Below, in pieces: positions 1-64,000 of a stretch of DNA of 64,000 nt. How positions within the stretch are numbered: the stretch's first letter is position 1; each line of letters opens with the position of its first letter. Origin of the DNA: Lingula anatina (taxonomy: Eukaryota > Animalia > Brachiopoda). The stretch covers positions 6,944,001-7,008,000 of the forward strand of contig CM120647.1 of NCBI GenBank assembly GCA_051362555.1, in the 5' to 3' direction. A program made the position numbers and the translations under genes. The notes under the pieces are model-generated. The model searched no databases. It was not told the DNA's origin and saw only the letters and a list, made by a program, of their open reading frames with translations.

Positions 1-1891
1 CAGGGATGTACATCAGGGAAGTGGTACTCAGGAAGTGCGCCGAGAGGCCGGGCGGCCCCTTGGGAATGAGTGATTCTATTTGTTTTTCATATTGGAATTT
101 CTGCTACCTCTACCTAAGGCTAAAGAGTGAGGGTGATGAAATTTTGTAAATTGATTCACCTAAACCATCAGAATTTTAGCTTGGGATTGAATCCTGTCCC
201 TGGTGGTGGCTTCTTTTTTTATTGTACAATGTATTTTCTGTTACCTCCTCTCAAACTATTTGAGTGAGGAACTTTGGTGAATTATGTATGAGAGAGATGT
301 GCATAGGTACAAAGAAATTAGTGCAGAAGGACTTGAGACTGTCTTTGTCGGTGGATGATTATAGTTTTTTTTCACGTGGTAATATCTGTTATCTCCTTCT
401 AGACAGATAAGGCTTTTGCTATTCTGACAGTCAATTTTTTTCATCGAAATTTTTATATAAACAAGCTTGGGAGCAGATTTTAATGCTGTTATTATGCCTT
501 TCTTTTCAATAACTATTGCTAATGCCCAAACAGTGCCATACGTAACCAGGGATGGGGTAACAGAGGTCCACTTAGCTACTCTTGACAAATTGGGGAAGTA
601 AGGGGATGTGCTAAGGCTACCCATCTGCAACATCTAGTTCGTAGCTACTAATCGGGTGATTATTCAACATTGAACAGTTTTTGATGGCATTTTTTATAAA
701 GACCAGTTCGTTTTACTTATATCAAGGCGTACATGCACCTCAGTCCCAGGGGCATAAATTAAATAAAGGAGTTGCCAAAATGCCCTGGTCGCTTATTAAA
801 GACGGTCATTGCCACCATGTGAAGTATATTAAAAAAGACACCATCAGGCATGCTGTACGTGTAGGATCCTCTGACAACCCCCGCCGACAGTCAAAGATGG
901 GCCAAAGGGATAACATATGATGTAGGATACTGTACACTGATACGTTAAGAGATCGATTGGCGTTCCATTTGTTGCATCATTCTTAAAGAAACACTACATG
1001 GCAAAGAAACATCATCATACTTACAGTGAAATCTTTCTGTCTTCGTTGCTGTTCAGTGTATTACAGACTGGAATGATCTTTTCTACCCATACTCCAATAA
1101 TACAGCTGCTAGGGGATGCTGGTTATAAAATATTGAATTGGTTGGTCTGGTCTATTCTTAAAGGTGCGGATTGAATTGAATTGATTCATAAACAAAACTC
1201 TGTTTTTCAGGTCTGTGCATCCATTGTAAGAATATGAACTGTGTTTATAAATACGACCATTTTAATGACGTGATCGCGTTCCAGAGATGGAATTGCCTGC
1301 TCCTTGAGATTATACGCGCAATACGACTTGTGGGTACCTTGTCAGGGTCAGCGTGTCAAGCGCCTCATTCAGAATGGGGGATTGACTAGTACGAAGGTCA
1401 AATATGGCGACCTACCACAAAGCTTGCCGTCTAACCAGCTAATAGACACTGAATAGATATCCCGTGGGGAAGTATTCAAGTGGGTCAGCCATATTTGACC
1501 CTCGGACTGGTTAGTCTACTGTTCCGAATGGCCCCATTGCAGCAGTTTCAAGGTTACACAACCTTGCCATGCAAAGCTAGGCAGTCAGAAAAAAACTTGC
1601 ATTCGTTGGGGTTAGAGTTAAACATTACCGTTTCCTGCGTAGATGATCTAACCATGACGGTTAAATATGGTGTTAATCAATCATTTAAGATTTCAGATAA
1701 GAGCTCTCTAAGTCAAAATTAAAAACGTTATTGTTGACTTATAGCAACAAAACTGAGAAGCTGGCTACCTTATACTTTTAAACAATGCATTGAAAGCACC
1801 TCAGGCAAACAGAGATGATTTTTTTATTCTATAATTACATTCTATAATAAATGATAAACTAACCACAGAGCCATTTACCGTCAGAAAAGAC

Positions 1892-2520
1892 TCAAGTTGT
1901 ATGCCTCACATACTGAACTGCCTTGTCAATGTTTTCTAATATCTTTTCGCCGAATCTAAAAATTGAGGCATCCGTTATTATTCCACTCCCCATGAAGTGT
2001 TGTCTGTAGTGATGCAACGACCCCAAGTCTCCCCCTGCGTTAAAAGTGCTTTCCGTGGCGCGTTCGATCCAGTGGACATCCATCAGCCATACTTTCTCTG
2101 GCTTAACGATAGTTTTGTAACAACACCTTTTACTGAACGAATGGATCTTACGTGAACGTCGGGAAGTTAAGAGACAAGCTGGGCGATAACGTAACAGCCT
2201 CGCTTCCAATTTTCCCTTCACGGCTGGATATGTGTCAATAGTCGCTGGACTAATTATGAACTCTTTCTTGGCGAATGCGTACCCCGCACGGTCCTGCGGT
2301 AAACTTTCTAACATGGCATATAAGTCGTTTTGTTTCCTTGGCACGATTAACTCGTCTGTATCGACGAAAACGACGTATTTGAACTCATACATGGTACGGT
2401 AGAGGCAGTCCTGGATTGAGGATAGTTCGGCGTAGTAGTGCACTCCTTCTGTGGCTTCATTGCCGACAGAATTTACTCGCAAGTTTGGTGGTAAGTTCCA
2501 TGGAATTAATGTCATTATCC
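1892..2520 (-). CDS. GT92-family glycosyltransferase, last coding exon
   Basis: HYYAELSSIQDCLYR, VFVDTDE (DxD), KTIVKPEKV..MDVH, LHHYR motifs. The three exons sum to 1479 nt = 492 aa + stop. Confidence 0.9.
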
Positions 2521-2737
2521 CTAAAAAGAAAAGTAGAGTACAGTTAAGCCTCAGTCACAACCGGACGCTTGAATTTTAGGCCCGTACCTGTACATGTACA
2601 ACCCCTACGAATTTTGGATGTAGCGGAGACCGTGGAGTTCGTAGAGGTAGATGAAAGCTTGCACTGGAAAGGCACAAGTCTGCCTTGGGAGTCGCAGGGG
2701 GCACGTGAGATTCTCTTTCAAGCAGGGACGCTAGGTA

Positions 2738-2974
2738 ATTATCTCCGCCAAGGAGCTTATGTTTTCACCCCTGTTTGTCTGTTTGTTTGTCATCAACATA
2801 ACTCAAAAAGTTATCGACCGATTTTGATGAAATTTTCAGGAACTGTCAGAAGTGGGCCTAGGAAGAGATGGTTAGTTTTTGGTGGTGATCCGGATCAATA
2901 ATCAATCAATAATCAATAATAATAAAAAATCGCTGCCTTGGCGGAAGTCTGCGCTCTCGGGGTGCTTTTCTAGT
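2738..2974 (+). mobile_element. Non-autonomous Helentron/HINE-like element nested in a MITE within the GT92 intron
   Basis: Subterminal inverted repeat ctccgccaagg / ccttggcggaag, GTTT/GTCT microsatellite, 3' end ...tgcttttctagt; the related MITE copy at ~53708-53960 lacks this insert. Confidence 0.6.
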
Positions 2975-3638
2975 TGCTAGGTGCGATGACCGTAGAAATT
3001 GGACTCATTTCTTGAATTTGTCTTGCTACAGTACCTGAGTAAGTGGCACGCACTCACCAGCCGAACAAATTGTTAAACAGAAATAAGAGAGGAAAAATAT
3101 AATGACATGTATGGTTAAAAGTAAGGCCATTAGTTGGACCTTATATTATAATGTGTTTCTTATATTAAGTTTAATTCTATTTTATGTGCCGCGTTAAGAC
3201 ACAGTTTTTTTTTTTACCGTAAGCAATGATTTAATGTTTAACAGCAGAGGGGCGACAATCGTATTCCGTCGTCTATGTGAATAATTGTCCGCTTTGTGAC
3301 ATGGGGGAGTAGGCCAGATCCCAATTACCATCATTAGATGTTTATAAAACCCATTTTCATTTGCTGACCTGTAAGTTTAATATGATATACCTTGATCTCT
3401 AATATCCACAATTTAATTACACATGCCATTCAAACGAACTGTAATTCAAAGCTAGGTGATTTATAATAATGAAGCTTTAGGAGTCTTTTTTCTAATTTAA
3501 ATAGGGAAGGTTAAAATGAAATGGCATTCAAATCAGATTTCTGAAGAAAAAGAAAGAAAGAAAGAACGAAATACAAAATAAAATGAAAAGAAAATAAACT
3601 GATAATTAATCAAAGAATGGCCAAAATTATCCCCTTAC

Positions 3639-3967
3639 CTTGTTGAACATACGCCCGGATAACCGGATTCATCACAGGATCACCAGTGTAATTATACAAG
3701 GTGAAATGCTCCGCTCCAAGTGTCCGGTAAACCTCAACAAACTCTATCAACCGCATGAAGTTACTATATTCAAAAAGGGGAGTCTCTACACAAACTCCGA
3801 TCTTCCGTCTCAGCTTGTTCGCATCCCACTTGCTTGGCCGACTCTTGTCGATCACCTTGAGAATGGGGACGCTGTTTGTGTGAGCAGAGTTTCGGTCTTC
3901 CACCAAGGAAACGGCCAGCGGCTTTGGTAATCCTTTCACATCACAATGGTAAAGAGATGCAGAATAT
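3639..3967 (-). CDS. GT92-family glycosyltransferase, coding exon 2
   Basis: tttag acceptor, reads KYSASLYHCDVKG...IGVCV...LIEFVEVYRTLGAEHFTLY (GT92 signature), GTAAGG donor; phases match both neighbours. Confidence 0.88.
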
Positions 3968-4464
3968 CTAAAGTAAATAAATGAACAAATACATAGAACA
4001 GAGTTTACATAGGCCCCTCTTCACAGTGGTTATCTAAAATAATAATAATAAAAAATAAACGAACAAATTAATCGATAAATAATTTGGTAAATTTGCATAG
4101 TTTAATTAAGAAAGCTAGAAGATGTGGTAAAGCGAATATTTGGTTGTCCACAATCCCCCGTACACACATACACATAACCAGCTAGAATTAAACATTTACC
4201 CCCCCCTCTTCCTTTTCTGTCCTACCCCAATAAAGATGAATAAACAAGACTTTACCATTCCCCCAAATCAAGAAGAAGAAGAAGTCCTGCAGCTGCTTAT
4301 TTCAACGTGGATTATCATATTTGAGAAAATTGTGAACCCTTCTACAGTAGGACCTTCTGGCACAGAACCAAGATCAAATTTCGATCCAAAGAGGACCTTT
4401 CCCGTTCAAAAGCATACTCCCAGATCATCCGTTCATAAATACGTGTCATATCAATGCAACTTAC

Positions 4465-4985
4465 TTTCCCCTCTTTGGATTTCGCTCAAGCTTTGCCGGC
4501 CGCACTATACTATCATTACTAGACAGGTCACCACCGAGTCCAGTTTTACCCGCTTCTCGGAACCAAACTCTGCAGAATCCCGGCGGTTTAGTCTCTCTGT
4601 CTACAAGTGATACAATTCGAACGTGTCCTCCCTCGCGGTCATCGTAAAATGCTGAGAAAAAGTACTGTTTTCCGCCTGGTTGTTCTTTCCACGTCAAGTC
4701 CTCCTTGTCAGGAAGGCCAGAGGACAGCATTTTAGGAACAACCGGAAGCTGGACAGTCATGTTAACCGGAAACACATAGTGTCGTCTGCCGTGGGGTAAA
4801 ATCAAAGAAAGCGGGGGTGTATATTGTAGTGTTAGTTGTTCCCCTAACGAAACTTTGGTAAAAAAAGGAAAGGAGGGCTTGATGATTACATTTTTCCATC
4901 CTTTGAATAATAAGTGGAACAATAGTACCATGGCAGTCAAAACCAGAAAGACGTAAAAAATGGACTTATTTTGCGTCGATAACAT
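4465..4985 (-). CDS. GT92-family glycosyltransferase (galt-1-like), coding exon 1
   Basis: ATG at 4985, N-terminal type II TM segment (IFYVFLVLTAMVLLFHLLF), 'YFFSAFYDDR' typical of GT92 N-region; GTAAGT donor after 4465 (phase 2). Confidence 0.85.
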
Positions 4986-5081
4986 CCTTCTAAGTGTTGG
5001 GACACTCTGGACGGTCTTCTTTAACTTGAAAGTTGAACTGAAAATATAAGACTTAATATATATACATGTATATACACATAC

Positions 5082-5329
5082 CAGGGGCGGATTTAGTGGG
5101 TGTCAAGGGGGTCCTAACCCCCCCACCTCTTCCATTTCTGAAAGAAAAATATAACCAATGATCCCCTCTTCAAATTAGAAGTTTGACTAGCTGATGCATA
5201 GTTCTTAACCGTACCAAAGGGCACAGTTTGCCCTCTAAATATCACATTTTTTCGGGGCCCTTACGCCAAGGGGTAGGGGAGAAGTCGGGGGATCGGACCC
5301 CCCTTCCAATAATCCTGGATCTACCCCTG
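5082..5329. mobile_element. Short non-autonomous element with CAGGGGCGGAT...ATC(C/T)(G/A)CCCCTG ends; related copies near 7430-7680, 8935-9157, 19463-19770, 41570-41867
   Basis: Terminal inverted motifs and shared G/C-run internal blocks among copies. Confidence 0.55.
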
Positions 5330-5934
5330 CATATCCCTACATTTCTCCACTGTAAATGGAATGCGTCGGAGAAAAGTGCACATACATTGTAAGTAATCTG
5401 CAGCCCTGGCAGAGGATGTAGGATCCTACAGAAGCTATATTTGAAACACTCCCTCTAAACGGTGTAAGATTCGATTTTAGGTTCACAGATCGAGAAGAAG
5501 TGAGCAACAAGTGTCGTGAATTTCCAAACAACTTTATTCCCACTGCCTAAGTTCCCCTTTCTACCCACCACCTGTTCTCTTTATATCTACCTTATTGTCT
5601 CATTTAAATACGACCTTATAATAAATCTTTCTAGTCTAGGCACGGGCGCCGCGACATCCTAGGGGCGTGGGGCATGCTAAGGGGCGCCGCGACATCCTAG
5701 GGGCGTGGCAACACCATCAATACCACACCAATTTTTAAGCCTCATAAACGTGTACAGTAACACATGTTTAATGGCATCAAAGGCTGCTGGTATGTGAAGT
5801 AGCAACAGAGTAAATTTATGACAAAGTATCTATGGTGTAAAAGAATTGATCACATCGTTTTGTAAAGTGACCGTATCCAATAGTGCTAAGAAAGCGTGGG
5901 CAGTGAGTCCAAATGAGATAATTGAGCATCTTAA

Positions 5935-6306
5935 AGATACATACAAAGTCAATTTTTTGTCACAAAAACCAATCAAATGCCAGCATATAGTTTCAAGTAG
6001 TATAACTGAGAGAATTACCAAAAGGCATTGTTTAATTTTACCCGAAAATGATGTTTGAACAGATTTTTCTGCTGGCATTCTAAGCTGTATGTCAATGGGG
6101 CAGGAAGTCACGGAAGTAGGTTAAATTTTCAACCATAAATTTAAAGAAAGGAGCAGTCTAAAGGTCTTTTATGGCTAATCGAGTGATCTATTCAGTTTAT
6201 CCCTTGGCATGTCAAATTTATTTGAGTCATATAAGAATCTAGTAGAAGTGGTTTACATGTGTTACTGGGAATCCACACTCCACCGATGCTTGGTTCGTAT
6301 GTACCT
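5935..6306. mobile_element. Kolobok-like non-autonomous element (TTAA TSD)
   Basis: TTAA|AGATACATAC ... GTATGTACCT|TTAA; close copy at 36949-37331 and diverged copy ~42250-42640. Confidence 0.6.
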
Positions 6307-9300
6307 TTAAAGTAACTTGAGACTTGATGGGGGGCCAACTTACCCCGGGGTCCAACTAGCCCCGGTCTCCCCAATTTATTGCCAAAAGAATATCGTTCTG
6401 TGCCTTCAAAAAGGGACGATAATTTCGTGCTGTTGGTGTACTCTACACACTATTGAACCTGGTTAAACGGAAGTCCGCAGACATGAATTGAGTGCTGATT
6501 CAACACTTATTAAACCATTTTTAGCTGGGGCAAAAGTGACGATGACCACCAATATGACACGATGAGGTGCTACAGGTACTTAGTGCATGTCATCCACAAC
6601 AATGAGAAAACTGGCAGTTGACTTAAATAAAGGCGGTTGTTTTATCATAGACATATAAAATGACATCCACTTGAAGCCCGTTTTAAAAAAAGGTAGTGGC
6701 CAAAGCTTAGGCTGCTAAAATTAGATATCCGACTATGCAGCCAAGTTTGTATTGGTCCTGGTTAAACCCCATTGCTCTGAGACTAATCAATCATAAAAAA
6801 CTTTAACACTGAACGACTATTGCTTTGACCTAAAGGGAATTAAAAAACCTACCTGGGTTAATAATCCGTGCCACCGGTATCATCTAGTGAGAAGTCAAAC
6901 GCTAAATGTGTCATAAATAATCTATTACACACATCATCATGCTGTGCATTATTTATCAATGTTTTTATATGAATTTGGAAGATGGCGTCGTTATGGTATG
7001 ATTTTGTTTTAATTGTCAATTAAATTTCTTCGATCAACAGCTAATACAGATGTTGTTTACCCGTAGTATTTCCTTGTCTGTCTTGAACATCTTAGACTGC
7101 ATGCGTTCCCATAACCTTATAGCACTAGCAGGATAATTCTATCTCAGCGGGGATTTTCACCGAAGCGCATTCAATGTAGTTGGCGGAATTATCTGGCACG
7201 ACCCTCCATCTCGCAAAGCAAAATGAACAACATCATGGACTACAAAGTCCCCCCCCTCCGACTTTACCCAAGTGCTTTAAGTTCCAAGGGGGAGTACCAG
7301 ACATTTAAACCGCTTAAACTGACTGCAATTAAGCGAGAATCCCCGAGGAGTTAGATCGATCCAGCTACTACGATAAGGTTATGGGAACGGTAAGTTAATC
7401 AGGGAATAAGGGACATAGAACAAAAGGAATGCAATGGAGGATGGGGGGGGGGGGGGGGCGAGGGGGGCTCCTGCCACCCCCTTCTGTTTCAGGAAAAAAA
7501 TCACACTTATATTCACCTCTTTAAATTACAATAATGACCAGATTAATTATAGTTGTAAACCGTAACAAATGGCACCGTTTGCCCCCCACAAACACCAAAA
7601 TTGGGGGGAGGGCCTGAAGCGAGGCCGTCATTTCTAAAAATATGCACCACCCCCTTCAAATAATCCAGGATCCACCCCTGTCATACCACCTGTACACCGC
7701 GATCAGCAGACAAAAATCTTCTCTGTTGGGTTATTTGCCAAATATGTTATCCTCAAAACTGGCATGGTCGCACCAGCTTTTACAAATTGGAACATTTTTT
7801 AATGATTCCCTCTTCTCAGGGGCTTGCATGCATAAACCAAAACCGTCCCGTCGTGGACTCTCTTCGATTACGTTGTGCTCTTTAACGCCATAGGTGAAGC
7901 CAAACTAAATCTCAACATAAAACAGTCATAATAATATATCTAGGAACGCTCCGTGTCGGCTTCTAAAACAGGGCCTCGGTTACATCATGAACTTAAACAT
8001 TGAAGATAAGACCACGTTCGGTGACTGGCACTGCGGGGGAAGGAATACGTAAGGTAGAAAGTTTCCGTTTCAGCTGAAGCCTGTGAACAAAGTTTCTGCG
8101 GCTCCGTGGTAACTCCGCTTTCTTGGACACAGCTACACACTTGTACGCGGGTTTGAATTCTAGAAAGTTCAACGTAATGATTTAGCTAAAAAGAGGTGGA
8201 AGGAGAGGTATGAGGGGGGGGGGGGGGGAGAGGGGGTCTGATAATCCTGGGATCCTCCGTAAGCTGCCTGTCCACTGTTGTAGGCATTTACTGGTTAATG
8301 TGACGAAAACGTTGATGTTTATGCATGTTTGATAGTTATTTATTCATCAACGCCCTAAAGAATGGTTACATAAAACTTTGCAAATCATAAAAAGAGATAA
8401 AACATGACGAAGTTCTTGACTAGTCTCTCTGATCATTATCCTGCTGCTACAGTTAATTATATACGACAGGCTTTAGACTTTTTAAGGCAGGGAGGGTAGC
8501 TGTTAAGGATTTTTTAAACTTATCTGTTTAAACAATGCAAATTTTAACGTGTCATATCACAGTGTATGAGATGATGGTTTCACATCAAAATACAAAGGGG
8601 TGGATTTGCCCACTGGAGCTGTTGAAGTAACGGAAATATAAAATCGATTCAACGCCTATTTTAAGAATAAAGATCACAGCAGTAGGTATTACAAATCGTT
8701 ATTGATAAGTTTCATGTGGAGATTAGATTAGATTTGATATTATTTGTAAAGACGCGAAAAAAGCCTATGTTTTAAAGATCATCGTTATTTTAAAAAGTAC
8801 ATAATTATAAACCAAGAAAACATAATACAATGACAAGTTAATAATTAGATATACCGTATCAAGCCAATATATATGTTATCAACAAGGAGGCAAACAACCT
8901 ACCCTCTGATAACAAAGGGATCTACGTATTTCAATGGCGGATTTATTTCAGGGGAGTCCTGACGCTCCACCCCACTTTAATTTCTAAAAATATCACACCA
9001 ATGGTCGACCCCCTCTTGAAATTATAATTTTGACTAGCTGAATCATAAAATACCAATTTTTTTTCACGCCAAAGGGGTAGGGGGGTAGAAGGGTAGGCTT
9101 CTCATCCGCGGACCCCCCCCCCCCCCCCCCCTTTAAATAATTCTGGATCCGTCCCTGGTATTTCATATTATACAAAATTAGAGTATCCTATTTAAAAACT
9201 TTTTAACAGACAACGAGCAGACCCTGTGGTCAGAGAGAACAAACGATCCAACTTACACAGGTATTTACATCAACTTATCCTTACACAGGTACACATATAT

Positions 9301-10078
9301 GACCTACTTAATACCGCGCATTTGATTGTATGCACTGTTAAAATAACAACATCAGTGAGGTCATTCTGGACCAAGTTACAATGTACTGGCAGTCAACCTC
9401 AACAACCAGGAAGTGATTTTGGACTGTTTACTGGTAGCAGTTGAAGCATTCGCTTAAAGCAGTATAAGGGTCTTTGGTATAGTCTTCCAGTCCCTCGGGT
9501 AAGTATTAATATAAATTATACTTGTATTAAAGTAATATTTGTTTCTCACTGCATAGTGCAGTCGTAAATTGCCTTTGAAGTAATTAATTATTTAAAATGA
9601 CGCCGAATACACCACCCCATTACTCAATATGATTAGCAATACTGGTACATTGTTTAACTTAATTCTAATGTTTGGGGGTATAGTAAACTGCTTTGATACC
9701 CGTAAATAGGGACTTTAATAATGACGTTGGTCTCCAGCTCGATAAACATACTTTTTTCTTTATACTTGAACATGTATGGATGGAGGTCGGATTATGGCGC
9801 CCTCTGTGTCTGTGCTAGAGCGTATTCAGAACAGATGATCCGCGGATCAAATATGGCAGTCCCTTTACGAAAGAAGAGCCATCTAACCCGCTGATGAGCT
9901 CCCCTTCTCCGCACGCGCCGTCCTTGCAGGGGTGTAGGAATCAAACATCGGAGCTGTGATTAAATGGCGCGAATTAGTCGGCTCTGATTTCTTGTAGGGA
10001 CCGATACGCGGGAACTGTAGAACCGAGGTGAATGCCCTCTTATATAAAGTTTTTTGTGTACGAGGATGTTCCTGTTAG

Positions 10079-10115
<37 letters not shown>

Positions 10116-10162
10116 ATGGCTTTCAATTTCAGGACCTATTATAAAGAATGTACCAGACGACA

Positions 10163-10360
10163 ATGAATTTCGTGACATTTCTATTCTTCTCTGCTGTATT
10201 CCATCTCTACGATATAGCCTTCACCTCCACAGTCGTCAGTTCTTTTCCAAGTGGACAGACAGCAGTAGAATTCAACAACATGGCGGTTGATAATGCCAAT
10301 GAGACTTTATTTATAGGAGCTGTTAATGTTCTTTACCAACTGGACGGTAGCTTACAGCTT
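10163..10360 (+). pseudogene. Truncated plexin/Sema-domain first coding exon
   Basis: Signal peptide MNFVTFLFFSAVF... then FNNMAVDNANETLFIGAVNVLYQLDGSLQ, matching the plexin Sema N-terminal pattern FNHL.VD...VYVGAVN.LYQL; tttcag acceptor at ~10133; similarity ends ~10360. Confidence 0.7.
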
Positions 10361-10749
10361 ATTTGTAGCATGCAGTCAAATAAACACAAATTTAGCAACA
10401 TGAATCGTATATCGCCTCGTCCCTGTACTTATATTTCGCATTATAAGGCTGGGGTATGGGCTCCTCAACTGACCCCATACCCACAGATTTTAGACCTATC
10501 TATCTGGAGAGTCTCACTAGATAAATGTCAGCTTAGCCGGCTAAATGTCTGTCCCGCCTACTAAAAGCTGTAAGGGGGTAATTAACTACCGTGCGCGCTC
10601 GGCGAACAGCAATTTAGCGTGAACCCCCAGGGAGTTAGGTCGATCTAGATGGATCGATCTAAATCTATGGGAATGCAGTCATAGAGAGCAATTTGAGAGT
10701 AGGCGTTTGTTTCTCTCGTTTTAGTATATCAAAATACATTCCTCCTTAC

Positions 10750-12431
10750 CCGTTGCGGCTCTTTCATGATTGGTGTACCCCAACTGACGACAAACAACCG
10801 CGGCGTCGTCGGTTCCCCATCCACTGTCACAAACACGCCTCCATACTCCGGCAAACTTGATCTCCACACGGCCGCTGTTGTAGCCGTTACCGTCCACCAG
10901 ACGAAGTTGACCATCGTCAGCTAGAAGGTTGAGGATAACAAAGGTTATGACAGTCAAGGTCAAGGGTGGTTCTGATTCTGATTCACAAGGAGAAGAGGTG
11001 ACTCCCACATTAAGCCTAGGTCCCAACTACGTTTAGGACGCACTGTTTTAAGATTCCTTGCGTCCGGCTAGGACGTAGCTAGATAACAGGGAAGAAATCA
11101 AGTAGTTGGTGAAAAGTTTCTACGTGCTGTTTGCGTCCCCCAAAAGTCGCACGATGAACGTGCACCTCACTCACGAACTCCCACGTTTTCCCCATTTTTT
11201 GGCCGTAGACCACACTTAGCAGCCCGTACGTTCGGTTGGGACTTAGGCTTTAGGAACAGATTGTGTGGGAAATATAGGAGGGTGGGATCTGCGGACCTGT
11301 GGACGTGTTCGTGAGTGTGGTGAGTATAGACAGTTAACATTTGGAGGGCGGTCGAGGAGGGCAGGTTAGTGTTTTTGGAAACTTTGTATCTGGGACTTTT
11401 GGACATATACAGGTATGTGCAGCCTAAAGAGGTTGAACAGTATTCAACTCATTTTATCAACTTATTACCCTGAAGCTACACTTTTTAGTACATGTAGGGT
11501 AATTGGTCTACCTGTATACTATTGTGCTGGAATATTCAGTTATACCAGCTATAATGAGGCAATGGTCCAGAAATCCAATAATGCTGATGATACTGATAGG
11601 ACTATGTCTAGGTGCCTCACCACCAGCACAAAACCAAATCCGCGGGGAATCTCGCTGAATGAAAGCAGATTAACAGCCTAAAGCCTCGGTCACAACCGGC
11701 CGTACAGGCTCTTACGGGCTGTTTGCGTCCAAATTTTGCGCAGAATCTCACCTCCCACGCAAGTCCTTCTTAAGCCTAGGTCCCAACTACGTTTTAGACG
11801 CACGGTTTTTAGGTTCCTAGCGTCCGTCTAGGACGTAGCTAGATCGCAGGGAAGGAATCAAGTAAAGCCTAGGGCTCAACCGAACGTACAGGCTGTTACG
11901 TCTGCTACGGCCAAAAAAAAAATGGGGAAAACGTGGGAGTTCGTGCACGTCCATCGTGCGACTTTTGGAGGACGCAAACAGCACGTAGAAACTTTTCGAC
12001 ATGATCAACAGCCATTTCATGCGATCTAGCTACGTCCTAGCCGGACGCAAGGAACCTAAAAACCGTGCGTCCAAAACGTAGTTGGGACCTAGGCTTTACG
12101 AAATGTCGAGTTCGCAGACAGCCCGTAAGCACGTAAGGAGGATGTTGGACACGTCCAAAAGATTCTACGAATAGCCTGTGAAAGATTGCTTAGGTACCGT
12201 TTTCTGCCATTTCACGTGTGCCTTTGTATGCAATATGGCGTTTACATCAGAGGCATATGATGCAATGTATGAAAGGTTGCAACTGACTGTGACGAAAAGA
12301 ACGGCGAAAAAGGTGGTGGAGATCCTTTACGACGACCTAAAAGCAGATGTTTTTCCATGGAGCCCCCAAAATTTGGAAAGTAAGGACATTCGTGACACTC
12401 TTACGAGTCCCGCTCCCCTAGAGTGCAGTGG

Positions 12432-12469
<38 letters not shown>

Positions 12470-15400
12470 CTTCTTATATGGCGCCTTACGTGCTACAATA
12501 TTTAAATCTAAAACACTCATTGGAAACCATTTAAAATTAACACTACAAAAAACATTATTAATATGTATTTAAAAAAACCTACCCCTGTAAGAGATATAGA
12601 CAGATTTAAAATGTGAGTTTTAAGAAGGGATTTAAAACTGTCAAAGTCGTCTGCTTTTCTAATAAAATTAGTAAAGAGAGAACTGGCAAACGAACCTTCT
12701 CTCCCCCCCCCCGCCATAAAAAAAAGGTTTTCTGTTAAAAAAATGAAACAAAATCACTGAAATTTTGCATCCTTGGCCTCACATTTTACATGTAAACTGA
12801 AATTGTTTTCGTCTACTCTTTTTTATTTCCCAACACATATATCCATCCATGTCCCCCCCTCCCCACTGAATCCCTGATCCATATACTCACGCGCTTTACA
12901 GAGGACAGAGGCATCCACATTGGATGTTTCTGAGCAGTACGTGGTACTTGGGTACCCTATTGACCCATGAGAACAGGCATCCAACCGACTCTCTGTACCG
13001 GCGCAGTTAAATTGGTCTGGAAATCAATATCGTACACTAACATTACTGTTATTCACTTACTTGGGGGAGGGGGGGGGAGGAGTATTAGAGGCATATGGAC
13101 AATAAATGGATGGGATAAGTAGTCATCTCTCACCCTCAAATACATAATCAAATATTTTTATATCATGAATTATTTATTAAAAGGTGCTTATATTCTATAA
13201 TTCTAATAAATATCAAGCCTTTGAAATTTAAAGTAAACAAAGAATATAAATGGTTAAGCTACATGTGAATGACTTTCCGTATGTCTGACTGTTACATAGG
13301 CAATGACAAATACCCCCCCCCCCCCCCCCCCCCCCGCAGAGAGACTGGACACTAAACAGATAGACTGACACACAATACCTAGAAGCACCCTCGAAGTCCC
13401 CCTCGGTGTCCAACTTGTGAGGGATCCGACTATCCCACTGAAACCAAGCTGTCTGCAGGTCACTACGGCGTCACTCAGCGACCACCCGTTAGTACACACT
13501 CTCCCCCAGTTTCCTGCGTAGAATATCTCAACTCGGCCCATATATTGGGAGGGACCGACCAATCTGACATCTCCGTCATTGGCTGTTGGTAAAACAAATA
13601 ACTAGTGCAGTACAGCATTACAAAAAACGCTTCCTGACGTTACAATTTTTTACCCTATGTACAACATTGTACAGATTCATTTTTGTTTACAGTCTATGGT
13701 GTAAATTAGTTAAATACGAAACATTGTTTTCAAATACAAAGAAGTTTTCAAACAAATCACCTTGAGGACACATCAGTCATTATCTTTTGCAAAGACCGTT
13801 ACGAAATACTATATGAAGATTTACATACGTCGTCCACAAAAATATAATAATCATATACATAATCACATTAAATGATTCTGAAATAGAACCCGGAATTCAA
13901 AATGCTCAAACTTGTTCTCCAACTTGTCCCTGTTTGACAACCCTGTTTTCAAAATCCTTTTTTTTTTTTACAAAAGGTCTGAAATTTATTTAACGGCATA
14001 TTTTGTCACCTTAGTACGCAATTTGAATGAACTGAATTGCGTTTTTCAAAATATCTTAACGGCCACCAACGTCTTTTTAGTTAAGTTTTATTCAACACAA
14101 TAATATGGTCGGCTAATTCCAATCATTTTTGAAAAGCTGTCTATATGAGTTAAGACAGCATGAGATTTGATATTTCTTTGTGAAGCGGAATCGGCTTGAG
14201 CCCCGAATGAATATCTACTCACGCCCTTTACACAGAACGCCGGCGTCATGTAATGAGGTCTCGTCACAATACTGTGGGTTTATTTCTCCAACGCCGTCAT
14301 GGTAGCAATCTGATAGGGACGCCTCGGATCCCTGGCAATTCAAATTCTGAATCCAGTATCGCCCTGGTGTTTGAAAAGAATACCATCAATTGCTGTCTTT
14401 CACATTGATCTTATCGTGTAAAGCCTAACTATAATATTTTTTCATGCCATGTAGTGATCCAGGTATGTATTATAAAACAACAAAATATGATATGAACAAA
14501 ATCAGAATGTAGATTATAAATACAAATTTAAAGGAAACAAAGAAATATGCACACATATAAAATAAATAAATCGACGAATATAAATTAATTTAAATGTCCC
14601 ATCATTTTTATTTATTTATTTATTTGTAAATTACTTATTTATTTATTTATTTGTAAAATAAAAATACTAAGACTTTCCAACCATGTTATATTCTACTGAA
14701 ATCCATCTATGGAACTAATATTATAATGACAACAGTTTGGTAAGAGATTTATCCATTTATCTTGAAAAGCCTACATCGTCTATTCCAGTGGTTACCTATG
14801 AACTGCTGTAAACTGAACGACCAAAGGAAATTTATTGTATGTAAATTTTGAAAACTCACCTGACCCCCGCGTTGACATATTTGATATCGGTGTATGGGCT
14901 CCGGTAAAACCAAGCTGCTTGCACGCTACGTTGGCACTTGTAAGATCCCACCCGTAGCCACAAACCCTCCCCCATCTTCCACCATATTGTATTTCCAAGC
15001 TACCTTCGTACGCATTTGACGTGTTAACTAGACGCAAGTCCCCATCGCCCGCTGAAAGCACGGAAACAAAATTTAAAACAGATTAGACATTGTAAGTTCT
15101 CAAATTCTACATGTATGAAGGAAAAACGGACGCTTATACATTACTATAATGTTAACTGATTGCCACCCTAAATATTCATCACTCATTTTGATGTGTTTTT
15201 AAACAACCCATCTGACTAATATGCAAGACCAACATTCAGATCTGTGATGCAATGGTTTTTTACGAGACTCTGAATACCACTTAAATCTCGCCTTACTAAA
15301 GTTTGGAAAGGTGTCCTAGGAAAAGCTGAGAGGTTGAAGACACAGGTGTAGTTGTGACTCAGTGTATTTTGAATTATGGACCACTGGATCGAGTAACTAA

Positions 15401-17009
15401 GGACGGATTCATGTCTTTATCTTTCTAAGAGACTTGGATTAAGAGAAAAAAATGGATATCTCAATAGGAAGGGGTAAAAATCACTTCAACCAAACGTAAG
15501 ACACTTTGGTCTGACTACATCGAAAGAAGCGCTGTCGCGATGTTGAGGCTCGCTGAAGATAAGGTGGAAAATGAAAGCTGTATCACACATGTTGCTGCTT
15601 TTATTTACAGGTACATCTCCTTTAAAATGGCACCGTATTTTCAGGTACGTACGTGCTTTGCAGATGACCCCAGCGTCGTCGTAGTCATTGATTCCACATG
15701 CAGAGTTGATGTTGCCCCAACCTCCAGACGTGCAGTTGTTCAAAGCGTCTTCCGTGCCAGCGCAGTGCACATCGGACAGCCAAAATGCCCCTGTTCCTCT
15801 CGGATTATGGTTGACATGTCCTGTTGACAGATAAAAAGTATGACTTTAAGCATTACTATTTTAGAACATAAAAATGCTAGACGCTCGTCATAAGGAAAGG
15901 AGACAAAATTAGATTCCCTGGTACATGACTGTATTTAAAAAAAAAAAATTCCGGTGGATTTAGGGAAAAAGGACATGCCCCCCTATTTTTTTCTAAAATT
16001 ATTTTCTAACCTACCCATTTAAGCGGAGACAATGTATCTCACAATTTTTCTTAAGCAGAAGATATGGCTCCAAGTGATAAGATAAACTTCCATTTAAATT
16101 AATAATAATAATAATAATAATAATTTCTTTTATTAAATAACAAAAACAGAATTAAAATGAAAAGAAATCTTGATACCAGCGTGGGCGTCTTCGAAGCCTA
16201 ATTGCCCGCAAACAACTTTGGCGTCGTCAAGTCCATACCCCTCCTCACACACCCTCCGCCACTCTCCATTATGGTATATCTCTACACGGCCTTGGTATTG
16301 TGTGTCTCCATCTTGAAGGCGAACGTCTCCATCGGCTTGTAAAAAAGAAACAAAAAGAAATTAATGAAAAAGAAAAGAAAAACTGCGGTACAGCTGTCTT
16401 CCATGTATTAGCCCCTTACTACTTGATTGATGACAAAGAAAACTTATCGGAACCTTGAATGTATGGCACTGGTGATTGGATTCTTTGCTGACTTATCACC
16501 TTTACTGTTTTAGTTCAGAAAGCTTTTTTTCAGTCATTATCAATTTCGTTTTTTAGCAAAGACCACTGATTCCGATACAGTTTGTCCTTTTTAGCAGTGA
16601 TTAACCGTATCAAAACGGTAGCCGTTATGTACGTGGTGGCCACGTGTAAACATCCCAATTCAAACACTGTTATTATTTCCCCTAAGGCTATAGAACTACA
16701 CTACTATATATAGGTCCATAACGTTTACTCTTACAATAATTAAGGTCAATTTAAATTTCTTCCCGAATGTGATACGAATTTTGAAAATTCTTCATTCCGG
16801 CTCATTCTGCTTGATTTCTGCTGGACTTATGTGAGATCCTGCGCAAAATACCTCCGCTTGTGACCGAGGCTTTATTTTAGAATTAACCTCTGCGTCGACT
16901 TGTAATTGAAGCTGGATAAAACCTGTGTCTACTTACTTTGACCTTGAATGCCCCCTGGAATCCATGTAATGACCAATATAATAAGGGAAATTGTGTTCAG
17001 TCGCCTCAT
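10750..17009 (-). CDS. SRCR scavenger-receptor gene A (signal peptide + 3.5 group-A SRCR domains; 3' end not found)
   Basis: GT-AG exons: 17009-16937 (MRRLNTISLIILVITWIPGGIQGQ), 16335-16177, 15820-15653, 15051-14860, 14363-14223, 13582-13379, 13016-12891, 10920-10750. All open, with VRL..G...GRVE...WxRVC...VVCRQLG / C.G.E..L..C...DAGV.C motifs. Confidence 0.85.
11013..11249. mobile_element. PIF/Harbinger-type MITE
   Basis: TIR AGCCTAGGTCCCAAC / GTTGGGACTTAGGCT, TTA TSD on both sides. Confidence 0.75.
11773..12094. mobile_element. Composite Harbinger-type MITE nested in a related element starting ~11682
   Basis: Partial copy plus inverted full copy of the 11013 MITE, giving ~75-bp inverted arms; TTA TSD. 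The host element begins AGCCTCGGTCACAACC, as at ~2547 and ~53709. Confidence 0.7.
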
Positions 17010-18458
17010 CTTCACCTCAGCCAGGTAAATCTTACTCCGGTCGACTGCATGCATCTGCGCATGACAATGTTTTTGATTCTGCGTTGTAGCCTCCACGGTA
17101 ACGATCCATATACTGATAAGCGGGCAATCTTTTGTTGTATTTCTAACAAAAAGCCTGAGTTTTTAAGCCCTACCTTATTTAGCATACATGTCTGTTTGCT
17201 GATATTATTTGAGGAAGGTCGTGTTTTGTTGTCTTTCACGTGAAACGCTTCTGCTATTCATGTCACTTCTTTTATTCCATCATGCATTTTTTCGTTTGCT
17301 TTTGTGCTTGCATCTTTTTTATTGATTGAGTTATGCTTGGAAAAGCGTCTGTTGTGTGTGTGTGTGTGTGACGATGTGTGTACTAAAGATTAAAAAAGAG
17401 AGAATGAATGACGCAAGCCAGCGATTTAAACTTTTCTTATAAAAATATTATTTCATTTAATCCTTCACGGGCCTCAATAATCCCTCACGGGCCTCAACAT
17501 GTATACTGTAAATTGAGTATTAAACCAATAAAGAAAGAAAAAGACTATGCGAATTCGCAAAGAAATAGAATACGTTGGATCACCAAACACAGTATTTCAT
17601 GATAAAATAGATTAAAGTTATGAGTATATACCCGGTAAATGTGCTAGTAAACACCGCGCCACGCATGTTAAAAGCACATGGGCCGTGCATTTAAACGCAC
17701 CACAGAGTGAAAAGTCTTAATGATATTGAAGATAGTGTGATTAAAATTATCTTACTTTATTGACACCACGCTTTATCACGTCTTAAATGCAGTAGCATAA
17801 TTATAAGAACTAAAAACCACAAATATAATATTAAAGCCGAACGAAGTAAATAAAAAAAAAAAATAAATAAAAGAGATTTAAGTTCTTCATAATATTTTGA
17901 AAATGAAACAAATTTAACATTGTTAAGAAAGACGATGCTTTGATCAATCCTGTATTCTCGAAAAATCTGTGACTATAAACATCTCAGTGTACTGTATTTT
18001 TTTTTCGTTTGATTGCACAATGCTCCTCGACACACCCTATAACAATACAGGTCGTTTCACAAACAATACACTGCAATTTATAATTGTACATGGGAGTAAA
18101 TAGACTGCAGCCTACACTGTGCTCCTACATGTCCACACAGACTGCCGCATGATTGTCACATGACAAGTAACGGGAATCTCACAAGAAAATCACGAGAGTT
18201 TATTTGAAAGTTTAATAAAAGCAACTGCCCCCTTTTGATTGTAGCAAGATTGAAAATACAGACTGATATTTCTCTTTTCCATATATTTATTACTGAAAAA
18301 GCTGAATTACCATAAAAAGCTGTGCCTAATATCCCCCACATACATGTCGTAAAGAGCACCGAAATGCAAGTCAGAGGCATAAACATGAAAGGGCAACAAT
18401 TTAAAGATCATGTAAGTCATTGTTATTGTATTGGTGTCTTTTCGGGTTAAATGAGATA

Positions 18459-18489
<31 letters not shown>

Positions 18490-19957
18490 AGAATATATCT
18501 GATTTTCAAGAGGATAACACGAACAACTAGTTTGGAGAGGCATCTTTTTCAGATAACGTTTCTTTGATGCTCGAAAGACATGAGCTCGGGGTATTATTCG
18601 TTGTGTTAGTAGCCTTGTTTTTGATCTTTATCCGTTTTATAGCAACTGGCTAACTAAATCACGAAATGCGCTGTCCGTAGTTCCCTTTGATTGTGGCAGT
18701 TGCACTGTTTGCTAGTTGCGACCTGCTTTGTGTGGGTACATGTAGCTATAGGTGTCAAGAGACCAGTACCGGATACAGGTAAGATTGTTATACATATTAC
18801 ATACATGTGTAAATTAGATGTTAATAACGGTAATGTTCAATAGCGGCGCTATTAATTCACTCTCTCCCTCTGCGTGTATTTGTAGTTCTTGACAACTTTC
18901 TAAGATTTTGCTACACTTTAGGTTTAAAGAACATCGGATGCATCCTTCATTTAATTGGAATTGAAACCTTTTCATTGTCAAATGTGAAAATAGTTTCATT
19001 GGATCTTAGTTTTGATAGTCAGAAGATTTTCATTTATGATAGATCCAGAAATTTTGATTTACCTGTCAACTGTTTCGTCTGTTCGTTAAGTTAAAGTGTC
19101 ATGATTGTCTTTTATTTCACTTGGGCTTGAATATATCAATAAATACGTTTCCATTGCCCTTCGTTCATTATCATCATTCGAATTTACTTAAAAGAATGGA
19201 AAGAACCTTACTTTTCCACTTCCACATTTTCAAAGTATTCTGAGCAGGAGGTGTTTCGCACATTCGGCCCTTTCACCTGCTGTTAATGAACTCAAATTCT
19301 ATGTATAACTCTGCAATAAATACACAATCATTTTATTGTCTGAAGAGCTTGAAACAGACGAAAATGTTTTTGACGGATAATTAACCATTCCAATCATTAT
19401 GTGACTTATTTTGTCTTTTAATATATATATATGCTATCTATTGACCCCACAATATGACTATTCAGGGACGGATCCAGGATTATTTGAAGTGGTGGTGGTG
19501 GTGGTGGTGGGGGGGGGGGGGGGGGGGGAGGAATATTAGGCCGCGGAAGAGAAGCCGCCCTCCACCCCCCACCAACCCGCACTTTGGCGTGGGATTCGGG
19601 GCCCGCTGAAGTGCCCCGAAATTTTTTTGTATTTTATTGTATGGCTGACGGTGCCATTTGGTACGGTTTTGAATTATGATTCAGTTAGTTAAAATTCTAA
19701 TTTCAAGAGGGGATCATTGGTGTGATTTTCTTTCAGAAATCGAAGAGGGGTTCAGGACCCCCCCCCCCCCCCCCCGCGCTACTGCTATTACGGTTTAAAT
19801 TTATATTTATTAATCTATTTATTTGCAAATAAATTTGTAAGTCCCTTATATATTTTAAACTAAGCTACAGTGTAGCTATGCTCCACACAAAACGTAATTC
19901 TCATGTTCTTCCCACAGGCTACATATATATGTGGATAAATACTAGTAATACATGTAC

Positions 19958-20123
19958 CAGGCCTGTAGCCAGCAATTTCAAAAGGGGGGTTCTTTTTCTG
20001 AAAAAGTGGACCTTTTCCATAAAAAATTCATGTACCTAGATCAAATTTTACCCAGAGTGGACCTTTTCAGCGAAAGGGGCGGTTCTTTCGAACCCCCCCG
20101 AACCCCCCCTGGCTACGGGCCTG
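19958..20123. mobile_element. Short MITE with CAGGCC(T/C)GTAGCCAG TIRs
   Basis: caggcctgtagccag ... ctggctacgggcctg. Confidence 0.55.
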
Positions 20124-20558
20124 AATACTTTTCATGCCCCTAAAATAAGGATTGAGTTAAATAAAAATCAGTCTGTCCAGTTTTGTCGATGAGTATTTTA
20201 TTTATTAATTTCCGAATAAACACTTAATTTACTTGTCGCAGTTCTTATTATCTCGATAATTTCGTTGTAATGTTGCAGCAATATTTTCTGTGAACTCTCA
20301 GAGGTCAATCATGACGTCTTTTCAAGTCCAAGTCGTATAATTATAACACAAAAATCGATATATAAAAAAAAAAAAACAACTGGATAAGCAACATCACATA
20401 TGTCATTTTTAATCAGTTACATGCTTCGGTTCAACGTGTTAAAGTGTTAAGTCACAAAAAATATCATGTTTTGCGTGGATACAATTTTGGCTTTAAGTAC
20501 GTAGCTTACATGAGGTCGAATGACACCGCCTTTGAAAATGGGTCATGGACTTCAATAT

Positions 20559-21185
20559 CAGGCCTACCCAACTACCAGACGCGGCACCTACGGATCCTGA
20601 ATAAACCGGTATATCACACCACACTGTCCGTTTTCAAGGTGTGTGTCAGATCGCATTACGGAGTATCATACCCCATCACAAATTGTGTAGGCCTTCCTGT
20701 CATCCGGGTATCGCGCCTCGTTCTCGTCAAGTAGGAGTCGTATGAATACAACAACATGGCGACAGGCGACTCCCTCAATCTCGTCCATCCCGCTAGCCAT
20801 GAAAATATTTAACCCCCGACAGAATATGCTTCCGCTATCAAAATTAGGTCTACTTTTCTAAATTAATATATAAGTTTGCAAGTTCTTATTTACAAAACAT
20901 CATTGGCTATGTTCGAACCTAAATTTTATGTTAAAAAATTGCGGTATTGTCAGATTTTTAGCATAAACAAGGAAAATTGCAGCAGCGCATGAATCTAGAT
21001 GAGATGCACTACTTGCCAACCCCGCTTAGGCTCATCGCTATCACATCGCGCGCCATGCAAAATGGGTGAAGTGGCTGATACTCTGTAATGCGATCTGACA
21101 CACACCTTGAAAACGGGTAGTGTGGTCTGATATACCGGTTTATTCAGGATCCGTAGGTGCCGCGTCTGGTAGTTGGGTAGGCCTG
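20559..21185. mobile_element. 627-bp non-autonomous DNA transposon with ~110-bp TIRs
   Basis: CAGGCCTACCCAACTACCAGACGCGG... at 20559-20668 inverted at 21076-21185 with few mismatches; flanked by AATAT on both sides. Confidence 0.85.
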
Positions 21186-21872
21186 AATATTATTGCATGA
21201 GATTTTGCACAAATAAACCATCTATTGTTTATCCAATGATGCCCAAAGGCAAGTGGTTTCTTCAAAGAATAACTACGAAAAGCGTTATAATCTTGAAATT
21301 CATTTATTTTATCTCAAATGAGTTATATTTCGGATATCTGTTAATTCCTATGCACGATGGTGGAAGTGACCGTCCTGTGCTAGTTACCCTAACTTATCCT
21401 TGCAAAATCGAGCCTCCAATATTCCTCGCAAACTGCGCTTTATTCACAGCCTCCCAAAGAGGTATTAAAATTTATGTCATTCGCATAATTAAGCCAATGC
21501 GCAACAGAGTATCTTCACAATTCCATTCGCAAGTGGACATTTTGGTTTTTCAATAGACCTCCCACCTCACTCTTTCAGCAATTTTGACCTATAATTCAGT
21601 GAAGTTTAGTTTACCTTTTGAGTTTCTCTAAAGTACGGTCAATAGTCTTTGAGAAGTATTCTTTACGTGACCCACATTATGCTCCGGTATTGTTCAGTGC
21701 GGTACAATATCAAAGCGAACAAGTGGCCATTTTGTTGCAAAGCGTGCTGATATCGGAGGTGTGTTCTCCATATATATCGATCGTTACGCTCCCTTACAAC
21801 GCAGCTTTAAAAAGGTGTCATGCGCAGATGCATGCCATCGAAAGGAGTAAGATTTACCTGGCTGAGGTGAAG

Positions 21873-24800
21873 ATGTGGCGATTGAACATCCAGTAGTAAT
21901 AAAAACCCGGCAGCCTTACTAAAAAAGTGGCAGAGCTATTAAAAAACGCCATAGTAAAGTGGCAGAGCTATTAAAAAATGTGACAGGGCAATTATTTTAT
22001 TTATTTGTTTGTTTATTTATGAAAAAGATGCTTATATTCGTTGAAATGGTAGGTGTATACATAAAATTTGAAAGGATATGCGTTTGTTTTAGTTTTTCAT
22101 TGAATTGGATGAACAAAAAGACGTGCATTCGTTATTATTGATCCAAAAAAGACAGATGGCATTGCACGCGACTTAGTTGAACGCACCTCACAAAGTGTAA
22201 ACAAACAATATTCCGCTTATGGTCAGCTGAGACTAGTGTAATATTCACAAAGAGAGGTATGCAGGCCAAATACTTAGAGTATTGTGATAGTGTGTGGTTC
22301 GCAAACACTTAGTACAGTAGACTGAATCTGCCTTTTACGGTATTTCAATATAGTTGAGTGTAAAGCGGCCAGTATTAAATGAATGACACTGTTTTAATCT
22401 AAGCCAGGTAGTATCGTAGTAAAGCTCTATTCCTTTCTCGTGAACCAACTGTTGTAGTCTTCTATTTGTACTTAAACGCCGCATCAAATACTTTTGAATT
22501 CTCTAAACCCCTCCAACCTTTTATTCCTAAATGATCGCCTTGGTTTACACAAGCAAATCAATAATGCAGGCGACCAGTGTAAACAATCTGTTTAGATTTG
22601 GGCCTTTTGTAGCCACAACTATCACTTCACAACATTTTTTCAATCCAAAGCTAAACATTGGAGTACTCTTCTCTTCCTTTTTTAAAATAATATAAGTATA
22701 TTTCTCTTTCAAGTCAAAATTTCTCAGCATTTTCCCGACGCAATGCTACTCATTGCTGTATTTTTTTTCTGACCATCTTTAATCATCACTTGTTCTTTAA
22801 AGTTAAACAGTGCAGCATTTTTTCTGTCCATCTTTGAACATAAGTGTTTTCCTTGTTAAATTTAAAGTTTAAATTTAAATACATCTTTAAAATTATTCTG
22901 CGTTAAAAGTATAATACCCATGCTTACGGCTATTCTGCCTTCTTCAGGGACAAAGATGTAACTTATGATTCTTATTTATAAGATCTATGCGCCGATTTAT
23001 GATTTGCATTGTCTAATCTGAAGAATAGGGTCATATGTAGAAGTATTTTTTCTCCTTAATATAAGAAACAACAGTTATTGCGTCTGTTTAAAGTTAAACA
23101 GTGCGGTATTTTTTCCTGTTTGACTGTGAAAATTAGTGTTTCCTTGTAAAAATGAAACACCAACATAATATGCAGAAGTATTTTTACCTTTAGTATAAGA
23201 ATCAGCAGATTTTTTTTTTTCTGATTCAAGTTCAACTTTTTTCTGTTCATCTTTGAAAATCAGAAAATGAACCGATGAAAATGTATCACAAGAGATTTTC
23301 TACACAAGATCGCGTTAAAACAGTGTAGTTTTTGTCTGCTTAGTCATGTTATAGAACCATAAATTCAAGAAAACACATGTCATATGGATGAAATGTACTT
23401 TTATTAGTATACAATCTCTAATCACACGGTGGTAAAAATGACAAACTCTGTCATTGTTTCATTGAACATCACATCTAATGCGTTAAATATTGTTTAGTAT
23501 TTGAATTGACTTTATATTATACAATTCTTATCAAGGTAGGTATTTACACAGGAGGAGTAATGTAATAAGCTTTTACGTCTTGCTTTTCAAACACGCCTCC
23601 TCTGCACAACATTATATTGGATTAACAGCTAGGCAAAATAAGTTTGTTAAGGTAGTGACAGGGGTGAATAATGTACAATCAAATGTCTAAAGGTTGTCTT
23701 CGAATAATGTGCAACAGAAATATGTTCTTCCTTAAAATTCTGTTAAATGAACAGCCAAAAATAAGTTTTTCCTTGTCAAGTGAAAAAATGTACACTTAAA
23801 CGTCTAAAGGTGCAGTGGACACACCGTCTTCTAAAACTTTACGTTTACAATAATAATAACTGAATGCATCTTTTTGCTGTACATATGAATACATGCTATT
23901 TTTTAACAACCTTATGCCTCTATTCTCACCACTTCCACTCTTTCTATTCAGCAGTACATCTAAATACTTAGTTTCATCTATGTCATTGTTGTTTCTATTA
24001 ACACCTTTACAGCTAAATTTCGGCTTTGTTTCTCCCCCAAAACAATAATATGTCTTACTACAAAGGCCAACGATACCGTCGCCAATCCACTCGGCTTTAA
24101 ATAACCCCGGCGTTCTTTTATCATAGGCCTCGTTTTCTGGTGTATCAGTGCGAGGAAACCAAATATGTTTTTCAGCTTCGTACTGCTTACGCATATCGGG
24201 TTTTATCACGGCTTCCAAGCTATCTGCCGAAAAAGCAATGTAGGCGGAATCTGTGTCCATTTCACAATATTGGAAGTCGGACGGATCCACGAACTTAAGC
24301 ATGAAATCATAATAAAATTCCAACATGCGCAGCTTGGCATACTGATACACCATGACCCCGATTTGAATGGGTAAATCGTATTTGATGACTTTTTTGTTTA
24401 GTTCGATCTCATACGTGTCGTCAGTGATTTGATCTAAGCGCCGAAAGCGGGGGTTGTTCACTTTACGAGAGGCCTTAGCTTCACCGCAATATTCCACATC
24501 ACGGTGTTTTTCTTTATTGGTTACTGTTTTACCGTACCCCGAATTACCAATGAGCTTCATGGTATCGGCTACGATGGCCTTTGTTTTATCTTTGTCCCCC
24601 TCTCTGCGAGCATCGCTCACCGCGTTACCAAAATGCTGGAAGCAGGCTTTGGGCGTGTACTCGACTACCTGGTAGATGTAAGAGACGCGAAGACCGTGCT
24701 TCACATACCATTTCAAGAGGGGAGTAGCCAATAAAATTTTTTCACCGAAAAAACTGCCTATAAGCGATTTTCTAGGAGCACTCATAATGCCGTTTTCTTC

Positions 24801-27800
24801 GGCAAAATTTTTCATGTAAGCACCTATGTCATCTCTGGTAATGGTGGCGTTTTTAAAAATGGGTGGCATTTCTGCAAACATGGGTTTGAGTTCAGAGGGG
24901 ACTTCTATATCACATTCAATAAAACCAAACAACTTGTCGTTGCAAACGGCATGCAAAATTTCTGCAAATTTCAGTTGATGTTTGTTTTCAGTGGGGTGCT
25001 TGTACTGATTTACGAACAGTTGCACTTCTGCATTTTCTTTCTGTAATTTTTTCCACTCACACTCCCACATTTCAACCAAATTGTACCCTTGTTCTCGAAT
25101 GTACTGACTATTTTGATCTGTTTGGATACGCAGTGATTCCATGGATACTTTTTTCGTTTCGTTTATTTCTCTAAATGTGCCGTCCTTGTTTTGGTTTAGA
25201 TGACAACGGTGGCCATGAAAATAACACCCTTGGTACTGATACACGGTGTTTGTCTCAGAGCAAAAACCATCAACAGGTAGTCGGGGTTGGTAGCCTATGC
25301 GTTTTTCAATGTTGTTAAACTGATGCCGGATTTTCTGCCCAGTGTTGTGAGCGATCCAGTCCAACCACATCGTTGCTTCCCTCCCATGGGGATGGGAATA
25401 TTCGCGTTTATACCCTGATTCTACATGCCTGCGTATAAATGTACCCGTTGGCATGGGTTGCATCAAGCACCACAAGTAAAGAGCATTGGCATCGAAGCCA
25501 ATTATTTTCTTGCAGAGCTTGGGATCATCTACAGTGGCTTTTCTAATAAAAGTTTTGTTTCTTTCGTGGTAACGGTGAAATATAATACTTGGGCCGCCCA
25601 CGATGGCATTTTTCAGGAGGTAGTGGAGATCGCTATTTTTGTCATCAAAAAGAGTAAAATAAGCGTCTCCTACGTTTTGAAAGAGGTATTTCAGTGTTAA
25701 CCCTGGTACACTAATACCATCTTTAAACATATCAATTCCCCTCTCAAGGTAGAAGTCAAACATTTTAGCAACTGCTTCCAGCATAGGTTCAACATCTTTG
25801 TTGTTATACCAGGTGAGAAAGTCGCGCATTGTTTCCATATTGTTTTCCTCCCACACCCGTTGGCACAATGCGTAATCCTCCTCACTTATGGTGTTTTGCT
25901 TTAATTGTGAGGCAAATGCTTCACGTGGAGGGAGACAAGGGTAGTCGAGTTTATCCAAGGAGTCCATCCATTCATAGGGAAAGAACCCCTTAGATTCTTT
26001 GCACTCGAATGCTTTGAGAAACTGACTGTAACTGCACCCAGGTGCTAAATAATTTCTGACATCTAAGATTTTCAAACTATCTGACTTGAGCACCATAAAA
26101 TTGTTGTTCCGCTTGACTACAAAGCGCAACTTTTCTCTGTTTATCAACGACGGAAAAAACAATGTTTTCATGGCATTCAAATCGTAATGCCCACTATTGA
26201 ACCCTAATACTGGTAATTCCTTTAAATAGTTGCTAAACCTAGATAACAGTTTTGTTAAATAATGGCCCTTTCTAAGTTCATTAACATCCTCTTCTTCCTC
26301 ACTCATTTCTATGTCTAATTCTATATCATTCGTGACTTTCGTGTAACCATTTTCAAACACCCACTTAAATTTATCATTCAGTATTACCTTAGCCTCCTGA
26401 CTAACTTCAATGAGGGCAGCAATAAATTTACCCACAGTTTGGCCAGGATCACCGTCCGATATGAAGCACTTGGGCGTGGTGTGTCCTGGCACATTGCTAC
26501 AAATACTTACACTCAGGAACTGGTGCTCATGCTCCAAGTGAAGTTTTTCACTGTGTTCGGGGTTGTTTGCTGCCGGTAGCAGGCACTCGATATCAAAGGT
26601 TGCCCGATAGGGGTAATATCTATCTTCCTTAGGGATAGCCAGACCGTAATCCGCCAGCTCCTCAAAAATGGTTGGGGGTGTACTGTATGCTTTACCTGGG
26701 AAGCGGTGTTCGACGATAGCTTCACATGTCCGTTCGTGACGATGAAGGTCACCTTTATGCTTGAACATTTTGTTGCACTTTGAGCAACAAAAGGACTGGG
26801 TGTATTTCCCCATGTCTTTTATGTACGAAAAGTGATTTTCGTACACATTAAGCGACATGGTTTCCTTATACTTGCTCATTGATCGACGCACAAGTTCAGC
26901 AAAAGTCGCACCGTCTTCTGTTTCCTGCAACTCGTACACCGTTATGTTGACTTCGAACAAGTCTTCAAGTTTTTTTAGTTGTTTGAGCGACACACCATTA
27001 AACCCTTTGATCTTGCACCGCGTCTCGGCTCTGTATTTCTCAAAAAGATGTTTGGTGGTTTTTTCTAGTCCAAGCACTGGCCACCCTCTGTGCAAGGCAA
27101 GGCATCTGAACATGCACAAATTGTCTTTATAACAACCATTCTGATCTCCCTGCAATGCGACCAGACCCTTGTTATTTGTGATATAAGACGGTAAAAAGCC
27201 ACCACTGCCGATCGGATGACCCACGAGCTTGGTCACGTAGAATGTAGCATTAGTAACCATCTCGACTATCCAGCTGGAGTTGGGTCTCTCCTGCCGGGCG
27301 CACTCCAAAATATCCCTGACAGTAATGTGCTCAAAGAAACCATTGAGGTCGTCTTTGTTTTGGATTACAAACGGCTCTTCTAGGAAGCAATGGTTGTTGC
27401 TACTGGGGTGATAGTAACGCAGTTCCCCGGTCTCGTTGTTTCTTAAGAAAAATCCGTAAGACACATTCAACTTAAAAACAGTCTTTTGGTCTTTTAAAAC
27501 GGCAGCTAACCCTTCTCGAAGATCGTCAGGGTGAATAGTGGTCAACCGAAAGTTGTACCAGTCTTGCAATTTGTTTCCCCTAGAGAAGCGAGTGCGGATG
27601 GAGTTCCAGTGCTGCATGTAGGCGTCGCGTACACGAGGTTCAGTATCAGGAGGAAGAAGACCTTCGGGGATGCTGACTGGGTCAGGGGAAAGGATATTTG
27701 CAGCGCCATACCCCATTTGTAGTTTTTTATGAACGATGCTGGAATGAGAATCTGCTTTTCTTTTGTTCGAGGGCCCTGGTTGCGGATGAGCTTCAGCCTG

Positions 27801-30800
27801 GTGGTTTAGCCGGTCCTTTGGGGTGGCAAATACTTCGGCACACTCGGGGCATCTTAAGGTCGGTTGTTCTAGTCTGGTCGAGTGTAAGCGCATGTGAGTG
27901 CTCAACACATCACGTCGACCAAAGCATTTTCCGCACATTGGACAACCGTACGCCTTAGTGTGTGAGGCCCGGTGACGCTTCAGGCTTTCCGAGCGATTGA
28001 ACGACGCTCCACAGATATCACAGGGATATTGCTCAGCGCCGTGCACCGCCCTGATATGTTTAAGTAGATTACGCTTCTTGGTGAAAGATTTCTTGCAGGT
28101 TTCACACTTGTGCTCCATGGTTGCTGCAATGAACATATAACTTGTTATACATACCAGATATAGAACTATGCACTCAAATATGATTGGCTAATGCAAAAAT
28201 AAATGATCTATATGTTGCAATGAGCAATCCTATTGGTTGATTGTGACATCATATCTAAAAATAGATTTATTTGTGAGGCATTTGATTGGTTGAAATAATA
28301 TGATACTGCAATTTGATTAATTATGACATCATATCTAAAAATAGATGTGCTTGTGAACATTTGGTTGAAATAATATACTTCTGCAAAATGTCACTCATTC
28401 TAAGGTTTCATGATTGATTGTAATAAGACGATACTGCAATTTGATTGGTTGTTTAAAAACAGATGTTTTCTGATTGGTTACTGAAAAGAGTATTAAAACA
28501 AACGTTTTAGTTACATCAGACAGTTAAAGAATGGATGACAGTGAAGTGTTCACCGATTGTGCACCTGAAGACAAGCCCTTGTTTTTTGAAGTGCCTTATT
28601 GTAGGGAAGAAGATAGAATTCTGAGTTTTCTCAATTGGCCTGGCAAATTATTAATCAATCCTATACCTTTAGCCATCAGTGGGTTTTACAGGGACCCAAA
28701 TGCCCGAAATACAAACGACGCGGTCCTTTGTTTTAATTGTCGGGTCAGTCTTAGCAACTGGGACCCATTGAGGGATGCGGCTGACATTGAGCATGAACGT
28801 CACAGTCCACAGTGTACTATGAATACAGTAGAAAAAAGATTGAAGAATCCACTAAATGTTTCACTGACGCCCGAAAATAGACACGAATTGGTACAGTTGT
28901 TTGTCGCACATGAAAAGAAACCAAACTACACGCCCAATACAGTGAAAACACTTTTAAACATAGGCTTTGATGAAGTAGACGGAAACCCTGTAACACCATT
29001 TCAAAAGACATACACTCTATTTTAAAAATGCAGTGTTCGAACAGGTGAGCTTCATTTACGCAAAACAGTTGAAATAGGAAGGATGAAAAGAAGACACACT
29101 GATAAAAAGAACCGTAGAAGTAAGGGACACGCGGGAGAAGACCCAGGAAAACTCTATCATAACCCTGCTAGTCTAGAAAACACGATAAAACTGAGCCATG
29201 ATGCACACAAAATTAAAAAGAAAACTACACGTACACGAAAAAAGTTATTGTCCAAACGAGGTGCACAAACAAGGCAGCGATTTCAAGCTGACGATAAATG
29301 GCAAGCGGGTGATCACAACATGGCAAAATATAATTGCTTGTCAGCATTGCTTGATATATTTTCAACATACGCATGGGCCGTTGATATAATCGAAAAGAGC
29401 AGATCATTGAAAAGAGTGCACCCGAAGATAAATAGACCATTACCCCTCAATCAAATGCTGAGACAGAATTTACAAATAGGAAATTTCAATCACACCTTAA
29501 ACAGCAAGGGATAGCTTGAAGTCTGAAAGAAGTTGAGAACTAAAGGCCACGTTATTGACTAAGAATTAACACTACGAATATGACCCAGGCTTCAACCAAG
29601 AAAACAAGTAATAAAAAGAGAATTCGAATTTAGTTTAATTCGAAAAACCGATAGGGTATTTAGTTTGTGTGACTACCAGAAATATATTAACTTATATCGC
29701 AAAACCAAGTTTAAAAATGTATAAGTATCTGCAACTATTTAGTTCAACCCGAAAAAGCGATAGGGTATTTATAGTTTGTGTGACCACCATAACTAATATC
29801 ACGAAGTCGAGTTTTGAAAAAATATGCAATCAACACAATGTGTATCTTGCTTGGGCTCAAAGGTGTTTTGTATAACTGCATCGCTTCACCACCGTGTAAA
29901 TAACACGTCGTACGGGTATGCCACATTATATTTTAAAGTGTTAAAACGGGCCCAAATATCAACAGAAATGTAAAATGCAGTTTCGATAGCATGACTAAAT
30001 AAAATAGATATAAAATTATATAATGAGTTTTGTAAAATATAAAAACTGATTGTGGTTTCAAATGTTTAATTTTGACAACAAAACAAATGTAAAATGATCT
30101 TAACAGATCAAAACATAAAAATCTCCATGGTAAAAAAACTTAAGCGAGCTTCATTGTACATGAACAGAATTTTAAGTGTCCGTGGAAAAATATTTTTAAA
30201 AGGTTAAAGATTAACAGCAGAGTTGAAAATAAATCCTAACAATCGTTATGACCAGTAAGCATTCTTACATAAGTTGCTTATCTTATTTTAACTTATAACT
30301 GTTGTTGAAACAAAACTTAAACTCTTACGTTTTATGTTTGAACGTTTTTCATTTCAACTGTAATTTTAGTCCCCTTCTAAATTATTAACTAAGAACAATA
30401 TGAGGTATAAGTTTTTACTTAATTTTAAGTTTCTTTTAACGCTGTACATGTTCAGGTTATAATTTATAATCAACTATTATTCCACACATTGCCTGGAAAA
30501 AATGCTAGTTATAGAAATTAAACATACATTGATTTTCTATTCCTTGCTATAATAAAAAAGAACCTACCTTGTATCAGAACTTAAATATTAATCGAATAAT
30601 TGGTCCTTCCTCTACTGCCTGTGCGTCTTGTACTGTTCGCAGCTGTAGTATGCTGTATGGATAAGCCCTGTCCCAGCTATATAACGAGCTATATACACAC
30701 GTCTGGGCTTGTTTCTTCAAATTTAGCAAGCTTGCCCAAGCATGTTCCCGTTTATTCAAATGAAATCAGCTGTTCAACAAACAAATGACCGGTCAGATGA

Positions 30801-33800
30801 AATAAGCCTGGTTTCAGCTATATAGCGTTCAAGATCATGACCAGGCATGTTCTGTTTGCTCAAGCAATACACACAAATACTCCTTTGGCCATTCAGCGTT
30901 ATTCAAAGTGTTGCTATTGTAGCACATATAAACGCGTAACGATGGTATTGTCTCCTACTATAGTTGCTACGCGAGGTAGAGATTACAATACATTCCACTT
31001 ATTCATGTCATTCTTTACTTAATCCCTCCGCATTCTCCAGTCCCTCCCTGAATATCAATTACCAGCATTACCAACATTTTCTGGGACCAACTTACGAGTT
31101 CTATATCTATTTACTGCTTGTGATTTTATTTTTCTGCAACTAGATTTAATTTATAGGATTTATTAAGAATTTATTGTATCTTACACACCAGTACGTACTG
31201 GTGAAAATGTACTTAGGAATATAACTATAATTCGGTATGGAATCATAAGATTAAACATTACAGGTTATTAAAACTCAACTTGTTAACTACTTGATAATTA
31301 CAAGATTTCACATTGAACTGCAACATGACATCTATAGCTGAGCACGATCTTAACATAAACTCTATATTACATTGTGACAACTATACAAATTAGGGTGCTA
31401 GATGGGAGAAGCCATCCTTTTGTCATAAACTTTTTCGATAAAGTGTTTACTGAAGAATTTCACAGACTAATTGAAAGTTTTGTGAAGTACAGCTCAATCT
31501 TGTGTAGAAATTAAAAAGTTATAAGTTTAGATCACATAAACCTACACAAACCCTCCTATAGTGACAGTTAAATCATCTGAAAATATTATCAGACAATCTC
31601 CATTTACAACCCAATGATCAATCCATAGATAGTTTAACTCATTAATTTCACACACTTTATGTTTAGGAAACGTATTTGCACAAAGTTTATTGTATTCTTG
31701 GTTAATGTGATTAGTTTAAGTTAGAACAGAGGTTTGCTCACAACGGTAAAATGGTGATAATAAATTGCTATACGACATATTAAATGTTAGATGTGACTGA
31801 GATTTTTATCTAAAAGCAATAACTTCTGAGCACGGATACATAAAATATGTACACTTATTTTATCGCGCTGTTAATCCAACAGAACGGTGTGTAACAGACG
31901 CATGTTTGCAGATCATAACAACTTACAAGCTCGACGGGAAAGCTTATTACATAACTCTACTTGTGTTATACCTACCTTGGCAAGCTTTCGCTCTTTACTT
32001 AAAGTCAATCCTGCTCAACAGTTAGCGCATTAGATGTGATGGTCAATGTAACAGAGAGTTTGTCAATTACCACCGTGTGCACAGAAATGAAGAATACTAA
32101 TAAATGTACATTTTATCCATATGACATGTGTTTTCTTGAATTTATGGTTCTATAACATGACTAAGCAGACAAAAACTACACTGTTTTAACGCGATCTTGT
32201 GTAGAAAATCTCTTGTGGTACATTTTCATCGGTTCATTTTCTGGTAATTGAATTTCAAAGATGAACAGAAAAAAGTTGAACTTGAATCAGAAAAAAAATC
32301 TGCTGATTCTTATACTAAAGGTAAAAATACTTCTGCATATTATGTTGGTGTTTCATTTTTACAAGGAAACACTAATTTTCACAGTCAAACAGGAAAAAAT
32401 ACCGCACTGTTTAACTTTAAACAGACGCAATAACTGTTGTTTCTTATATTAAGGAGAAAAAATACTTCTACATATGACCCTATTCTTCAGATTAGACAAT
32501 GCAAATCATAAATCGGCGCATAGATCTTATAAATAAGAATCATAAGTTACATCTTTGTCCCTGAAGAAGGCAGAATAGCCGTAAGCATGGGTATTATACT
32601 TTTAACGCAGAATAATTTTAAAGATGTATTTAAATTTAAACTTTAAATTTAACAAGGAAAACACTTATGTTCAAAGATGGACAGAAAAAATGCTGCACTG
32701 TTTAACTTTAAAGAACAAGTGATGATTAAAGATGGTCAGAAAAAAAATACAGCAATGAGCAGCATTGCGTCGGGAAAATGCTGAGAAATTTTGACTTGAA
32801 AGAGAAATATACTTATATTATTTTAAAAAAGGAAGAGAAGAGTACTCCAATGTTTAGCTTTGGATTGAAAAAATGTTGTGAAGTGATAGTTGTGGCTACA
32901 AAAGGCCCGAATCTAAACAGATTGTTTACACTGGTCGCCTGCATTATTGATTTGCTTGTGTAAACCAAGGCGATCATTTAGGAATAAAAGGTTGGAGGGG
33001 TTTAGAGAATTCAAAAGTATTTGATGCGGCGTTTAAGTACAAATAGAAGACTACAACAGTTGGTTCACGAGAAAGGAATAGAGCTTTACTACGATACTAC
33101 CTGGCTTAGATTAAAACAGTGTCATTCATTTAATACTGGCCGCTTTACATTCAACTATATTGAAATAACGTAAAAGGCAGATTCAATCTACTGTACTAAG
33201 TGTTTGCGAACCACACACTATCACAATACTCTAAGTATTTGGCCTGCATACCTCTCTTTGTGAATATTACACTAGTCTCAGCTGACCATAAGCGGAATTT
33301 TGTTTGTTTACACTTTGTGAGGTGCGTTCAACTAAGTCGCGTGCAATGCCATCTGTCTTTTTTGGATCAATAATAACGAATGCACGTCTTTTTGTTCATC
33401 CAATTCAATGAAAAACTAAAACAAACGCATATCCTTTCAAATTTTATGTATACACCTACCATTTCAACGAATATAAGCATCTTTTTCATAAATAAACAAA
33501 CAAACAAATAAAATAATTGCCCTGTCACATTTTTTAATAGCTCTGCCACTTTACTATGGCGTTTTTTAATAGCTCTGCCACTTTTTTAGTAAGGCTGCCG
33601 GGTTTTTATTACTACTACATCCTAATTTTGTTGGCCATTTCATGGATTCCCGTGGACATTCAAGGTCAAAGTAAGTACATATTATTAATCTTAAATAAGA
33701 CTATATCTGAATCACAGAGGCTGATGATAAAACTAGTGCATGCAACTTTTTGTTTGCAACTTGAAGTACTCTGTAGGCATAAAAAGTTGGAGAGTATGGT

Positions 33801-33837
33801 CGCGATGATTAATGGCATGGATTGCGGCTCTTTGTAA

Positions 33838-33885
<48 letters not shown>

Positions 33886-36463
33886 TTTTGATTTGCAATC
33901 AAATGGTTCGATGGTACATATACAATACAACATTGGTCAAAAAGGTTGTCCCATCCCCATTTCCATGTACTTTTATTTACAAATAATCACCTCTAAGTTG
34001 TAAATTGTTAGAAATAGTGCTTTTTATTTCAGATACCGTGTCTACCATGATTAAGGGATAAAAATACAAAATAGTGGTGAAAATATACACGTTTTATACC
34101 ATTTAGTCAAATTTAAAACAGGTACCCCCTCAAATCCAAGGAAGTTGGTTTTGATGCAGAATTAAGTTATTTCTTGTATCCCATTGATGGTCAAATGAGG
34201 GCCGTAGACATGTTCAAAAATGCCTCTTGGAAGTTGGTGTGCAGGATAATATCGCCTGAGGTGTTAGATCAGTCCGCATTTGGAGAACATTCCAAGCCCA
34301 TGGTATTAGTACGTTGTTCCTTTTGGAACAAAACGTAACAGGGGCATTTTACTGTAACATTCTCAACAGATAGCTCACTCCATTTGCAAGAGGTGACTTT
34401 AGGATGCTACAGACATCATTGTGACAACGCAGTTGCTCACAGCTCTCGTCTGGCAAGCGATTTGTTGCAGAAACACGGGGCTCTGAGGATGGGTCAACCG
34501 TCTTTTAACCCTGATATTAATCGTACTGAGCACCTGTGACATAATTTGGAGTGAGCAATGCATAGGAGAATCAATTTCCAAATAATCTGGACCAATTCCG
34601 CCACGCTGTTTAAGCAGAATGGGACAATATCCCACAAAACAGAATTTAACCCTTGTTAAAGACTTGTCGCGCCGCCTACAGGAGATAATTGCAGTACGCG
34701 GCAGACACACACGCTATTAGGCACGTGACCTTTAAAGAGCACACCCTCATGCTAATTGTGTGTAAATTTGGTGACATTTGATGGCCTCTTTTCAATTTAA
34801 TAGACATTTCTTTACATCTGAAGAAATCACAGTGAAACATTGGATTTGAGGGGGCACCTGTTATAAATTTGACTAAATGGTATAAAATGTGCATATTTTC
34901 ACCACTATTTTGTATTTTCTGAACCAATAATCATGTTAGACATGGAATCTGGAATAAAAAGCACCGTTTATAGCAAATTACATCTGTGAGGGGATCATTT
35001 GTAAATATAAGTACATGGAAATGGGGATGGGACAACCTTTTTGACCAATGTTGTATATTTTTAAGAACTGCATTGTAATTGAATTTTGGAGGTATTTGTT
35101 GAAACATGAAATTGCTAAACATAATTTTCATGGATGCCCTTTGAAAAGGCTTCTGGTGATATAGGACCTACATAAACAATTCTAGGCCTTATTATAAATA
35201 GGCCAAAATGTCATGAGTAGACAGACAAGTTTTACAAGATTAATTAGTTGATTGGGTATGGGATACAGCATTCATATCGCCTAGAGTTCTATTTGCAATA
35301 TGTCTTGATGCTATTCACTCAATATGAAGCGTTTCTAGCGTAGATCCACTTTTTGTTCTTTTTTCTAACTGTCATTTTTCAAAAAAAGTGGATGAGAATA
35401 AATAGTATGCAAGGTGAACCATGAATATTCTCTAGTTCATTTATTCAGCATAATAGTAGATGGTGCATATAACGAAAGCTTGGGCGTTTCAATTATTTCA
35501 TTTTTCATTTTGACATATTATAATATTTTCATCGTCCATGACTGTATTCCCACAGATTTTTAGATCGATCTATCCCCGTGGGGAGTCTCACTAGATTGCT
35601 GTCAGCCTGACCGACTTAAACGTCTTCTAAAAGCTGTAAGGGGGTAATTAACTTTTGTGCACGCTCTGCTCCCGGAAGCTGATAGCAATTTAGAGTGAAC
35701 TCTCAGGGAGTTAGGTCGATCCAGATGGGTCGATCTAAGTCTGTGGGAACCAAGTCTAAGTGTGGGTAATATTTGAACATAATTACTCGGGCGTTCTTGC
35801 CCATGTGCCTATTTGGTTATGATGTATTTAATCCTCTGAATGACTTTCATTGAATAATCCAACCTTCTGGCAATTCAGCCTGTCAAAAATCCCCCCTGTG
35901 CCTACCGCTTGGCAAAAGAAAAATGTAACCCTCCCAACTAGAAGCAGCATATTAAAATGTTACTGGGTTTAGTATTCATTTCAGTTAGATTATCTCAAGG
36001 TTTAATAAAAGTACACATTGTTCCTTGGCCACCATCAGCTAATGATGTTCACTTCAGTAGAGGACAGCGACGCAACTGGTCTGAAAATGTGTCTCATTAA
36101 TAAGCGTGGGGTCAGATAAGATTCACCTGAAAATCAGATCTAATCATTTGAGTTGAATTTTAGGCCCTTTACTTTTCAGACGCACTTCTGATATCTGTCG
36201 TTTTGCAAATATGGCAAGGTAGGGGGTTATTGACTTTATGGGTAAAACTGATTAAGTTATCGCCATTTTGAATCAGGGACTGACAGACTTGAAACTGTGT
36301 CGAGTAAACAAGTTCAGGGTCAGGTTAAGTACATCCCATAAAACTGTCCTTAACAGCAGTAAGAAAATGGGCCTAATACAGTGTATGTGAGTACACTATT
36401 TTCTGTTAATGTCAAACAAAAAATATTATAATCTCTGGCTATAAGACCTATTTTCCGCTAAAA

Positions 36464-36518
<55 letters not shown>

Positions 36519-39500
36519 TAATAAAGTTTTCATCGAATTTTTGAAAGTGAACTAGGCATTTTATTTGCTTGGACAAATAAAAAGATGAACGGATTTACGT
36601 TCGTTTTCCGCATTGAATTTCGCTTATTAATTTGCAAAATAAAATTACACGTGTCCACATTAGTTCTATGGCAGCAGTTCTGTTCACATATAAATGCTCA
36701 CCCATTCGATGCATAAAAAGTTAATGTCACTGATGCAAGTTAATTAATGTGACTGAGTAAAGTGGGTATATAAACAGGAGATAATGCTGGGACTGAATTC
36801 AGCACATGTTAGATCCAGCTTTTCATCCGGATTCCTCATCACAAAAATAACTATAAATGCGTCTTATACAGGCAAGAAGCCTACCAGGTTACCTGTACCT
36901 GCATCTAGGAGTGCGTCAAGACACTCGTACTCAGGTACTTAGCCTTAAAGATGCATACAAAGTCAATTTTTGTCACAAAAACCAACCAAATGCCAGCATA
37001 TAGTTTCAAGTAGTAGAACTAAGAGAATTACCAAAAGGCATTGTTTAATTTTACCCGAAAATGATGTTTGAACGGATTTTTCTGCTGGCATTCTTAGCTG
37101 TATGTCAATGGGGCAGGAAAGTAGGTCATGAAAGTAGGTTAAATTTACAACCAAAAATTTAAAGAAAGCAGCAGTCTAAAGGTCTTTTATGGCTGATCGA
37201 GTGATCTATTCAGTTTATCCCTTGGCATGTCGAATTTATTTGAGTCATTTAAGAACTCAGTAGAAGTGGTTTACATGTGTTACTGGATATCCACGCATCA
37301 CCGATGCTCGGTTCGTACAGTGTATGTACCTTTAAATCTCGGAGTTTTTGTGAAGTGGATTTTATTCTTAAAGTCGGATGGCCCACGTAACACCTACAGG
37401 TGCGTGCACAACAAATAGCGAATCCAGAGCTTGTGTGCATCAGGCCCTAGGAACCATTACCAGTGCATAGTAAGACGTAGAGCAGAGAGCATGTAGACAT
37501 GTCGAATGTTTGTTGTATTAATCACTTTTCATCACAGAAATAAGCAGATTATAATATCAAATCCTTCACAAAACGTGCTGAGAGGTTTAGACGTGATAAA
37601 TGGCTGATAGCTACATTGTATATCAACAAGGCAAGGATGGACAGAGTTAACAGATATACATGTATACTTCACAGTGCTTCCCAATTTCTTACACTTAAAT
37701 TTTTATATAGCGATTTCTTAAAACTTCTGACAATTTTATCATTAAATTGTACTCTAAATAAAAATTTCATTTTTGAGATCATCTACATATACATGCGGTG
37801 CATGAACTACTGTAGTACCGGGTACATTGCAGCTGTCTCATTTTAGGCATGTATATATGCACATTATCCCCTATTCACATTTACACTAGTAATCGGTTTG
37901 TTAAGTTTCACTTTTTTCATGTCAAACTCCCGATGTGTAGTAATCTGTTATTTTTCAAGACAGAATACCAAGGTTTTCAGATAAATATGATTATTTCTAG
38001 ATACCGGGTACATGCATGGTGTCTAAAGGAGCCCTGGTGATACGTTTTATGTGCCTAAATCACGTAATTATGAAAGCACTGGTGTGTACTGAAACTGTTT
38101 TGAAAGATTACTATACTTGGTTCATTCAGATATTTAAAAAGCGATGTGCAGTGTTAAGTTCAGGTCCATGTGGCCAGTATGCGTTGCCAGTCTTCTGCAA
38201 CACATTTATTGCTTATCAAATGCATTAAAAACTACGAGGGCATTGAAAAAGTGGAAATGGTTTTTGCAGCGTATTATTTGAAATTTGGCATGCAAGCGTT
38301 TGGTTTTACAGTGCGTAAAATGAGTTAAGCAACGTTTGACAAATATGTTCATATGTGCCAGAATGGAGTGAAAAAGCAACCATTGCTAGACAGACTATTT
38401 TGTCATACGGAACGGTGCACGATTTCAAAGAGCTATGGGCAGATTGATGTGCTTACAGAGAGGCCACCCCCAATCTATCGAAATTTTACCATCAGGGTAC
38501 GGGACTCGCTGATGTGCTGTTCCGATTAACAAAAACACCCATCCGTTTAGAATGAGGGGCAAATAGCCACTAGAAAGCGTTTTAAACCTCCAGTGAACAT
38601 CAAACTTGTTTTAGCAGGTTAGAATACCAGACGACCGCCGAAGAAGCCACTGTAAAGAGCCGTCTTTCTCTCTAATGAATTGCAGACCATAACCGTATCC
38701 GGGTAGAACACTGAAATCGCGTGTCTTTCTTTATTGAGACATCTTGAAGAGGCCAAGGACGAAGCATGTGCCGCATCTAAAGTGACTAGTGTTATTGACA
38801 GTGGCAGTATTTAGCAACTACAGACTTGACATTTAATATGGAATATTTCAGTTTCGAATGTATGAGGTGAAAATGCGTTTTTTTTCACAAACTCCGATCT
38901 CATATACGATATGTGAATGGAGGAGTGTGTAGTCAGGTGTGTCGCTACCAATTAGCTGATTACCAGGTTTGTTGCGCTGCTGCATTATGTAATATGCAGT
39001 GATTTAATTGGGTAGTGCTCCTTTGGGCAGGTCAAAGCTTGGCTTTGGCAAAGCATGGTTTTGTCAAAAAAAGTATCCATATGTCGGCAACTACTTCATA
39101 GAAAAATTTAAAATTTTGCATGCAAGTGATCGGGTTTGCAGTGTGTAAAATGAGCTATGCGGTGCTTTATAAAATTTGTTTATCTGTGGCAGAATGGCGC
39201 GAAAAAGACGGGCATTGCCAACCAGGTAATAGCGCCAAACGAAACGGTCCGCACAGTTTTACAGAGTAATGACCAGACTGATGTACCTACACAGAGGCCA
39301 CACCCAATGTATTGAAATCTTACCACCAGGGTACAGGACCCACTGTCTTTCGAGAAATGCTGTTGCAACTAAACAAAAACCACCTAGTCCGTTCAGAATG
39401 AGGGGTAAATTACCACCAAAACGCATTTTCAAGACCCTTAGCGAACACCAAACTTGTTTTAGCAGGTTAGAATACCAGACGACATCCAAGGAACCCACTG

Positions 39501-42500
39501 TAAAAAGCAAAACATCGTTGTATGTTTCTCTATTGAATTCGGGACCTTTCTGGATCGAACACTGAAATCTCGTGGCATTCTTTATTGAGGTCAGATTTCA
39601 CCTGTACCGCTCAACAGTCAAAACAGAGTTTACAGACATACAGAGAAGGCCAACGACGAAGCGTGTGTCGCTTCTAAAGTGACTAAGGTCATTAACAGCA
39701 TCAGTATTTGGAGTGGATACCACATTGGTGCCAAAACACCAATGGTAGTCATCGACGATAACCTGAACCAGATCAAATAAAGAAATAATCTGGGAACCAC
39801 TTGGCAATCATTTGATAGTGGACAACTAACGAACAATTTTAGGTTGCACGGTGAGATTGCCGGTTCACACAGAGCACTTTTAATTGTAGTTTACGTACAG
39901 AACCAAGGGAATGAGCCACTACCTTGGTTATCAAAATCGCCATATTTGAACCACATAGACAATATGTGGGTAGGCCATTACTCTCCGAATCAATGGCCAA
40001 CATGTCCTACAACAAAACTGGCCCAAATTGGGCAGATTTCGACCGTTGCCTGGAATGTTATTCCAGATTGAACTTTAAAAACCTATCCCAAGGAATGCCT
40101 TGCCACTTGAGAGCGCTGGAAGCAGCCAGAAGATGTCAGGCGTAACAGCGACCGTCACTGTGACTAGACACTGACATGAGGGTCCTTTGTGGAGCGTTTA
40201 ACTCTTTTACAGACAATAATTTGGAAAATGTGGAGGTCCAAAATATCCCTTTTAATGGTTGTCGTATGACATAGAATAGGCAATGTGTTTTTGTTTGCTT
40301 CTCTAGCGAATTCCATTAACGAACTGATGTCACAATGACATCAAAGAGATAATTAAAAGTTATTAAAACACGATTTTAATCCTTATTTTCATTTATCAGT
40401 CTGCAAAACAGGAAAAAAACTGATGAAAAATGATGTGGAAAAAATATTCCATATTAAATGTCAAGTCTGTATTTAACAACTAAAAGGACATTTTTAAAAA
40501 AAACTCTGCAATAATCTTTTACGATATGAACACCGAGGGTAGGCGTCTATTAATCTTACATGGTCTTTTGGTAAGAACAGTTTCCAGAATAATTGCGAAA
40601 AAACTGCTGTTTTGATGAAAACTTATCATATTTTCATATTTTCATGAGCTGTTTACAATGCGTTCATTGTGAATTGTGAAGAGTTTTTATCACTTTCACA
40701 ATCATACTAGTACAAAGCAGCAAGATTGTATTGCTTTCTGACTGTGTGAGGTAAAATAACTTTCTTCTTATACTTTGCAGCTGGCGATGGTGCCGTTCGC
40801 CTGGTGAACACAAGTAGCCCCTACGAAGGCCGTGTTGAGGTGTACTATGCCGGGGAGTGGGGACGTGTGTGTGACTACAACTGGGGTTTAAATGATGCTA
40901 AAGTGGTTTGCAGGCAACTTGGATTGACTGGGGCCCATACGTCTTTTAAAGGCTGGAGTCCCAGAGGCACTGGTAAGTCGACAATTGTGGTTATTCATCA
41001 ATACGTAAATGTGTTTTTTCTATCTTTTATTTCTATGGAAAGTGGGGATGTATAATTTTCCTGAGTTTAAGTTGAGATGATTTGTCATTTATTCAAATTA
41101 GTCATGAAGAAAGCATATTACGGGTTGCAACAAATACATATATTTACAAATGGCGTTCATAGTCCATCATCATTCCCACCAACAGTGTCTTAATTGTCCG
41201 GTAAACGTTATTTCTGACTCAGGTAAATACTGGCTGTATAATGTAAACTGTACAGGAACAGAATCCAATCTAACCCAATGCACCCATGGTGGCGTTGGCA
41301 GCATCAATACCGGCAATTGTGGTCAGAGTGGTTTCAACGACGCTGGGGTAATATGCCATGGCGGTGAGACACACATTAATATTATATATATATATATATA
41401 TATCCTTTTGGACTGTTGAGAAAATTACTTCTAGCTTCATGCAAAAACGGCTTTATATAGATTGTTTTTTCTTATTATGCCCTTGAATATTCATAAACGT
41501 ACAATCTATGGCAGATCTCATTGATTCTGCTGGTATCCAAAGTTATAATGTCTGAGCCCGTTTTTCGACCTGCATTGTCAGGATTTGGGAAGGGGGTCCG
41601 TGGATACGAAACCGACCCCCCCCCCCCCCCTTGGCGTGGGGCTCGGCGCCCGCTTAAGGTCCCCGAAAATAATTGGTATTTTAGAGAGCGAATGGCGCCA
41701 TTTGGTACGGATAAAAAGTATGATTCTGGGTCTTCTGGTAGACGGTCAGATTTTTAAGTTTACTTTGACAAGTATCTATTTTTTCTGTCGGAAGACGGTC
41801 AAAAATGGAGGATGGTAACAAAGATAATTTGAAAGACTGTCAGGAAATATCTCTGGATCCGCCCCTGAATGTATATATTTCTTAGCACTAGTGTCTCATC
41901 ACTTTCACCTGGATCTCAGATGTAACGAAGTCTGCACGTGGCCCTTATCAAACACGATTTATGATCGTATGTTGCCCTATGTTCTGTGAAGATTACTTCA
42001 TCTAAAAATATGATCTGCTTTCTTTTGAGCAGATATCTTTGTCACGGCACTCATTTTGTAAATCAACACTGTAACCCTTCCAAAACTTTTAATATTATAA
42101 ATAAGGAAAGGTTAAATGAAAACATACCATTTAACACACCATGTAAGTTTCTCAAACATGCGTGTTTGTTTTTATCTAAAGAGTCTAGTACTCAGACATA
42201 TTGGTCAGAAAATCGGCTGACACGAAGCATGAGATGCATTCAGGATGCATATGAAGTCAATTTTTTGCTGCAAAAACCAACCAAATTAATGCCGGCAAAT
42301 AGATTCAAATTGTATAACTAAGCTTATTACCATAATACACTGTTTAATATCACCCAAAAATGATATTTGAACCTTTTTTTTATTCTGCAAGCTTTCTATG
42401 CTGTAAATACATGGAGCAAAAAAGTAGGTCACATAAGTAGGTTAGATTTCTGACCAAAATTGTAAAGGCGGGTGTAGTCTAAAGGGTTTTTTTATGGATG

Positions 42501-45500
42501 ATTGAGTGATTTATTCATGTCGACTTTACTTGAGTCGCATAAGAAACTAGTAGAAGTGGTTTATATGTATTTTAATTAAAATTAAAATGAAAAAAAAGGG
42601 AATTCACGCTCCATCGATGCTCGGTTCATATGTACCTTTAAAATAAATATAACATTAAATGCTCGATTTGAGCGGTGCTTGTTAATGCTTTCAGACGGCG
42701 ACGGTGCCTTGCGTCTTATTAACACATCAAATGCGTACGAAGGTCGCTTGGAAATCTTCTATTCCGGGAGATGGGGGAGAGTTTGTGACTACGGCTGGGA
42801 CCTGACTAGCGCTGACGTGGCGTGTAAACAGCTTGGTTTTACTGGGGCCCACACACCATTATTTAGTATGTCACCTAGGGGGACAAGTGAGTATAAAAAT
42901 TGTACACCTTAAGTGGATACTTTAATCGTACGTATTTCGATAGCCTTTTATTGTTTAAAACCGTGATTTTAAAAGTGTAGGCATCGTAATGAATACTTAA
43001 CATGTACTGTTTACAATTATTGACTGTTGCCTTACGTTAACGTGGCGTTTTGTAGACTGAAGCCGAAGTTAATTCTTTTTGTGAATCTTTCTTTTCAAAC
43101 ACCAGGTCATTTCTGGATACAAGAGGTGAATTGTCAGGGATCTGAGTCGACCCTGGCAGATTGCCATAATGACGGCGTTGGTGTTATCAGCTCATCTTAT
43201 TGTTCCCAGTCTTCGTCACATGACGCCGGCGTTCTGTGTAAAGGACGTGAGTATATACCAAAGGTGGATCCAGAGAAATTGCACTTTAAGACCAAAACAG
43301 GCCCACTAGTGTTAGTACAAGTGTTGATTATAATATTCATGAGCATTGAACGTTCAAATACCGGCAGCGATTTATTCAATGCTGTTCTCACTGGTTGTTT
43401 TTGTCGTTTTGCATTACTTACAGCCAATGACGGAGAAGTGAGATTGATCGGCGACTCACAGTATCATGGGCGAATTGAGATATTCTACGCAGGAGACTGG
43501 GGAAGAGTGTGTAGATATCGATGGTCACTGAATGACGCCAAAGTGGCCTGTAGACAGCTGGGCTTCAGTGGGGCGCTGAATTACTGGACAGGTTGGACAC
43601 CTAAAGGGACTTCGCGGGTGGTGTTAGGTAAATTGTTTCTAGGTCTGTCGGTCTTTCTGACTTAATGGTGCCAGGTACTGTTTGCCTGAATGCGTGACTT
43701 CCGTCTGAGTAGTGCCAAGTTCTGTTTGTGGCGGTGTCCAGCAACACAGAGCCCTATCATTCTTGGGTCCGCCGGACCCGGTGTTTTGAATGTAAATCGG
43801 TGTTCTGAAATGTAAAGTCCCACTATAGACACTCTATTTCAGTACGGAAAGTCCTAGGACCCTACATTTTAACACTAAAAGTCCGCATTGAAGAGCAATA
43901 ATGAAATCTCACACTTAAAACATGCAATTTAAAAACAACATTGAACATGATGTTGACTGATACAGAGGGAAGAATTACAAGGTAAAATAAACATTATTAA
44001 CCTCTCTTAAAGTGTAACGCGTAGTATAAATGTGCATTTTTCGCATTTCATAAACTTTAATTTGCAGTTTTATCTTTTGTATGCATTTGAGAAAGAACAT
44101 AACTAAAGAAATATAAACCTATTCAGAATATCTAAGTGCCTTTGGTGAACTTCCTAATTTTACAAAAAAGTTTATTTTATTAATCAGTATAGTTATTGTC
44201 TTTTCTCCTCAATGTCATTTTCTCTTTGCCATGCATTTCTTGTAACAATGCAGTTTTCTTATCTTCTCTTTCTACTTCTTTCCTCCATCTCCCCTCCTCC
44301 CTCTCTTCCTTCCCACTCTCTACTCCAACTATCTTTCTTACAGCTCTGTAATATAAGCAGCCGCTTTCAAGCTAAAACAGGAATGTAAATATGTACCTTA
44401 AATGCACATGTAAGTTGCGCTTTTATCAAACAGTATTGAAGTTAAACGAGTATAAATGTATAAGACTTACTTTAAAATGTTATGCGGAGCTTCTCCTTAT
44501 TGCTCTTTCCTGATTGTTGGATGTTCGTCTTCTGTACCTGCCATGTTGTAAATAAAGTCGCACTGCTTGAAAACCCATGCTGACAGAGTAAGACATCGCG
44601 AAGAGCTAGCCATTTTATACCCTGAGAAACATGGGATGCATTCCTTTTGGGTTGATTCCTTTTCCATTTAGGGAATGCAACTTAAATTAAAACTTTATAT
44701 AATTTGTCAAACAAAATTAAATGAGTACATTTTCAATTACGCTCCGTAAGCATGTATATTCAATAACTAATTAATTTCGTCAGTTTCCAGAAAATACATA
44801 TTTTGTACAATTTGGCATTGATGCACTGTATAACGCTAGCTGTCACACATTTATGAGTGGTAGTCATGGTAGACTAAGTCACGCATATAGTCTAAGGAAA
44901 AGAAACGTTTTGCACAGTTTAGCATCGATTCATTGTGAACCACTAGCTTTCACACGTGCGAGTGGTATTAAAATAAGTCACGCGTATATATAGTCCAAAG
45001 CATCACAATGAAATGGGATATGTGAAATATATTTTAAATAAGTCCAATTAAAAAAAGGTATGAAATGTAATCGAAAATGAGTATAACCCATTTTATTGCG
45101 TAATGAAACACAATAAATGGACAGTAGGTGGAATATTTGCCTATAAATCTACGGACCACTGGTTTCTGAAATAACGGGTCCCGGACTTTCTGTCATGTGG
45201 GGACCTTCTGGTACATGTACATGACACCGGTTTTCCCGAGTAAGTGACGCTAAATACTGTTTGTTACTCTTCCTGATTTTCTATTAGCACCCTACAGGTC
45301 TGTTTTGTTCTTTTCGCTTTCATTTTCCTGAAGAGGTATCCGAACGAACATGTGACCCAGACTTTCGGCGGTCAAGCGCTGCATTTGAAGGGGAGGTGCA
45401 GCCATTAGATGCCGAAAACGAAAAATTTCTCTCTAATTCTCGAAACGTTTAAATGAGATGCCTTTTGTTTGTTGCATTTTACGGGGCTTAGCAAGCACAA

Positions 45501-48500
45501 CCATGGAAGTTGTTTTCCAAACGGTTTAGAAGTTAGAAGTTGTCGCAATGCTCAATGATGAAAAAAAAGTGAAATACTCCAAAACTTGCATAGATACCCC
45601 ATGGTTATTATAGACATTGAATAGGAAGCCATTTATTGACAATCTTACTGTGACCGGCAGTTAGATTGTCGATATGTGGATCAAGCTAGGAATGGGAACC
45701 AACTATAAGTCGAAAGTGATTTGAAATCGATAAATTTCAGCTTCGTTGGGCACATTTAAGTCTATCTAATATCTGGTATGTGTGGCTGATAACCCCAGTA
45801 GGCTAAAATACTGGGCATGATTTCATTGCTCACTTTTCACATTTTATTTATCACATACATGTACCGGTATACAGTTTCTCTAGTCAACAGATGGGAATAC
45901 ATGAGGTATAATTTGAAATATGTACTGTCTGTCTGCCTGTCTGTCTGTTTTTTCGGCTGAGTAGTGCTAGACCAAGTGTTTAACACTTTTTGTATATCTA
46001 TATTTTTGGCTGGATCATGCTAGGTACTGTATTTGAGTGTACTTAATTTTTTAACTGATTGGTTCTGGATAGTGTTTGTGTCTGATTGCCCCTTTGTAAG
46101 AGTGGTGTTGTTTGTATGTCTGGCTGTCTGCGTATCTGTCAGCTGCCTGTTTGCTGTCTCTCTACTGAGTTGTGCTATGGGTACCGTCTACCTGTGTGTG
46201 CGTGTGCGTGTGTGTATGTGTGTGTGTGTGTGCATGTATGTGTACGTGCGTGTGTGTACATGTGTTTGTGCGTGTGTGTGTGTGTCTGCCTGTCTGTTGT
46301 CTCTATGACTGTTGTGTGTTAAACACATGTACACATGTCAGTCATGGTCGGCTCATAAGGCTTGTCATCCTCGCCATCTTCCTCTATACAGGGTATCTTT
46401 CGCTGCTCTGCCGTTGTAACAGAACTTATGGTCCGTGTGACAGAAAGTCAGCCCTCCATTTAGTTATAATGGTTAGGGTTGGCTTGACCTAGGTGGGTTA
46501 AAAAATAGGAGAAGGTTTACCTGTACAAATGAATGGGAAGCAGACTCTCTGTCATGGGGGATCTCTGTCACTTTACACCGGCTTCACTCCATGTTTGCCA
46601 CCAATGATATTTTCGCTCAGCCTCTGCGAGCAGTAATATCATTAAGTCTACCTTGTACATGTGCATGTACATATGAGAGTGAGACTTGCGTTGTGATGTG
46701 CTGTCCTCAGTGTGATTATGTAACGTCTTGAAAAAAAATGTAATTTACGATTTTCTATTGTGTAATGAAATTTTTCAGACAAATTACGCTGTGCCGGTAC
46801 AGAGAACCGACTGGATGCCTGCGGTCATGGAACGATAGGCTATACCGATTCATATTACTGCTCGGCAACCGCTTACGTGGACGCCGGGGTCACCTGTAAA
46901 GCACGTGAGTATGAGGGAGTGCGCGGGAAAAGAAATGCGCTAAGGGAGGGGGGGGGGGGGCTAAATATGTTCATTAAAAATGCAAAAAAGGCGAGGGCAA
47001 TTGTTTTAATATTATACCTGAAAAGGTTAATAGTACTATTGGCCCTCCTGATTTATTTATTGTAGTATACACAGCACCTTTGATGCTACTATCATAGCGA
47101 GGACGCGTTGGTGGTCCTGTCCTGATTTTACTGTATTTTCTGAAGGGGGTCAGATACCAGGCCCCGTATGCACAAAATATCTTAAGTGTATTTTTTAAAG
47201 AATTTCCTTAAGTGATCAACCTTAACATAGGTGGTATGCACAAAGCATCTTAAGATGAGAATTTCCCCAAATATCTCCTTAACTTTAAAGCAACAATAAC
47301 TCTTCCTTGAGATTCAAAATTCCGCATGAAATACATTGTAAACAACGCATGGAAATATATTCTATTGTATTTTACCACTAAAACGGCCGTTATTGTAGTA
47401 AAACTAAAATCTGTGCTTGTCAATAGGGCTTTCGATGCCTTTTCTTCCCGGTCATCAAGGCATTCGTTGCTAATGACGTAATGGTGTCACACGGATTCTC
47501 GCGTTCATTCGAGACCAAAATAACATATGGCGCGAAACGCATTAATGCAGACGCAGACGTAAGTTGCGAGTTTTTGTACAGTGCGTCGGATAACGAAAAG
47601 CCCAGAATGGCACACATTGTGGATATTAATGTATTTTTAACAAAAAGACGAATATATCTAATGAATCTTATATAGTGTTGTTGTTGTCTGCTTTTCCCGC
47701 GGTTTTAAGTAGGTCAACAGTGACTATGCGATGTCAGAGAGAGCTCCGTCAGTTAAAATCTCTTAAGAGATTTTAACAAAAAACCGTACGTTTAGGAAAA
47801 AACCCTGGATTAACTTTGAATGCAGGAATGGGGTCGTTGACCATTGGTAAGTACGGGAAAATTGCCGTTTTTTTCCGGGAAAATCCAATTTTTGGCCAAA
47901 ACGAAGAGTTATTATGACTTTAAGGTACCTCATTGGGTCTCTTAAGTGGAAATTTTGTCCTTAGATTCAGTGACTGTACAACACAGTGGCATTCATTTGT
48001 GCTAGTCAAAGCTGTGCAGCAACATTGTTTCTCTATGGCTCTTAGTATTGCTGTTTATCGTGAAGAAGTGGATGAACTGGAAAGGGCAGTCGCAAGACCA
48101 AGAATATTTCGGGACCGCGAAAGTCCTTTGGATTTTTACCCAGATCATGACATTTACCAGCGCTTTTGTTTTGATAGAGAGGGGATATTCTGGCAGTTAC
48201 ATTTGTAATTTGTCGTTCTGCTAAGGGATATCTAAAGTGAAAAATTCTGAGTGGGCACTTTTTATGACATGTTGCTTATGAAATCCCCGAGAAACCACCT
48301 TTAACACGGAATCTCACGCATCAATGCTTATACAATTAACATAGGTATTTAATATGTGCATACGTGGGGTCAATAGTGAAATTAATTATTAAAATAATAT
48401 TTATATTATGAATTACTTCACAGATAACGCTAAAAAAATATGTAAATCGAAAACATGTAAATGGACATAGTCATGAAATAAGTACATGCTGGGCTTAATT

Positions 48501-48566
48501 CTTTTTTAGAGCCCATGGAAAAATGTAACTTAATCATCCCCGGCTGCATTACTTTTTTCTACTCAC

Positions 48567-48597
<31 letters not shown>

Positions 48598-51500
48598 AAT
48601 GTAAATTTCCTCCATCAAATGTGCACCTCATGCACAATAACATACTCTCCCTGTACTAAGAGTGCCTCTCACTGCATTTTATGTTACTATTAGCTTTGCT
48701 CATGGCACTTCCATGTTTTAGTGTATGTAATGACGGTCCGGAGGGCATCGTTGGTTAAATTCAATGTGTTTTTGTATGAGCAAAAAATACGCCCTACTGA
48801 ATCACTTTTTCCAGAACTATCGCCGATATGGGGGATGGGTGCACATGTATCAGCCAATAGAGACAAAACCTTTCGAATAAAATGTAATTATGTCACTGGA
48901 TTATTATTATTAGTTTTGGGTATGGGGGTTGGATGACATGTCTCTTTTTCTGTCAGAATATGAAGAATACTAGGCCTACACAAGAAGTTACAACTTCTTG
49001 GCCTACACGATTGATATCTCAATTCTTCTAATAATAATAACTGATAGGCCTATCATTTCCAAGTAAAGGATTCCTTCAAACATGGATTCCCCAGAATTTC
49101 CTCAGTGTAAGCTATTCTAACAGGTAATTCTATTGGTCAATGCACAGGCTAAACATAGCTCAACACATAAGAGAAATCCTAGAGTTGAGAAAATTCTTGG
49201 CTTAGGAAATTCTTAAGGTACTTTGTGCATGCCACTTAAGGGGTTTCCTCTGTTAAGAATTTTCTTATGAAGTTAAGGAGAATTGTTCACTTAAGATAAG
49301 GATTGTTTGTGCATACGGGGCCAGATACCTAATTATATATATCCTTGGTGATGGGAGGTTCACTTACCTACATTGTTAAGTATTGACCCTTCATGGTGGA
49401 CGTCTTAATAACAAAAAATGCATTCGTGCATGGCTATTAAAACGGATTATACTAGCGGCAAATATAGCTGCTAGGGGGTAATTATCTTTACCCCTAGCTG
49501 ATGCGATAGGCGTGACAGACATTTAAGCTGGCCAAGTAGATATCAATTTAGTGAGACTCCCCAAGGAGTTAGATCGATCCAAATATCTGTGGGAATGGTC
49601 CCTTAGTTTAAAAGATAAATACCAAATACATTGAAGTTCCCCATTGTCACTCAACACAGGCTGCATAAAGCTTTTTATTGCCCCAACCTTTCTAGCTGAC
49701 GATGGTCAACTTCGTCTGGTGGACGGTAACGGCTACAACAGCGGTCGTGTGGAGATCAAGTTTGCCGGACTGTGGAGGCGTGTTTGTAAATTTGGATGGG
49801 GAAGCAAAGACGCCGCAGTTGTGTGTCGACAGTTGGGCTATAGCGGATACGTTAATGTTGCAAGAGGTAAGGCAAGTGAGAATAAATTAAAGAAATAGAA
49901 ATACATGTACATTAAAAGCAAGATAAATGTCCTGTAACGTAAACATTATAAGTAGCAGGATTTTACACAGCACAAATAGAATATTTACCCGTAAATAAAA
50001 TAATCAAGTCATTATAATTCGAAATTGATCTAACAGGCAGTAGAAAAAAGTCTTTCAGAGGCTCTCTCATATTGGCTTTTTTATGCGATCTGCGCAGATT
50101 TTGCGCATGATTTTTCTTTTATTTTGGCGATAACAGCAAATGATAAAAAATATAACAAGCAATAAAATATTTCATTCATCCTTTTATGAAATTTTTATGA
50201 AATCTTTATTGTAATTTTGGTCGAAGCGCTACAGTTGCGTATCAATAAAAACTCGGTCTTTTACGACGTAACGTACCCACTTGCGACCTTTATCACAAAT
50301 GCCGTGATGAAGTTAACAATTTACAGCTGTGAGGTGATCATTTGTAAATAAAAGTATATGATATGGGGGGGGGGGGGGCAACTTTTTTGACCAATGTTGT
50401 ATGTTCTTGAACAATATGGCCTGTTAACAGTGCGATTTCCAACCCTTCTGCAAAGATGGCATAGGTGGGCATCCATCTAGCATAAGTGGACATTTGGGGT
50501 TGCGTTGTTCGTGTTGTTTCCCGTTATCATGAACATGATTATATTACATTGATTACTTTTTAATTGGCAATCTCAAAAAAGATTGCCTTTTTTGTGTCCA
50601 AAATTGTGTTTTTTCAGGTTGGATCCCCAGGGGGAGTGGGGAATTTTGGCTGGACAATGTTGCCTGTGTTGGAACAGAGAGTAACCTTACAGATTGCTCA
50701 CACAGAGGGATAGGGGTATACAGCATCTCATTGTGTGACCTAAGCAGTAACGCTGACGCTGGAGTTTACTGTCAAGGATACTTACGTACGTATGTCTTTC
50801 TCACTGCCAATAAGAAAGTCAGAGACTATCTGTCTGTTTTAGAAACAATTTTTTCTGTAGGTCTGTATGTCTGTGCCGCTTTCCTTTCTTTTTTTCCTTT
50901 TTTATTTTTTTTTAAATTTTTATTTAGTTTGTATTTTTTGAGAGTACGAGGATTCTTTTATTGGCAAAAACATATTCGTGATGAATTATTCGCAAAAACA
51001 TATTCGTGATGAAATAGGGGATTGATGACGCGCGACACCTGATTTTGGCTTAAAATTTAGCTTCACTTTGCAGACATAACGTAGACCTAATAAATGGGGG
51101 CAATAATCTAGGTATCGGCATGTTTCAGCATTTTAGTTCTATTGGACGGAAGTGATCATGAATATTTCGAAATGGGCGTTAAGAGGCTGTAATGCGTTGT
51201 GAAAGGTGCGATATTTAAATTTGTATCACAACTTTATATCACAACTAATCATTGAAATATAAAATCCATTTTCTCTACCAGCGGGTGTAACTCCCCCCAG
51301 TACAACCACCACAACGACCACCGTTGTAGTAAGTAGTATTAATTGATTTCACTCAGCCTACGCAGGTATATACCGGTGTGCTGTTTGGACATTTCAGCAC
51401 ATTTACTTTGTTTGCCAGAAAATAGTCATATTGTATATAAAAAAACAATAGCTTATGTTAAAAAGGACTTTTAATAAAACTTTATCATTAACGTAATCAA

Positions 51501-52288
51501 AACATTATTCAATTCAAAATACAAACGTCATTTTGTTAATAGCTTTGGAATTGAGACTGCAGTCAGAGTTCATAATTCGCGGGACTTGAATAGTTTTTAC
51601 CACTTTTGCAATGACTGGTAAAACACACATTTATACATTTAGTTTTTTGACAAAATAAAATATATTTGAATGTTTTTTTAGTGCACACTAAAATATTTGA
51701 TATTCTATTTCAGAGCGAACCAACATGCTATTCTTGCTCAGGCACCTCAGGCAGCTCGTGTTCCAGATCACAGAACACTGTGTATTCCTACTCTGTCACT
51801 TGTACTTATGGATATGTGTGCCACGTGAGTCTCTCTCTCTCTCTCTCTCCATCTCTCTTGCACACACATACACCCACGCATGTACAGTAATACGCGTGTA
51901 TACGCACATTAAAACATTTTATAAAGGTTACTGTTTGTTTTTTATGTTAGATAAATGTCATACGGAAACGCTTTTTTCTTTGCAGACTACAGCTTCGGCG
52001 TACAAAAGTTACAATCTCTTCAACAGTTCTTCCACCATTGCCTACAGTTACAGCCGCGGGTGCAGAGACCGATCTTTTTGTAGCAGCCGAGAGTTCAAAG
52101 GAAGTACTTGCACTGGAACTGGGACCAATAAAGTCTGCAGGCAGTGCTGCGCTAGTGACTACTGTAACGTTGGTACACTGGATACGTCCCAAACAAGCAC
52201 CAACACCAACAACAGAGGATCTGGTCCCCAGAGTGCTTGGTTTGACGTCCTCTTCGCGCTTTTATTGTTTGTCTTTGCCAGGAATTGA
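21873..52288 (+). CDS. SRCR gene B: signal peptide - 4 SRCR - Thr linker - Ly6/uPAR (LU) domain - GPI signal; exon 1 interrupted by Maverick-like element
   Basis: Exons 21873-21891 + 33623-33670 (empty site MWRLNILILLAISWIPVDIQGQ), 40781-40972, 41223-41363, 42695-42886, 43106-43246, 43424-43627, 46779-46904, 49696-49866, 50618-50785, 51282-51328, 51714-51824, 51986-52288. All GT-AG, phase-compatible and open. Confidence 0.85.
21892..23390 (+). repeat. Left terminal inverted repeat (~1.5 kb)
   Basis: Reverse complement of ~32115-33616; about ten substitutions/small indels seen by eye; mirrored ORFs in the ORF track (21959/33549, 22730/32778). Confidence 0.95.
23796..28136 (-). CDS. Protein-primed family B DNA polymerase (Maverick/Polinton pPolB) with N-terminal C2H2 zinc fingers, OTU-like domain and Vsr-like insertion
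   Basis: Intronless 1446 aa. ExoI FDIE, ExoII FNSGHYD, ExoIII YNNKDV; Pol A DANALY, B KLIGNSGYG, C MDTDS, then KTY and KGV. Four N-terminal CxxC..HxxxH fingers; DNLC...NHF; VDGF...QGCYFHGH...WECEW. Confidence 0.95.
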   Translation of the reverse strand: MFIAATMEHKCETCKKSFTKKRNLLKHIRAVHGAEQYPCDICGASFNRSESLKRHRASHTKAYGCPMCGKCFGRRDVLSTHMRLHSTRLEQPTLRCPECAEVFATPKDRLNHQAEAHPQPGPSNKRKADSHSSIVHKKLQMGYGAANILSPDPVSIPEGLLPPDTEPRVRDAYMQHWNSIRTRFSRGNKLQDWYNFRLTTIHPDDLREGLAAVLKDQKTVFKLNVSYGFFLRNNETGELRYYHPSSNNHCFLEEPFVIQNKDDLNGFFEHITVRDILECARQERPNSSWIVEMVTNATFYVTKLVGHPIGSGGFLPSYITNNKGLVALQGDQNGCYKDNLCMFRCLALHRGWPVLGLEKTTKHLFEKYRAETRCKIKGFNGVSLKQLKKLEDLFEVNITVYELQETEDGATFAELVRRSMSKYKETMSLNVYENHFSYIKDMGKYTQSFCCSKCNKMFKHKGDLHRHERTCEAIVEHRFPGKAYSTPPTIFEELADYGLAIPKEDRYYPYRATFDIECLLPAANNPEHSEKLHLEHEHQFLSVSICSNVPGHTTPKCFISDGDPGQTVGKFIAALIEVSQEAKVILNDKFKWVFENGYTKVTNDIELDIEMSEEEEDVNELRKGHYLTKLLSRFSNYLKELPVLGFNSGHYDLNAMKTLFFPSLINREKLRFVVKRNNNFMVLKSDSLKILDVRNYLAPGCSYSQFLKAFECKESKGFFPYEWMDSLDKLDYPCLPPREAFASQLKQNTISEEDYALCQRVWEENNMETMRDFLTWYNNKDVEPMLEAVAKMFDFYLERGIDMFKDGISVPGLTLKYLFQNVGDAYFTLFDDKNSDLHYLLKNAIVGGPSIIFHRYHERNKTFIRKATVDDPKLCKKIIGFDANALYLWCLMQPMPTGTFIRRHVESGYKREYSHPHGREATMWLDWIAHNTGQKIRHQFNNIEKRIGYQPRLPVDGFCSETNTVYQYQGCYFHGHRCHLNQNKDGTFREINETKKVSMESLRIQTDQNSQYIREQGYNLVEMWECEWKKLQKENAEVQLFVNQYKHPTENKHQLKFAEILHAVCNDKLFGFIECDIEVPSELKPMFAEMPPIFKNATITRDDIGAYMKNFAEENGIMSAPRKSLIGSFFGEKILLATPLLKWYVKHGLRVSYIYQVVEYTPKACFQHFGNAVSDARREGDKDKTKAIVADTMKLIGNSGYGKTVTNKEKHRDVEYCGEAKASRKVNNPRFRRLDQITDDTYEIELNKKVIKYDLPIQIGVMVYQYAKLRMLEFYYDFMLKFVDPSDFQYCEMDTDSAYIAFSADSLEAVIKPDMRKQYEAEKHIWFPRTDTPENEAYDKRTPGLFKAEWIGDGIVGLCSKTYYCFGGETKPKFSCKGVNRNNNDIDETKYLDVLLNRKSGSGENRGIRLLKNSMYSYVQQKDAFSYYYCKRKVLEDGVSTAPLDV
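28137..28530. promoter_or_regulatory. Putative bidirectional promoter between polB and BIR gene
   Basis: Five ATTGG (CCAAT) boxes (~28183, 28232, 28285, 28444, 28473) and an ~80-bp tandem duplication containing TGACATCATATCTAAAAATAGAT, between divergent ATGs. Confidence 0.55.
28531..29025 (+). CDS. Single-BIR inhibitor-of-apoptosis (IAP)-like protein
   Basis: EEDRILSFLNWP...LAISGFY...DAVLCFNCRVSLSNWDP...EHERHSPQC matches the BIR consensus RxxSFxxWP...LAxAGFY...CxxC...W...EH....P.C; no RING. Confidence 0.88.
   Translation: MDDSEVFTDCAPEDKPLFFEVPYCREEDRILSFLNWPGKLLINPIPLAISGFYRDPNARNTNDAVLCFNCRVSLSNWDPLRDAADIEHERHSPQCTMNTVEKRLKNPLNVSLTPENRHELVQLFVAHEKKPNYTPNTVKTLLNIGFDEVDGNPVTPFQKTYTLF
29083..29514 (+). 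pseudogene. Degenerate Maverick-type retroviral-like integrase relic
   Basis: LYHNPAS... and DDKWQAGDHNMAKYNCLSALLDIFSTYAWAV resemble the Polinton integrase N-part (YYNP...; WQADL.DM...Y.L..IDVFSKYAWA); later DDE residues and chromodomain not seen. Confidence 0.6.
32115..33616 (-). repeat. Right terminal inverted repeat (~1.5 kb)
   Basis: Inverted copy of 21892-23390. Confidence 0.95.
33928..35053 (+). mobile_element. Decayed Tc1/mariner element
   Basis: TA TSD, TIR CAACATTGGTCAAAAAGGTTGTCCC with inner repeats; relic transposase C-terminus PSFNPDINRTEHL*...EWDNIPQ...RRLQEIIAVRGRHTRY*; another end near 50335-50399. Confidence 0.85.
35540..35756. mobile_element. MITE family (gactg.attccca.ag...tagatcgatc); copies ~7097-7390, 10478-10680, 49470-49597
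   Basis: Inverted terminal blocks ttcccacaga.tt.tagatcga / tcgatctaagtctgtgggaa and shared internal sequence. Confidence 0.6.
36949..37331. mobile_element. Kolobok-like non-autonomous element (copy of 5935-6306)
   Basis: TTAA flanks, AG...CT termini, high similarity to 5935-6306. Confidence 0.6.
38821..40469. mobile_element. 1.65-kb non-autonomous TA-TSD DNA transposon
   Basis: Perfect 28-bp TIR CAGACTTGACATTTAATATGGAATATTT (38821-38848 / 40442-40469), TA on both sides. Confidence 0.75.
46193..46285 (+). repeat. Imperfect (TG)n microsatellite
   Basis: Direct reading. Confidence 0.9.
47161..49321 (+). mobile_element. Non-autonomous PIF/Harbinger-related element with CAG TSD
   Basis: TIR GCCCCGTATGCACAAA / TTTGTGCATACGGGGC, CAG on both flanks; relic Harbinger transposase N-terminus RPRIFRDRESPLDFYPDHDIYQRFCFDREGI at ~48094-48190. 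Confidence 0.8.
51714..52288 (+). CDS. Ly6/uPAR three-finger domain and GPI-signal exons of gene B
   Basis: TCYSC ... SRGC ... CCASDYCN followed by Ser/Gly spacer and C-terminal hydrophobic tail (WFDVLFALLLFVF) with no cytoplasmic domain. Confidence 0.8.
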
Positions 52289-52406
52289 ATGCACAGATGC
52301 TTTACAAAATTATTTTTATAGAGCAGACTTCATTAACTTCTTCGTACTTTTCTCCTTTACCTTTGCCTGGCATTAAGGACACAAAGTACGTGTTTAATTA
52401 TATAAT

Positions 52407-52598
52407 AATTCCCCTGACATTCCTTTCAAACATGTTTCGTAGTATTTAGACCGCAATGTTTCCGTTTCAATAATAATATTAATAATAATAATTATAATAA
52501 TTTAAATTGCACAACGACCGTAAAAAATAACTATTGCTGGCACCACGCCATAGACTGCCAAAGATTTGGTGAGCTTACATTTTGATGTGTCGCTGTTT

Positions 52599-52650
<52 letters not shown>

Positions 52651-52724
52651 CGAAACGGAAACATTGCGGTCTAAATAATTACCCCCATATACGAAACATG
52701 CTTGAAAGGAATGTTAGGGGAATT
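52407..52724. repeat. Foldback (inverted repeat) element just downstream of gene B stop
   Basis: aattcccctgacattcctttcaa...tttagaccgcaatgtttccgtttc(AAT)n mirrored by (TTA)n gaaacggaaacattgcggtctaaa...ttgaaaggaatgttaggggaatt. Confidence 0.8.
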
Positions 52725-54971
52725 GTGGTTCGCAGCTTAAGTGAAATGTTCAAGTGATCGCACAAGGAAATCGCAGTTATTGTTGGTGATCTGCATCTAA
52801 AAATCAAATACGTCAATTTCGTTTTAAGGCATGTTCTAGAAAAATTAAAACATATGCTATGATATTTAATTATTACCAATCAAAAATCCTAAAAGATGTG
52901 CAAACCGGATTTTCATGCTTTCTGCTTAAAATGTATATACCTTTCAAATGTAAAAAAAAAAATGAATAAATAAAAAAGAAAAAAAAGTATGAATATATTT
53001 TTTTTTCTATGAAAACGAAGGAGACCAAATTGAATACCAATCATGAGCTTGACTTGCTGCGAGAAATAATTACAATATTCAATATACAAAAATTTTAAAA
53101 ACAACGTGTAGTTATATATGAATATCTATGAATGTTTTATCTTTAAATTTTCAATTACGGATGCTAAATACCCTGTAAGTGACATCTTGGAATGGAATCC
53201 AAGCTAAGTTGACTTTTCTACCCCCAAATATATATTTTACTCATAGAAAAAGACATAGCACGGTTGAACTATGGGGCATATGGAAATGGTAACTTGACTA
53301 CTGTGTGGGTGTGGGGAAGGGTTACGTCCTGACCAAGCATTAATTTAATGTCAAACATGGCTTAAACATTAAAAAGCATGGCTAACGAAAAATCATTATG
53401 ACAAAAAAAAAAAGAAAATGAAAACTGTGGATGACTTCAATGGGACTAGTAACATTCTGATTTTACTGCTCTTTTTACCCACTGCTGTATGCTTCGGCGG
53501 CCATTTTGATTTTTCAATAACAGTTAAGTGCTAGTTTGTAGTCAATCTCCTGCGTTCTTCTGTCAGAGACTACTTTTGCACAATTGTTAAGGTAAGCCAC
53601 TTTATTTACCAAAGCGCACTTTAAATATGAACAGAATAACTGAATATCTTGGATATCTTTGTCCCAAATTTGCCCTTCAAATACAACACAGATACTGATC
53701 GAGCTTTAGCCTCGGTCACAACCGTACGCACGGACTTAAAGACCGTACGTCCCCTACGAATTCTGGGTGCAGTGGAGGCCGTGGAGTTCGTACATGCAGA
53801 AGAAATGTTTCAATCTAAATGTGCAAGTCTGCCATGCAAGGCGCATGGGCCACAGGAGATGTCCTTTCAAGCAGGGAAGCTAATTGCAAGATGCGATGAC
53901 CGTGGAAATCATACTCATTTCTTTAGTTTGTTTTGCGGCCTTAGTACGTGACACGCACTCACCACTTACGAGGAGAACGCAAGGCCCGGAGAAAGTAGTG
54001 CCCTTTTATGTCTCTTTCGTTTCACACTTACTTCACACGCCTATGATGATGTACTGACGGCGTACGTCAGTTTTGCCTCCTTTCTTTTTCCTCCTCCCTT
54101 CTTTTCTGCTCTCTAAGCTTCTTTCTCTTGCCTTTCGGAGGCATAGTAGAAGCTGAATTGAGCAAAATTCGAATTTAGTTTGAAAATTGGATCACCAAAC
54201 ACAATGTTCTATGATAACATAGATTAAATATAGGAGTATATAACAGTACTCGTATACACTGCGTCAAGCATGTTAAAAAGACCTGTGTTTAATCTATATT
54301 CATGTAATAGTATCTGGTTAACCGAGTCGTGAAATGCGCTGTCCGTGGTTTCCCTTGATTGTGTTAATCGCGACCAGCTTTGTGTGTGTCAAGAGACTAG
54401 TACGGGATACAGCTAAGATTGTTATACCTATTAAATATTGATTGAAAAAGAAATAACCGTGACGATCGATAGCGGTGCTATTTAATTATCTCTCTCTTTG
54501 CCTCTGTGAATGTGTTTGTTATTCACTTCTTGGCAGCTTTCTATGAACTAACAATTGACAATTAAGAAGCTGCTACACTTTAGGTTTAAAAAACATCGGA
54601 CACCTCCTTCATTTAGTTGAAATTGAAACCTTTCCACTGACGTTAAAAACTACTTTGAATCGGTTGCTTTTGACGGTAAGAGTGTAAAAAGTGGGTAGAG
54701 TAAACAAAGCTCCTGCTTGAAGTGGCGAACAATGCCTTCGCTGTTTAGCCATCAATCATACCTAGATTTGTGCAATATTAATGCTCAGGATCCCCCTACA
54801 CACACACACAATCCATATCCGCCACTTATTTCTCTTTTATTATTTAATTAATTTCATTCGGCTTAATAAGATTACTGGTGATTTTTTAGATCTGATAATT
54901 ATGCTAAAGCATTTGAGACGCGGTTTAGTGTGGTGTTAATAAAGTAAGACATTTGGTTTGAATTACACCAT

Positions 54972-55214
54972 GAGCGAATTCAAAACAGCGGACTTAAAGA
55001 TCCGAGGATCAAATATGGTAACCCACTAAATATGGTAACCCGCTAAATATGGTAACCCACTAAATATGGTAACCCACTAAATATACTAAAAAGTCTGCAG
55101 CTTAATTCCCGACTAGACATTGTATAGATTCCCTGCGGGGATTAGCAACAAGCATTTAAGTGGCGCGGCCATATTTGATCCGCGGATCTGTTAATTTCTG
55201 TACTGAATGCGCTC
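54972..55214. mobile_element. MITE with internal 17-bp tandem repeat x4
   Basis: Ends gagcgaattc...gatccgaggatcaaatatgg / ccatatttgatccgcggatc...gaatgcgctc; AAATATGGTAACCC(A/G)CT x4 at 55011-55078; related end at ~9819-9858. Confidence 0.7.
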
Positions 55215-55919
55215 TATCTTCAATCCCATTAAGACTTTTTGATTTGCGGTGCTATTAAATACAGGGCCCATGTGCTATTAACATGCATGTCGCAGTGTAT
55301 ACGAGCATTTATATATGTTCCTTAGTTTAATCTGTGTTATCATAAAATTCTGTGCTTGCATACCCAGCGTATTCTATTTCTTTGCGATTTCACTGATTCT
55401 ATTTACTTATTGATTCAATTCTAGATTTACAGTAGGGCCTATGCATTTTTAGTCCCGTGTGGGATTAAATAGGTAAATATTTACTAAAATAAATATTTGT
55501 AATCTCTGGTGTCCTTCAACTTTTCTCAATTTTTTAATCTCTACTTCACACACCTGTCAGGGAGTACATTAAAAACGCATTTGCAAACATATCTCAAGCC
55601 ACTGAAAAGGTGCAATCACAAACGCAAACACAAATATACGTGATGGAACAAAGACCAAAATCATTGGAATGACATGAAAAACACAAGCTTTTCAAGTGAA
55701 AGACAACAAAACACATCTTTCCTAAATAATACCAGCAAACTCACATTTATGCTCAAAAAGATATGTGTTTAACTTAATCTCAGCTTTTCATTGGAAAGAC
55801 AACAAAAGATTGCCTGCTAATATCGGTTGTTACTGTCCCTCACAACGCAGAGACAAAAACATTGTCATGCGCAGATGTATGCCATCTACCAGAGTATGAT
55901 TTACCTGGCTGAGGTGAAG

Positions 55920-55992
55920 ATGTGGCGGTTGAACGCAGTTTTCCTTATTTTGTTGGTCATTTCATGGATTCCCGGGGACATTCAAGGTCAAA
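55920..55992 (+). CDS. Extra copy of SRCR signal-peptide exon 1
   Basis: 73-nt exon MWRLNAVFLILLVISWIPGDIQGQ + GTAAGT; ~1 kb upstream is homologous to the gene A upstream region. Confidence 0.7.
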
Positions 55993-57611
55993 GTAAGTAA
56001 ATTTCATCAAGCTAAATTAAGACTTAAAACTGCATCGAAGGGTTAAGTGCAAGTTTTTCTAACCACCAGGCAAATCAGCCAAAAAGCGGCAAGGTGGGGT
56101 TCTCACAGAATACACTCATTTTGCCCACAGTTAATCACCTTTGTGACCTTAATTTAACTGTAAAATATTAAAGCTTTCGGTTGCGTTATTGTCGAGATAC
56201 AGCCACATGAATATTTCACTGCCTCGCGTGGCTCCCGTCTCACTTTTCAGCTGTGTGAGTGGTGTATTTTTCACCGAAGTTTGCTTCACAAATGTGCATC
56301 AAGTGATCAACTCATTACTTCGGTCAATACCAAAATTGAAAGATGGATATATAATCTTTATAACGACAGAGATTTATATCATAAATCCGTTGCTATGGTT
56401 ACAAACTACCGAGGCTATTTGAGGTCACTTGATGACTGCCGCAGATACCCACCCTGTCAATAGCCTTATAACTCCACTAGTAGAGCACCTTAGATAATTT
56501 CACTGATATTTACTGAAAATATGGACAAGGGACCTACCATAAATTAAAACACTGGCGTGGCCTTTTGCCTACAAATTTTGCAACAGCGACGCAAATTCTT
56601 CTATTTTCTGGCTACATTATCGTAAAGCATTTTTGCTTCCTACTGTTTCGATTTGCATTCAAGAATGTTTAAGTCAATTTCAACGTTAGTTAGGGACTAA
56701 GTAACTGAAATAGTCTTCTGTAGTTTTTATTTATTGATTCCTGGATAATAAGTATATGCTAAGTTCAAATACGGGGGTTAACATGCATTCGAAACTAAAT
56801 TCGTGTAGGCGGCCATGACAGTTTCAAGTAGCAGTGGTGGAAGACGTGCGATGAATGCACTGCAGATTTTCCGAATTTCAAGCAGCAAAGCGTATACTTT
56901 GTCGTTCTGTAGACCGTTACAAAGACGGAAAGGTTGTGCGATACTCAGGAGATACGACTAAGATGATTGGGTTCACCTCCCGATGCTAAAAGTTACATGC
57001 AGTGTGAGAGGCTAATGAGAGGCAGTGTCATCATCAGAGGAAATGGAGAGTGAGCTCGACTCAGTCGTGTGTCCAGCGCATTGTCACATGCTGTGGATCC
57101 TTTGGGGAGCTGCAAGAACACGTCAACTACTTCTTCGGACCAAGTTATTATTGTAGGACTTCCCTTGCTCGGACCAAGCGGGAGCTTTCATGAACAGTCA
57201 GTGTATTCAAATTTTTATCAAGACGAAGCCAAGATGTTCAGTTCGTTGGGCCCAGGTAATTAAAAAGTTGACATTCGTCACATCTTTATAATTAATTAAC
57301 ACACCGAATTCACATACAGACGGAAGGTTGATAATGGTATGATATCTGTGTTGTTTGAATTAAATATGCATAGTAATTAGACAAGTGAAGCTAAGTCATC
57401 ATCTAAATACTGCTATCTCTGACCCTCAGAACCACAGCAAATTTGTTATTACATATAGTGAAAAGAGCTTGTTTTGTACTGTACATGTCAGCAGTGTAAA
57501 CTTTTTTGTTTGTAAGAGCAACAAGTTACAGAACCCTCACAACTAAATAATACTGCTTTTGTAGATCATTGCTTGTGATTAAAAGAGTAACAATCATATC
57601 ACAATTACATG

Positions 57612-57615
<4 letters not shown>

Positions 57616-57685
<70 letters not shown>
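57616..57685. repeat. (TA)n microsatellite
   Basis: Direct reading. Confidence 0.95.
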
Positions 57686-57691
<6 letters not shown>

Positions 57692-60600
57692 AAGCTTAGT
57701 TGTAGCCTAAAATGGGGTTTCATGTTAAATTTTGTTGGTTGAAAATTAAAACCATTCAGAAGATTAAAGAATAAATTTTTGTTGTTATTTTAGCTAGAAG
57801 ATGTTTGGAGACTGGTCAGAAAGAGCAGCCAGGAATCAGATATATGGCAAAGAAAATAAAGTGATTAATCCAAGCACCCGAAAAAGAAGTTTTGTGAAGA
57901 GGATTGACTTACTGCCCAACAGACTGAAATGTATTTTTGATGTTTTTCTACTTTGAACAAGTATTTGTATCTACAGTTGAAGGACACCAATGACCTGACA
58001 GATAGCTAATGTCAGCCCTGATGATCCAAGCAGGTAGCAAGGAGATCCCCCATAAGGAAGGACAGTAATTTATGGGAGCTTCATTAAATGATGAAAACTG
58101 ACACTTTTTCGGTGATCTTTTTTTACAAGACATGAATTTTTGCCCCAGAAACGTGGAATTCTGCATTTTTTAATTCAATTCAAGGTGTCCCAGACCTCTG
58201 GCCGCTTAGGAGTCCCATGATAAACGTTTGGAGTTCTTTATTTATTTATTTATTTTTTTATTTTTTTGAAACTTAGGATCATGTCTGCTTTTTCTGTTTC
58301 ATTTTACTGAAGATATCCATGAATGCCACCTTTAAATGGGATAAGATCTTACTGAGATATTGATATGGAATATCATATTTTTATTCCTTGGAGCAAAAGA
58401 TCAGTTTGACTTAAATATTTAGAAGCAGCAATATATGTTCCTGGTCCTGAGTAGTGCAGAATAATCCATGAATTACACCATTACAGAAGTTCAACTTATT
58501 TCTTCATTCTTCTCAGGAAGGGGATTCAGTTGGATAATATAGATTTACATTACTTTGATGTTTTTGTAGAATGAAAATCAACCTTACTTTTTTTTTTTTG
58601 AAACATTCACTTAAATCTTGAGTCAAAACTTTGTCGGTGTCTTATTCAGTTAAGGGTGACAGGAGTAGTCTTGAATGGCAGTTACAATGCCTTCCACCCA
58701 TTTATTAAGTTATTGGTAATAACTATTTTCCAGTATGAAGATTTGAATTGTTTGCTACACTTCCAAATAATTTGCTTATTTATACTTAAACTTTAAAGAT
58801 CCAATAAAGAGATGATTATGCATTATGAAACATTGTTGATTGATTAAAAGCTGTGTGTGTGATTGGTGTCCAATAATTGTTGAAGTAGTAGATGAAAAGA
58901 AATGTTAAAAGAATAGTTTTCTTTATATGATTAAATGTAAGAAAAATGTGGGTTTTTTGTCGTTTTATTTTCTGAATAATTAAATTTATCAGGCTAAAAA
59001 TATTTTTAATTAATTTTGTAAGCTATAGTGTTACAGGGAATACTTTTCCCAGGTGTACAATCCAGATGGAAGCTATTGAGCAAAGGGTAAAAACTTGAGG
59101 CCAAGTAGCAGGTTGAAAAGGGTTTATGTCTTGACCAAAGCTACATAAATTTCTTTCACAAGTCATCAAAATATGAATATGACGGTTTAAATCCCAAAGG
59201 TAGGCTCTGTTATAGGGCAATTGCCTATTCTTGTAAAGTCTATTGTTCAATTCTGCCGTGATTAGAGTAATAGAGCAGGTATTACTGGCCAAGACAAGAG
59301 CAACACCCATCCAAATTTTACAATTTTCGGATATTTTAATATTAAAATATATCGCCAACAAAAGAAAAGGCCACGAGGATCTCCTTTGTACTTTATATTT
59401 TTAATGTTCCTTTACAAACCCATACGGGTTTGACAGCCATAGGGCCTCTACTAGTGGGTATATGACCCTCTGAAAATCGCCATGCGTAAACTTAGTTTTG
59501 GGGGGTGGGGTAAAAAAAGTGAGTACAGTGTGGACAAGGTGGGTTATATTTTTAGTTTGAATGTCTTGGGGGGAAGAATATTGATCAACAAAATACATCA
59601 TACATAAACATAGTAAATATATTACTAGATAAGAGTATAATAAGCATATATATGAGTGACGTGTATGATAACTGAAAATCTGCTTCGAAAGCTGGAAAAA
59701 CAGAAAATTGGGCATAAATCCCCTGAAATACAGTTTTATGGCATAACATTTGGCAGAAGTTAAAAGGGTCCTCAGGCAAGTATTTCAGCCCAATAAGGTC
59801 AAATTCTGTGAACCCCCACCTTGCCGCACTTGTCTGGTGCTTAAAAAAACTGGCACTTAATTCTGAAATAGGTTTGTGCATTTATTTAATTTCAACTTAA
59901 AACATTTTCTTAAATACATTTTCAAACATATTGGAAAAAGCATCTTCAAGAAATGCACTGCAATTGAATCATAGGATGGAGTTGGCATATTCATCAGTTT
60001 TCTGAAGAGTTGATAATGTCCAGGGTATTAAGGTTTTTGTGGCCCTTTCCACAACTCGTCGGGTGGTAAACATATAGGATCTACTACACCACTTGAGAGG
60101 TTGGAATACGCAGACATTAACATAAAGAAGTAAAAATGAAAATGCTGAACAAAATAAAACAATCAAAATAGTAAAAGTTTTTATTTGCAATATATGTCTT
60201 GATCATCTAAACTCAGCGTGAGGCGCTTGTTCACTTCTGGTTTCTTTCTTTTTCTCACCTTCTTGATAAGTTTGGATGAGAATAAATAGCGTACAAAGTG
60301 AACTATAAATATTTTCTTGTTCATATGTTGTGTACAATTACTGCAGAATATGCAGATAGCTTTTTTGGCTTTATATAAGCTGGTATATTTAGATGCAACT
60401 AAGACAATATTTATTTTTACGTGTTGTGTAACGGCCACAGCAATTGCCTTTTGGGGTCGGGCGGTATTTACTCTCACTGTAGACAATTTTTACCATGAGT
60501 GTCGGAGCACAGTAAAAGCTAGCTTGTTAAAATTCTGTTGTCTGGCATCAATTGTAAATGTCTGCTTATCGAGCCAATGTACTTTTTTATCAAGAAATAA

Positions 60601-61446
60601 ATAATTCTTTTCATTTTGACATTCTTTATTATACCGTATATGCTTGTCTATCGAATAGGCACTGGTACATTGCAGAGTCATCGATCGTAAAAAAAAAAAA
60701 AAAAAAAAAAAAAACTAGGTCAACAACGACAAGCAGAAGTTACGTACATTTATATAGTAGTTAAGCTATATAGCCTTAAGGGAAATAGTAGCAGTGTTTG
60801 AATTGGGATGTTTATACATGGCAATCTCGTATATAACGGTATCCGTTTTGATGCTGTTCATTGCTGTTAAAAAGACAAAATGTATTGGAATCAGTGGTCT
60901 TTTCTGAGAAACGTTGCATTATACCAGCACGGAGTTACTTTTGATAGCTTTTGATGGTTATGGTACAAAATGACACTTTTATGATCACGTTATGGTTACG
61001 TTACGTTACTGTATTACAAATGAAAATAAAAGCTAAAAAAAGCGTTTTCGTAACGTGCTAATAACAACGTTGAAAATATTCAAGAAACGTTTATATAAAA
61101 CACAAGAATAACGTAATCTTGTGTAATTTTTTTCATGTTTTATAATGTTCTGAAATAATATTATAATGAGGTGTTGTTAATGTTTTCATAACTAACATAA
61201 AACGTTATGGTAACGTTGGAAAAATGTCGGAAACGTATCCCGTTCTAATAAAGTTATTTCTTTTTAAAAAGTTCTAAAACGCTTTAGAATACGGGTTTAA
61301 CTTTATCTCCGCTTTTTATTGGAAGTAAAAAAACAATGCCCACTTATATCGAACGTCACCATCCACCACAACACATATGCAAAAAACATTGTCATGCGCA
61401 GATGTATACAATCGACCAGAGTAAGATTTACCTGGCTGAGGTGAAG

Positions 61447-61519
61447 ATGTGGCGACTGAACACAATTTTCTTTAAGTTATTGCTCATTTCATGGATTCCC
61501 GGGGACATTCAAGGTCAAA
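61447..61519 (+). CDS. Extra copy of SRCR signal-peptide exon 1
   Basis: 73-nt exon MWRLNTIFFKLLLISWIPGDIQGQ + GTAAGT. Confidence 0.7.
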
Positions 61520-63613
61520 GTAAGTACACATCATCAAGCTAAAATAAGACTCTAAATTGCATCGCAAGGGTTAATTCTAAAAAAAGGACGTGCGATCCCT
61601 TACAGTCAGTGTGAGGCGCTTGTACTATTTTACTAGCCTTCTTCATAAGATTGGATGAGAACAAAAAGCGGGAAAAGTGAACTATAAATATATTCTTGGT
61701 CATTTGTTCAGTTCAATCATTGTAGAAGGCGTATCATATCAACTTATATATTTAGAAGCAATAAAGGCAATGTTTATTTTAACGTGTTGTGTTACTGCCA
61801 CAACTATAGTGTCAAATTTTTATTACCTTGTGCATCAATTTCGTACATCTCGCCGCCTGCAATGTGGGGGAGGGGGGCGTGGCCAACAAAGAACTAGTTA
61901 TTTAATGCAAAACGCACACACAGAAAGATTTGATGACACCACGGTATAAATAGGTGACATTGAGTTACACAGTATAAAAAACGTCTGTGCAAATAATACG
62001 CCAAAAGGCACACACAAATCGATTTTCTCATAAAAGCCTTGGTTTAACTCAATGATCCAGTTTTTTAGGCTTACGTAATGCAACAAAGGGTGTTTACTTT
62101 TTAACTTTGCTTCCCTGCAATCCAGCGAAGTGTCCTACAAAACGTGGTCATGCGCAGATTCAATCACCTGGATGAGTTGAACCGTTAAACTGTGGTTATG
62201 TTGACAATGCTTTCAACTGACGCCCTCAAGCGATATACCTTGCTCGCCTTGTTAGGCCGAAGCATCATAAATCCCAGGCCACTAATGAAACAGGCTTGCA
62301 TTGCTGACTGCCCGATTTAATATGTACGTGTACAACTGAAGGCTGTATGTTTTGTCAAATAACATTTTATTGGATACAGTGTTTAAGGTTGGATGAACCC
62401 GCGTGACGTAACCACTTTCGCTTTGATACTGTAAAACGGTGTGAAAAAGACTGTACATCGATACCTATGACTCATAGTACAAAAACGCATGATGCTAACA
62501 ACGCAAATAAAATGTTTGGGAAATATGCCATTTTCATCTCCATGAGGAAATTGCATTCTGGGAAAACGGGTCCTTGTTATTATGTCGAAACACTAGTAAC
62601 AGCATTAGCAGACATGCCTGCGCTTACATATTTACGTGCTGTGCGTCCCACTGCTACCATAACAATAAGAAAGATCGATTCTTGAAACTTAAAGTTCCTA
62701 CTGGGTCATCAGAATGAAAAATGTGGGTAGACGACATCGGAAGAGTCGGGAAGAACCGAAGACCGATTTGCAACAGACAACAAAAAGCGTGCAGAAGAAA
62801 ACGATTTGTGGAAATAACGTAATAAAGATCCGAAGAAGGGCAGATGAAGATAAAAAGAAAGAAAACACTTTTTCTGGTTATGGGAAAAGAAAACGGATGT
62901 TGTTAAGCTTTACACAGGGTTTACAACTTATGGAAAATTTTAGAACTTTCATGACATCTTGTTTGTAATAATCATCTATGGAAATATGCCATTTTTCAGT
63001 CTTCAAAATATTGCAAAGCATGAAATATATGGGAAACGCTTTATTTGAATATTATTGTCTTTGATTGAAAATCACCAAAATTATACCTTACACTTTAAAA
63101 ACTCTTATAAATTGCCATATTTCTAAAAGTTTGTTTTGGTCTTCCGGATGTTGTTTCATTCTGACAGAATTTTTACACTTGTCATACCTAATATCTGACA
63201 TTTCTACCTGCCGTTAAGTCTGTGCGTGTACTTGTGTATGACATGGTAAACAGTGTATTTAGAAATTCATTTTCGTTACACCTGGTATATTTGCTTGAAA
63301 TTCGACCTGTGTGTTTTTATACCTCAATACTAAACTCAAAATGCGTTGAATTGTATTTCTATGAAAATATTTTCTTTGTTAAACAGCAACGCTCGTGAAG
63401 GTTAATTCGGGCTATTCAGTACAAAAGACGTCTTTGTAAGTAATATGCCAACACGCACACAGAAATAGATTTGCTAAAATGACCTAGATGAAACGCAATA
63501 ACCCTTCATGCGTAATCCAACAAAATAAGTTCCCTGCTTAAAACATTTGTTCCCATGCAACCCTGCCTTACGTCCTCCAAAAACACTGTAGATGCAATCG
63601 TCTTAGGTCAAAA

Positions 63614-63698
63614 TTACCTGGCTAGGGGTGCAGGTTGCACAGGATTTCCCTTATCTTATTGGTCATTTTATGGTGTCCCTAACACGACCAAGAGCAAA
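63614..63698 (+). pseudogene. Degenerate SRCR signal-peptide exon
   Basis: TTACCTGGCT leader, reads CRLHRISLILLVILWCP*HDQEQ + GTGAGT; no ATG and an in-frame TAA. Confidence 0.6.
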
Positions 63699-64000
63699 GT
63701 GAGTAAAATTCCTCTTAATTTTAATCAACATCAAAAGTGCTTCAAACCTCATTTCTCCTCTAATGAAGCCAATTCACAAAACCCTATTCATACTGGCCTA
63801 TTCATACACACGAACACATTTGTTCATAAAAGGCTTTTATAAAATTCAATAAGGGCTTTTCATGTGCAATGCAGCAAAATGTGTTCCCTTTTTTTAAATG
63901 TGTTAACATGCTAGACTTCTTCCAAACATTGATTCGTGTAGGTGTAATCGCCTTAGCTTGTTCAATATTACCTGGCTGGGGGGAAAATGTGGGGGTCGAA

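What the first reader, a model, noticed from the sequence alone, without database searches (positions are those of the whole stretch)
21892..33616. Streamlined capsid-less, integrase-dead Maverick derivative that keeps an intact polymerase and an IAP gene
Seen: AGTAGT termini, ~1.5-kb near-identical TIRs, perfect 6-bp TSD, one intact 4.3-kb pPolB ORF, one intact BIR ORF, a heavily decayed integrase relic, and ~2.5 kb of AT-rich DNA without long ORFs. Established: canonical Mavericks/Polintons (about 15-20 kb) carry pPolB, rve integrase, packaging ATPase, adenain protease and capsid genes, and make 6-bp TSDs. Inference: the integrase looks long dead while the insertion looks young and polB is undamaged. 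The element may therefore self-replicate like a linear plasmid but borrow integrase (and possibly capsid) from a helper Maverick, i.e. a semi-autonomous satellite lineage rather than a one-off deletion.
Basis: partly seen in the sequence, partly recalled or inferred. Interest (0 to 1): 0.9.

Follow-up and report, generated by a model that had tools for sequence, protein, structure and literature searches.

The report
Polymerase-keeping Maverick with dead integrase
An 11.7-kb virus-like DNA element, in what is likely a brachiopod genome, keeps an intact DNA polymerase and an apoptosis-inhibitor gene but has a ruined integrase and no recognisable capsid genes; parts of it occur in several diverged copies, and it likely copies itself while borrowing integrase from related elements.

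Summary
In detail: 11,725 bp, AGTAGT ends, ~1.5-kb TIRs (10 substitutions), perfect 6-bp TSD, a 1,440-aa protein-primed polymerase with all catalytic motifs, a 164-aa BIR protein, and an integrase relic covering only the first ~160 residues. No capsid, ATPase or protease relic was found with probes that work across this clade. It is not a one-off: in DNA from four studies of the same species, polymerase, BIR, relic and AT-rich arm are all covered, with single contigs at 3-4.5 times flank depth. The listed polymerase differences between copies are 24 synonymous to 9 non-synonymous (pN/pS about 0.1). More distant, higher-copy relatives share only the conserved integrase core and are helper candidates. 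Not shown: different insertion sites, linkage of the selected polymerase to the dead integrase on one molecule, a shared-end helper, free linear DNA. The commoner sister copies carry at least 255 unread bases left of 30767, so a longer parent is not excluded. Capsid-less and non-autonomous Polintons and IAP cargo are known; a lineage keeping a selected polymerase after integrase death was not found in 10 literature searches. Verdict: new variant of a known kind; semi-autonomous reading about 55%.

The parts
21886..21891 (.). left copy of 6-bp target-site duplication (ACATCC)
21892..23410 (+). left terminal inverted repeat, starts AGTAGT; diverged inner extension to about 23643
23796..28118 (-). 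[quoted passage not shown]
28119..28530 (.). divergent intergenic region, predicted bidirectional promoter; 5 ATTGG (CCAAT-box) words against 0.9 expected
28531..29025 (+). intact single-BIR (IAP-like) gene, 164 aa, zinc ligands kept; 82% identical to a Lingula anatina protein (P0122)
29074..29519 (+). integrase relic: about residues 1-160 of about 370, several internal deletions, frame change between about 29400 and 29440, core acidic positions not kept, C-terminal half and chromodomain not found
29520..32093 (.). AT-rich arm without long ORFs; no capsid, ATPase or protease similarity; holds short direct repeats and a possible unidentified gene relic at about 30500-31030 (minus)
32094..33616 (-). 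right terminal inverted repeat
33617..33622 (.). right copy of target-site duplication (ACATCC)
21770..33740 (.). small dispersed host repeat (about 230 bp; three intact copies elsewhere in the window) split by the insertion

Best explanation
This is one recent insertion of a low-copy, Maverick-derived family that has no recognisable capsid, ATPase or protease gene and a broken integrase but an intact polymerase, and it likely replicates with its own polymerase while being integrated by the integrase of a related Maverick. Steps: (1) shown: TIRs, 6-bp TSD, intact pPolB and BIR, broken integrase; (2) shown by contig depth, without molecule-level linkage: several copies per genome in four samples, a few percent apart; (3) shown on a selected subset of sites: purifying selection on the polymerase among copies; (4) inferred: the excised element is copied by protein-primed synthesis from its AGT-repeat ends; the terminal protein is part of the polymerase chain and would act best on its own origin, so the polymerase stays under selection; (5) inferred: integrase needs only the short end motif and can be supplied in trans by a higher-copy relative, so the element's own integrase was free to decay; (6) inferred, weakest: the BIR protein protects the host cell from apoptosis during replication. 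Capsid borrowing is not needed and has no evidence.
For: Old decay next to a young insertion: the relic keeps 4 of 8 columns conserved in at least 80% of 150 integrases (intact median 8) and lacks about 24 of 112 well-occupied columns, while the TIRs differ by 0.7% and the TSD is perfect. All 30 bins are covered in all four DNA runs at 85% likeness and in both DNA runs at 92%. Single contigs in the AT-rich arm stand at depth 505/500 (X1), 379 (X3) and 60 (X4) against flank contigs at 150, 85 and 20 (table 8). X3 record 15 spans 29113-29528 with 6 substitutions and 23 gap letters, so a second copy has the same broken relic. Of the 33 listed polymerase differences 24 are synonymous, none is a stop; expected synonymous share 0.20-0.26; pN/pS 0.10-0.13. 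Listed pieces differ by 2.4% in the polymerase and 3.3% in the AT-rich arm, and contig depths in the two parts agree, as expected for one sister subfamily. Contigs that fit only 31-37 letters of the relic's conserved core and run on unlike stand at depth 484 (X1), 736/170/123 (X3), 276/140/118 (X4), 229 (X8); two of them also touch the BIR gene in the same order (table 5). Single-copy contigs of X3, X4 and X8 leave the window at 21770, where the interrupted host repeat begins. All exonuclease and polymerase motifs are kept; 218 of 226 columns invariant in 21 homologues are matched.
Against: No whole genome was held; contigs are a few hundred bases long, so no molecule links a selected polymerase to a dead integrase. 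The 33 sites are the best-supported rows of about 400, not a full dN/dS. Polymerase depth exceeds relic depth (medians 791 vs 358 in X1, 361 vs 280 in X3), and part of the relic depth comes from the distant relatives, so some near-identical polymerases may sit in other architectures. Contigs of X1 and X3 join the window at 30767 with other sequence on their left (at least 255 letters in X3; table 7). No loose end at the termini was among the 12 shown of 153, so different insertion sites were not seen. Depth over the element's end shows no excess from the distant relatives, so shared ends are not shown, and whether their integrase is intact was not tested. RNA support is thin: 15 and 23 reads in 1.8 and 1.3 Gb, none on BIR or the relic.
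Confidence: 0.55

Rival explanations
1. Ordinary non-autonomous derivative or mosaic: a longer sister Maverick (93-97% alike) is the selected, active element; the window's copy took its polymerase and TIRs from it recently and carries an older dead integrase segment by recombination. The polymerase is intact only because it is young, and the whole element is moved in trans.
For: Sister-type contigs have unread sequence left of 30767 (table 7); polymerase depth is 1.3-2.2 times relic depth; at 92% likeness X1 depth falls to 120 at 29574-29916 and 81 at 30946-31288; a further 7.9-kb deletion derivative exists (X3 joint 25308-33228), so deletion products are made and kept; Polinton modules recombine (PMC10748475, section 8).
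Against: At 85% likeness the middle and right arm are covered at depths similar to each other in all four runs; AT-rich and polymerase pieces have matching depth and divergence; the contigs that share only the integrase core stand at depths well above the sister subfamily in X3 and X4, so they are not it; no well-supported insertion or joint at the relic's deletion points is listed (tables 4, 5; lists are cut).
Confidence: 0.3
2. The integrase-derived frame is not dead but repurposed: a shortened, catalytically inactive, basic protein of about 144 aa is still made, or integration uses another activity such as the nuclease-like insert of the polymerase.
For: The frame 29026-29514 has no stop for 162 codons, and four integrase-like blocks lie in it in one frame across several deletions; by simulation an open 120-codon frame survives 20-30% neutral change in 3-7% of trials. 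The polymerase model has a 115-127 residue part that matches restriction-endonuclease-like viral proteins.
Against: A close copy has a net loss of 23 bases over 29113-29528; no RNA read on the relic (thin data); no homologue of the short protein in a search of longer proteins (weak); the nuclease-like motifs are conserved in the polymerase homologues generally; a 6-bp TSD is the known mark of the Maverick integrase (PMC8097293).
Confidence: 0.1
3. One-off: a single full-length Maverick decayed in place at this locus, or the extra copies are segmental duplicates.
For: Most Maverick loci are fossils (96% in vertebrates, PMC8097293); different insertion sites were not directly seen.
Against: Decay in place cannot give a 0.7% TIR difference and an intact 4.3-kb gene beside an integrase that has lost half its conserved columns; element contigs are at 3-4.5 times flank depth while flank contigs are single-copy, and three samples lack the site.
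Confidence: 0.05

Closest known systems
Mavericks/Polintons (adintoviruses) of marine invertebrates; nearest named polymerases from Branchiostoma (50-53%); full-length example of this clade at locus L003
   Same: pPolB, AGT-repeat ends, long TIRs, 6-bp TSD, rve-type integrase ancestry, IAP cargo (reported for adintoviruses in PMC8502044, passage).
   Different: No major or minor capsid, ATPase or protease; integrase broken; 11.7 kb against 12.7-24.6 kb for intact vertebrate elements (PMC8097293, passage); TIR of about 1.5 kb is at or above the top of that range (46-1,447 bp).
Capsid-less and non-autonomous Polintons (Polinton-1N1_DR 15,469 bp, Polinton-2N1_DR 11,092 bp, Polinton-1_GI 11,954 bp and others in PMC4028283 Table S1)
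   Same: Concerted absence of capsid, ATPase and protease; similar size; that 'N' names mean non-autonomous Repbase families is recalled.
   Different: That table does not give polymerase or integrase state; a family with a selected polymerase and a dead integrase is not described in what I read. Repbase entries could not be seen and may hold such a case.
Ca_PLV1 (PMC11296320, passage) and C. elegans pPolB+TIR loci without integrase (10.1101/2024.01.15.575659, passage)
   Same: Integrated polinton-type DNA with no detectable integrase; integration in trans was proposed for Ca_PLV1.
   Different: Those PLVs are reported to encode divergent capsid proteins; the C. elegans loci are described as remnants or partial copies; neither is described as a multi-copy family with selection on the polymerase.
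Cytoplasmic linear plasmids of fungi (pGKL type) and transpovirons
   Same: pPolB-type replicon with inverted ends that lost the virion module; derived from polintons or PLVs (PMC11161782, passages).
   Different: This element is chromosomal with a TSD; no free form shown; no genes for independent cytoplasmic transcription were found (plasmid gene content recalled).

Membership tests
Maverick/Polinton (autonomous) | [quoted passage not shown] | tested here: met
Maverick/Polinton (autonomous) | TIRs with (AGT)2-type ends | tested here: met
   motif in PMC8097293
Maverick/Polinton (autonomous) | 6-bp target-site duplication | tested here: met
   the empty allele of this very locus was not seen
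Maverick/Polinton (autonomous) | intact retroviral-type integrase | tested here: not met
   relic only:
Maverick/Polinton (autonomous) | major and minor capsid proteins | tested here: not met
   no hit with L003 and L001 genes, whose capsid identity is inferred from size, position and order; the same probes match each other at E 1e-74
Maverick/Polinton (autonomous) | packaging ATPase and adenain-type protease | tested here: not met
   probes named by Pfam below cut-off or near it; no hit in the element; cross-family controls E 1e-13 and 1e-15
Non-autonomous Maverick-derived family | intact ends with a missing mobility enzyme | tested here: met
Non-autonomous Maverick-derived family | several copies of the reduced form | tested here: met
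   contig depth 3-4.5 times flank in three runs; second broken relic; linkage across the whole element not shown
Non-autonomous Maverick-derived family | copies at different sites with different TSDs | tested here: inconclusive
   no terminal loose end among rows shown; site absent from contigs of three other samples
Non-autonomous Maverick-derived family | autonomous helper with matching ends | tested here: inconclusive
   higher-copy relatives share the integrase core; their ends and integrity not seen
pPolB linear plasmid | free linear DNA with protein-capped ends | not testable with these tools
   only contigs were held for DNA runs
pPolB linear plasmid | terminal-protein and vOTU domains fused to the polymerase | tested here: inconclusive
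   N-terminal region folds confidently; candidate Cys335 and His429 conserved in 21/21 and 20/21 homologues; domain names inferred from PMC11161782, not matched to a structure
Viral satellite | packaged in a helper's capsid | not testable with these tools
   no data

The most novel reading that the evidence does not exclude
A long-lived animal Maverick lineage that has become a bare replicon: own protein-primed polymerase under purifying selection, IAP cargo, no virion genes, integrase dead for far longer than its copies have been diverging, integrated in trans by other Maverick families. It would be a living chromosomal intermediate of the polinton-to-linear-plasmid transition, and a class that surveys requiring polymerase-integrase linkage miss by design.
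Probability: 0.4. Interest if true: 0.78.

Novelty: new variant of a known kind. Interest (0 to 1): 0.58.

Why it matters
Mavericks are defined by polymerase plus integrase, and large surveys count only polymerases linked to an integrase (PMC10748475, section 8) or class anything else as defective (PMC8097293). A family that keeps a selected polymerase after integrase loss would show which function can be borrowed and which cannot, a question open because no Maverick life cycle has been reconstituted (recalled). It would also give an animal parallel to the proposed origin of cytoplasmic linear plasmids from polintons (PMC11161782). It is testable at once on a long-read assembly. If the mosaic rival holds, it is an ordinary deletion family.

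Tried and rejected
No whole genome is held for this window, so copies could not be listed. Cluster members and accession numbers of P0122 could not be looked up, so its gene neighbourhood is unknown. Viral contigs: no relative with the single protein, one distant locus with the alignment. Search of longer proteins with the relic: nothing (weak by the tool's own note). One natural integrase (L003) does not detect the relic; the 150-sequence profile scores its pieces only at E 0.02 and 1, within the shuffle range (best 9.1 bits), so the relic rests on the tblastn count and collinearity. Pfam on 55 short frames of 29026-32200 and the TIRs: nothing under E 0.05. Rfam: none. Tandem repeats: only a 6-mer. 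Single-sequence fold of the BIR protein failed (pLDDT 34). Atlas: BIR clusters for the BIR protein, no usable hit for 30577-30765. Phage collection: no BIR match, one short polymerase-insert match. No RNA holder was listed in the index; no splice joint appeared in the two RNA runs, with too few reads to exclude spliced genes. Earlier findings: none in this genome or by sequence. Rejected: assembly artefact (no N, arms differ at 10 sites, independent samples cover all bins); chance TSD (1 in about 4,000); host IAP gene trapped by chance (intronless, collinear with the integrase core in related contigs). Kapitonov and Jurka 2006 was not held; nothing is taken from it except by recall.
Full report
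What is in the sequence. The element runs from 21892 to 33616 (11,725 bp). It begins AGTAGT, ends with the complement, and is flanked by ACATCC on both sides. The arms 21892-23410 and 32094-33616 differ by 10 substitutions and two short indels, with 7 mismatches in the first 1,318 bases. It interrupts a small dispersed repeat of which three intact copies lie in the window. Those copies have 12 bases where the filled site has TSD plus TSD, so the target copy seems to have been 6 bases shorter than its kin; the empty allele of this locus was not seen.

Polymerase. A 1,440-aa ORF (28118-23796, minus) has four Pfam C2H2 stretches at its start. Pfam does not name its core, but 1,286 of 7,315 candidates are homologues, the best being Branchiostoma proteins at 50-53% over the whole length. 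A model of residues 125-1320 from a 68-row alignment has pLDDT 84.8; its best matches are phi29 polymerase in the PDB and adintovirus PolB among viral models, with a 115-127 residue part matching restriction-endonuclease-like proteins. Marine Polinton polymerases with a VSR insert are described in PMC10748475 (passages); that this insert is of that kind is inference. Exonuclease I-III and polymerase A-C motifs are intact, and 218 of 226 columns invariant in 21 homologues are matched, near the low end of the homologues' own range.

BIR gene. 28531-29025 encodes a single-BIR protein with the zinc ligands in place. Its only hit among 11 candidates is a Lingula anatina protein at 82%, which suggests a brachiopod host (inference). 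IAP homologues are reported in adintoviruses (PMC8502044, passage; supplements not read). Polymerase and BIR diverge from a 29% GC spacer with five ATTGG words against 0.9 expected (p about 0.003).

Integrase relic. Pfam and a single natural integrase miss it. With 150 integrases found from locus L003, 11 hit 29074-29513 at E<0.01 against at most 1 in each of 20 shuffles. The relic covers about the first 160 of about 370 residues, in two frames; it lacks several internal blocks, keeps 4 of 8 and 1 of 6 conserved columns in its two pieces (intact medians 8 and 6), and the acidic positions of both core motifs are not kept. One oddity: the first frame is open for 162 codons (rival 2).

Missing genes. 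Locus L003 is a complete element of the same polymerase clade, with ATPase, integrase, protease (Pfam) and two presumed capsid genes. Its genes and those of L001, L006 and L010 find each other at E 1e-74 to 1e-6 but nothing credible in the element outside the polymerase (best E 0.016, low-complexity). Fifty-five short frames gave no Pfam match under E 0.05. Relics decayed past recognition cannot be excluded.

Is it a family? No genome was held. Ten of 21 listed runs, all of one organism and from four studies, hold 23-59% of the sampled words. I laid four DNA runs at 85% and two DNA plus two RNA runs at 92%; six of the 21 runs in all. Every bin was covered in every DNA run. Summed depth is not copy number, so I compared single contigs: AT-rich arm 505 and 500 in X1, 379 in X3, 60 in X4, against flank contigs at 150, 85 and 20, that is 3-4.5 times. 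X3 record 15 spans the relic with 6 substitutions and 23 gap letters. A further derivative lacking 7.9 kb is seen in X3. Single-copy contigs of X3, X4 and X8 leave the window at 21770, the start of the interrupted repeat, so this site is probably absent from those haplotypes; X1's piece ends at 21723 and does not tell.

Selection. Of the 40 best-supported differences shown (367 more hidden), 33 lie in the polymerase: 24 synonymous, 9 mostly conservative changes, no stop; pN/pS 0.10-0.13. The 15 shown gave 9 to 6. Listed pieces differ from the window by 62/2,536 in the polymerase and 135/4,113 in the AT-rich arm. So the window's polymerase and its commoner sisters have diverged under purifying selection, over a span far shorter than the decay of the integrase.

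Helper candidates. Contigs that fit only 31-37 letters of the relic's best-conserved blocks and run on unlike stand at depth 484 (X1), 736, 170 and 123 (X3), 276, 140 and 118 (X4) and 229 (X8); in X1 and X8 such a contig also touches the BIR gene upstream (table 5; tables 5, 7). In X3 and X4 they are well above the sister subfamily, so they are other, higher-copy families with the same gene order. Their integrity and their ends were not seen.

Against. No molecule links the selected polymerase to the dead integrase. Polymerase depth exceeds relic depth 2.2-fold in X1 and 1.3-fold in X3. Contigs in X1 and X3 join at 30767 with other sequence to the left, at least 255 letters in X3, so the sisters may be longer. 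No terminal loose end was among the rows shown. RNA: 15 and 23 reads; 79% and 91% of depth on the polymerase against 40-60% of DNA depth, 64-75% in the orientation expected for sense RNA in a stranded library, none on BIR or the relic: a weak hint of polymerase transcription only.

Mechanism. Most likely the element is excised or released, copied by its own protein-primed polymerase from the AGT-repeat ends, and inserted by a borrowed integrase that leaves the 6-bp TSD. The asymmetry has a plausible cause: the terminal protein is fused to the polymerase (PMC11161782, passages) and would favour its own origin, whereas integrase reads only short ends. These steps are inferred. Confidence 0.55; mosaic or ordinary non-autonomous derivative 0.3; repurposed integrase frame 0.1; one-off decay 0.05.

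Comparison with print. Nine of 72 Polintons lack capsid, ATPase and protease, including Polinton-2N1_DR at 11,092 bp (PMC4028283, section 4 and Table S1). Ca_PLV1 is integrated without a detectable integrase (PMC11296320, passage). C. elegans has 10 polymerase-plus-TIR loci without integrase, treated as remnants (10.1101/2024.01.15.575659, passage; supplements closed). Insect polintons lacking polB are reported (10.1101/2025.02.07.637071, passage), and an earlier scan note describes a polymerase-less Maverick, the mirror case (unchecked). Passages of PMC8097293, PMC6431247 and 10.1101/2022.07.12.499685 gave size, TSD and cargo background. Ten searches (listings seen, ten papers opened in part) found no description of a multi-copy family with a selected polymerase and a dead integrase; subscription papers and Repbase were not searchable and may hold one. 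It works like a non-autonomous Maverick with its own replicase; it fails membership as an autonomous Maverick.

Verdict. Real, multi-copy, new variant of a known kind; interest 0.58, rising to about 0.78 if a long-read assembly shows the lineage reading.

Noticed in passing
window 28119-28530: Divergent spacer with five same-strand ATTGG words and an 80-base repeat; the stretch near 28243 draws contig depth several times that of the rest of the element in all four DNA runs, so the motif is shared by many more sequences in the genome.
   Followed up: partly
window 29026-29514: The integrase-derived frame is open for 162 codons and follows the BIR stop in the same frame.
   Followed up: partly
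window 30076-30204: Weak integrase-like stretch (profile E 2.3, positions following those of the relic) about 560 bases downstream; may be a displaced piece of the relic; not significant.
   Followed up: partly
window 30500-31030: Stop-interrupted minus-strand frame with a 141-base repeat; possibly a decayed accessory gene; no Pfam or atlas match.
   Followed up: partly
window 21886-21891 and 33617-33622: The three intact copies of the interrupted host repeat have 12 bases where this site has the two TSD copies, so the target copy seems to have lost 6 bases at or before insertion.
   Followed up: partly
window 25308-33228: A contig of run X3 joins these places with 10 letters between: a roughly 3.8-kb derivative without most of the polymerase.
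   Followed up: no
window 20555-21188: Element with 111-base inverted ends that is skipped by single-copy contigs of X4 and X8: a polymorphic MITE-like insertion.
   Followed up: no
window 1892-5102 (-), 43024-43665 and 50539-51009 (+): Host exons that look, by eye and recall, like a glycosyltransferase and scavenger-receptor cysteine-rich domains; not tested.
   Followed up: no
L003:879-12406: Apparently complete Maverick of the same polymerase clade in a metagenome contig, all genes on one strand.
   Followed up: partly

Follow-up and report, generated by a model that had tools for sequence, protein, structure and literature searches.

A Maverick/Polinton element of 11,725 bp (21892-33616) interrupts the signal-peptide exon of an SRCR gene in the 64,000-nt stretch of Lingula anatina DNA analysed here, which we call the window. 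In our preferred reading, with a probability of about 0.7, a Maverick derivative with a broken integrase landed recently and by chance in codons 6-7 through the integrase of a relative, leaving an allele that would be null and of little cost. The original prediction that an element lies in this exon is borne out by junctions, target-site duplication (TSD) and termini that can be read directly (Table 1). The host ATG is at 21873, the left junction passes from ...TTGAACATCC into AGTAGT at 21891/21892, and the right junction passes from ACTACT into ACATCC at 33616/33617. The 6-bp TSD, ACATCC, is exact on both flanks, an identity that two random host 6-mers would show with a chance of 4.1e-4. On inspection of the sequence, the ends are AGTAGT and ACTACT and the TIRs are ~1.75 kb long; the published Maverick signature likewise comprises (AGT)2//(ACT)2 ends, with (AG)3//(CT)3 as an alternative, and a 6-bp TSD (PMC8097293). 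TSD, termini and TIRs together mark an integrase-type insertion. The two TIRs differ by 11 substitutions over their outer ~1520 bp (0.7%), although they are no clean clock, because their inner ~230 bp are just 73-81% alike.

Table 1. Positions in the window of the host gene, the insertion site and the element's features.
Feature	Position	Strand	Basis or remark
Host signal-peptide exon, 5' half, ATG to target site	21873..21891	+	homology to paralog leaders
Left TSD copy, ACATCC	21886..21891	+	
Left TIR, opens AGTAGT	21892..23643	.	in-frame TAG 21894-21896 and AATAAA at 21898 (host sense strand)
pPolB, zinc-finger, intact	23796..28136	-	53-58% to top Branchiostoma/Exaiptasia matches; PF03175 on many relatives
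Single-BIR protein, 164 aa, four Zn ligands	28531..29025	+	PF00653, E 2.7e-12
Broken rve-integrase remnant	29083..29514	+	short matches in two frames, 29281-29406 and 29448-29513
Right TIR, closes ACTACT	31853..33616	.	
Start codon supplied by the TIR (A at -3, G at +4) and continuous in frame with remaining exon 1	33556..33670	+	38-aa predicted leader
Right TSD copy	33617..33622	+	
Host signal-peptide exon, 3' half, up to GTAAGT donor	33623..33670	+	
SRCR domain 1	40781..41363	+	exons 40781-40972, 41223-41363
SRCR domain 2	42695..43246	+	exons 42695-42886, 43106-43246
SRCR domain 3	43424..46904	+	exons 43424-43627, 46779-46904
SRCR domain 4	49696..50785	+	exons 49696-49866, 50618-50785
Thr-rich linker exon	51282..51328	+	same linker in P0121-P0124
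Cys-rich domain and hydrophobic GPI-signal-like tail	51714..52288	+	two exons; stop ends 52288

In the native frame the inserted allele reads MWRLNIQ* and ends at the TAG of the element's terminus, as had been proposed. Removal of the element and one TSD copy gives a first exon of 67 nt (phase 1), which joins 11 AG/GT-bounded exons in a single open frame of 620 aa with a terminal stop only; the earlier claim that all 11 downstream exons are open is thus confirmed, and all splice in frame at canonical sites. The predicted product has four SRCR domains, a Cys-rich domain and a GPI-like tail. PF00530 is matched by all eight half-domain exons, seven of them above the curated cut-off, which places the gene in the SRCR superfamily. 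Pfam gave no match to the C-terminal Cys-rich domain, which its CC..CN motif makes a candidate Ly6/uPAR-like domain. The closest named proteins are those of L. anatina itself, at 63-88% identity per exon and none near-identical. Four annotated by NCBI as 'DMBT1-like' (P0121-P0124) share with the window gene a leader, 3-5 SRCR domains (four in the window gene, with a 22-aa leader), the Thr-rich linker, the Cys-rich domain and the hydrophobic tail; a single-sequence fold of P0124 was unusable (pLDDT 34). DMBT1 architecture includes CUB and ZP domains, and since Pfam found neither in P0121-P0124, 'DMBT1-like' is a label and not a statement of orthology. For its part, 'innate-immune receptor' is a putative role that reflects SRCR family membership only.

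Leader exons homologous to the split exon lie at 17009 (minus strand), 55920 and 61447. These had been taken for intact paralogs; the homology of the leaders stands, but the genes can be called intact at the exon level only. The search turned up no SRCR exon within 56051-64000, which leaves the 55920 leader without any ahead of the next leader, and the last SRCR half and C-terminal exons of the 17009 gene were not detectable within the window. The neighbouring SRCR copies in the window look incomplete. The element-free leader has 22 codons, 6 nt less than the 24 codons of all three paralog exons, and putting back the second TSD copy adds 0 matches to any of those leaders, which suggests that 6 nt had probably been lost in frame before the element arrived.

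By its gene content the element is a non-autonomous Maverick/Polinton, with no detectable ATPase or capsid-module genes. Its pPolB ORF has 1407 homologs, many carrying PF03175, and retains the catalytic motifs, although a Pfam search of the ORF itself returned zinc-finger matches only. The integrase is not an intact rve/DDE enzyme but a short, diverged remnant. ORFs from 80 related loci were clustered and the clusters turned into profiles (integrase, from 27 loci; ATPase, 22; ~450 aa, 18; ~180 aa, 18; ~265 aa, 14), the ATPase cluster being named by Pfam and the capsid/protease clusters by size and one weak Peptidase_C5 match only. Outside pPolB, the integrase profile alone of the five run matched the element (E 6.6e-4), with E of at least 0.2 for each of the ATPase, ~450-aa, ~180-aa and ~265-aa profiles; neither an ORF nor a profile match was found in the element for packaging ATPase, protease or major and minor capsid proteins. 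A PDB search with a 450-aa cluster protein gave nothing useful, and scans of viral contigs found no relative. Because its integrase is broken and, unlike in intact Mavericks, no ATPase, protease-size or capsid-size ORF was detected, the element is non-autonomous and would form no virions on its own.

The BIR protein combines PF00653 with the CX2C..H..C pattern of zinc ligands seen in IAPs, and at E<=0.1 its 164 aa gave neither a RING, nor a second BIR, nor a match to any further Pfam family. A RING domain or multiple BIRs are typical of caspase-inhibiting IAPs, and the PDB matches include survivin as well as XIAP/cIAP; 'anti-apoptotic cargo' is thus a putative description that derives from one BIR domain. 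At one related locus (L031) a BIR ORF also adjoins pPolB. An L. anatina 'putative inhibitor of apoptosis' (P0125), also with a single BIR, is 82% identical over its full length and is the sole full-length relative among the best 150 matches listed; it is probably a further copy of the cargo carried by this element that has been entered as a host gene.

In termini, 6-bp TSD, TIRs, intronless pPolB, rve-integrase ancestry and an IAP-like accessory gene, the Lingula element resembles the animal Mavericks/Polintons (adintoviruses) that have been described. At 11.7 kb it is smaller than the intact vertebrate elements reported (12.7-24.6 kb), whereas its TIRs exceed the 46-1447 bp given for vertebrate elements (PMC8097293, PMC8502044, PMC6431247). 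The pairing of BIR cargo with a hit in an immune gene, singled out in the original prediction, is less notable than it seemed, given the IAP homologs reported in adintoviruses/Polintons (PMC8502044), the second BIR-pPolB pair at L031, the 113 SRCR gene models of L. anatina (PMC10855680) and the reported Polinton insertions into the C. elegans defence gene eri-6/7 (bioRxiv 10.1101/2024.01.15.575659). As described there, eri-6/7 is like the present case in that a partial Polinton interrupts a defence-related gene, varies among individuals and carries a TIR that may rescue expression; however, it is a single-copy siRNA helicase with repeated insertions and measured expression effects, whereas the Lingula case is a lone insertion, known from DNA alone, into a gene that has many SRCR paralogs.

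The insertion is likely to be recent and polymorphic, as originally suggested, because a 60-bp contig in one public DNA run (X1) is reproduced in simulation only with an element-free copy and an unrelated animal (X3) gives no sign of the element at this site; the open downstream exons also support this. The X1 contig corresponds exactly to 21862-21921 (0 differences, depth 45), and the assembly graph branches exactly at 21892. In a k=31 graph simulation the junction contig came out at 70 bp from the window only and at 63 bp once a paralog branch was included; 60 bp at 21862-21921 resulted only when an element-free site was added. The empty junction sought in reads is therefore implied by the shape of the graph, but its letters are inferred from that shape and not read. 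The contig across the filled left junction has 30 letters per side and misses the 31-letter bridge rule by one. An excision footprint was rejected by reasoning as the element-free copy, since with both TSDs retained the next letter would be A and the contig would start at 21863. The element-free sequence could stem from a paralog that is nearly identical, from pooling of animals in the sample or from mosaicism. The depths, which do not equate to copy number, fit a simple heterozygote imperfectly (flanks 62 and 150, junction 45, and 83-99 in the eight gene-body contigs listed, 4,807 bp with 0 differences). The right junction does not appear among the matches listed for 33300-43700, and X1 is not independent, as the assembly may have been made from this very sample.

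One X3 contig of 2049 bp follows the upstream flank as far as 21770 and then continues for ~690 bp, with no TIR piece among those listed; this allele departs from the window before exon 1, so the exon may be absent. The window's flank and the X3 allele differ by 7 substitutions and a 20-bp indel in 320 bp, a divergence above that of the TIRs. A further run (X2) shares the haplotype, and none of its contigs listed bridges the junction, a gap that is uninformative; runs from other studies contain just 0.09-0.11 of the locus words, and no RNA run figured among those listed as containing the locus, an outcome that speaks for neither side. Two RNA runs (X10 and X16) yield a handful of reads that fall on the SRCR exon bins, at a likeness of at least 92% and sense-stranded in X10, and because their letters differ we regard them as alleles or paralogs of other animals. 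Roughly a quarter of X16 was covered, and none of its reads fell on 21747-21881. Mapping over 33300-43700 was dominated by intronic repeats, and 0 of the 15 joints listed came from RNA.

We consider it unlikely that the insertion is instead fixed on its haplotype, or sits in an already dead paralog, with the element-free X1 sequence coming from a near-identical duplicate. The irregular X1 depths, the lack of a near-identical named L. anatina protein, the low word content of other studies' runs and the incomplete adjacent copies all fit such a history, but 11 of 11 open exons with canonical splice sites and a TIR divergence below the allelic divergence speak against it. An assembly chimera, or half-exons from different paralogs, we hold to be scarcely credible: the exact TSD (p about 4e-4), the in-frame join, the occurrence of the junction words in X1 at 0 differences and the graph branch at 21892 weigh against it, despite long TIRs (1.75 kb), a tandem gene family and a bridging contig of only 30+30 letters. 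Nor does immune targeting follow from a single insertion. A preference of the element family for SRCR genes, for first exons or for open chromatin near promoters, by which it would often inactivate immune receptors, is very unlikely in our view; the position 19 nt after an ATG and the single C. elegans defence locus struck by several Polintons (bioRxiv 10.1101/2024.01.15.575659) are in its favor, but there is only one event here, and with 113 genes (PMC10855680) the SRCR family presents a large target in which insertions into redundant genes would be expected to survive.

Another possibility concerns the claim that the receptor is disrupted. The native frame does stop, but the disruption may be incomplete: the in-frame ATG at 33556 in the right TIR, which had escaped the original prediction, opens a frame of 636 aa, and by sequence may rebuild a plausible signal peptide, so that the allele may not be null. 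A right-TIR promoter, or splicing from the 5' UTR into the TIR, would then yield the receptor at full length, headed by a leader of 38 aa, an outcome of low probability. This leader keeps a hydrophobic core (best 9-aa KD mean 2.78, against 2.38-3.71 in the paralog leaders and 3.00 in the element-free leader), the start codon is flanked by A at -3 and G at +4, and a candidate donor at 21866 (6.8) and acceptor at 33541 (4.1) score within the ranges of true sites (4.0-11.4 and -1.0 to 12.2) on a matrix trained on 11 introns only; Polinton TIRs are also reported to rescue eri-6/7 by trans-splicing (bioRxiv 10.1101/2024.01.15.575659). However, with an open ATG in one of the three outward TIR frames an in-frame ATG is a 1-in-3 coincidence, 47 of the element's 608 AG sites score >4, and an AATAAA is found just 6 nt in from the left end. 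The stronger version, in which the TIR is a portable promoter and N-terminus (ATG and 20 codons) that restores the signal peptide and puts the SRCR receptor under element control in carriers, is decidedly improbable.

We therefore favor a chance insertion of a Maverick derivative into one member of a large, redundant family, probably an ordinary event rather than an attack on immunity. Integration would have been carried out in trans by the integrase of another family member. The native ATG runs into the TAG after 7 codons with the AATAAA next within 10 nt, and native transcripts would be truncated or degraded. The allele would segregate, with the element-free version of the same 30-mer co-existing in X1, as graph shape and depth suggest, and an animal without the element in X3. 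Since the SRCR family is large, the null allele is likely to be of little cost and could survive among many paralogs under birth-and-death turnover.

A literature search pairing Lingula with Maverick returned no relevant paper, and the literature searches as a whole showed nothing on this locus. What the locus offers is a Maverick insertion into a brachiopod-type genome that is clean, young and probably segregating. It suggests that loss of integrase and capsid need not stop a derivative from being mobilised when its polymerase is intact and it has a BIR gene, and that such elements help to prune tandem SRCR arrays. Nature has here provided either a knockout of the receptor or an exchange of its leader.

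The element spans 21892-33616 (11,725 bp), starts with AGTAGT and ends with ACTACT, and carries an exact ACATCC on both flanks, an identity expected of two random host 6-mers with a probability of 4.1e-4. Both termini and duplication agree with the published Maverick signature of such ends plus a 6-bp duplication, as excerpted from PMC8097293. Removing the element and one duplicate copy restores an exon 1 of 67 nt, confirming the predicted insertion into a signal-peptide exon. The 11 downstream exons, all AG/GT-bounded, are open as predicted and with exon 1 give a single 620-aa frame encoding a leader, four SRCR domains (8/8 half-exons match PF00530), a Thr-rich linker, a Cys-rich domain and a hydrophobic tail. 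The C-terminus may be of Ly6/GPI type, judging from its motifs; neither Pfam nor the predicted fold confirmed these labels. The last exon has four homologs, all L. anatina 'DMBT1-like' proteins (63-73%), one of which has a nearly identical 24-aa leader; this makes Lingula the probable host. All three paralog leaders exceed the element-free one by two codons, and putting back the other copy of the duplication brings no further matches to them, so a small in-frame deletion likely preceded the insertion.

The terminal inverted repeats (TIRs) extend over about 1.75 kb. The two copies are separated by 11 substitutions (0.7% divergence) and two short indels in their outer ~1520 bp, and their inner ~230 bp are far less alike (see table), which suggests a once longer, older TIR now homogenised in its outer part only. 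Several TIR-like contigs with ~88-95% identity to 21892-22250 occur in X1 and X2 (DNA runs sharing the window's haplotype) and in X3 (an unrelated animal), and would indicate older subfamilies in the species.

Within the element, a minus-strand ORF of 1446 aa with C2H2 fingers contains all six polymerase motifs sought; it has 1407 homologs, many bearing PF03175, the best being from amphioxus and sea anemone (53-58% identity). Another ORF, of 164 aa, encodes a single BIR domain; its sole full-length relative among the matches listed is an L. anatina protein (82%), and its PDB matches include survivin. The third ORF is what remains of an integrase; short stretches, lying in two frames, match the rve integrases of related loci. 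ORFs of 80 related metagenome loci were clustered, and 24 of the 25 largest clusters, leaving out the polymerase cluster, were searched as profiles against the element outside its polymerase. Only the integrase profile matched (E 6.6e-4); in that sequence the ATPase profile (22 loci) and the ~450-, ~265- and ~180-aa profiles (18, 14 and 18 loci; capsid/protease identity assumed by size) found nothing better than E 0.2. Because the integrase is a remnant and these four profiles have no match, the element is a non-autonomous Maverick; the integrase of a related element would have supplied integration. Short direct repeats lie at 28233-28446, between the divergent polymerase and BIR starts, and at 29628-29795, 3' of the integrase remnant; they are possible promoter or origin elements.

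The fraction of locus words found was 0.65-0.70 in two runs of one study and 0.09-0.11 in runs from three others. X1, possibly the assembly's own source sample, yields a 60-bp contig matching 21862-21921 without differences at depth 45, with 30 letters per side of the junction, one under the bridging rule. In k=31 simulations the window alone gave a 70-bp junction contig and an added paralog branch 63 bp; 60 bp at exactly 21862-21921 arose only when an element-free copy was added. From these boundaries, X1 most likely holds both element-bearing and element-free forms. As the element-free letters are inferred and X1 coverage is uneven (depth 62 and 150 in the flank, 83-99 in the gene body), a heterozygote, a near-identical duplicate, a pool or a mosaic are each compatible with the data. 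The upstream flank is matched as far as 21770 by a 2049-bp contig of X3, which differs by 7 substitutions and a 20-bp insertion and then runs on for ~690 bp with no TIR match among those listed; this suggests that the element is absent from this site; that allele may lack exon 1 as well. TIR divergence is below the allelic divergence of about 2% (window flank versus X3) and all exons are open, which point to a young insertion; the original prediction of a recent, perhaps polymorphic event is thus likely correct.

The claimed disruption of the receptor may be incomplete, given an alternative start codon. In the inserted allele the native frame is only seven codons long before a stop, as first noted, with AATAAA just beyond at 21898, and this allele is most likely null. 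Were the in-frame ATG of the right TIR, at 33556, used instead, a full-length receptor would be made: this ATG has good context and opens a 636-aa frame whose 38-aa leader keeps the signal-peptide hydrophobic core. However, one of the three outward TIR frames has such an ATG, and therefore any coding insertion would gain one by coincidence one time in three; we consider use of the ATG at 33556 improbable. Rescue by splicing is a weak candidate: a score above 4 is reached by 47 of the element's 608 acceptor-like sites, about the level of the acceptor needed (4.1), and the poly(A) signal precedes it. Two RNA runs from other animals gave only a few reads, from alleles or paralogs.

Other features of the window and the inner TIR segments
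Feature	Position	Strand	Remarks
Glycosyltransferase family 92 gene	1895-5102	-	PF01697 on two exons
Paralogous SRCR gene	10748-17009	-	7 SRCR exons detected after leader
MITE-like inverted-repeat elements	33925-35056, 11010-12096, 20554-21191		introns and intergenic DNA
Inner TIR segments	23410-23643 and 31853-32094		73-81% alike vs 99% in outer ~1.5 kb
Leader exon, intact-looking	55920-55992	+	upstream sequence conserved

The exons proposed as paralog leaders are indeed homologous, but not all head intact genes. No SRCR exon was found between the 55920 leader and the next, at 61447; the former could be an orphan, or else serve the 61447 gene as an alternative first exon. For the minus-strand paralog, the last half-domain, linker and C-terminal exons were not detected before the next gene, and it is possibly 3'-truncated; positions 10079-10113 form a 35-nt stretch of poly(A). 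The ORF at 4464-5102 is probably the first coding exon of the putative glycosyltransferase gene. In the DNA runs, parts of the host gene's first intron are present at very high copy number.

Adintoviruses reportedly carry IAP and Bcl2 homologs (excerpts of PMC8502044), the former recalling the BIR ORF here; a lone BIR without a RING is no proof of anti-apoptotic activity, which stays putative, as does an immune role, and targeting is hypothetical. In related metagenome loci, a BIR ORF (L031:7878-8228) lies beside ATPase and polymerase, and TBP (PF00352) and PC4 (PF02229) homologs (L039:16060-16650 and L039:16998-17492) adjoin an integrase, as either transcription-factor cargo or flanking host genes. 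Excerpted sources describe Maverick/Polinton elements in general (PMC6431247), cargo genes of nematode Mavericks (10.1101/2022.07.12.499685) and the C. elegans defence locus eri-6/7, interrupted by partial Polintons with TIR-mediated rescue; the available part of PMC13159474 makes no mention of Mavericks, and our literature search did not find this Lingula locus.

The observation is thus confirmed and its interpretation partly supported. The SRCR gene models of L. anatina number 113, according to PMC10855680, and the seemingly incomplete 55920 and 17009 copies would fit birth-and-death turnover. The insertion is of an already known kind, a defective Maverick in a redundant receptor gene, and is likely young and segregating.
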